From NCBI GenBank assembly GCA_030668875.1, contig DAOVER010000014.1, positions 1-32,000 of the forward strand: 32,000 nucleotides of DNA, given 5' to 3'. This document shows positions 1 through 32,000 of this stretch, piece by piece (position 1 is the first letter of the stretch; the number at the start of each line of letters is the position of its first letter). Under the pieces are notes generated by a model. It saw only the letters and a program-made list of their open reading frames with translations. It was not told the DNA's origin and did no database searches. A program made the position numbers and the translations under genes. The stretch is from Candidatus Heimdallarchaeota archaeon. Its GTDB lineage: Archaea > Asgardarchaeota > Heimdallarchaeia > Heimdallarchaeales > Heimdallarchaeaceae.

Positions 1-1450
1 GGTGATTGAAACCTGGGTTCAACCAGGCTAAGACCCAGTAAACGCCGGAGCTAACTATGAGCTTCTTAAGGTAGGCAAATGCCTTGTCTGCTAATTACAG
101 ACGTCCATGAAGGGACCAACGAGGTGCCCACTGTCTCCACCTAAAGCCTACTGAACCCACAGTCCAGCGAACAGTCTGGAACGCACCATCGGGAAGAGAA
201 GACCCTGTGGAGCTTTACTGCTGTCAGGGGCTGTTGTATTGGTGTGCATACATAGCATAGTCAGGAAACGTTATATCCTACATTCTCCGGGATGTAGGGG
301 AGTTGATCTTGAAATACTGACTTTGTGCATTGGTACGACTTACCTCTCGCGAGGGGGACACCCCCTGCCTGGCAGTTTCACTGGGGCGGTAGCCTCTTGA
401 AAAGATATCAAGAGGGCCCAAAGCCAAGCTCAACCGGGACAGAAATCCGGTGTAGAGTGCAAGGGCAAAAGCTTGGTTGACTGTGAACTCACCAACACGG
501 TTCGCAGATGTTAACGCAGGGCCTAGCGATCCTTCGCAATGCCCTTAGTAGGCGGCGGAGGTGGCAGAAAAGTTACCCCAGGGGTAACTGCATTTCTTTA
601 TTACTTACGTATTAGAGTTGTGCTCTCATCTGGGTAACATTTATCTGTTGCACATTTTTTCAATTGGCAGAGCTAAAATAAATTATTAGAAAATTGCTCC
701 TGTCTTCAATTTCCGGTGAGGAAATTAAATAGGTTTTCGCCAAATTGGCATAATAAAATCTTGAACAGAATGGGTCCATTATCTGTCTGATATCCCAACA
801 AATTGATAAGGAATTCCCGAAAAAGATTAACAACACAACAGATGAAGAGCTACAACAATAAGCGTGAGTGACGATAGGTGACAGGATTTGTAACTACCCT
901 TTACCGGGTTGACAATTGATCCTCGAACCAATGTGCTATGTATTTTGCATAAGTGCAGCCCTGAACGGAGTTGTCGTGGGTAAGAGTTCACATCGACCTC
1001 ACGGCTTGCTACCTCGATGTCGGCTCTTCCTAGCTTGGTCCTGATTCAGGGGCCAAGAGTGGGGTTGTTCGCCCATTAAAAGGGAACGTGAGCTGGGTTT
1101 AGACCGTTGTGAGACAGGTTGGATTCTATCTGATGGTGCTGGCGGGCGATTGAGAGTAAAGTCTCCACAGTACGAGAGGAACAGGCGGCTGGGGCCGCTG
1201 GTGTATCGGTTGTTCTAAAGAGCATTGCCGAGTAGCTAAGCCCTTGTAGATAAGAGCGGAATGCATCTACGCTCGAAGCTACTCTCGAAACGAGTCGTCC
1301 ACTCTGCAACACTATAGAGGGACTGGTGACAGTAACTTTCGTTGTAGACGAGAACGCGGAAAGAAGATCCGTTTGATAGAGCAGGGGTGTACGCGTCGAG
1401 CTTAGGCGAGATGTTTAGCCCACTGCCACTAACTGTTCAAGCGTAGTTAG
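1..1450 (+). rRNA. rrl: 23S rRNA, 3' part (domains IV-VI), interrupted by an intron at 587-964; 5' part lies outside the window and the 3' end is approximate
   Basis: Conserved LSU motifs: GTAAACGCCGG...CTTAAGGTAG (H69 region), GAAGACCCTGTGGAGCTTTACT, CTGGGGCGG (P-loop), ACCTCGATGTCGGCTC, GAGCTGGGTTTAGACCGT and the sarcin-ricin loop AGTACGAGAGGAAC (~1169-1182). GC content is much higher than in the flanks. Confidence 0.98.
587..964 (+). other. Archaeal BHB-type intron in 23S rRNA (378 nt), between E. coli-equivalent A2450 and A2451
   Basis: An AT-rich insert splits the conserved GGGGTAAC-GGAGTTGTCG motif. The ends fold as inner stem 588-595/951-958 (CUGCAUUU/AAGUGCAG), bulge UAA 585-587, central helix GGGG 581-584/CCCU 959-962 and bulge GAA 963-965. 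Cutting after the second nt of each bulge restores GGGGUA|ACGGAG. The flanking AAC is duplicated, so the junction can slide by a few nt without changing the spliced product. Confidence 0.85.
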
Positions 1451-1614
1451 GCCAAATAGGAATCGGTTCGTCAGATTCTTGGAGAGTTCTTGTCAGCTGA
1501 TTTTAGTTTACATGAAATTTTTTCTTGACAAAAAAATCAGAGATGTGAAAAACATTTTAGTTTACTATTTTTCAACTTAGTAAATCAGCTTTAGAATCAC
1601 TTAGAAAATATTTG

Positions 1615-3216
1615 TCACATTTTTGCTTTTAGTGCATCTTTCTGTTGTAAGTTCATATAGTTTAATAGAGTATTTTCCAATCTAGAGAACCCATAATTTC
1701 TACACTTCTTTATCGCCATATACTGTAAAGCTGGCCCAAGGGGGTCTCCATTCTTATATGCCCCTACCTGAATGAAAGCTTCCATGAAGATACGCATTTC
1801 CAGAACTTCTATTCTATGGAGTCTGTTATTGTATTTCTTTAACAGAGGAGAAATTTTAGTATAGTGCTTGAGTGAAAACAATTGTTGGGCAATAAGGAGA
1901 TCTGCATAAGCATGTTCTATGAATGTAGTTTTACTTGTTGTTATGCGCTTTTCTAAAGTAGCAATACAACTCAGTGCTATCTGTTCCTGATTAATCCATG
2001 TTAACTTTCGTTTTCCAAGCATAAACTCTATTAGATGCTTAACACGATTAATGCTGAAATTATTGATTTCTAATAACTTTTGAAGTTTATCAGAATCGAG
2101 GTCAGAATTAAGGATGAATTCACTCAAAGACATGAAATCACTGTATTGACTTTTACAATTCTCAAAAATCTCATCGATCAGCTCTTGATGCTCCTGAGGA
2201 TCATAATTTCCTAAACGTGAAATATTGTAGAAATTTACAAGATTGAGATTATGAATAATTTGTTTCTCTGTATTCTTATCTAAATGTTTTTTCATAAAAT
2301 CTGATTGGAGAAGAATGTATGCTTCTTTAATTAAAACACAAGCCTGTTCTGTTTTGCCCTGCAATCCTTTAACAATCGCAAAATAAGAGTGAAGAACAAG
2401 AAAATTGCTGAAGTAGATACTGTTATTGTAAATTGGTTTAAGGATATTATAAGCCTCATTGAAATAAGATTCAGCCATTATTAAATTAGCGTTTAGAATA
2501 TAAATCCAACCTGTGAAATAGTAAATTATACCTCTTATATCAAGTGGTAAGTTTTCAAAGAGATATCTATTAGCGAGAATTTGATTGCTCAGGTTTAATG
2601 CTTTCATGTTTTCATGCATTCTGGAATAGATTATCCCTAAAAGTCCAATAGTTTGAGCTAAACTCCTATAGAACCCTCCCTTGAAGAAATAATGCGCACA
2701 ATCTTCTAGAATTTTTACACTTTCAGAATCATGTTCTTCTAACCATTTTTCAATTGCATATGAATAATGTACAAAATGAACAATATACGGGTCTTCTTTT
2801 TTTGACTTATCAATAAGTAAGAAGGCCTTTTCTATGAAAGATTTTCCTTTAACTTTATTTACCTTTATCTTTTCTATAAACCACCAGTATGAATAAGTTA
2901 ATGCTAATCCTTCTTGATTGGAATTTTCTTTAGAAAGATTTTCCATATCATTTGCTATTTTGATGATTTTTTCCAAATTCTCTCTACGATTTTCCAGTAA
3001 CAATATTTTGAGTCCGTACAGATTTACAATTGATTTATAATCATAGAAATTCTTGGCTTTTTCTATTGTTTTCTCAATTAGTTGGATTAAATTTACATTT
3101 GATTTATTATTTAATGTAAAAACCCGAAGTTGTTCTACAATTTGTTTAAATCTATCCAACGTCATATTTTCTTGGATTTGTTGTTCAAAATAATCCTCAT
3201 TCACTCTATAACTCAT
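1615..3216 (-). CDS. TPR-like alpha-helical repeat protein B (533 aa), paralog of 4066-5652
   Basis: Long ORF with TPR-like helix pairs (SLAQTIGLLGIIYSRMHENMKALNLSNQIL; AESYFNEAYNIL). No catalytic or HTH motif recognised. Clear homology to the neighbouring 528 aa ORF. Confidence 0.75.
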   Translation of the reverse strand: MSYRVNEDYFEQQIQENMTLDRFKQIVEQLRVFTLNNKSNVNLIQLIEKTIEKAKNFYDYKSIVNLYGLKILLLENRRENLEKIIKIANDMENLSKENSNQEGLALTYSYWWFIEKIKVNKVKGKSFIEKAFLLIDKSKKEDPYIVHFVHYSYAIEKWLEEHDSESVKILEDCAHYFFKGGFYRSLAQTIGLLGIIYSRMHENMKALNLSNQILANRYLFENLPLDIRGIIYYFTGWIYILNANLIMAESYFNEAYNILKPIYNNSIYFSNFLVLHSYFAIVKGLQGKTEQACVLIKEAYILLQSDFMKKHLDKNTEKQIIHNLNLVNFYNISRLGNYDPQEHQELIDEIFENCKSQYSDFMSLSEFILNSDLDSDKLQKLLEINNFSINRVKHLIEFMLGKRKLTWINQEQIALSCIATLEKRITTSKTTFIEHAYADLLIAQQLFSLKHYTKISPLLKKYNNRLHRIEVLEMRIFMEAFIQVGAYKNGDPLGPALQYMAIKKCRNYGFSRLENTLLNYMNLQQKDALKAKM

Positions 3217-3231
3217 TACTTTCGAACTATT

Positions 3232-3253
3232 ATCCGCAAATTGATTTATAAAG
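3232..3253 (-). promoter_or_regulatory. Putative TATA-containing promoter element of TPR protein B
   Basis: Minus-strand CTTTATAAATCAATTTGCGGAT, with the TATA box about 29 nt upstream of the ATG. 20/22 identical to the element upstream of the paralog (5673-5694). Confidence 0.6.
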
Positions 3254-3332
3254 GTGGATAATTATCCTCAACGAATAGTTGTGAAAAAATGAAATAAATA
3301 AAGAAACATTTGAAAAATGAAGAAATTTGAAA

Positions 3333-3394
3333 TGGAGACCATAATAATGGTAATTATATTCATTTCCATCTTCTAGATTGTATGCTTTTTTCAA
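3333..3394 (-). pseudogene. Decayed sixth copy of the microprotein (psi-pep6)
   Basis: Reads (TTG)KKAYNLEDGNE-[5 nt instead of 6]-LPLLWSP. This is the same register as KYDPEDGDE-xx-LPPLWRP with a 1-nt deletion, no ATG and no upstream conserved block. Confidence 0.65.
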
Positions 3395-3409
3395 TAAGTC
3401 TCTCTTTTC

Positions 3410-3478
3410 TTACGGATGCCACAAAGGAGGGGTTATTGCATCGTCTCCATCTTCCGGATCATATTTGTTTTTCATCAT
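3410..3478 (-). CDS. Microprotein pep5, 22 aa: MMKNKYDPEDGDDAITPPLWHP
   Basis: Translated by hand. ATG-ATG start, SD-like GAGTGA upstream, TAA stop; member of the five-copy family. Confidence 0.85.
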   Translation of the reverse strand: MMKNKYDPEDGDDAITPPLWHP

Positions 3479-3603
3479 TTTTTCATCACTCTTTTATGTT
3501 ATACTTAGAAGAGACAAAAGATACTAAAAGACAACAAGAAAGAAACTGACAATAAAACAGTTTTACTAGTAGCTATATACAACAAAACAAGAGTTTGAAA
3601 AAG
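3479..3603 (-). repeat. Conserved non-coding upstream block of pep5 (copy 1 of 4)
   Basis: Shares CATCACTC, ATACTT, AAAAGACA, AAACTGACAA (3543-3552) and ACTAGT (3565-3570) on the + strand with the other three copies. Confidence 0.85.
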
Positions 3604-3620
3604 AAAAATGGGAAATGAGA

Positions 3621-3692
3621 TTAATTAGGTGTCCACGCAGGGGGTAAAATGTCTTCGTCTCCTTCACCAGGATCATATTTTTGTTTCATCAT
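3621..3692 (-). CDS. Microprotein pep4, 23 aa: MMKQKYDPGEGDEDILPPAWTPN
   Basis: Translated by hand. Differs from pep1 by 8 synonymous and 1 non-synonymous substitution; SD-like GAGTGA upstream. Confidence 0.88.
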   Translation of the reverse strand: MMKQKYDPGEGDEDILPPAWTPN

Positions 3693-3803
3693 TGTTCATC
3701 ACTCGTTAAGTCATACTTAGAAATGTAAAAACCTACAAAAAGACAACAAGAAAAAAACTGACAATCAACAGTTCTTACTAGTCATATTATCAACAAAATA
3801 AGC
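3693..3803 (-). repeat. Conserved non-coding upstream block of pep4 (copy 2 of 4)
   Basis: AAACTGACAA at 3755-3764 and ACTAGT at 3777-3782, with the same motif order as the other copies. Confidence 0.85.
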
Positions 3804-3819
3804 CTTTTATAAAAAATCT

Positions 3820-3885
3820 CTATGGTCTCCATAAGGGTGGTAATATGCTTTCGTCTCCATCTTCAGGGTCGTATTTTGTCGTCAT
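3820..3885 (-). CDS. Microprotein pep3, 21 aa: MTTKYDPEDGDESILPPLWRP
   Basis: Translated by hand. ATG start behind GAGTGA, TAG stop; family motif intact. Confidence 0.85.
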   Translation of the reverse strand: MTTKYDPEDGDESILPPLWRP

Positions 3886-3997
3886 TTTTGCATCACTCGA
3901 TTTAGTTATACTTGAAATAGCAAAACCATACTAAAAGACATCAAGAAAGAAACTGACAATAAGGTTGTTTTACTAGTAAACATATCAATAAAACAGG
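3886..3997 (-). repeat. Conserved non-coding upstream block of pep3 (copy 3 of 4)
   Basis: AAACTGACAA at 3950-3959; ACTAGT at 3972-3977 within the palindrome TTTACTAGTAAA. Confidence 0.85.
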
Positions 3998-4065
3998 CAT
4001 TTTCAATAAGCAGGAGAAATTTAGTAACAAATAATAAACTTCCCAAAGAACCCTCAATTTATTCT

Positions 4066-5652
4066 CTAGATTTTTCTTGTTATTTCCTTCCGTTGCAATT
4101 GTAAGTAATCTAGTAATTTATTTTCCAATCGGGAGAAACCATAATCTCTACATTTTTTTATTGCCATATACTGTAAAGCTGGTCCTAGTGGATCTCCGTT
4201 CTTATATGCGCCTACTTGGATAAAAGCTTCCATGAAAATCCGCATCTCTAGAACCTCAATTCGCTTGAGTCTACTCTCATATTGTTTAAGAAGAGGAGAA
4301 ATTTCCGCGTACCGCTTAAGAGAGAACAGTTGCTGAGCAATAAGGAGATTCGCATTGGCATGTTCTATGAATGTAGTCTTGCTTGTTATTACGCGCTTTT
4401 CTAAAATAGTAATACAGTTCAGAGATTTCTGCTCCTGACTAATTTCCGCTTCTAACTTTTGCTTTTCTAGCATGAATTCAATTAGATGTTTTACTCGATT
4501 AATGCTGAAATTATCTATAGTTAATAACTGTTGAAGTTTATCAAAATCAAAATTGGAGTTAAGGATGAACTCGCTGAAGGTCATAAAATCACTATAATGA
4601 ACCTTACAACCTTCATAGATTTCCTCCATTAATTCCTGATTTTCTTGAGGATTATAGTTGCTTAAACGTGATATATTATAGAATTTTGTTAAATTGTAAG
4701 TATGAGTAATTTGCTTTTTTGTGTTTTCATCCAAGTTTTCCTTGATAAATTCTGTTTGGAGAAGTTTCCCCGCTTCTTTGCACATATCTGCAGCTTGCTT
4801 GGTTTTTCCTTGTAAACCTTTAACAGTAGCAAGATAAGAGTGTAAGACAAGAAAATTGCTGAAGTAAATACTGCTTTTGTAAATCGGTTTTAGGATATTG
4901 TAAGCTTCATTGAAATACGATTCAGCCATTACTAAATCAGCAACTAACATATGACCTAAACCTGTAAAATAATACATTATCCCTTTAACATCAAGAGGTA
5001 AATTCTCAAAGAGAGCTCTGTTAGCAAGAATTTTATTACCCATATCTAATGCTCTCTTACCTTGCTGTCTTCTTGAGTAGATGACACTTAGAAAACTGAA
5101 AGTTTGAGCTAGGCTTCTATAAAACCCCTCTTTATAAAAAAATTTACTACAGTCTTCAAAATCATTTGCTGTTTCAAAATTATGATTCAATACCCAATCT
5201 TCAAAGGCAAGTGAATATTTACAAATATAATAAACATAATTATCCTTTTGTTCATTTTTTGATAAAAGTAATTTTACTTTTCTTAGAGAATTAGTACTTT
5301 CTTTAATTCTCCCTTCTAACTTTAGAATACCCCATTCAATTGAATATGCCAATATTAAACCATCAATATAATTGATTTCTTTTGATATTCTAAACATTTC
5401 AGACAGAAGAAAATTAATTCTCTTTATTGAGCTTCTTTTATGAAATAATTGCTTTATTTCAAGCTCATACAGATTAACAATGGATTTTTTATGATTTAAC
5501 TTTTTACTCCATTTAATTGCTCTTCTTATTATTTCTAAAACAATTTCGGATTTTTCGTTTGCTGAAACTAAACGTAAATTCTTAATTATTCCTGGCAGTT
5601 CTTCATGATTTCTAATATTTTTAATCTGTTTTATTAATCTCTCCTTCTGCAT
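4066..5652 (-). CDS. TPR-like alpha-helical repeat protein A (528 aa), paralog of 1615-3216
   Basis: Long ORF sharing GFYRSLAQT, LFENLPLD, MAESYFNEAYNILKPIY and MRIFMEAFIQVGAYKNGDPLGPALQYMAIKKCR with the paralog; TPR-like helix pattern. Confidence 0.75.
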   Translation of the reverse strand: MQKERLIKQIKNIRNHEELPGIIKNLRLVSANEKSEIVLEIIRRAIKWSKKLNHKKSIVNLYELEIKQLFHKRSSIKRINFLLSEMFRISKEINYIDGLILAYSIEWGILKLEGRIKESTNSLRKVKLLLSKNEQKDNYVYYICKYSLAFEDWVLNHNFETANDFEDCSKFFYKEGFYRSLAQTFSFLSVIYSRRQQGKRALDMGNKILANRALFENLPLDVKGIMYYFTGLGHMLVADLVMAESYFNEAYNILKPIYKSSIYFSNFLVLHSYLATVKGLQGKTKQAADMCKEAGKLLQTEFIKENLDENTKKQITHTYNLTKFYNISRLSNYNPQENQELMEEIYEGCKVHYSDFMTFSEFILNSNFDFDKLQQLLTIDNFSINRVKHLIEFMLEKQKLEAEISQEQKSLNCITILEKRVITSKTTFIEHANANLLIAQQLFSLKRYAEISPLLKQYESRLKRIEVLEMRIFMEAFIQVGAYKNGDPLGPALQYMAIKKCRDYGFSRLENKLLDYLQLQRKEITRKI

Positions 5653-5672
5653 TCACACCTACTCGGAATCTA

Positions 5673-5694
5673 ATCCGTAAATTGATATATAAAG
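5673..5694 (-). promoter_or_regulatory. Putative TATA-containing promoter element of TPR protein A
   Basis: Minus-strand CTTTATATATCAATTTACGGAT, with the TATA box about 33 nt upstream of the ATG; near-identical to 3232-3253. Confidence 0.6.
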
Positions 5695-5720
5695 AAGAAG
5701 AAAAACAAAATAAAAAGTGG

Positions 5721-5792
5721 TTAATTGGGAAACCACAATGGAGGAGTAAAGGATTCGTCACCGTCTTCAGGATCATATCTTTGTTTCATCAT
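5721..5792 (-). CDS. Microprotein pep2, 23 aa: MMKQRYDPEDGDESFTPPLWFPN
   Basis: Translated by hand. GAGTGA upstream, TAA stop; family motif intact. Confidence 0.85.
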   Translation of the reverse strand: MMKQRYDPEDGDESFTPPLWFPN

Positions 5793-5916
5793 TTTTGCAT
5801 CACTCAATTTAGTCATACTTAGAAGAGCAAAAACATACTAAAAGACAACAAGAAAGAAACTGACAAAGAAATAGTTTTGCTAGTAGAAATATCAACAAAA
5901 TAAGAGTTTGAAAAAG
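5793..5916 (-). repeat. Conserved non-coding upstream block of pep2 (copy 4 of 4)
   Basis: AAACTGACAA at 5857-5866 and GCTAGT at 5879-5884. Closest to the pep5 block (shared AAGAGTTTGAAAAAG). Confidence 0.85.
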
Positions 5917-5934
5917 ATAAAAGGAAAAAGGACA

Positions 5935-6006
5935 TTAGTTAGGTGTCCACGCTGGTGGCAAAATATCCTCATCTCCTTCTCCAGAATCATATTTTTGTTT
6001 CATCAT
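5935..6006 (-). CDS. Microprotein pep1, 23 aa: MMKQKYDSGEGDEDILPPAWTPN
   Basis: Translated by hand. Near-identical protein to pep4 with mostly third-position changes. First gene of the locus; it has a different, AT-rich upstream region. Confidence 0.88.
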   Translation of the reverse strand: MMKQKYDSGEGDEDILPPAWTPN

Positions 6007-6195
6007 TGTTCATCACTTGTTTATGTTATTATAAAAATAAATTTTAACTTTTAAAACCCATAAAAAAAGAAATGCCAGTTTCTAACCTATGTCTTCCATT
6101 TTTCATAGAAGTAACAATTTTGCTGTGCTTTTATAGTTCGAAGTAGTACAACTTTTGAATAAATTCAGTCTTCTATCCCCCTAAGAGGAGAGTTC

Positions 6196-9036
6196 ATGAA
6201 CAAAAAGAATAATCTCCATTACGAAAAAAAATACAATTATAAATCAAAAAAACACTCTAACAGAGTACTGAAGAGTTTACTTTCCTTCATTTCTGTTGTA
6301 ACCGTAGGTATTTTTTCTCTATTTTTCCTCTTCCCTGAGATTACAGTATTAGTTCCTTCGACCTTTATTCAATCATTTTCTCATTTCTGTGAGAGTGTAG
6401 GAGCTGCCATAGTTGTATTCTTTACATCCGTATTAACAAACACATATTTTCTCATTTCACTTTTCTGTGTATTATTTTGTTTAACAATCATCATCTTTCT
6501 CCCGTATAAATCAGTTGAAAATAAGAAACAATATACGTTGAAAAAATTAGGTTTACCTTTCTATCGGACGGTAAACATGATGGTAGTTTATTCCTCTTCT
6601 CACAATAATTCCAAGAATTTCAGATTCAATGCATATGCAAATAAGACTCATTCTGCTTTTCTAAGTAGTTTATTAATGAAGTTCAATCTTCTTTCTTTGG
6701 TCTTTTACAAAAACGATGAAAACCTTAACATGCTCTTTCCTATTGTTTCAAAAGGCCTTAGTTTAAAAAACATTCAAAGTAAAATAAGAAGACAAATTGA
6801 TTTTATTTCTAATTCCATTGATACTCATTATGGTAGCAAAATAAAAGAGTTATCAGTTGAACAAGTCAATAAACTTCTAACTTCTTTAGAAAAAATGGAA
6901 TCAAGAACAAAAGTGGATCTTGCTTCTGATCTAATTAATAACTTCAATCTTACAGACCAATTATACAATACTCTCCTGAGGAATGGTACAGGTTCTACAT
7001 GCCTATTGATAAAAGCAGAGAAAAAATCCAATTATGAGTGTCATTTGGCTTCAGATTTGAGCATATTTTCTGAGAACAAACAAATAGAATCTCAGGTTTT
7101 GAACTCATGTGGATTAAAAAAGAAGAAAGCATTGAATTTGTTTCGTAGGAGATTGAAATTCACCCATTTATTATTCTCTTCTCTTTGGAAAAGAAACCTT
7201 TCAAATATTGAGAAGTTATCAACATTATTTCATATTCCTTTCAATTATCAAGGGGGACCAATTTCAATAAAATCTTCTCCCACATCTGCAAATCTCTCTC
7301 CCGAACTTAAGGATCAGAATTTAATGGTAGTGGGTCAAACTGTGGAGGGTGATGAAATAGGACAAGATATCACTATAAACGTTAAAGACCTTCTTCTAAA
7401 TTTAGAAATATTTGGGATGATTGGAAGGGGGAAGACAAAATTGGTCTCTTCATTATTAAAACAGGTTCTAGATTATAATATTAGTGCTCTTGTTTTTGAT
7501 ATTAAAGGAGAATATTCGCGGGCTTTTATAGACGATTCTCGCGTGGAAATTTTTACAATAGGAAAACCTAGGCCATTATGTCTGAATTTATTTGAAACAA
7601 TCGATAGTGAAGATGTACATAATACATTGTTAATAATTGAAGAGATGATGATGTCATCAAATTTAGAATTTACTCCATCAATGAAAAACTTGTTCGAAAC
7701 TGCCTTATTTCAAACACATCGTTCTTCAAAAAGGAATCTACAAACCTTTGTTGAAAATGTGTATAAAGTAGCAGAGGATATTAGATCTAACTCCAATAAC
7801 TCTTATATTCAGCAAACTATTGACGCTGTTTTAAATAGACTAAATTTCATCTTCAATCCGATTAATTATGAGATATTAGGTGCGATACGAACAACTCTGG
7901 ATTTATCTCTTCTGGATAATAACAAAAGCATAATCTTAGATTTGAGCCAGTTTCAAAAACGAGCGGCTAGACCTTCAGACATTTTTTTAATTTGTAATCT
8001 TATTTTGAAAAAACTTTATCGCCACGCTTCTGCAAAAGAAATTACAAACAAACTAAGATATGTTGTTGTTTTAGAAGAAGCTATTAATATTATACCTAAT
8101 TTTTATCGTCCGGAGAGTTCTGCCTCCCTAATTACATCAGAGAACAATTTCTTGTTGGGACGAAGTTTGGGTATCGGACATATAACCGTCTCACAGTTGT
8201 GGTCCAGTGTCAGCAATATTGTTCACGGCAATTCCGCTACAAAAATTATCTTCCGCTCAAGTGAAAAAGCAGATATTATAGGTAAATCTATCAATTTATC
8301 TGAAGATGAGATAAGCAAAGTTCAAAGATTGCCGACCCAGCATTGCTTTATTTTCTTTGAAGGATCAGAAAAGCCTCTTAAGATTAGAACAATTGACTTA
8401 CTAAGTGAACCTATTAGCTTTGCTGAATACCGCTCTAAAATTATAAAACGATATGGACGAAATGTTCTTCCCTTACTTTACAATAATTTTATAGAAATGA
8501 GAACCTCACTTTACCAGAAATACACTCTGAGCACTAAGAAGAAATTTGGCTCAACCAACCAAGGACGTAATCCAAGTAGTGTTCAACCAAGATTAGAGAA
8601 TGTTTCATTCCAAGCAAAGACTGAGGACATAGAGAGAAAGAATATTGATGATTCTATAGCTGAAAAAGAAACAATGGATTTTGTAAATTCAGCTGAGTTC
8701 TTACCTGAAAACTTGTTATGTGAACAATTATGTCCAGAGAAAAATCACTGGAGAGATTGTATTAAGTATAATATTGGAGCAAAAATAATCAAGACCATTA
8801 TTACTAAAAACAGTTCTTCAAAAGAGTTAGCTTTCCTGTTAGATAATCCTACTCAATTGCTATCTATAGTCAAAGATTATGCAGAAAAAAGAAATCTAGA
8901 ATATGATCCGTTTTTAGCATTTTGCACTGTAAAGAGTCTTACTTTGGATTTAGTTTCAGGTGGGATACTAACCTTTCAAGAAGCCTATACTTTTCTTAAG
9001 AAATTTTCTCCCCAAACACAGACAACCTTAACCTGA
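6196..9036 (+). CDS. HerA/VirB4/TrwB-like P-loop ATPase (DUF87-type) with N-terminal transmembrane helices
   Basis: Walker A GMIGRGKT, VFDIKGEY, Walker B VVLEEA, GRSLGIGHITVSQ and HGNSATKIIFR, all typical of the FtsK-HerA superfamily. Hydrophobic segments at about aa 28-105; SD GAGGAG. Confidence 0.8.
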   Translation: MNKKNNLHYEKKYNYKSKKHSNRVLKSLLSFISVVTVGIFSLFFLFPEITVLVPSTFIQSFSHFCESVGAAIVVFFTSVLTNTYFLISLFCVLFCLTIIIFLPYKSVENKKQYTLKKLGLPFYRTVNMMVVYSSSHNNSKNFRFNAYANKTHSAFLSSLLMKFNLLSLVFYKNDENLNMLFPIVSKGLSLKNIQSKIRRQIDFISNSIDTHYGSKIKELSVEQVNKLLTSLEKMESRTKVDLASDLINNFNLTDQLYNTLLRNGTGSTCLLIKAEKKSNYECHLASDLSIFSENKQIESQVLNSCGLKKKKALNLFRRRLKFTHLLFSSLWKRNLSNIEKLSTLFHIPFNYQGGPISIKSSPTSANLSPELKDQNLMVVGQTVEGDEIGQDITINVKDLLLNLEIFGMIGRGKTKLVSSLLKQVLDYNISALVFDIKGEYSRAFIDDSRVEIFTIGKPRPLCLNLFETIDSEDVHNTLLIIEEMMMSSNLEFTPSMKNLFETALFQTHRSSKRNLQTFVENVYKVAEDIRSNSNNSYIQQTIDAVLNRLNFIFNPINYEILGAIRTTLDLSLLDNNKSIILDLSQFQKRAARPSDIFLICNLILKKLYRHASAKEITNKLRYVVVLEEAINIIPNFYRPESSASLITSENNFLLGRSLGIGHITVSQLWSSVSNIVHGNSATKIIFRSSEKADIIGKSINLSEDEISKVQRLPTQHCFIFFEGSEKPLKIRTIDLLSEPISFAEYRSKIIKRYGRNVLPLLYNNFIEMRTSLYQKYTLSTKKKFGSTNQGRNPSSVQPRLENVSFQAKTEDIERKNIDDSIAEKETMDFVNSAEFLPENLLCEQLCPEKNHWRDCIKYNIGAKIIKTIITKNSSSKELAFLLDNPTQLLSIVKDYAEKRNLEYDPFLAFCTVKSLTLDLVSGGILTFQEAYTFLKKFSPQTQTTLT

Positions 9037-9149
9037 CCTTTTTCCTCTCAATTAATAAAACTTAAAAGCGACCAAATTTTGCTTGTATCAAGTTCTGATC
9101 ACGTCGACCGTTGATTAGCTTAACAACGGAAGTGGTAGAGGATGATATT

Positions 9150-9791
9150 ATGGTAGATAAAGAACTTAATACCGCTATTGAGAAGATGAAAGAGCAATCA
9201 CCGTCTCGTAAATTCGTTGAATCTGTAGACATAGCTATAAATCTTAAAGAAATTAATCTTCAAGATCCAGCAAAAAGATTTCAAATGGAAGTGCAACTTC
9301 CACACCCATTACCAAAGGATGTAAAGGTGTGCGTAGTAGCTGAAGGTACTCAACTTGTTGAGGCAGAATCAGCTGGAGTTGCAAGAGTGATTGCTAAGGA
9401 AGAATTAGAGAATATAAGTAGAGATCCAAAACTAGCTAAGAAACTATCTAAACAGTATGATTTCTTTCTAGCAAGCGCTCCATTAATGCCTCTAATTGGA
9501 CGAAATCTAGGTAAGTTTCTCGGACCACGAGGAAAAATGCCTAAACCTGTTCCTCCAAACGCTCCTATTGGGCCTTTAATCGAAAACTATCAATCTACTA
9601 TTCAAATTCGTTTGCGACAATCCCCAGTAATTCACGCAAGGATTGGAACAGCTGAAATGAGTAGTGATGCTATTGCTGAAAATGTTCTTTCAGTTCTAAG
9701 AAACATAGAGGGCAAACTGGAAAAAGGCGAGAATAACATTAAGTCGATTTATATCAAGACTACAATGGGTCCTGCCATAAAAGTAAAGTAG
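9150..9791 (+). CDS. rpl1: 50S ribosomal protein uL1 (ORF track starts at TTG 9111; ATG 9150 more likely)
   Basis: RKFVESVDIAINL, LGKFLGPRGKMPKP and IKTTMGPAIKV are uL1 signatures. Confidence 0.96.
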   Translation: MVDKELNTAIEKMKEQSPSRKFVESVDIAINLKEINLQDPAKRFQMEVQLPHPLPKDVKVCVVAEGTQLVEAESAGVARVIAKEELENISRDPKLAKKLSKQYDFFLASAPLMPLIGRNLGKFLGPRGKMPKPVPPNAPIGPLIENYQSTIQIRLRQSPVIHARIGTAEMSSDAIAENVLSVLRNIEGKLEKGENNIKSIYIKTTMGPAIKVK

Positions 9792-9796
9792 GTGAC

Positions 9797-10810
9797 ATGA
9801 TGTCAACAGTAATTTCAGATAAGAAAAAGGAGATTGTTAATAATCTCAAAAAAGAATTGCTATCCTACCCTATTATTGGCTTAGTTAAAATTGACAATAT
9901 CAACGCAAAAGTTGTACAGAACATTCGTAAAGACCTCTATAAAGAAGCTAGGATTGTTATGGCTAAGAACAGTTTAATGAAACTAGCCTTAGCTGAAGTT
10001 AAGAAAGATATCAAAGGAATTGAAAAATTAACAGAACATATAGTTGGTTCCTGTGCTTTCTTATTAACTAATACTAATCCCTATAAACTAGCCTCTTACA
10101 TGGATGATAATAAAGTTCAAGCACCTGCAAAAGCAGGACAAGTAGCACCGAATGATGTTATAATTAGACCAATGAATACTGGTATTCCTCCGGGGCCTGT
10201 TATAGCTGAACTCCAATCTCTGGGTTTGAAAACTAGAATTGAAGGTGGTCAAATCAGAATCTCTGAAGAAGCTGTAGTGACCAAAGAAGGTGAGCGAGTT
10301 AATAGAACAGTTGCTCTCCTTCTAAGAAGACTAAACATTGAACCCTTTCAAGCAGGATTGAGTTTTGTTGTAGCTTTTGAGGACGGAGCTCTAATTGCAG
10401 GTAAAGAATTAATCATTGACTATAATATGTATGAACAGAATCTCAAATGGGCTTACTCTTCAGCGTTAAATCTTGCAATTAATGCTGGAATTATTACAAA
10501 ACAAAGCGTTGCACTAATTATGGGCAATGCTAATAGGTTTGCCCTTAATCTTTCTGTAAATGCAAGTATAATTAATAGAAAATCATTACCTCTTATTTTA
10601 TCAAAAGCTGTTCAAGAATCTTTGTCTGTTGCATCCAAAGTAGCAGAACAAGATTCAAATGCAATATCTGATAAAATACAAGAAAAACTAACCTCTGCAC
10701 CAAAAGCTCAGTCTGTTGAAACAGTTAAAACTGTATCAAAAGAAGAAGTTAAGGAGGAAGTTGAAGAAGAACCTGAGGAAGACTTAGGGTTAGGATCACT
10801 ATTTGGATAG
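9797..10810 (+). CDS. rplP0: Ribosomal protein uL10 (acidic stalk P0)
   Basis: IVMAKNSLM, APAKAGQVAPNDV, TGIPPGPVIAELQSLG and the acidic tail EEEPEEDLGLGSLFG. Confidence 0.96.
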   Translation: MMSTVISDKKKEIVNNLKKELLSYPIIGLVKIDNINAKVVQNIRKDLYKEARIVMAKNSLMKLALAEVKKDIKGIEKLTEHIVGSCAFLLTNTNPYKLASYMDDNKVQAPAKAGQVAPNDVIIRPMNTGIPPGPVIAELQSLGLKTRIEGGQIRISEEAVVTKEGERVNRTVALLLRRLNIEPFQAGLSFVVAFEDGALIAGKELIIDYNMYEQNLKWAYSSALNLAINAGIITKQSVALIMGNANRFALNLSVNASIINRKSLPLILSKAVQESLSVASKVAEQDSNAISDKIQEKLTSAPKAQSVETVKTVSKEEVKEEVEEEPEEDLGLGSLFG

Positions 10811-10819
10811 GTGAAAAAT

Positions 10820-11128
10820 ATGGAATATGTATATGCCGCACTAGTACTACATGAATTAGGAGAAAAAATAACACAAGCAAAAGTAAAAGGAATTCTTGAA
10901 GCTGCTGGCACAACAGCAGATGATTCTCGTATCAAAGCTTTAGTAGCTGCTTTGAAAGAAGTTGATATTGAAGAAGCATTGAAAACAGCTGTTATGTCCG
11001 CTACAGCCGCACCAGCCGCAGCTCCTAAAGGAGCAGCGAAGGAATCAGACGCACCAGCTAAAAAAGAGAAAGTTGAAGAAGAACCTGAAGAAGATACCGA
11101 CTTAGGTTTAAGCGCTCTATTCGGATAA
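10820..11128 (+). CDS. rpl12: Ribosomal stalk protein aL12/P1 (ATG 10820 behind SD AGGTGA; ORF track starts at GTG 10811)
   Basis: MEYVYAALVLH, Ala-rich hinge and acidic tail ending LSALFG. Confidence 0.96.
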   Translation: MEYVYAALVLHELGEKITQAKVKGILEAAGTTADDSRIKALVAALKEVDIEEALKTAVMSATAAPAAAPKGAAKESDAPAKKEKVEEEPEEDTDLGLSALFG

Positions 11129-11200
11129 TTCTTTCTTTTCTTTTCTTATTTTTCAAAAATTTCTATTTAAAATTTTTAATTTTTTAATTTATTATTCTTT
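11129..11200. terminator. T-rich intergenic tract between convergent operons; probable archaeal oligo(U) terminator region
   Basis: Pyrimidine/T runs directly after the aL12 stop codon. Confidence 0.45.
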
Positions 11201-11518
11201 CTAAGTTTTCTTTATAAAATCATTAAACGCTTCCACTATGTCATTATATTCTTCTAATATCTGATAATCCCCCAAAGATTCAATGTCCCTTTCTATAGTT
11301 AAATTAGAACTAAGAGATGCAATCCTTGATCTCCTTACTTGCCCTCTACCGTCGATTGATATGATTAATGTATGATCCTCTGCATGCATCAGAACGAAAT
11401 TAAATAGTTGACCATCTCTTAATTCCTCAAGTTGCTTTTTATCAATTCTACATTCCAGCATTCTACCGCATTTTTCACAGTTAAATGCCTTTATTATGAA
11501 TTGGTTCTCCATTTCCAT
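11201..11518 (-). CDS. Small hypothetical protein with CxxC...H...H putative metal-binding motif
   Basis: CEKCG, LMHAEDHTLIISIDGRGQVRR; last gene of the GTPase operon. Confidence 0.65.
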   Translation of the reverse strand: MEMENQFIIKAFNCEKCGRMLECRIDKKQLEELRDGQLFNFVLMHAEDHTLIISIDGRGQVRRSRIASLSSNLTIERDIESLGDYQILEEYNDIVEAFNDFIKKT

Positions 11519-11540
11519 TCTAAATCACTTTTAGGTATTT

Positions 11541-12137
11541 CTAAACATTAGAATATTTTGAAAGTAGTTCTTTCGCTAAATTATCCTCTTTATTCACAAT
11601 TTGATTAACCATATATTCAAATGGCTCAGAAACGTTAGCTGAAAAGAGGCCACTAACTAAGAAATGTTTTCGTATGTCATGAGTTTTCATAAAATCATGA
11701 ATGTCTTCAACAGTTACTTCAACATTATCGAGGTCTAATTTATTTCCAACTAAAATTTCAGGAACTTTAGGATAATAATGGTTTTTAAGATAATTTCTGG
11801 TAAGTTCAACAAATTCACTGAGGTCGAGTAGAGTTTCAATGTCAGTTACATCATAAACATACATCACACCTTTGACTCCCCGTAGAAACACATCTATCAT
11901 AAATCTAAATTGCCTTTGACCAGCAAAGTCCCATATCTGCAGAGTTACCGCTTTATCAAATTGTGCTATTCTCTTTATAGTAATGTCGACTCCTTTAGTC
12001 ATCGAAATTTCATTAGGATCAGTCATTTCTCCTGTGTAGCCTTTGGATATTGTTGTTTTACCAACAGATCCTAAACCAAGCACTGCAACTTTTAAGATGT
12101 TTCCTTGGTTAGTGTTATGTGGTTGTCTTGCTATCAT
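11541..12137 (-). CDS. Rab-like (Ras superfamily) small GTPase
   Basis: G1 GLGSVGKTT, G2 TKGVDI, G3 WDFAGQ, G4 NKLD; no C-terminal prenylation cysteine. Confidence 0.92.
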   Translation of the reverse strand: MIARQPHNTNQGNILKVAVLGLGSVGKTTISKGYTGEMTDPNEISMTKGVDITIKRIAQFDKAVTLQIWDFAGQRQFRFMIDVFLRGVKGVMYVYDVTDIETLLDLSEFVELTRNYLKNHYYPKVPEILVGNKLDLDNVEVTVEDIHDFMKTHDIRKHFLVSGLFSANVSEPFEYMVNQIVNKEDNLAKELLSKYSNV

Positions 12138-12161
12138 TATATATCATATCCTAAAAAATAT

Positions 12162-13496
12162 TTAAAACACCACATTTTTTGTGGTATTTTCTCCCGCAAT
12201 CATTCCATGAAGAGAAACAGCTGCAAATACAGGTTTATTCCTAATTACAGAAAACTCTCCTCCTGAATAAAACGTTATGAAGGGAACATCATTACCAATT
12301 GCCTCTTTAATCATATTGGTTTCCTTTTCAATCTTATCTCCAGCAATTAACAGCCTATTACTACAGTTTATGAACACACCAAAACACGGATTCTCTATGT
12401 TTTGAGATGCTTTTATTGCACACTCAAATGCTGATTCTTGGATACCTGTTCCAGATTGTGTGAAGAAATCTGCACTAACATTGTCTTTTTTCAAGATTCT
12501 CTCTGGTATTGTAGTTACGACTCCATTCAGAATTGATTGGATTATTGAAACATAAGGTACATGCTCTCCTTCATCTGAACTGAGTGCTGATAAGTATAAC
12601 AAAGATGCATTAGCATATCGTGCAAATTCTTCATTATACATTTCCTCCGAAATCCCAATAAGATCAAGAAAGGCTTTACGTGCAGGTTTTTTGTTGATTT
12701 TTTGAACGTATCCACTTGTAAGATAATCTGAAACATTGAAATCATCTGATCTTTGTGATTTATCAAAGGTCCAATCCATATCAAACTCTAGCTTATCTGA
12801 TGAAAAGAACGTTCCAACCATTGCATCTTTTAGTACATTTATTCCTTCAAATTGAAAATTTGTCACCATATCAATATCAATGGTGGCACCCCCAATCATA
12901 TTGTAGATATTTTTCTTTGCGAGAATAGAGAGAATTTCATCAGCATAATTTGCTGTTCCATATCCGTTTTTCCCCATATTTTTGTTTATGAGTTTTCCAA
13001 TTGCATTGAACATTCCTTTGAACTTCTGTGCAAAGTATGTATCCAAAATCTTCATTTGTTCATATGCATCTGGTTCAAAAAAAGGACCAGCTGTTAGGAA
13101 AAATCCCATTTTGTTTTTTTGTTCTATTTTGTTATAACAATCAAGAATAATTTTAGCTCCTTTTTTTGGATTTGTTCTGATATTAGAATAAGAGTAGGGC
13201 TTATGAAATGTGATATCATCTGATTTAATTGCCATAACTGAGCATCCTTGAGTAGTTGGGTATCCGTCTGACGTTGCTACTCCTGGAAAAACACCTCCAA
13301 CTATGTTGGTTGTTCCACTTTCATCACTTAATTTTACAAGAGCTTCTTCGTAAGCTTGTTTACTTCGATAATTTGGTGTAAAACCTACCATTAGAAAATC
13401 AGAAGTACCGTTTATATCCCCAATTACATCTTTTACAATGTTTTTTGTTACTTGATGTATGGATCTATGACTTGCGGTTCCTGTTGCTATTTTCAT
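12162..13496 (-). CDS. FIST-domain signal transduction protein
   Basis: N-terminal IVGGVFPG and IGGATID; C-terminal GVFINCSNR and PFITFYSGGEF match the FIST_N/FIST_C pattern. Confidence 0.8.
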   Translation of the reverse strand: MKIATGTASHRSIHQVTKNIVKDVIGDINGTSDFLMVGFTPNYRSKQAYEEALVKLSDESGTTNIVGGVFPGVATSDGYPTTQGCSVMAIKSDDITFHKPYSYSNIRTNPKKGAKIILDCYNKIEQKNKMGFFLTAGPFFEPDAYEQMKILDTYFAQKFKGMFNAIGKLINKNMGKNGYGTANYADEILSILAKKNIYNMIGGATIDIDMVTNFQFEGINVLKDAMVGTFFSSDKLEFDMDWTFDKSQRSDDFNVSDYLTSGYVQKINKKPARKAFLDLIGISEEMYNEEFARYANASLLYLSALSSDEGEHVPYVSIIQSILNGVVTTIPERILKKDNVSADFFTQSGTGIQESAFECAIKASQNIENPCFGVFINCSNRLLIAGDKIEKETNMIKEAIGNDVPFITFYSGGEFSVIRNKPVFAAVSLHGMIAGENTTKNVVF

Positions 13497-13505
13497 GTAA
13501 ATTCC

Positions 13506-13865
13506 TCACAAACTCGCTGATATCAACATAGCTTTTCTTTTTGTTTCAATAGATAGAAGACTCATGTTTGCAGTTCTAATTGCTAAAGTAGTAAGAATTG
13601 TTACGTTATTGACAACTGAAAATATAACATTGAAGTTATTCAGCTCATAGGTAACCTTAGCTAAGTTATTTGTCTTCATCTCAAGCGATACTTTTTCCAC
13701 GTTTGCCTTGCACCATTGTATTGTTCTAAGAATCTCGTTGGAATGCTCTTCTTTAAACGCAGATTTGATAACGTTACCATCTATCCGAAAAAGTATTGCA
13801 GCCTCAACATCATCTAGATGTATTAAATCAGATAATTCTGAGGTTAATCCAGTGTTATAGTTCAT
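13506..13865 (-). CDS. Roadblock/LC7 (MglB-like) domain protein
   Basis: About 120 aa; VEAAILFRIDGNVI strand-turn motif and C-terminal amphipathic helix NMSLLSIETKR. Start overlaps the stop of the KaiC-like gene. Confidence 0.8.
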   Translation of the reverse strand: MNYNTGLTSELSDLIHLDDVEAAILFRIDGNVIKSAFKEEHSNEILRTIQWCKANVEKVSLEMKTNNLAKVTYELNNFNVIFSVVNNVTILTTLAIRTANMSLLSIETKRKAMLISASL

Positions 13866-14788
13866 TTTTTAACCTCTTGAAGCATTTGAGGACTGGTTAT
13901 TGCATCTACAAGATCTATTTTGTCTCCTTTTTCATGTCTATCATTGAGTAGATTTTTAGCTATCTGGGCAATTATTCTCTTTTTTGGATCCTTATCTTTC
14001 GACATTTGTTTGACCTTTTTCATTAATTCATTATACCTAGTATCATAAATTGAAGGCTCGTCGCATTCTGTCTGGATTGAACTTGTATCAATAGCTATAC
14101 CTGCACCATGAGCAAAATGCATTGGGAAAATGCCTTCATGATGAGCTGTTCTTCTAGATTTTACAATTTTACAAGTTCTGTTGTACTTACCACCTAATCC
14201 GAGATTTTGAATGTGGACTACTGTATCTGATAGATAGATCGGAACTCTTGTTTCTATGGCTCCAATGTCTGTTTGTCCAAACGCATTAGGTTCTTCAACA
14301 GTTTGTAGAACAGTACCTAATGAGCTTAGGTGCTGGTAAATTTTAGTTAATACTTTTCTTTGTTCCCTTTCAGATGGGAACTCCCATAGAATTGGTGTAA
14401 GAGGATCTAAAATGATTCTTGTATGTCTAACGTTTTTATGCTTAAGTTTTTGGGCTAAAGCCGGAAGTATATTAGTCATAAATTCAACAATTTTTTCGCT
14501 TTCCACAAGGTGTATGAGGTCTGTAAAATTCTGTGAAACGTCTTTAATTCTTATTCCCAAAGATTCTGCTCCTGCTATAAGTTTAGAAGGTGTCTCTTCA
14601 AATGACAAGTAAAGTGTATGGTCTCCTTCGAGTAACCCTTGGTAAATATAAGCTAGTGCGAAAGTTGTTTTTCCTGTACCGCTGCTTCCTACAATGGAAT
14701 TGATTGAATTTTTAATCATTCCACCTTGAAGCAATACATCCAAGCCTTCAATGCCTGAAGAAATTCTTTCAGTAATTGACATATTCAT
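13862..14788 (-). CDS. KaiC-like / RAD55-family ATPase (single domain)
   Basis: RISSGIEGLDVLLQGG, Walker A GSSGTGKT, YLSFEET, IILD and IVKSRRTAH. Confidence 0.88.
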   Translation of the reverse strand: MNMSITERISSGIEGLDVLLQGGMIKNSINSIVGSSGTGKTTFALAYIYQGLLEGDHTLYLSFEETPSKLIAGAESLGIRIKDVSQNFTDLIHLVESEKIVEFMTNILPALAQKLKHKNVRHTRIILDPLTPILWEFPSEREQRKVLTKIYQHLSSLGTVLQTVEEPNAFGQTDIGAIETRVPIYLSDTVVHIQNLGLGGKYNRTCKIVKSRRTAHHEGIFPMHFAHGAGIAIDTSSIQTECDEPSIYDTRYNELMKKVKQMSKDKDPKKRIIAQIAKNLLNDRHEKGDKIDLVDAITSPQMLQEVKK

Positions 14789-14904
14789 CTATATTTTTAC
14801 ATGAACAAGCTAAATAAACTCCACAATTTCTTTCTAAAATCAAATTTGACCTTTTATCTAGTTAATTGAATTAAACGCAATATTTTATAAAGAAATAGAA
14901 ATAG

Positions 14905-15678
14905 ATGTTCTCGAGTATCATGACATCTCTCTTAGCCAAAATTAAAGAGCTATTCATCTCCAAAGAGAAAAAATTTGTTATTGCCCTTCATGAGGAGCTA
15001 GAAAATAAGAACTTTGTTAATCTAAAAAAAATCTCTTCCAAATTATCATTACAACAAAGATACAAAGTTGTCAGTAAACTCCAATCATCCAAAGAGCTAC
15101 GTGGTGTATTGCTTAGTGAAAGAATGTTGTTTATGTCTATTGATGAGAACAAATTAGATGATTTGAAGGACAAAATAAAGAATATTGGAACAATTAAATT
15201 ACTTGAACTAAAAAATCGGTGGAAATTAAAAGATAACATTTTGGATAACCTCCTACAGCACATTGAGAAGGGCATAATGGGCGAAAAAGCCTTTTATACT
15301 CACAGATATCTTCAACATCATTTTATTACTAATCTCACAAAAAGTGATGAACACGATCTCGAGAAGATGAGCTCAAAACTTGGTTTAGAATCGTCTGTAA
15401 TACTTCCTTTTGTTCAAAAAATGATAACTGAAGGAACAGTTTCTGGTGTAATAAAGCAACAACAGTTTTTTGTAGATTCTGAATCCTTTGAAGCTTCATT
15501 TTCTGAGTATCTTGAGGAAATAAGTGAGGATACATTAGAAAAAGAGTTCAGTGAGGTGGCTCTAGAATTAGGGGTTTCATCTTCTGTAGTTGAAAAATAT
15601 TTAGTGAAACACGTTGAGAGATCACCTGGTCGCTTTGTTATATATCCTCTTGAGAAGAAAGTAAGAATAAAAAGATGA
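14905..15678 (+). CDS. Hypothetical protein with repeated winged-helix/PCI-like modules
   Basis: Repeated HTH-like segments (IKLLELKNRWKL; DLEKMSSKLGLESSVILPFVQKMITEGTVSG; FSEVALELGVSSSVVEKYL). Confidence 0.5.
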   Translation: MFSSIMTSLLAKIKELFISKEKKFVIALHEELENKNFVNLKKISSKLSLQQRYKVVSKLQSSKELRGVLLSERMLFMSIDENKLDDLKDKIKNIGTIKLLELKNRWKLKDNILDNLLQHIEKGIMGEKAFYTHRYLQHHFITNLTKSDEHDLEKMSSKLGLESSVILPFVQKMITEGTVSGVIKQQQFFVDSESFEASFSEYLEEISEDTLEKEFSEVALELGVSSSVVEKYLVKHVERSPGRFVIYPLEKKVRIKR

Positions 15679-15822
15679 AGCGTTATTAGTACTATCTTTT
15701 AGTCCTTTTTCATTCACATTAGAAATTATATGCTTACATGTCACTTTTTACAGCATATTTTATGAGTGTATTATCTGTCGAAATCTTTAAAATAGTATGT
15801 TGTTTTCGAACGATAGATAAAA

Positions 15823-16248
15823 ATGGCAAAGAAGCTACCATGGATTTTTCCCGGAATTAGACGACCAAATTTTAGTTTACATCAAATTTCAATTCGAATG
15901 CCAACACGAATCCCTCGTAGTGTTCTCTATATATTGATTTATGCAATTGTTTTCTATATTTTTGCTGGTGGTGCATATGATATTGTAAACAGTGAGAATC
16001 TTATTAGTATAGGCTCAGACGGAAACTCACCGATATTTATTGCCCCCAATCAACATGCACAGTATCTAATAGAGGGGATTGTAGCAGGATTCGTTTTCTC
16101 ATTTGCTGCAGCAAGTTTATACCTTTTTGAACATGCAACAAAATATGCTTTTGATGTTAATACAGCTCAAAAAGTTGAATTAATTGCAACAGTATTAGTA
16201 ATTGTATGGTTTGTTGTTATTCTTCTGCTATTTAATGCAAAAAGTTAG
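15823..16248 (+). CDS. OSTC/DC2 (OST3/OST6-related) oligosaccharyltransferase accessory subunit homologue
   Basis: 141 aa, three TM helices. IFAGGAYDIV and QYLIEGIVAGFVF resemble eukaryotic DC2 (ITGGIIYDVI; QYIMEGLASSFLF, recalled from memory). Confidence 0.8.
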   Translation: MAKKLPWIFPGIRRPNFSLHQISIRMPTRIPRSVLYILIYAIVFYIFAGGAYDIVNSENLISIGSDGNSPIFIAPNQHAQYLIEGIVAGFVFSFAAASLYLFEHATKYAFDVNTAQKVELIATVLVIVWFVVILLLFNAKS

Positions 16249-16338
16249 AATCTCTTTTCATCTTTTTTATATTTTATAATTGGAATTTATGCTATCCTTG
16301 GTGCTATTTATTCCACTATATAATTCATCAACAGTAAT

Positions 16339-16983
16339 TCATGTCATAAGTTCAATACCTTGAGATGATAGAGTATAAAACATCTCTTGATTACCATACT
16401 TTGCTTTCCATAGTTTCTTGTTAACATGTTCAAGTATGATGTTGTTGTCTGCGTATTTTGTTACAATTGAATTAGCGATAGGACGCAATATTTTGAGATT
16501 ATTTTCTCTGAACACACTAACTTGATTAGTTAGTACTACTGGTATGTTTAGTTTTCTACTAATCATTTGTAAATAAGCCATTTGGAGAGATAATGATTTG
16601 TTCCATTTTGTTTCATTTATATTTAATGAGCTGAACCTAAAATGATTTGTAAACCCATTTATTCCAACAAAAAGGGGCTTCTCATTTTTGAAGAAACTAT
16701 GTAATTTCATTAAAATTCCTATTTGATTCGCTTCATCTATCACTCTTAAAAGTACTATATTATTAAAATCAATCTTCTTTCCAAGAGTTATTTCACGAAG
16801 TCTTCTGGCACTGAAATTTATTTCACAATCAAGTATTAGTGCTTTTTTCCCTTTTTTCAAACCTTTACAAAGATGATAAAGAATCGTTGTTTTTCCAGAA
16901 TTTGGAGGACCAGCTATGTGTGTAATGCCATTTGGTACTATTGATTTTTCAAGAAATTTTGAAAGCATAGCTTGATCACACAT
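16339..16983 (-). CDS. radB: RadB-like RecA-superfamily protein
   Basis: ITHIAGPPNSGKTT, ILDCEINFS and IPVVLTNQV; short form lacking the RadA N-terminal domain. Confidence 0.7.
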   Translation of the reverse strand: MCDQAMLSKFLEKSIVPNGITHIAGPPNSGKTTILYHLCKGLKKGKKALILDCEINFSARRLREITLGKKIDFNNIVLLRVIDEANQIGILMKLHSFFKNEKPLFVGINGFTNHFRFSSLNINETKWNKSLSLQMAYLQMISRKLNIPVVLTNQVSVFRENNLKILRPIANSIVTKYADNNIILEHVNKKLWKAKYGNQEMFYTLSSQGIELMT

Positions 16984-17101
16984 TTTTCTGTTTATACAAG
17001 ATTAGTGCTATTCTATCTATATTTAACTTTTTATTAAAATTTCTCATTTAATAAACATATATTTTTTGTTTTATAGTAAATGAAAACGTGCAAAAATTGA
17101 T

Positions 17102-17326
17102 TTATACAATTAAAACGTACAGAACCAATGAGAAAAATATAAGGCCCACACCCTTGCTAATGCCAACCCCGTTCCATTTTCTTTCCTTGAAGAGAATAAC
17201 TTTACTAGCTTTATCAGTTGAAATCATAACACCTATCCACATTCCTAGTTTTGCTATATAGACTAATGCAATGTTAAGAATTGAAAGAAGGTTTTGGATA
17301 ATCTCGTTGCTAATGTCAGTAACCAT
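17102..17326 (-). CDS. Small hypothetical membrane protein (likely start ATG 17326; ORF track extends to 17404)
   Basis: Two hydrophobic segments separated by a basic loop. Confidence 0.45.
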   Translation of the reverse strand: MVTDISNEIIQNLLSILNIALVYIAKLGMWIGVMISTDKASKVILFKERKWNGVGISKGVGLIFFSLVLYVLIV

Positions 17327-17414
17327 TAAGATCAATATGATATTTACATGAAATATTATATACTCATCAAAAATCATATTATTACATAACTTCAAATTTT
17401 CCACTTAGTTGTGG

Positions 17415-18200
17415 TTACTTTCTGGTTATTGAGAGTGTTTTTGGCATTCTTCTCTTATGATGACTACTTGAGATGAGTTGTTTAATACGGGCAATTTGTT
17501 CTTCTTTTAACTGTAATTCCTCGGTAAGAAATTCTTCTTCCCTATTGTTTTCTAACCCAATTAGAAACTTGTCAAGTTTTTCATAAGAAACTCCGATTTC
17601 CTTTTCATCAGTTTGCCCTTTCCATAAACCTGCTGTTGGTGTTTTTGTAATGACTTTTTGGTTTACACCCAGTTTTTCAGCAATTTTATACAGTTCTGTT
17701 TTATATAACCCGCCTATTGGCCACATATCAGCTGCTAAATCACCAAATTTCGTTCCATAACCAATTGATACCTCTGATTTATTTGATGTCCCAGCTACCA
17801 GTCTGCTATCAATATTTGCTATAGAATATAGTATTACTGCTCTAATTCTTGCTTTTAAATTCCCCTTAGCTAAGGAATTATTCTCAACGTTTGGTAGCAA
17901 TTTAAATACACTTTCAAGTATTGGTGAAATTTTTATGATTCTTAGGGGAATGTTCAAATCGTGAGCAACAGCTTGCGCATCTTCTGTATGGATGTTATCT
18001 AACTCTTCCTCAGGTAAGTGAACTAAATCTACTCTCTCTTTCCCAAGTGCGACAGCTGATAAATGTGCAATAATTGCAGAATCAATACCACCACTTAATC
18101 CTATAACTACTCCACTTGTTTGTGAAATACTTACTTCATCTTTAATGAATTGTACTGCTAAATCTATTATTTCATCATAATTCTGGATAAATTGAAACAT
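17415..18200 (-). CDS. nadE: NH3-dependent NAD+ synthetase
   Basis: VIGLSGGIDSA, GNLKARIR, GTSNKSE, GYGTKFGD, PTAGLWKGQTDE and HKRRMP. Confidence 0.96.
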   Translation of the reverse strand: MFQFIQNYDEIIDLAVQFIKDEVSISQTSGVVIGLSGGIDSAIIAHLSAVALGKERVDLVHLPEEELDNIHTEDAQAVAHDLNIPLRIIKISPILESVFKLLPNVENNSLAKGNLKARIRAVILYSIANIDSRLVAGTSNKSEVSIGYGTKFGDLAADMWPIGGLYKTELYKIAEKLGVNQKVITKTPTAGLWKGQTDEKEIGVSYEKLDKFLIGLENNREEEFLTEELQLKEEQIARIKQLISSSHHKRRMPKTLSITRK

Positions 18201-18278
18201 GTTTTTACGTTCCTTAAAATTTATTATGAATTTATTACTTTTAAATTTTGAGAAATGAAAAGTCTCCGGAATAACTTT

Positions 18279-18354
18279 TGGAGCCTCGAAGGGGGATTGA
18301 ACCCCTGGCCTTTACCTTACCAAGGTAACGCTCTACCAACTGAGCTATCGAGGC
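18279..18354 (-). tRNA. tRNA-Thr: tRNA-Thr(GGU), 76 nt, intronless, genomically encoded CCA
   Basis: Cloverleaf: acceptor GCCUCGA/UCGAGGC, D-stem GCUC/GAGC, anticodon stem UUACC/GGUAA with loop UUGGUAA, T-stem AGGGG/CCCCU, discriminator U, then CCA. Confidence 0.97.
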
Positions 18355-18497
18355 TTGTTCAATAGAGTGCGACGACTGAAATTTTTAAAAGTTGTGTTTT
18401 ATGTAGAAGATTCATCCCAATGATAAAATCCACAAAGGGCGAAAAGTCTAAATATACTATCTTTTAATTCCTAACAAATTAACTGATTCGGGATATT

Positions 18498-19562
18498 ATG
18501 AAAAAGCGTTCATTTGTGTTACTATTTATCTATCTTTTCGCAATAACAAATTTATTTTCGTCTATACCTCTCACTGCTGATATTACCATTGAATACATTA
18601 TAATGTATGATGAGTATCATGGACAATTCTTTGATCGGGAGCTATTGAGCACTGCTCTTAGCTCACTTGATGAATTAGTAATATACAACAATGAAACTGA
18701 AGAAAGAGTTAATATCAAAATTAAGTTGATATTTAATAACGAAACAGAGTTCAACTCTACTAATCTTCAAGGTGTAGATTTACTCATAATGACGAATCCC
18801 GGGTTTGAGGAAGAAGACAATCTGTTACCTTCTGAAAGATTAGCAATTCTCGATTTCATGGAACTTGGAGGTTCTCTTTTTGCTTTATGCAACCCCTTAT
18901 CCTATAATGAAAACGTTACAGGAAATCCTGTAGCGATTAATGCTTTGCTTAATGAGAGAGATTCATCATTAACCACTGCTCGAATACGAACAAGCGCTAT
19001 CGCTAATTCTACTGTATTGGTAGATGATTTCTCCCACGTTTATGAAAATAACACTTTCCTTTCACTAAAAAACTATGAAAGTGAACATACAATCTTTGAA
19101 CAAGAAGTCGAAATCTCAAATTTAACAGTCTACTCTGCTTCAATTGAATTAGGAAACGAACTTCGAGAGGAAGCCATAGGTAGAACTCTTGAAACAACAT
19201 ACTCTATAGATGAATCTTATCATATCTTCAGAGACCCAGCAACAGGTTTTCTAACTTGGTTATTGGCCCAAACCATGGGTAATTCACGGTTTGTCATATC
19301 TGGTTCGACAATTATGTTTAGTGATTTTGAAATTGTTAAAGATGAGAAATGGATAGATCAGGAACAAAATTTGGACTTATGGAAGAATACAATTTTATGG
19401 CTTCTAAAATACACTCCTCATCCTGAATTACCTGCTTTACCATTGTTGCCCTTCTGGAGCTACGCTTTAATTGTGGTTGGTGTTTCAATAGCAATTTTTG
19501 GGCTTTCAGTTTTACTATACAGATATCGTATTAGCAAGAAAACTGAATTTAAAGCAAAGTAA
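18498..19562 (+). CDS. Exported, C-terminally membrane-anchored protein with GldG/IFT52 (GIFT)/DUF4350-like domain
   Basis: N-terminal signal peptide; VDLLIMTNPG...SERLAILDFMELGGSLFAL and RFVISGSTIMFSD; C-terminal TM followed by a basic tail. Confidence 0.65.
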   Translation: MKKRSFVLLFIYLFAITNLFSSIPLTADITIEYIIMYDEYHGQFFDRELLSTALSSLDELVIYNNETEERVNIKIKLIFNNETEFNSTNLQGVDLLIMTNPGFEEEDNLLPSERLAILDFMELGGSLFALCNPLSYNENVTGNPVAINALLNERDSSLTTARIRTSAIANSTVLVDDFSHVYENNTFLSLKNYESEHTIFEQEVEISNLTVYSASIELGNELREEAIGRTLETTYSIDESYHIFRDPATGFLTWLLAQTMGNSRFVISGSTIMFSDFEIVKDEKWIDQEQNLDLWKNTILWLLKYTPHPELPALPLLPFWSYALIVVGVSIAIFGLSVLLYRYRISKKTEFKAK

Positions 19563-19585
19563 GTGGATTATCTTAACAATAAAAA

Positions 19586-20908
19586 GTGGAGTATAAATAT
19601 TCAATTTTACTTAGTTTAATGATGGAAAATAAAAAAACTGTCATGCTCGATACTAAAGAATCAATACTAATTTCCTCTTTGCTTGACGGAGCTGTTGAAG
19701 TCAGTGATTTTCGCTTATCAATTGGTCATTTCTCTAAAACAAAAGTTATTAATCTCTTCCGTGACAGTTTTCCCAAGTTTTCTTCTGGAGTAAAATCAAA
19801 AATTACAGATGTTTTTAATAGATATTTTTTCAACAATAATAAGATTGACGAAAATGAATTTTGGCGATTTGTAGATTTTAGAGATTTTTGGGCTGAATTG
19901 AGGATTTTTCATGATGTAGTCTATTCTCGAGACATGACCTTAAGTGATGTTATCAAGTTTTTTGAACAAACACTCTTTCGAACTAAATCTCGTTTGAACT
20001 TTAATTTTCTACAAAAGAAGATAATAGAAAAACTTGGAAAAAATCCTTCTTCCCTTTATAACCAACTAGCTAAAGATTTGGGCATCTCCGAGAAAAAAGT
20101 GAGTGTAACGTTGAAACATTTGAATTCTCGTGGTATTTATCTCAGCAGTTTAATTTCATATAAATCACTTAATTTACATGAATTTTTCTCTTTTAATCGT
20201 TCTGATGGTTTTGGAGATAATGCTGTGCTCATTGCTAGATATCTGCTCTTTCCAGATTTGAACATTACTCATGGGATAATGTCACGAAAAAAACATGGGC
20301 CTTCTTTCTATTATGTTAAGGAAAAGAAAATGTACTTCAATCCAGACATTTTGAATAAAGGGTTATCGATTCAAGATTGGAAGAAACATCCCCTTATCAA
20401 GCAAAAGAATTTCTCTGGTTCTCCTCCTAGTACTGAACCGAAAAAAGTTTCATCAGAAAAACAGCCTTATCTCTCTCATCTCCTACGAAATTGTGAGCTT
20501 GATTTTAAACGACCTGACATTAAAACCATTGCAGAAACGCACGATATTTCTGCTAGAACAATGTTTAGAGTAAAATCTAGATTAATTGAAGACAAAATAA
20601 TTCAACCCTGCATGGTAGTAGAAAATCCGGATTTACTTCAAGTATTGCTAGTATCTAAATCTGAATTAGTGGAACTATACGATAAAGTTCCTTTTATTCG
20701 TACTTATCAGATTCATGATGATTTTGGAGACACTAGTTGGCTTTCAAATTTATCGATCTTTGTGTCTGATTTCAAATACCTTTATTCACGTCTAAGTAGT
20801 CATGCTGAGGTATTTCAAGTGATTAAACGACAAATAAAGAATTTAAACAAAGGTTTTAGCTTGGTCACACTTTCGCATGCCAATCGTAAAACTTATACAA
20901 ACAAATAG
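19586..20908 (+). CDS. Hypothetical protein with two Lrp/AsnC-like helix-turn-helix segments
   Basis: LYNQLAKDLGISEKKVSVTLKHL and IKTIAETHDISARTMFRVKSRLIEDKII. Confidence 0.55.
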   Translation: MEYKYSILLSLMMENKKTVMLDTKESILISSLLDGAVEVSDFRLSIGHFSKTKVINLFRDSFPKFSSGVKSKITDVFNRYFFNNNKIDENEFWRFVDFRDFWAELRIFHDVVYSRDMTLSDVIKFFEQTLFRTKSRLNFNFLQKKIIEKLGKNPSSLYNQLAKDLGISEKKVSVTLKHLNSRGIYLSSLISYKSLNLHEFFSFNRSDGFGDNAVLIARYLLFPDLNITHGIMSRKKHGPSFYYVKEKKMYFNPDILNKGLSIQDWKKHPLIKQKNFSGSPPSTEPKKVSSEKQPYLSHLLRNCELDFKRPDIKTIAETHDISARTMFRVKSRLIEDKIIQPCMVVENPDLLQVLLVSKSELVELYDKVPFIRTYQIHDDFGDTSWLSNLSIFVSDFKYLYSRLSSHAEVFQVIKRQIKNLNKGFSLVTLSHANRKTYTNK

Positions 20909-20921
20909 GTGTTGTCATCAT

Positions 20922-23042
20922 ATGTCAAATCAACGCTCATTAAAAGAAATTGTTGATATAATATCATCAGAAGCTGGTTTAGGAAAAGAAGAAATCAATC
21001 AATTAATCAACAATAAAATGGATGAACTAGGAGAGTTTGTAACTGCTTTGGGAGCTGCTCATATTGTCGCACGAGAAATGGGCGTTGATCTTTCTTCTGA
21101 ACCCAAGGTCACAGTTCCTTCCATGATAACTGTAGATCAACTTGTACCGGAAATAATCAATGTTAATTTACTTGGAAGAATAACAAGAATTTATGATCAT
21201 TTTGTATTTAAGAAGAAAGATGGTTCAGATGGAGTGCTCCAATCCATACTATTGGAAGATAAAACTGGTACCATCCGCGTTGTATTCTGGGATCAAAAAG
21301 CAGGTGAATTTCAGAAAGGAAATTGTAGTTTAGGTGATCCACTACGCATACTAAGTGCGTATACTCGAAAAGGAAAGGATGATTCAACAGAAGTACATCT
21401 AGGTCTCAGAAGCCATATTCAGATTAGGCCTTCAGGAATTAAGGATGAAGATTTACCTGAGTCTAAAGATTCTTTCTTTAAAATTAATGAAATAAAGGGT
21501 AGTGAAGTTGATGTTTCAATTAAAGGACAGATTACACAAATTGATAACATACTTGAGTTTGAGCGTTCAGATGGTTCAAAAGGAACAAAACGGGGGTTGA
21601 TAATTGGAGATGAAACTGGGGAAGTCCTTGTGAATTTTTGGAATGAAAAATCTTCTCAAGTAAAAGATTTGAAACTAGGAGACATTATTAGAGTTGTTGG
21701 TTTATCATCAAAAATAGGTTTGAAAGGTTTAATTGAACTTCATTCAAGTAGGTTTACAAATTTCACAAAAGAAGATACAACAGCTGATTTTGTCGTGAAA
21801 AAAGGTCTTGTAGGAACCATTTCTAAGGAAAGCATTCAAATTTCGAAACTTCAAGAAATATCAGATATTAATCAACTCATCTCAGTTAAAGGTTTAATAA
21901 TACAAGTAAATCCAATTCATGAATTTTCGCGTGAAAGTGGAAGCAAAGGAAAAGTACAAAACATAGTTATTTCAGATGATTCCAGTCTAATGAGAATTGT
22001 TTTGTGGGATGACAAAACAGCTTTGATTGATTCTAAAGATACTGACAAAATGTTAAGTATCATTGATGGAAACACTCGGAAAGGTCGGTTTACAGACATT
22101 GAAATTCATTGTGGAAACCAAACACAAGTTGATCTTGAAGAAGTTGAGATTAATGTTATTAAACAATATCAAGTAAAATTCACCAACCTTAATGACATCA
22201 CTCCAACTGAAACAGATGTAAATGTAAGAGGGGTTATAAAAGATTTTAACCTTGTGCAAGAAATTACAACAAAAGAGAATGAAACTATCAAATTACAAAG
22301 TTTTAAGCTCAAAGATCAAACAGCGGAAATCAAAATTACTTGCTGGAGAGATAATGTGCAAAAACTAGCAAATCTAAGTGGTGACGAGAAAATTGAAATA
22401 TACCAGACAAAGGTAAAGGAGGATTCAGGATATGGACACGAACTCATTATTACAGGAAATTCTTTTTTAAAAAAAGCTATTCACAATGACATGACACCTC
22501 AAGGTTTTGTACCTAGTTCAGTAATATCAAACATTGGATCCCAAATTCAATCAGTTAATGATATTGAAGATATTAAAGAAGGTGAAACTGTCACAATTCA
22601 AGGTACAGTTGTGAAACTTAATGAAACACAGTTTGTTTATTCCTCATGCCCAGAGTGTAAAAAGAAAGTTAATAAACAAGAGAAACTTTACATCTGTAAA
22701 GAACATGGGGAGGTTGAGAAACCTATAAACAGAATTCTATTTTCATTTATTGTGAATGATGGAACAGGAAATATCAACATTTTGTGTGCAGGTAAACTAG
22801 CAGAAATGATACTTGGTATGTCAGCTGATGCTGTTTCAAGAATGGTAGATGAGCAAGAATCAGAGAAGGTTCCTTACTCCATTTTGAGAAATAAAGGGTT
22901 TGAGAACTCAGAATTGAAGATTAGCGGTAAAGTCAACAAAAATCAATATCTAAATAGCTTGGAGATCATAGCCAGATCTATTGCGGAAGTAAGATATAAG
23001 GAAGCCTCTAAAAACATGGTAAAACAGATATTCACAGAATAA
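20922..23042 (+). CDS. rpa: Replication protein A large subunit, five OB folds plus Zn finger (ATG 20922 likely; ORF track starts at 20877)
   Basis: Five OB signatures (DKTGTIRVVFW, DETGEVLVNFW, DDSSLMRIVLW, DQTAEIKITCW, DGTGNINILC) and a CPECKK...CKEHG zinc motif. Confidence 0.9.
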   Translation: MSNQRSLKEIVDIISSEAGLGKEEINQLINNKMDELGEFVTALGAAHIVAREMGVDLSSEPKVTVPSMITVDQLVPEIINVNLLGRITRIYDHFVFKKKDGSDGVLQSILLEDKTGTIRVVFWDQKAGEFQKGNCSLGDPLRILSAYTRKGKDDSTEVHLGLRSHIQIRPSGIKDEDLPESKDSFFKINEIKGSEVDVSIKGQITQIDNILEFERSDGSKGTKRGLIIGDETGEVLVNFWNEKSSQVKDLKLGDIIRVVGLSSKIGLKGLIELHSSRFTNFTKEDTTADFVVKKGLVGTISKESIQISKLQEISDINQLISVKGLIIQVNPIHEFSRESGSKGKVQNIVISDDSSLMRIVLWDDKTALIDSKDTDKMLSIIDGNTRKGRFTDIEIHCGNQTQVDLEEVEINVIKQYQVKFTNLNDITPTETDVNVRGVIKDFNLVQEITTKENETIKLQSFKLKDQTAEIKITCWRDNVQKLANLSGDEKIEIYQTKVKEDSGYGHELIITGNSFLKKAIHNDMTPQGFVPSSVISNIGSQIQSVNDIEDIKEGETVTIQGTVVKLNETQFVYSSCPECKKKVNKQEKLYICKEHGEVEKPINRILFSFIVNDGTGNINILCAGKLAEMILGMSADAVSRMVDEQESEKVPYSILRNKGFENSELKISGKVNKNQYLNSLEIIARSIAEVRYKEASKNMVKQIFTE

Positions 23043-23150
23043 TACGTTATTATCCTCCCCTCTGAATATTTTGAGTGTTTATTCATTTTTATATTTGGCT
23101 TAATGTCGAAAAGCTTATTAATAGTTACTTGACTGCTTCAACGGGTTACG

Positions 23151-23261
23151 ATGGATTTCACTATATTACTGACCGTATCTATTATATTAATTGTTGTAGC
23201 AATTATATTTGCATTATTCTATCATGCCTTTAGTATTGGAAAAGAAGATGAAATGGAATAA
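23151..23261 (+). CDS. 36-aa single-pass membrane microprotein: MDFTILLTVSIILIVVAIIFALFYHAFSIGKEDEME
   Basis: Translated by hand. BRE/TATA-like CGAAAAGCTTATTAATA with the TATA about 27 nt upstream of the ATG; stop sits 5 nt from the convergent gene. Confidence 0.6.
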   Translation: MDFTILLTVSIILIVVAIIFALFYHAFSIGKEDEME

Positions 23262-23266
23262 TTTTT

Positions 23267-26170
23267 CTATATTTCTAATATCATGCCCTTTTTCTTATTG
23301 TAAACTTTTACTATTGTTACTATTGCACCTAACAATACACTAGAAATTGAAATAATTGGTATTACTATACTTGTGATTGTGTTTGTATTTGTTTTTTTAA
23401 TACCAACTAAATCTAGCGTCAGATAACTTCCTTTTGCTATGTCAACGTTTGATAATAAAACAAAAAGATCATTTGTTTGTAGTGAATATAATTCTGTTAC
23501 ATCTTCTTCTCTGCTTGAGAAAACTTGCCATGTATATTTAGAAGTAACGTAACTCTCATTTAAATAATAAACGAGAGAAATATTTGTGTAACTTTTAGTT
23601 CTTGCATCAATAATGAAACGTATTCTTATTTCATTATTTTCTTCTTCAATACTAGTTGAAACCTCTGGACCTGTTGTCTCCACAATTAATCTGTGGTTTT
23701 CGTCGCTTTTTTCAGCTTCAGTTTCCCAATAAATAATGTTATCATCCCAATAAACAGGAATCTGTAAGGTATCCACTTCTATATAGGCATTTATGATTGG
23801 AGTCATTTTCCCTTCAATAATAACAAACCATCTGTCGTGATTTTCTGGATATTGTATCCTGTATCTTAAAGTTATATTATCGGAACTGGCCCTTATTTCT
23901 CCATCTTGGATTATGTCTGCCCGTAAATCGCTAAAGTGTATTTCGTAAGATTCAGATAAAATTGGAGTATATTTATTAATCACAGAACAATTTACATAGA
24001 TTTCTTTTTGGTTAAGCGGTAATTGTATTTCAAATGAATATTCTCCTAAACTATCTGTAATTCCTGTTACCACACCAATTGTTTCTACTTCTATCCTAAC
24101 CGGTGCATTACCAACCGGGAGATGATTTGCAGTAACACAAAAATCAAATTGATAGTGTAATAGTGGATCTATTTTTGTATATGTAAATGAAGCTGCTAAA
24201 GTACTTTCTATAACATGAATTTCAATTGTTTCTATTATTGTGGCATGTGTTTGAGATGCTGCAAATATGTCTAGCTTGACTTCTCCTACTTCCAGATAAA
24301 ATGCTGATAAATGGAGCCTAAACGTATTCCCATTATCTTCTACTGGAATTTCTTCATTATCTAAATATACAATAAGAGATGATTCCTCTATAGATTGTCC
24401 ACTCTCCAAATCTAGATACCCGATATCTAATATCTGAAGTGCGAATTGTGGTATTTCAATTTGGTCTAAGGCTATCAGTTGGGATGGTAATCTGATTAAA
24501 TTGATTGTTGTACTTGTAACTCCTATATTGTCTACATCTATTACGATGAACGTTATATCATATGTACCACTATGTACCCACGAAGGAAAATTTAGATTTA
24601 TTGAATCATTTGTAATATAACCTTTCATGGAGCCGTTCTCAATTCCTGACCAAAATGCGAAAACTGATATCTCATCTATTGAATGACTGAATTCAATTGT
24701 CGCATTTAACATCTCAAATATTGTTAGTTCAGAAAACATTGTGTTATTTATCAAATTTTGAATAGTAAATTGACAATTGAGATTAGTAGTGGGACTAGTC
24801 TTTAGTAAAGTTAAAACGGTTTGATTTTCATTTATATTTTCGACACTTTGAATCTGAAAATTCTCTATATTCCCATTTAGAACCCAATACTCCGGATAAG
24901 TGATGTTGACTTGGTTAATTTCTAAACTTATTTGATTTGTAATTATCGTATATGAAATCGTTGTATCGTTTTCAGTTTGTACATTTTTACTGAATAGTAT
25001 ATTAATCGTCCCAGTTATGTTCAAAGTATATTCTGATTTCATTTCGAAATTTGAATTATGATTCCATCTCAAATCAATCTCATTATTTAGATTTGTCTCA
25101 TCTACATACGCATCAATATCCACAGTTCCTGAATTTATGCTAGTTGAACTAACAGAAAAATCATTTACTTTAAGATTTATGTCTTCCGGTGATACAGATG
25201 AAGTTACTCTAAAATCATCAATAAGGAGAGAACATTCTGAATATTCCGGTGAAATAACATAAATGCCTATGGATTTAAGAACCGTGGGAATATAGGGGTC
25301 TCCTTGATCAAAAAGGTCTGATATCTCAAGGGAATAAAAGTTCCATTGATCATCCCAACTACTGTTTTCTAAAAGTCGATAAACCACAAATGGAGTGGTT
25401 GTATTCTCTCCAATTTCAGGTGGATCAATATCTGTATAGTGCCAATGTATTACCATGATTCTACAAGTATCGAAAACAATATCAAAAATCAGAGAAGAAT
25501 TTATGACATTTTGTAAAGATGAATTAGATTCTAATAGATAGTTGTAACTAATGCGCGTATCTGTTTGGTACAATTCAATGTTTTCTTGATATAATGAATA
25601 GGTCATTGTTTCTGTATTACTTGAATAAAATTTCCAAACATTATCTCCTTCTATACTCCTTGGATCCACAGTTCTTTCTATGCTCAGACCTGCTTGTATA
25701 ACATTCTCTGAATAGAATGATTCTTGTACTTCAGCGCCAGGATTCTGTATATACTGTACCTCCATATTTACAATTTCTCCCTCAAGACTATACATTCCTT
25801 GACCTGGAATTGAAATAATTGAATCTCCATCTTCAATTTTACCTACTATTTGTTGCCCTGTGTAATCTGCTTCAAGACTTACATTTGGATTAAAACTATC
25901 AATGGTTTCAGTAAGCGAAATATTATTTTCCTCCCAGATGTCCTCCGAGCTACTAGCACCTAGCTCAAAATTAGAAACTGTATTTTCTCTATAACTATTT
26001 CCATGAACAGAATCTTCTATACTATCATTTACTGTGATTTTTTCCACTTTATCATTGTTTTGATAATTATCGCAATCACCTACTCCATCATCCACTAACA
26101 AGGAACCTTGATTAATCGTAGATAAACTAACAAAGACCAGTATAACAAACAACAATTTTCTGTATTTCAT
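23267..26170 (-). CDS. Large secreted cell-surface glycoprotein-like protein with C-terminal TM anchor
   Basis: Signal peptide MKYRKLLFVILVFVSL; acidic, beta-rich body with many N-x-S/T sequons; C-terminal TM followed by KVYNKKKG. Confidence 0.75.
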   Translation of the reverse strand: MKYRKLLFVILVFVSLSTINQGSLLVDDGVGDCDNYQNNDKVEKITVNDSIEDSVHGNSYRENTVSNFELGASSSEDIWEENNISLTETIDSFNPNVSLEADYTGQQIVGKIEDGDSIISIPGQGMYSLEGEIVNMEVQYIQNPGAEVQESFYSENVIQAGLSIERTVDPRSIEGDNVWKFYSSNTETMTYSLYQENIELYQTDTRISYNYLLESNSSLQNVINSSLIFDIVFDTCRIMVIHWHYTDIDPPEIGENTTTPFVVYRLLENSSWDDQWNFYSLEISDLFDQGDPYIPTVLKSIGIYVISPEYSECSLLIDDFRVTSSVSPEDINLKVNDFSVSSTSINSGTVDIDAYVDETNLNNEIDLRWNHNSNFEMKSEYTLNITGTINILFSKNVQTENDTTISYTIITNQISLEINQVNITYPEYWVLNGNIENFQIQSVENINENQTVLTLLKTSPTTNLNCQFTIQNLINNTMFSELTIFEMLNATIEFSHSIDEISVFAFWSGIENGSMKGYITNDSINLNFPSWVHSGTYDITFIVIDVDNIGVTSTTINLIRLPSQLIALDQIEIPQFALQILDIGYLDLESGQSIEESSLIVYLDNEEIPVEDNGNTFRLHLSAFYLEVGEVKLDIFAASQTHATIIETIEIHVIESTLAASFTYTKIDPLLHYQFDFCVTANHLPVGNAPVRIEVETIGVVTGITDSLGEYSFEIQLPLNQKEIYVNCSVINKYTPILSESYEIHFSDLRADIIQDGEIRASSDNITLRYRIQYPENHDRWFVIIEGKMTPIINAYIEVDTLQIPVYWDDNIIYWETEAEKSDENHRLIVETTGPEVSTSIEEENNEIRIRFIIDARTKSYTNISLVYYLNESYVTSKYTWQVFSSREEDVTELYSLQTNDLFVLLSNVDIAKGSYLTLDLVGIKKTNTNTITSIVIPIISISSVLLGAIVTIVKVYNKKKGMILEI

Positions 26171-26456
26171 CTCATATGTTTATCTTAACTATATATTAAA
26201 AACCGCACATTTTTTACTCTCTCATCTTACTCTTACAACTTATCTTTGCTTATTGAACACCCTTCTGTTATGGGCATTTATCTATTTTTATCATATTTTA
26301 GTATGATTGAATACTTTCGGTTAACTGTCTCTTTTTGTTGAAATTATCAGTTATAATGAGTTTTAGATATATTGAATTTAACGTGACAGTTGCTCGAACT
26401 TCATTTCAATCTTAAAAATTTTGAATAGTTTTGTCGATATTGTTGTTCTGAGTCAG

Positions 26457-27488
26457 ATGGAAGATTATATGTGTGATGAGTGCAAGTCAAGAATAGTTAG
26501 AGAAAATGGGTTATATGTGTGCCAGAATTGTGGTTTAGTTCATGATGCGGTCCTAGATGCATCCTCTTTTCAATTAGGGTCCATATCCAAAAGTAATCAA
26601 TACAAGAGCCAACAGTATACTTCTATAAACAACAGATTAGCTGTTGTGAGTTCACTCGGCTCCTCTATTGGAACAGTGGAAGGATACATGTTTAGAGACG
26701 TTAATGGATCACTATTGGATCAAAGCACTCAATCTAAGTTTAGAAAATTTAAGAATTATTATCATATCCCAGGCGCGATTAAAGGGAAGGAAACCGACTA
26801 CAGGACAATAAAAATAATGAATGAAGTATTCGCGCGTCTTCATGTTCCTGAAAAAATACGCAATCGTTCTTTGTTCCTATATTACAAATACAAGGAGGAA
26901 CATAAAGGTAAAATAACAAATCATGTCCTATTATCTGCTTTGTCTCTTCTCCTTAGTGTCCGTGAATTTAAACATAACTGTCCTTTAACTCTCAAAGAGA
27001 TAGTTGGAACATACAGAGAATTGGGTCACCGGGTGTTAGGTAAAAACTTACTTAGTTTGATGCAAGATCTAAATATTAAATCCTCCTCTTCAAGCATTAG
27101 AAGGAGTGAAGAATATGTTTTCCGGATATGCTCTCTTATATGCCGCCATTCTCCAATAAAAGAACGGATAGAAAAAAAATACTCTATTGATGTTTATGTA
27201 TATGAAAAAATGCTTCAACTACTTTGTTTACGTATTCTAGAAAGCATCCCCCACGTTGAACGTGGAGGAAAGCGCCCCTATCCTTTTTCTGCAGCTTCTG
27301 CTTATGTGGCAGATAAGCTTCTGTCAAAGAAACTTAACAGTTCTTCAGCTCTAACTCAAAAACTAGTTGCTCAATCAACTAATGTTGCTGAATTTACTAT
27401 TAGAGATCATGCAGAATTCATGTTTAGTTATGACTATGATGAAATAATCACTGAAATTAGCAAAAGACTTTCTTCAAGTTTCGAATGA
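26457..27488 (+). CDS. tfb: Divergent transcription factor B (TFB/TFIIB) paralog (ATG 26457 likely; ORF track starts at 26421)
   Basis: Zn ribbon CDEC...VCQNCGLV, two cyclin-like repeats (RGGKRPYPFSAASAYVA) and C-terminal HTH TQKLVAQSTNVAEFTIR. Confidence 0.85.
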   Translation: MEDYMCDECKSRIVRENGLYVCQNCGLVHDAVLDASSFQLGSISKSNQYKSQQYTSINNRLAVVSSLGSSIGTVEGYMFRDVNGSLLDQSTQSKFRKFKNYYHIPGAIKGKETDYRTIKIMNEVFARLHVPEKIRNRSLFLYYKYKEEHKGKITNHVLLSALSLLLSVREFKHNCPLTLKEIVGTYRELGHRVLGKNLLSLMQDLNIKSSSSSIRRSEEYVFRICSLICRHSPIKERIEKKYSIDVYVYEKMLQLLCLRILESIPHVERGGKRPYPFSAASAYVADKLLSKKLNSSSALTQKLVAQSTNVAEFTIRDHAEFMFSYDYDEIITEISKRLSSSFE

Positions 27489-27523
27489 TGCTCAACAGAG
27501 AGAAAAAATGAAATTTCTCTACT

Positions 27524-28147
27524 TTAGAATCGAATTAGACTCGAGAAAATATTTTGCACCGCTAATACAATTGCTATATGAAGAATAAACACAATTACTA
27601 CTTTAAAGATTATACGTTTTTCATTACTCATTTTCAGTAAATAATAGTTATTTAGACAATTGATTACTAAAAAGGAAAATGACAAAAATGACCATATAGT
27701 AAATGAAAAAGAAAATGAGAAATCCCCCGTGCTAATTAATGAATAGAAATTAGAAAACAATGGAGAGAAACCTGCTATCATGGCTATTGTTATTAAAGTA
27801 ACATAACGTATTATCCGCATCCTTCTTATATGAACCTTTAACAAATCATTTCTCTCTTCAAGCGCTTCTTCACGCATTTTAATGAGTTCTGCCGTTGATT
27901 TAAATCGTTCTATCATTTCTTGAGTATCAGCTTGTGATGCTGATGCAAACAGATTACCTATCTCAGGATAATCCAATTTCAGCGATGAAAAAATATCGGT
28001 GATTTCCTCTCCAAGTTGAATTCTTAGAAGTAATTCTCTAGGAAAATCTTCAATAAAGAACATGGCCCTCTCAAGATTTTCTCCTTTTTCCATTTGGTTT
28101 GCTATTTCGCGGAGTAAGATGTGGTCTGAAAATGGCAGTTTATACAT
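27524..28147 (-). CDS. TadB/TadC (GspF-like) membrane platform protein
   Basis: LLREIANQMEKGENLERA motif followed by TM helices; in an operon with the secretion ATPase. Confidence 0.6.
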   Translation of the reverse strand: MYKLPFSDHILLREIANQMEKGENLERAMFFIEDFPRELLLRIQLGEEITDIFSSLKLDYPEIGNLFASASQADTQEMIERFKSTAELIKMREEALEERNDLLKVHIRRMRIIRYVTLITIAMIAGFSPLFSNFYSLISTGDFSFSFSFTIWSFLSFSFLVINCLNNYYLLKMSNEKRIIFKVVIVFILHIAIVLAVQNIFSSLIRF

Positions 28148-28949
28148 TCTTTTCCCCCATGCTATTGTTTTGAATTAATCTAAGTGTTACAGTTCCAAAA
28201 ACCGCATAAAGTAATGGAAAAAGCAGTAGTGTCGGTGATGTTGGTGATACTATTAGTGATAAAACCAAACTAAGAGCTAAAGGTAATAGGCATGAAATAG
28301 CAACAAAGATAACCATATTATCCTCAATCAACTTAATTTCTCTTTTTAATCTGATCAAGAAATCAGGATCGGTTTCTATGAAAGAATCAGGGTTTTTTAG
28401 GTTCTGAAAAGCATATCTGTGCTTCTTGTTTTGAAACATTATTGATTTTTCGTCAATTGTTTGATTTTCATCGGCTCCAATATTTAGATTGAAGATCATA
28501 TCTTCAAAGTATTTTTTGTAGAAATTATCAACTGTTCCTTTCTTCAGAAGTAGTTCAATGGAGTGGGGGAAAGATTGTGTTGATTTCATATTAATTGAGA
28601 GAGAATTTATAATTAGAAATGCTACCTCGTCAAACAATCTGTGTTTTTTTATTATATTTGACCTAACATAATCACTAAAAACAAAGAAAAGAGAAAGTGA
28701 AATTGCAATTGAGACAATAAACATAAAAATCAGATTCAATTGAATTAGGAAGTAACAAAGTATCATCGAAACAAAAAAACTAAGAATTGCAAGATTACAC
28801 AACACCACTAATTTTACCAGATCATTTTCTGATATGAACTCTTCTGAGTGTTTTCTAATCTTGCCTAATGTGATTCTGTAAAGAAATTCTTTTGGTATTA
28901 AGCTGAATTGCATTGTTCTTCGTATAAATGAAAAATACCTCGCCCCCAC
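28140..28949 (-). CDS. TadB/TadC (GspF-like) membrane platform protein
   Basis: N-terminal TM pair, cytoplasmic SLSINMKSTQSFPHSIE segment and C-terminal TM pair; abuts the ATPase gene. Confidence 0.6.
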   Translation of the reverse strand: MGARYFSFIRRTMQFSLIPKEFLYRITLGKIRKHSEEFISENDLVKLVVLCNLAILSFFVSMILCYFLIQLNLIFMFIVSIAISLSLFFVFSDYVRSNIIKKHRLFDEVAFLIINSLSINMKSTQSFPHSIELLLKKGTVDNFYKKYFEDMIFNLNIGADENQTIDEKSIMFQNKKHRYAFQNLKNPDSFIETDPDFLIRLKREIKLIEDNMVIFVAISCLLPLALSLVLSLIVSPTSPTLLLFPLLYAVFGTVTLRLIQNNSMGEKNV

Positions 28950-30326
28950 TCATTTCACCATTAACAATTGCTCCTTTTTCTTCTCAACATGACGTTGAAA
29001 ATCTATCTCTCTTTCTATAATTAAACTAATTTTTTCTTTAATGAACGATTCTTCTTTTATGGTACCGAGTATTCTTTTCTTATCCCAAGAAGAGTCGTAA
29101 ACTTTTGTTAAAAATCCATACCTTTTATCTGTTTGTGGATTATTAACATTAACTTCATAGACTTCAGCAATAGTTCTGATGAAACTATTTTTCAGTATCT
29201 CGCGTTTCATGATTATAATAGTTTCTAGAGACAGAAAGTCTGTAACTGAAATTTTGTGCAAATTCTCCCATCTTCTTAATATTTTTTCAACAGAATCGGC
29301 GTGAGCTGTTTGTATACCTTTTAAACCGGCATTTAATGCTTCAAACATGGCTTTTGTGTGCTCACTCGACTGGATTTCTCCCAAGTATATCCAATCAGGA
29401 GATCGATGAAGAAGTTTCAAAATTTCTGATGTTTTAGTGTATAAAGATCTATTAGATTCAAAAGAATCTACTTGAATTGATAATTGTTTATAGCCTAACT
29501 CCGTTTGGTTTATAGATTCAATTGCATCTTCTATTGCAATTTTTCTCCAGTGCTTTGGCGTATACAAATCTATGGCATTCGCTAATGTTGTTTTTCCTGA
29601 GTTTGGTTCTCCAATGACCGTGATGTTTTTCCTATGGTTGACAACTTCAACTAAGTAAGCTGCAAGGAGTGCAGGTAAAGTTTTCAATTCTATCAAATCA
29701 ACCATTTTTAATGGATTCTTATGGAATTTTCTAATATTAAATGTAGGACCGTTTGGAGATAATGGGGGAAAATCCATTGAAATTCTCATGTGAAAGTCAT
29801 TAGTTTTAAACTCGACTTTGAGTGATGGTTTCTTTGTAGTAACGGTAATAGGGTGTTCTAATTTTAATCTGGTTAGTAGACTTTTTACTTCTTCTTCTTC
29901 TAAAACTATCTCTGTATTGCACCTACCAAATATCCTATGATCAACATAGATTGGAGCATTCATTTGATCCATATATATTTCATTTACCCCATCATCTAGG
30001 AAAAGTGGAATAATCCTTTCTAGTTTTATTAATTTATGAATAAATAGTTCCGCAAATAAATCGGGTTCAATTGGCAAATTATTAACTTCTAATACTTTCC
30101 ACATAAACATTGTCTTTAAAACACTCACTAACTCATCAAACCTAAGTATTTTTTTTCCTAACATTTTCTTATTTTTGAAAACTATTGACGATAATTCTGT
30201 GAATACAAGTGGATCCTGATCAAAATCATACTTGGGTTCTGAACTATAGAACAAGTAATTATCATCATTTGTAATTTTAATTTTGTATCCTTTGACTTCG
30301 TATTCACATATTCCATCTATTTTCAA
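28950..30326 (-). CDS. VirB11/TadA/CpaF-family secretion or pilus ATPase
   Basis: GVNEIYMD, PPLSPNGPTFNIRKF, Walker A GEPNSGKTT, Asp box IEDAIE, SPDWIYLGEI and His box QTAHAD. Confidence 0.88.
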   Translation of the reverse strand: MKIDGICEYEVKGYKIKITNDDNYLFYSSEPKYDFDQDPLVFTELSSIVFKNKKMLGKKILRFDELVSVLKTMFMWKVLEVNNLPIEPDLFAELFIHKLIKLERIIPLFLDDGVNEIYMDQMNAPIYVDHRIFGRCNTEIVLEEEEVKSLLTRLKLEHPITVTTKKPSLKVEFKTNDFHMRISMDFPPLSPNGPTFNIRKFHKNPLKMVDLIELKTLPALLAAYLVEVVNHRKNITVIGEPNSGKTTLANAIDLYTPKHWRKIAIEDAIESINQTELGYKQLSIQVDSFESNRSLYTKTSEILKLLHRSPDWIYLGEIQSSEHTKAMFEALNAGLKGIQTAHADSVEKILRRWENLHKISVTDFLSLETIIIMKREILKNSFIRTIAEVYEVNVNNPQTDKRYGFLTKVYDSSWDKKRILGTIKEESFIKEKISLIIEREIDFQRHVEKKKEQLLMVK

Positions 30327-30521
30327 TTTGAAACTGTCCTTTCAGTTTTTACACTATCCCAATTACTAATTAGTATATCAACACCACTCTTTTTGAATAA
30401 ATCAGCAATTTTAAGATGAAATATGGCAACATTTAGAAAAAGGGCTTATTCGTTGATAATTTTTGATATACATATGTAATAACTTTAAATAGAAAAAACT
30501 TACCTTTGATGATGTGAGAAT

Positions 30522-31493
30522 ATGACCAATAAGTATGATGTAATGTGGACAGAAAAATATAGGCCTAAAACTCTTGATGATCTGAAGGGTCACAAAGACA
30601 TTATAATACGTCTAAAAGGATTTGTCGAAAGAAGGAATCTACCACATCTATTATTTGCTGGACCTCCTGGCACAGGTAAAACAACAGCTCTTTTAGCTCT
30701 TGCCAGTGATTTATATGGTCACAACAATGTTTCTCGTAATCTTCTGGAAATGAATGCTTCAGACGATCGTGGAATTGATGCTATAAGAACCAAAGTAAAG
30801 GAATTTGCGCGTACAGCTTCTTATGGCGACACACCGTTTAAGATAATATGTTTAGATGAAGCAGATAGTTTAACTTCCGCAGCTCAACACGCCCTGAGGA
30901 GAACAATGGAAAGATATGTAAAAACAAGTAGATTCGCACTAATTTGTAATTATTCAAGTAAAATAATAGAACCTATCCAATCAAGATGTGCTATATTTAG
31001 ATTTAAACCACTTGACGAAGACAGCATTCGAGAATTTCTCAAATACATATGTGATAATGAAAAACTAGTGTATGATAAAGAAGGGCTGGGTACGGTTCTT
31101 TACATATCAGAAGGAGATTTAAGAAAAGCTGTCAACATTCTGCAATCTACTGCTGCCTCAGGTAAATCAGTGGAACAAATAACTGTATTACAAACCGTAG
31201 GACATGCAGATCCTGAGAGAATTAAGGAAATGCTTAATCTTGCATTAAACAAGAAATTTGAAAAATCTAGAGAGGTTTTGCAGAACCTCATTCTACAATA
31301 TGGATTATCTGGAACAGATGTAACACACCAAATTTATCGCGAAATATCCTCTCTCTCTATTCCTGATAGCAAAAAACTGGAGATTACTGAATTTTTAGCT
31401 GAAATCGATTTTCGTATTTCAGAAGGCGCTTCTAGCAATATCCAATTAACCTCTTTCCTGGCGAAGTTAGTAAAAGAAGCTACTAAAGAATAA
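30522..31493 (+). CDS. rfcS: Replication factor C small subunit
   Basis: WTEKYRP, LPHLLFAGPPGTGKTT, LEMNASDDRGID, DEAD and SRC motif; no intein. Confidence 0.97.
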   Translation: MTNKYDVMWTEKYRPKTLDDLKGHKDIIIRLKGFVERRNLPHLLFAGPPGTGKTTALLALASDLYGHNNVSRNLLEMNASDDRGIDAIRTKVKEFARTASYGDTPFKIICLDEADSLTSAAQHALRRTMERYVKTSRFALICNYSSKIIEPIQSRCAIFRFKPLDEDSIREFLKYICDNEKLVYDKEGLGTVLYISEGDLRKAVNILQSTAASGKSVEQITVLQTVGHADPERIKEMLNLALNKKFEKSREVLQNLILQYGLSGTDVTHQIYREISSLSIPDSKKLEITEFLAEIDFRISEGASSNIQLTSFLAKLVKEATKE

Positions 31494-31511
31494 TAGGAAT
31501 TAACAACATTC

Positions 31512-32000
31512 CTATTTTTTTAAATCTCTAATATATCCCAGAATCAATCTTTTTTGTACCTCTTCTTTCTTCATTTTTCTTAAAATACCATTGATTTTTT
31601 CTCTAATAATTTTCAATGCTTTATCATTAATAACCCATTTTATATCTTCATAATAATGCTCTACCAAAATCAGATTATTGGGGTCAGCAGGTTGTATATT
31701 CAAGCTATCAATGTCGGTTCTTGTGTGAAGGAGTGCTTTTGTATCTTTTAATTCATCAGAGAGCCCCCAATAATTCATAACATATCCTACAATTCTTCTA
31801 ACTTGTTCCCATAGAAAAGATTGAGCAACAAATTCAAATAGCATATAATTTTGTTCTTCCCTAATATTGATCTGTTCAATTTCCCTAATTGTATTGCGAT
31901 GGTCATTTTTACAGAAGAGTCTATAGTCGTTTATTCCTTCAAAAAGCAAACAAATTTCTTGCATTTTACTTGTTAATGTTCCTACTTCGTCCTCTAAGTT
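31512..32000 (-). CDS. truA: tRNA pseudouridine synthase A, C-terminal part (frame stays open to the window edge)
   Basis: FEGINDYRLF, RNTIREI and FVAQSFLWEQVRRIVG match the TruA C-terminal half. Confidence 0.8.
   Translation of the reverse strand, partial: NLEDEVGTLTSKMQEICLLFEGINDYRLFCKNDHRNTIREIEQINIREEQNYMLFEFVAQSFLWEQVRRIVGYVMNYWGLSDELKDTKALLHTRTDIDSLNIQPADPNNLILVEHYYEDIKWVINDKALKIIREKINGILRKMKKEEVQKRLILGYIRDLKK

Follow-up and report, generated by a model that had tools for sequence, protein, structure and literature searches.

An insert in the 23S rRNA gene

The window, by which we mean the whole 32,000-nt stretch of Heimdallarchaeaceae DNA that was analysed, is the start of contig C9 and opens with the 3' portion of a 23S rRNA gene of archaeal type (1..1452, plus strand; RF02540, model positions 1963-2987, 809 bits) that is truncated at the contig start. 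The assembly comprises 99 contigs and is 92% complete, and no other 23S sequence was found in it. In the Rfam archaeal large-subunit alignment the gene shows a sole large gap, where 407 nt stand against 29 in the model. This corresponds to an insert of 378 nt at 587-964 (plus strand), the size given in a preliminary description of this DNA and the one obtained by direct reading. The insert holds no protein gene, and its interior is conserved over five genera.

Removal of 587-964 leaves the mature reading GGGGUA/ACGGAG (slash, junction). Relatives without an insert at the site read GGGGUAAC(A/G)GAGUUGUCG, and since these intron-free genes show the same sequence that excision of 587-964 produces, the predicted junction is right. 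In an E. coli 23S copy of 2903 nt, which is one nucleotide short of the standard 2904-nt gene, UAAC occupies 2448-2451; we take the standard numbering to be U2449, A2450, A2451 and C2452, and likewise assume the identities of D2449 and A2451. By sequence comparison the intron falls within the peptidyl-transferase centre, with the counterparts of E. coli A2450 and A2451 on either side of it. The preliminary description had proposed that canonical cleavage restores the mature sequence at the A2451 equivalent, and the intron-free relatives and the comparison with E. coli agree with it.

Window position 584, the equivalent of E. coli 2448, is G and not A (GGGGUAAC, compared with GGGAUAAC in the Rfam archaeal consensus and in E. 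coli). G at this position is common to many other Asgard 23S genes; a minority of Asgard genes have A.

The bulge-helix-bulge motif and its cut sites

The two ends of the insert and the adjoining exons form a motif of the bulge-helix-bulge (BHB) type, all parts of which lie on the plus strand. Two 3-nt bulges on opposite strands enclose a 4-bp GGGG/CCCU helix, a geometry that is kept in 15/15 homologues. The exon strand of this central helix, GGGG at 581-584, pairs with CCCU at 959-962, the intron strand near the 3' end of the insert, and all four pairs are kept in the 15 homologues, with one G-U replaced by G-C in one of them. The 5' bulge is UAA (585-587; splice site between A586 and A587), a sequence found in 14 of the 15 homologues and replaced by UAG in G042. 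The 3' bulge is GAA (963-965; splice site between A964 and A965), which is kept in 13 and reads GUA in G007 and AAA in G042. On the intron side, CUGCAUUU at 588-595 pairs with AAGUGCAG at 951-958, and the interior between these two strands measures about 355 nt. Beyond the 3' bulge the exon resumes at C966, where the 3' exon strand (966-974) of a weak outer, exon-exon helix begins; its partner lies at about 572-580.

The central helix and the exon parts are invariant and therefore uninformative for or against pairing. The intron-side stem, by contrast, varies: two-sided compensatory changes occur among the 15 homologues in 4 of its 7 continuously paired positions (G-C to A-U, C-G to U-A, A-U to G-C and C-G to U-A), and an unbiased scan of all column pairs returned this stem as the helix with the best covariation support in the whole alignment. 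Across 12 named pairs in the 15 homologous introns, 178 of 180 cells hold standard pairs, compared with 58-92 of 180 when the partner is slid by 1-3 columns. None of 2000 column shuffles reached 178, a count that is not a probability because the shuffles ignore relatedness. The eighth pair, U595-A951, competes with a small adjacent hairpin and fails in 2 of the 15.

The outer helix behaves differently from the intron-side stem. A580 and C966 are never paired, C579-G967 is paired in 5 of 15 relatives, and of 8 candidate pairs only 4 are kept throughout the 15 sequences. For mini-substrates of 65 nt, a competing hairpin of the 5' exon is more stable than the BHB fold by 1-6 kcal/mol. Measured against the strict hBHBh' form, the flanking helices are thus unequal, the intron-side one having 7-8 bp and covarying, the exon-exon one being weak and interrupted. 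As the 3' bulge has no convincing outer helix to close it, and short substrates favour the 5'-exon hairpin, we conclude that the motif is a relaxed form, near HBh' or bulge-helix-loop; we assume that the EndA of this genome recognizes it. The bulges, the 4-bp central helix and the weak outer helix are as the preliminary description had them, and so is its terminal stem in presence and in pairing, except that the 8 bp assigned to it become 7-8 bp.

In the canonical pre-tRNA cut, the central helix takes in the first two anticodon bases, and the bulge consists of positions 36 and 37 and the first base of the intron (PMC4090602). In the window, A residues shared by the two bulges make three cut registers equivalent, and natural bulge variants break the tie. 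The bulges UAA and GUA of G007 exclude a cut after nucleotide 1. A cut after nucleotide 3 is excluded by UAG and AAA in G042, together with UAU and AAA in an unrelated intron at the same site in G096. With these variants, GGGGUAAC (UAAC) is restored in every case by one register alone, in which both bulges are cut after nucleotide 2, and this puts the predicted junction between A2450 and A2451.

The same variants bear on a group I self-splicing intron at LSU 2449, where the yeast mitochondrial omega intron resides. Such an intron would be cut after U585 and G963 and would give the same mature sequence in the window, which permits a 5' exon ending in U and an insert ending in G; the interior also contains conserved blocks. 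However, G042 has A and not G before the 3' exon, and in G007 the conserved A2450 would become U. Near the 5' end there is no internal guide for GGGGU, and GGGG pairs instead with the 3' end of the intron. The helix that covaries is the one required by a BHB motif. A search of 540-1010 with Rfam models, including the general Intron_gpI model, gave no group I or group II match at E values up to 10; a control of this kind had been put forward in the preliminary description, which expected a BHB intron. We regard self-splicing by a group I ribozyme as highly improbable and treat the insert as a BHB intron below.

Distribution in Asgard archaea and the intron interior

An insert occurs at exactly this site in 16/16 family genomes in which the region is assembled, 10 of them from the genus of the window and 6 from four other genera. 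The inserts are 340-420 nt long and mutually homologous (alignment statistics use 15 homologues), and two of the genomes that carry them are closed single contigs of 3,081,793 and 3,326,783 bp. We conclude that the intron is fixed across the whole family and is not peculiar to one genome. Foreign DNA joined into an rRNA contig during assembly or binning would also produce an insert, and the contig does start within the 23S gene, in a kind of region that is error-prone in metagenomes. Against this, the same insert is found at the same base in 16 separate assemblies, including the two closed ones, and the intron-bearing form is present in many DNA runs that are independent of one another: 15 runs, whose type is given as DNA or not given, contain 0.75-0.96 of the words of the region in this form. 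The chance of such an artefact appears negligible.

The order comprises 46 genomes. In its three other families this insert is missing, and another, different insert lies some 25 nt further downstream, between E. coli 2477 and 2478. A survey of Asgard 23S genes for inserts at the same site had been suggested in the preliminary description. We sampled 399 Asgard genomes and took 40 regions, of which 35 were informative; the regions were hand-picked from the match table, and the following counts are not frequencies. In 22 of the 35 the gene reads straight through both sites, 8 have mini-introns at the downstream site, and 5 (families f31, f12, f28 and f7) have an insert between A2450 and A2451 with the same motif design. 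No sequence similarity was detectable between these 5 same-site inserts and the intron of the family. Unrelated same-site introns end in CCCU or CCCC in three other Asgard families and in UCCC in G306. The same-site introns of G385 and G323 are 739-791 nt long, and a 220-aa LAGLIDADG open reading frame was confirmed in that of G385. We conclude that introns recur at the A2450-A2451 position of Asgard 23S genes, and that the window carries an ORF-less one, which is fixed in a single family.

Several other elements were observed in these genes. The LAGLIDADG frame of G385 (L058:128-790:+; also L060, G323) matches LAGLIDADG_3 over its 220 aa (Pfam E 3.3e-10) and is a candidate homing endonuclease for this rRNA target. 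Besides the three other families of the order, several further Asgard families have BHB inserts of about 30-480 nt (L018-L030, L063-L071, L080) at the second site, which lies between E. coli 2477 and 2478 at the tip of helix 89 (about window position 990); the family of the window has none there. A third insert, of about 150 nt and with a BHB-like stem, lies near E. coli 2600-2602 (about window position 1114), likewise within the peptidyl-transferase centre. Seven species of the genus have it (L008 and L208 of G012, plus six others), but the window does not. In one closed genome, G045, an extra insert of 676 nt occurs earlier in the 23S gene (L207:2447-3202:-) and has a 187-aa frame with two LAGLIDADG-like motifs; the other closed genome is without it.

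Within the intron of the window we found no open reading frame of note, the longest stop-to-stop frame being one of 77 aa on the opposite strand. A tblastn search with the same-site Asgard endonuclease for a remnant of such a gene gave nothing below E = 1.5, and a profile search of the interior against the whole genome gave no second copy of the intron. A pattern scan of contigs for two conserved intron blocks was unspecific, with chance matches in bacteria, and was discarded. The interior is 65-95% identical to that of relatives, compared with 0.36-0.60 for the 300-nt stretch of spacer that follows the gene, which is at shuffle level (shuffled sequence, 0.25-0.52), and several of its blocks are invariant across five genera. 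A consensus fold of the interior has few conserved helices and little covariation, and is too thin to propose a structure.

The invariant blocks, the conservation of the interior relative to the spacer, and loss of the intron in 0/16 genomes despite its having no homing endonuclease argue for a protein-free interior that is a functional RNA kept by selection and not decaying filler, although we consider this reading unlikely on balance. Such an interior may be a cis-acting fold that parts the halves of the peptidyl-transferase loop until late 50S assembly, in which case splicing would be an assembly checkpoint. Alternatively, it may persist as a stable RNA circle that has its own function.

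Joined exons in RNA, splicing enzymes and known systems

Scanning metagenome contigs for the spliced junction in family-specific exon sequence yielded two contigs, L203 and L204, each of them a 23S molecule whose two ends are linked, 3' to 5'. L203 consists of model positions 2356-2987, then 40 nt, then model positions 1-2024; L204 consists of the last 106 nt of the 23S sequence followed by model positions 1-2883. In family genomes the two strands of the 23S processing stem read ...GGCG-AAA-A-CUGAU... on the 5' side and ...CGUC-AGA-UUCUUGG... on the 3' side, whereas the contigs read ...GUCAG/AACUGAU... at the joint, so that both bulges, AAA and AGA, have been cut after nucleotide 2. The joint is the cut-and-ligated processing stem and is encoded in no family genome, and L203 and L204 therefore derive from RNA.

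In the window, the 3' strand of the 23S processing stem lies at 1457-1499 (plus strand), with its AGA bulge at 1473-1475, and pairs with the 5' leader in relatives. L203 and L204 represent circular 23S rRNA, or a circular precursor of it, in Heimdallarchaeaceae; circular 23S rRNA is known from archaea (PMC12918454).

L203 and L204 are 91-93% identical to family exons and continuous across the predicted exon-exon junction. They align to window positions 1-588 and 964-1302, and the intron is absent from both. L204 is colinear with seven family genes except for a break at L204 2547-2549 in 7/7, which is the intron; beyond that, G045 and G012 have a further insert apiece. Both contigs stem from species of the family that lie outside the genomes examined, and the intron was present in all 16 family genes seen. 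In the RNA of close family relatives, the intron is precisely absent and the exons are joined. From the RNA of these relatives we infer splicing in the genome of the window itself.

The insert could instead be retained as an expansion segment, or be excised without rejoining of the flanks, as in fragmented bacterial 23S rRNA. Large expansion segments do occur in Asgard rRNAs (PMC7594248), and one RNA run contains 0.94 of the words of the region, which means that intron sequence occurs in RNA samples. RNA runs with 0.49-0.65 of the words would fit RNA of exons only (exons make up half of the stretch) and were not counted as evidence. The RNA-derived 23S contigs of relatives, however, are continuous over the junction and without the insert, which speaks against both retention and fragmentation, and retention would moreover place the segment between two adenines of the catalytic centre and not in a surface helix. 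We consider this alternative very improbable and return to excision with exon ligation.

The genome encodes the enzymes that this requires. An EndA alpha subunit of 185 aa contains both domains (99 bits); another EndA paralogue, of 182 aa (48.5 bits), is 24% identical to the first, and the pair corresponds to the expected two-subunit enzyme. The genes of the two subunits lie at L033:1453-2010:- and L034:1447-1995:-. Asgard EndA is reported to be an (alpha-beta)2 enzyme with an L1 loop, which permits relaxed motifs (PMC5829648). RtcB is encoded in one 999-aa frame (533 bits; G000 contig C91, L213:298-3297:+), in which an intein (Intein_splicing, 86 bits) takes up about residues 108-608.

In the precursor, GGGG of the exon pairs with CCCU, and 588-595 with 951-958, leaving UAA and GAA as bulges on opposite strands. 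In the mechanism we propose, the two-subunit EndA would cut after A586 and A964, the second nucleotide of each bulge, RtcB would ligate the exons, and RtcB would probably also close the excised intron into a circle. Throughout the family the intron, which has no homing-endonuclease gene, is passed on vertically.

Taken together, a splice-site helix that covaries, bulge variants that fix the cuts, the presence of EndA and RtcB, and relatives' RNA contigs that contain the junction uphold the assignment to the BHB class made in the preliminary description. We are confident that the insert is an archaeal BHB intron in the 23S rRNA, between the A2450 and A2451 equivalents, that would be excised by EndA, with the exons joined by RtcB. 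We expect splicing to be obligatory, since no other 23S gene was seen in the genome and an insert at this place is incompatible with a functional catalytic centre.

In this family, every ribosome would then need the tRNA-splicing enzymes if its catalytic centre is to be restored, and the same probably holds for several other families. Ribosome production in Asgard archaea, the archaeal group placed closest to eukaryotes (PMC8813620), would thereby be tied to EndA and RtcB, and rRNA would add to the tRNA-intron load already known from them. There are practical consequences as well. Inserts of this kind break rRNA gene finders, primers, probes and assemblies (the contig studied here starts inside the gene), and they have to be removed from Asgard 23S alignments and trees. 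A site that holds unrelated introns, of which one of the two large ones was checked and has a homing-endonuclease gene, offers a natural series for intron gain, endonuclease loss and fixation.

BHB introns in rRNA genes have long been known from Thermoproteota (PMC4496867, PMC6125680). Our literature search turned up no paper that describes BHB introns in the rRNA genes of Asgard archaea and, in the literature searched, no report of an archaeal intron between A2450 and A2451. PMC7594248 says no more on the subject than that the sequences added to its alignment had been stripped of known intronic regions. The intron described here is a known kind of intron in a new lineage and at a new place.

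The closest counterparts are the ORF-less BHB introns in 16S and 23S genes of Thermoproteales and Desulfurococcales (Kjems and Garrett; Jay and Inskeep 2015, PMC4496867). They share with the present intron the type of host gene, the EndA-cut motif, the lack of an endonuclease gene and a location at a highly conserved, functionally central rRNA site. The present intron differs from them in its host, an Asgard archaeon of the Heimdall group, in its position between A2450 and A2451, in being fixed in a family rather than patchy, and in an interior that is much better conserved than the neighbouring spacer.

The BHB processing stems of pre-rRNA, which lead to circular 23S rRNA (PMC12918454, which cites Tang et al. 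2002), involve the same enzymes and the same cut rule, and in L203 and L204 a single molecule shows both events. Processing-stem cuts, however, free a whole rRNA from its precursor, whereas the intron cuts remove an internal piece and rejoin the body of the rRNA. The abundant tRNA introns of Asgard genomes are alike in their splicing machinery and in the relaxed motifs that it tolerates (PMC11291895; bioRxiv 10.64898/2026.10.13.758758). Both reports deal with tRNA genes only and describe no rRNA introns: all intron passages found in PMC11291895 are about tRNA, and the word rRNA does not occur in the bioRxiv report.

The LAGLIDADG-type BHB introns of G385 and G323 share with the intron of the window the insertion point, a half of the motif that is made of exon GGGG and UA, and the CCCU end. 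Their 739-791 nt nevertheless show no detectable similarity to it, and the intron of the window is without an ORF or a remnant of one. The peptidyl-transferase loop is a hot spot for mobile introns, among them the yeast mitochondrial omega intron, a self-splicing group I ribozyme with the endonuclease I-SceI. The omega intron at LSU 2449 occupies practically the same spot as the intron of the window, but the latter lacks a ribozyme core, and its splice sites obey the rule of the splicing endonuclease.

Follow-up and report, generated by a model that had tools for sequence, protein, structure and literature searches.

Two genera of Heimdallarchaeaceae carry many tiny, strongly conserved genes for acidic peptides, each located ahead of a gene for a co-evolving TPR protein. 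On balance, each module probably encodes a cognate peptide-TPR binding pair with RRNPP-like logic that is not itself a member of RRNPP, the binding being predicted from complex models. Such a pairing had been suggested in the original prediction for one array in the window, which is the whole 32,000-nucleotide stretch of DNA that was analysed. It is now supported by four independent lines of evidence, namely gene linkage, matching phyletic distribution, complex prediction and covariation. The source genome is a Heimdallarchaeaceae MAG from marine sediment. Literature searches found no published account of a micropeptide-TPR system of this kind and no report of an RRNPP system in archaea.

Organization of the array and its transcription signals

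The minus-strand gene order is pep1-pep2-TPR_A-pep3-pep4-pep5-decayed copy-TPR_B (Table 1), as had been read originally. All five intact peptide ORFs show the common motif (K/R)YDxxxGD(E/D)xxxPP(L/A)WxP and divide into the same two subtypes as first noted. The decayed sixth copy was also recovered; across 3360-3393, its DNA matches the peptide cores at 68-74% identity (repeat family D6). It has a 1-nt gap relative to the other copies, has lost the PP and the in-register stop, and lacks a promoter block of its own. A 31-aa version of pep2 starting at 5816 was rejected because its start ATG is not conserved in other copies.

Table 1. Features of the array and its divergent neighbour (positions in the window).
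Feature	Position	Strand	Description
TPR_B	1615..3216	-	533-aa all-helical TPR solenoid, paralog of TPR_A; ORF, weak Pfam TPR_12 match
TPR_B TATA box	3245..3252	-	putative; TTTATAAA, within cross-species motif CTTTATA(T/A)ATCAATTT; read from sequence
Decayed sixth peptide copy	3360..3394	-	TTG start; repeat family D6 and alignment
pep5	3410..3478	-	22 aa, ...TPPLWHP type; copy nearest TPR_B
pep5 promoter block	3479..3598	-	putative; TGTCA and pyrimidine run, TATA-like TTTTAGTAT, TAAC, SD-like GAGTGAT; conserved (repeats D1, D7)
pep4	3621..3692	-	23 aa, ...LPPAWTPN type
pep4 promoter block	3693..3812	-	putative; conserved
pep3	3820..3885	-	21 aa, ...LPPLWRP type
pep3 promoter block	3886..4005	-	putative; conserved
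TPR_A	4066..5652	-	528-aa TPR solenoid; ORF, AF2 model, fold matches, complex prediction, conservation by region
TPR_A TATA box	5686..5693	-	putative; TTTATATA, 3' of pep2 T-runs, then SD AGGTG; conserved in other species
pep2	5721..5792	-	23 aa, ...TPPLWFPN type; copy nearest TPR_A
pep2 promoter block	5793..5912	-	putative; conserved
pep1	5935..6006	-	23 aa, ...LPPAWTPN type; first gene of array
pep1 upstream region	6007..6100	-	A/T-rich, TATA-like TTTATTTTTATAATA, then SD-like AAGTGATG
HerA/FtsK-like ATPase	6196..9036	+	946 aa, membrane-anchored (DUF87, TrwB-like); divergent neighbour; Pfam

A recount of pep1 against pep4 gave 8 synonymous changes and 1 non-synonymous change (S8P), the same numbers as first reported. 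Species G014 has a pep1 ortholog in the corresponding place (locus L011). Across 89 peptide genes, all synonymous codons are in use for the G, D and P of the conserved core. Judged from these comparisons, the peptide is under purifying selection. The 85 distinct peptides from related loci are acidic and 18-28 aa long, and the shortest begin directly with M-[YF]-D-P. Neither a hydrophobic stretch nor a signal sequence was found in these peptides or in the five peptides of the window, as had been predicted.

The peptide genes have their own promoter and terminator signals. A TGTCA/pyrimidine element lies 70-76 nt before the ATG in 71 of 90 peptide genes and is followed by a TATA-like box and an SD. 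The region upstream of pep1 is unlike the internal promoter blocks, and no RNA structure was predicted for the pep5 block. T-runs of at least 5 follow the stop within 60 nt in 78/90 peptide genes, compared with 22% in the background. The TPR genes have a TTTATA(T/A)A box of their own, and a box of the TPR_B type also precedes TPR genes in other species. By these signals, the peptide genes and the TPR genes appear to be separate transcription units.

Distribution, linkage and duplication of the modules

Among 399 genomes of the phylum, the close TPR family was found only in genera g1 (22/23 genomes) and g2 (2/2 genomes). The peptide pattern follows the same distribution (21/23 and 2/2), with about 0-1 chance matches per genome in the rest of the 399. 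In the source genome, the DNA pattern of the motif occurs 11 times and the reversed pattern does not occur. A protein-level scan of this genome gave 9 matches, all of them short ORFs adjoining TPR paralogs. Occurrence of the motif is not a matter of chance on these counts, since the reversed pattern gave 0 against 11 and the matches outside the two genera stay at 0-1 per genome.

Co-occurrence of the two genes across genomes had been proposed as a check, and it holds. All 49 full-length TPR genes of the core family have at least one peptide ORF on the same strand within 700 nt upstream, with 1-3 peptide genes per TPR gene. Likewise, a TPR ORF is found no more than 1.2 kb away for 106 of 107 peptide ORFs, and the remaining one is an orphan with no TPR gene nearby. 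Linkage is thus near-perfect across about 25 species. No peptide gene accompanies the distant TPR paralogs that this genome carries on contigs C19 and C20.

The original prediction had also suggested duplication of a unit of peptide(s) and TPR gene. The repeats D2-D4 are spaced 2314-2451 nt apart, and the array arose by such duplication, which is older than the species splits according to the tree. TPR_B is 58-59% identical to TPR_A, and its nearest relative in the tree is an ortholog in another species (G026). Up to about 12 copies occur per genome, and broken copies were found at C9:47853-49411, C95:77520-79061 and C95:96921-98491. Some peptide copies are convergent at the 3' end of a TPR gene (C95:82954 in this genome, and loci L040, L045 and L050). 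At the same site in different species, the module may be present or absent, and segments between inverted peptide repeats are inverted. The modules are located among housekeeping genes (rRNA, L1/L10, PEPCK, pyrophosphatase) and outside any recognisable mobile element.

TPR proteins, predicted complex and covariation

The AF2 model of TPR_A (pLDDT 90) is all-helical with 29 helices, and TPR-like hairpins extend from residue 2 to 527. In the model, stacked helix-turn-helix repeats of about 34 residues form a superhelix, as in a TPR solenoid. Consistently, its significant fold matches are TPR solenoids only, among them ones that clasp peptides or proteins, such as MAU2/Scc4, APPBP2, TSK, the MalT sensor and NprR, and its ESM Atlas neighbours are TPR families. 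The Pfam match to TPR_12 is weak and sub-threshold, and a profile search against PDB sequences gave only designed repeats and IFIT, at E > 1e-3. No known family was matched in NCBIfam or PADLOC. In agreement with the first reading, no HTH was found in Pfam or in the AF2 model, nor did the fold matches point to one. The predicted peptide channel is built from residues ~27-425. It is followed, at residues 426-515, by a near-invariant five-helix C-terminal module (entropy 0.66-1.0 versus 1.5-2.3), which lies outside the predicted interface. Its best fold matches, RopB, PrgX and Rap, are not significant (E 0.1-2, TM 0.6-0.73).

Complex modelling, the other check proposed originally, predicted docking of the conserved peptide core in the groove of TPR_A with a score of 0.66, whereas the best control reached 0.01. 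The three runs gave 0.81, 0.02 and 0.66, the run at 0.02 being a failure; they shared at least 17% of contacts and had a modest peptide pLDDT of 30-66. In the calibration of the tool, a score at this level was reached by 58/80 solved complexes and 2/110 mismatched pairs, counts that are only a rough guide here because our own alignments were used. Only the conserved peptide residues 13-31 were docked; for pep2, the part docked in TPR_A is residues Y to N. Conservation is higher at the predicted contacts than elsewhere in the solenoid (mean entropy 1.28 versus 1.77; Mann-Whitney p = 5e-5), and the conservation of groove-facing residues in TPR proteins may have structural reasons.

Covariation was analysed for 49 pairs of TPR protein and proximal peptide over 391 variable TPR columns. 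For the peptide residue after Trp, columns 104, 67, 108 and 70 rank 1, 3, 4 and 5 of 391; all are predicted contacts of this residue, and not one of 20000 random sets of columns did equally well. Column 183 ranks first for the residue between PP and W, and column 266 ranks first for the residue before PP, each being a predicted contact of that residue. The Phe after Trp in pep2 pairs with G108 and K67 of TPR_A, and the same pairing is seen in other species. Averaged over all contact columns, covariation was no higher than background; it stands out only at the direct partners of the three peptide positions. Independent contrasts on the tree never ran in the opposite direction, with 4-5 pairs per test and none at p < 0.05. 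By the covariation rule, the distal pep1 and pep4, with A between PP and W, would suit a TPR protein with Met-183. Not every peptide has an obvious cognate here, since TPR_A has Gln at this position and no Met-183 copy was found in this genome.

We propose that a module consists of 1-3 separately transcribed micro-genes and an adjoining, separately promoted gene for a TPR solenoid of about 530 aa. The peptide, acidic and 18-25 residues long, with the core [YFH]DPxxGD[DE]x[ILV]xPPxWxP followed by the stop and no signal sequence, would lie extended and antiparallel in the concave channel. Its invariant PPxWxP end would be held by N-terminal repeats (Y146, S147, C168), and the acidic DPEDGDE stretch would run along later repeats with the basic side chains R179, R194 and K425. 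Three variable positions, before PP, between PP and W, and after W, would set the fit of peptide to paralog, and they co-evolve with the residues that they are predicted to contact. Filling of the channel probably alters the shape or assembly of the solenoid, and this change would control the near-invariant 90-residue C-terminal module. We infer that the pair acts in the cytoplasm, and that this C-terminal module is its common output, which would work either by oligomerising or by binding a conserved partner in the cell. Because no effector domain can be recognised in the TPR protein, this output is guesswork. On the input side, regulation would act on peptide dosage through the promoter common to all peptide genes, and the logic would be that of Rap-Phr or NprR.

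Comparison with known systems and alternative explanations

The RRNPP systems (Rap-Phr, NprR-NprX, PlcR-PapR, PrgX, Rgg-SHP, AimR-AimP), to which the array had been compared from the start, hold as an analogy but not as a class to which it belongs. In both cases a small peptide gene adjoins the gene of a cytoplasmic TPR-type receptor, groove binding being predicted here, and many diversified paralogous pairs with co-evolving specificity exist per genome. Rap also lacks an HTH. NprR matches the fold of the whole TPR protein at rank 18 (E 9e-4), behind generic TPR solenoids. However, there is no sequence homology beyond generic TPR in Pfam, NCBIfam and the PDB profile search, and the 530-aa receptor is TPR throughout, with neither an HTH nor the three-helix N-terminal domain. 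RRNPP systems belong to Firmicutes and their phages and mobile elements, whereas the host here is a Heimdallarchaeaceae archaeon. RRNPP pro-peptides have a signal sequence and are secreted, processed and re-imported by Opp, whereas the peptides here are strongly acidic, have neither signal sequence nor pro-region, and come from 1-3 gene copies upstream of the receptor gene, every copy having promoter and terminator signals of its own. Their core is nearly invariant across paralogs, in contrast to the fully diversified RRNPP peptides. The top structural matches were eukaryote-type TPR solenoids: MAU2/Scc4 with the Scc2 N-terminus, LGN/Pins with Inscuteable, kinesin light chain with W-acidic motifs, APPBP2 with a C-degron and TSK with the H3 tail. 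This is a likeness of fold class only (TM 0.4-0.6, ~11% identity). In these proteins, as predicted here, about 20 residues of extended peptide are enclosed by a long TPR superhelix, whose concave face reads aromatic and acidic motifs. What they bind is part of a large protein, whereas the ligand here is a free micro-protein with its own gene, which travels and co-evolves with the receptor gene.

Several other explanations of the modules were weighed. A conflict or addiction module, toxin-antitoxin-like or defensive, in which the TPR protein is harmful or an immune sensor and the acidic, presumably unstable peptide neutralises it by filling the groove, seems unlikely. As in type II toxin-antitoxin systems, a small acidic gene precedes that of a larger, net basic partner (K+R 80 versus D+E 62). 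The narrow lineage, the copy number with several broken copies, the presence or absence at one site and the inversions between peptide repeats would also suit it. The TPR protein, however, has no known toxin fold or catalytic domain and no PADLOC or NCBIfam match, the genes have separate promoters with terminator-like T-runs between them instead of one autoregulated bicistronic operon, and the loci lie amid housekeeping genes. In type III secretion, TPR class II chaperones take up a short, extended, proline-containing motif in their groove, and in type VII secretion the FtsK-like EccC recognises the substrates. By analogy, the TPR protein could hold the peptide as cargo for a membrane translocase, the peptide then being no regulator. 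The predicted extended binding and the HerA/FtsK/TrwB-like ATPase, a divergent neighbour here and in several other genomes, would fit such a substrate-chaperone pair. We consider it quite improbable, because the ATPase also occurs where there are no modules, many modules are far from it, no secretion apparatus or other secretion component was seen at the loci examined, and a 530-aa solenoid with a conserved C-terminal module, three times larger than those chaperones, is large for a 20-residue cargo. Judged by sequence signals, it is very unlikely that the peptides act only as leader or ribosome-arrest uORFs, whose translation through PPxWxP-stop would control the downstream TPR gene. They do lie upstream on the same strand, have a length that suits the ribosomal exit tunnel, and keep an invariant Pro-Pro, Trp and Pro at or next to the C-terminus, which recalls the Trp...Pro-stop of TnaC. 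Against this stand the individual promoter blocks, the T-runs with the TPR TATA box 3' of them, the tandem, convergent and orphan copies, and the covariation of variable residues with TPR surface residues, which tunnel arrest does not predict. Hardly any weight is given to RiPP precursors, for which the TPR protein would serve in recognition or as a scaffold while the modifying enzyme is encoded at another place. Small, conserved multi-copy genes do adjoin a predicted peptide-binding protein, and an ABC exporter is nearby at one locus. Yet no radical SAM, YcaO, lanthionine synthetase, prenyltransferase or protease gene was found in the window or the related loci examined, the Cys, Ser or Thr patterns that are typical of RiPP cores were not seen, and conservation over the full length of the peptide leaves no division into leader and core.

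A secreted cell-cell signal, as a true analogue of RRNPP quorum sensing, would share the predicted binding and co-evolving specificity with the cognate-pair reading preferred here. The peptide would leave by a non-Sec route, through a MacB/FtsX-type ABC transporter or the HerA/FtsK-like ATPase, and would be taken up again and sensed by the cytoplasmic TPR protein. This is doubtful. The many diversified peptide-receptor pairs per genome resemble Rap-Phr, but in the short, strongly acidic peptides neither a hydrophobic segment nor any signal for export or cleavage can be recognised. No importer was identified, and no pro-region is left, because conservation and docking in the model take in the entire peptide from Y/F-D-P onward. 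Only tentatively can the modules be regarded as the first archaeal peptide-based signalling, with leaderless acidic micropeptides, non-Sec export by either transporter, co-evolving TPR receptors and a conserved output module. If true, cells of the archaeal lineage closest to eukaryotes would communicate with each other in a kin- or strain-specific way, by a system that arose independently of the bacterial RRNPP systems. As for the transporters, the HerA/FtsK-like ATPase, with weak PADLOC and NCBIfam matches, adjoins a TPR-family gene in 12/27 genomes and has orthologs (38-41% identity) in genera without peptides. A single-copy pair of LolD/MacB-like ABC ATPase and FtsX permease directly adjoins modules in both genera (C95 of this genome, G014, G021, G011, G017, G003 and G029). 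Genera g4 and g5, with neither the peptides nor the TPR family, have both transporters too, and in the complete genomes G006 and G007 the two are about 30 kb apart; their adjacency to modules could therefore reflect inherited synteny in a region where modules multiply. In G022, a peptide gene lies immediately before the ABC ATPase gene.

Gene array and transcription units

The micropeptide array lies on the minus strand of the window, directly after the 3' part of an archaeal 23S rRNA gene, in a MAG of 3.2 Mb and 92% completeness; the window covers the first 32 kb of its contig. Relatives of its proteins carry the names Candidatus Heimdallarchaeaceae or Heimdallarchaeota. DNA of the contig was detected only in marine-sediment and cold-seep DNA runs, and no RNA run was listed among its sources. 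When the ORFs were re-read, the layout given in the original prediction was borne out in every detail, with five intact micropeptide genes (pep1 to pep5) beside the paralogous helical-repeat protein genes TPR_A and TPR_B. The motif (K/R)YDxxxGD(E/D)xxxPP(L/A)WxP is common to all five peptides, both subtypes were recovered, and a comparison of pep1 with pep4 again gave 8 synonymous changes and 1 non-synonymous change. An Rfam scan of the window found nothing except the 23S rRNA and one tRNA. The contig start falls inside the 23S rRNA gene, whose 1452 nt correspond to 1025 model positions (1963-2987); the approximately 430 extra nt are an expansion segment or intron.

Coordinates of the peptide-TPR array, its neighbours and related loci (C, contigs of the same genome; L, fetched loci)
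Feature	Location	Strand	Remark
23S rRNA, 3' part	window 1-1452		archaeal
TPR_B	window 1615-3216	-	ORF, 533 aa
TPR_B promoter box	window 3245-3252		
Decayed peptide copy	window about 3360-3394	-	between pep5 and TPR_B
Tight peptide duplicate	window 3360-3478		
pep5	window 3410-3478	-	ORF
pep4	window 3621-3692	-	ORF
pep3	window 3820-3885	-	ORF
TPR_A	window 4066-5652	-	ORF, 528 aa
TPR_A promoter box	window 5686-5693		
pep2	window 5721-5792	-	ORF
pep1	window 5935-6006	-	ORF
HerA/FtsK-like ATPase	window 6196-9036	+	divergent from pep1
Ras/Arf-like small GTPase	window 11541-12137		
FIST-domain protein	window 12162-13496		
KaiC/RecA-like ATPase	window 13862-14788		
Protein with UFM1-E3-ligase/DDRGK-like and PCI matches	window 14905-15678		
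OST3/OST6-like protein	window 15823-16248		
Tight peptide duplicates	L039:1421-1599, 7856-8000, 12086-12239		genome G014
Distant TPR subfamily	L045:9396-11397, L050:1865-3852, L043:9960-11755, L051:204-2030, L049:1840-4046		about 560 aa
Inverted peptide genes	L059:8951-9025 and 10768-10842; L045:9375-9488 and 11305-11418; L040; L050		L059 on C95
ABC ATPase and FtsX-type permease	C95:84971-87650 (L059:10971-13650)		282 and 603 aa
Interrupted TPR paralogs	C9:47853-49411, C95:77520-79061, C95:96921-98491		stop codons or frameshifts

Upstream of every internal peptide gene lies a block of about 120 nt, conserved across both Heimdallarchaeaceae genera that carry the peptides (g1 and g2). It contains, in order, TGTCA, a pyrimidine run (TTTCTTTCTTG), a TATA-like TTTTA(G/A)TA(T/G), TAAC about 24 nt further on, and an SD-like GAGTGAT 5-9 nt upstream of the peptide ATG. 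The first element (TGTCA/pyrimidine) is located 70-76 nt upstream of the ATG in 71 of 90 peptide genes. As RNAalifold predicts no pairs in it, the block is interpreted as a promoter common to the peptide genes, together with an upstream control element. In 78 of the 90 peptide genes, at least 5 consecutive T occur within 60 nt after the stop, versus 22% of random windows, and these runs match the oligo-T termination established in archaea. The TPR genes have their own canonical box, CTTTATA(T/A)ATCAATTT. These signals suggest that the peptides and the TPR proteins are separate transcription units.

A second, tighter type of duplication was also observed, in which peptide copies lie about 80 nt apart without their own promoter block. 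The upstream copy has usually decayed, with its stop lost and its frame reading into the next copy.

Distribution of the peptide-TPR pairs and selection on the peptides

The window's genome has about ten further TPR-family members, of which several are broken, and a six-frame motif scan found four further peptides, each beside a TPR paralog. In a search of 82 genomes of the class, members of the close TPR family came from a single family only (22/23 genomes of g1 and 2/2 of g2), and a distant match was found in genus g3. Screening 399 genomes of the phylum with a degenerate DNA pattern for G-D-x-x-x-x-P-P-x-W gave matches in 21/23 g1 and 2/2 g2 genomes with 1-17 copies each, while 0-1 matches were found outside these genera and about 0 for the reversed pattern.

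The original prediction would be supported if peptide genes always stood next to this TPR family. In the fetched loci, a peptide ORF was found at most 700 nt upstream, on the same strand, for all 49 full-length core-family TPR ORFs (one in 31, two in 11 and three in 7), and 106 of 107 peptide ORFs lie within 1.2 kb of a TPR ORF. No peptide gene was found upstream of the distant TPR paralogs on contigs C19 and C20. The related loci contain 85 distinct peptides of 18-28 aa with the consensus M..[YFH]DPxxGD[DE]x[ILV]xPPxWxP, followed by 0-1 residue and the stop, and the shortest begin right at M-[YF]-D-P. All synonymous codons of the conserved core G, D and P residues are in use; selection therefore acts on the peptide rather than on DNA or RNA, and purifying selection on the peptide genes is clear. 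Such peptide-TPR pairs involve about 100 micro-genes without annotation, spread over roughly 25 Heimdallarchaeaceae species.

In the six-frame scan of the window's genome, the motif occurred only in short ORFs and in no larger protein, so mimicry of a motif from a large protein of the same genome was rejected. An EF-hand-like calcium loop in DPEDGDE was dropped on account of its unsuitable spacing. Separate peptide variants (...DEDTLPPHWFP, ...DDDIIPPAW.P and ...DDYIIPPAWTP) accompany a distant TPR subfamily of about 560 aa that shares about 20% identity with TPR_A, and one variant peptide gene is often convergent with the 3' end of the subfamily gene.

The TPR solenoid and predicted peptide recognition

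For the TPR protein, only a sub-threshold TPR_12 match was obtained in Pfam, nothing in NCBIfam or PADLOC, and only generic TPR proteins in a profile search of PDB sequences and in the ESM Atlas. The AlphaFold2 model, built from a 27-sequence alignment, is an all-helical solenoid (pLDDT 90, pTM 0.87). Structurally it matches long TPR solenoids of a generic kind that hold peptides or proteins, namely TSK with H3, APPBP2 with a degron, MAU2/Scc4, the MalT sensor and APC subunits, with NprR at rank 18. No enzymatic domain was found in the protein, and no HTH in Pfam/NCBIfam or the fold model, consistent with the first reading of the sequence. Residues 1-425 of the solenoid are variable (entropy 1.5-2.3), and residues 426-515 are nearly invariant (entropy 0.66-1.0) across paralogs that are only 40% identical overall. 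Folded alone, this C-terminal module forms a five-helix TPR-like cap (pLDDT 92) without significant match in the PDB, the best non-significant ones being C-terminal parts of RopB/Rgg, PrgX and Rap. An HTH or other known output fold in the module was therefore rejected.

The complex of TPR_A and the 31-codon reading of pep2 was predicted with an own alignment for each, the alignments being unpaired. The score was 0.66 (0.81, 0.02 and 0.66 in the runs) versus 0.01 for the best control, in line with the groove binding that had been proposed. When the tool was calibrated, 58 of the 80 solved complexes and 2 of the 110 mismatched pairs attained this level; as own alignments were supplied, these figures apply here only approximately. 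Agreement between the runs covers at least 17% of contacts, with a partner pLDDT of 30 or more. In the model, docking is limited to the conserved peptide residues 13-31, which take an extended, antiparallel course along the concave face from TPR_A residue 27 to 425. The predicted contact residues are better conserved than the remaining solenoid (1.28 versus 1.77 bits, p = 5e-5) and include the invariant Y146, C168 and Q314 as well as several basic residues.

Each of 49 TPR proteins was paired with its proximal peptide (the copy nearest to the TPR gene), and covariation with each of the 391 variable TPR columns was scored as normalised mutual information. Since the predictor was given unpaired alignments, this test, the most telling one, is independent of it. 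The residue after Trp covaried most strongly with columns 104, 67, 108 and 70 (ranks 1, 3, 4 and 5 of 391), which are its predicted contacts, and none of 20000 random column sets ranked equally well. For the residue between PP and W, column 183 ranked first, and for the residue before PP, column 266, each again a predicted contact of that peptide residue. The signals are position-specific and the pairings physically sensible (Phe-Gly108, Ser-His108 and Gln104, Thr-Asn266). The mean covariation over all 38 variable contact columns was not above background; the signal is restricted to the direct partners of specific peptide residues. Because all columns are under the same phylogeny, the top ranks of the contact partners cannot be due to relatedness alone. 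Tree-based independent contrasts gave 4-5 pairs per test, in the same direction or tied and never opposite; with so few pairs, none reached p < 0.05. Peptide types cluster on the TPR tree (23 changes versus 36 shuffled), indicating that peptide and TPR at least duplicate as a unit. These computed results give good support in silico to the cognate pairing suggested in the original prediction, and prediction and covariation both argue for direct binding and its specificity.

Proposed mechanism, alternatives and neighbouring genes

The micropeptide-TPR system is real, strongly selected and lineage-specific, and it is most likely a cognate micropeptide-TPR pair. The peptide would fill the solenoid channel, with three variable peptide positions setting paralog specificity, and channel occupancy would control the invariant C-terminal module. 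This module may be the common output, acting either by assembly or via a conserved partner. The single promoter design common to all peptide genes makes peptide dosage the probable regulated input. We infer both the nature of the output and that the action would be cytoplasmic.

Secretion of the peptides as signals, with the same binding step, is unlikely. A LolD/MacB-type ABC ATPase and an FtsX permease stand directly beside the modules in both genera, and a membrane HerA/FtsK-like ATPase is the divergent neighbour here and adjoins a TPR-family gene in 12/27 genomes. However, both transporters are also found in the same 30-kb region of genera without peptides, so inherited synteny is an adequate explanation, and the peptides have no export signal. 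Copy number, decay and turnover would fit a toxin-antitoxin or defence-like module, but separate promoters and the absence of any effector do not, making this reading quite improbable. A substrate-chaperone pair is very improbable, as it fails at least one tested feature. Hardly any weight can be given to a leader-peptide role, against which the separate transcription units and the convergent and orphan peptide copies argue, and next to none to RiPP precursors, which also fail at least one tested feature.

The proposed cognate micropeptide-TPR pair resembles RRNPP, the peptide-receptor class of Firmicutes and phages with which it was originally compared, in the adjacent peptide gene, the TPR groove predicted to take up the peptide and the co-evolving pairs. 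The comparison holds for how the system would work but not for membership, because homology, HTH and signal peptide are all absent; gene order and domain of life differ as well. Its structure is like that of eukaryote-type TPR solenoids enclosing linear motifs, although the ligand here is a free micro-protein. Firmicutes and their phages are known to have dedicated TPR receptors for free, genetically encoded peptide ligands, and no report of such a pairing in archaea was found in the literature. Publications on Heimdallarchaeia small proteins and TPR, RRNPP in archaea and Asgard microproteins gave no description of the system. The peptide genes are a concrete, testable case of functional micro-proteins missed by standard gene callers in Asgard genomes. 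They also provide a natural set of peptide-TPR specificity pairs, in which the covarying positions make up a small "code" that is testable and usable for binder design. As extended-peptide-in-TPR recognition is widespread in eukaryotes, the system may be a window on Asgard self-regulation or communication through such recognition. Export of the peptides, if it occurs, would make the system a novel form of archaeal cell-cell signalling.

Several features of the surrounding genes were also observed. The HerA/FtsK-like ATPase is membrane-anchored (DUF87, TrwB-like; weak CedD and HerA matches), and the TPR-family gene within about 1 kb of its orthologs often belongs to the distant 560-aa subfamily. 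The ABC ATPase/FtsX pair is single-copy, with more distant orthologs in genera without peptides. It lies directly between or beside peptide-TPR modules, also in G014, G021, G022, G017, G011 and G003, and in G022 a peptide gene is directly 5' of the ABC ATPase gene. Some TPR genes are flanked by inverted peptide genes with arms of 51-114 nt (100% identical in G023). Taking the flanking FtsX gene as reference, the enclosed TPR segment has opposite orientations in G014 and the window's genome, which suggests that recombination or inversion has taken place across the peptide repeats. The peptide genes beside the broken TPR paralogs at C9:47853 and C95:77520 are intact. Elsewhere in the window, positions 11541-16248 hold a cluster of eukaryote-like or signalling genes.
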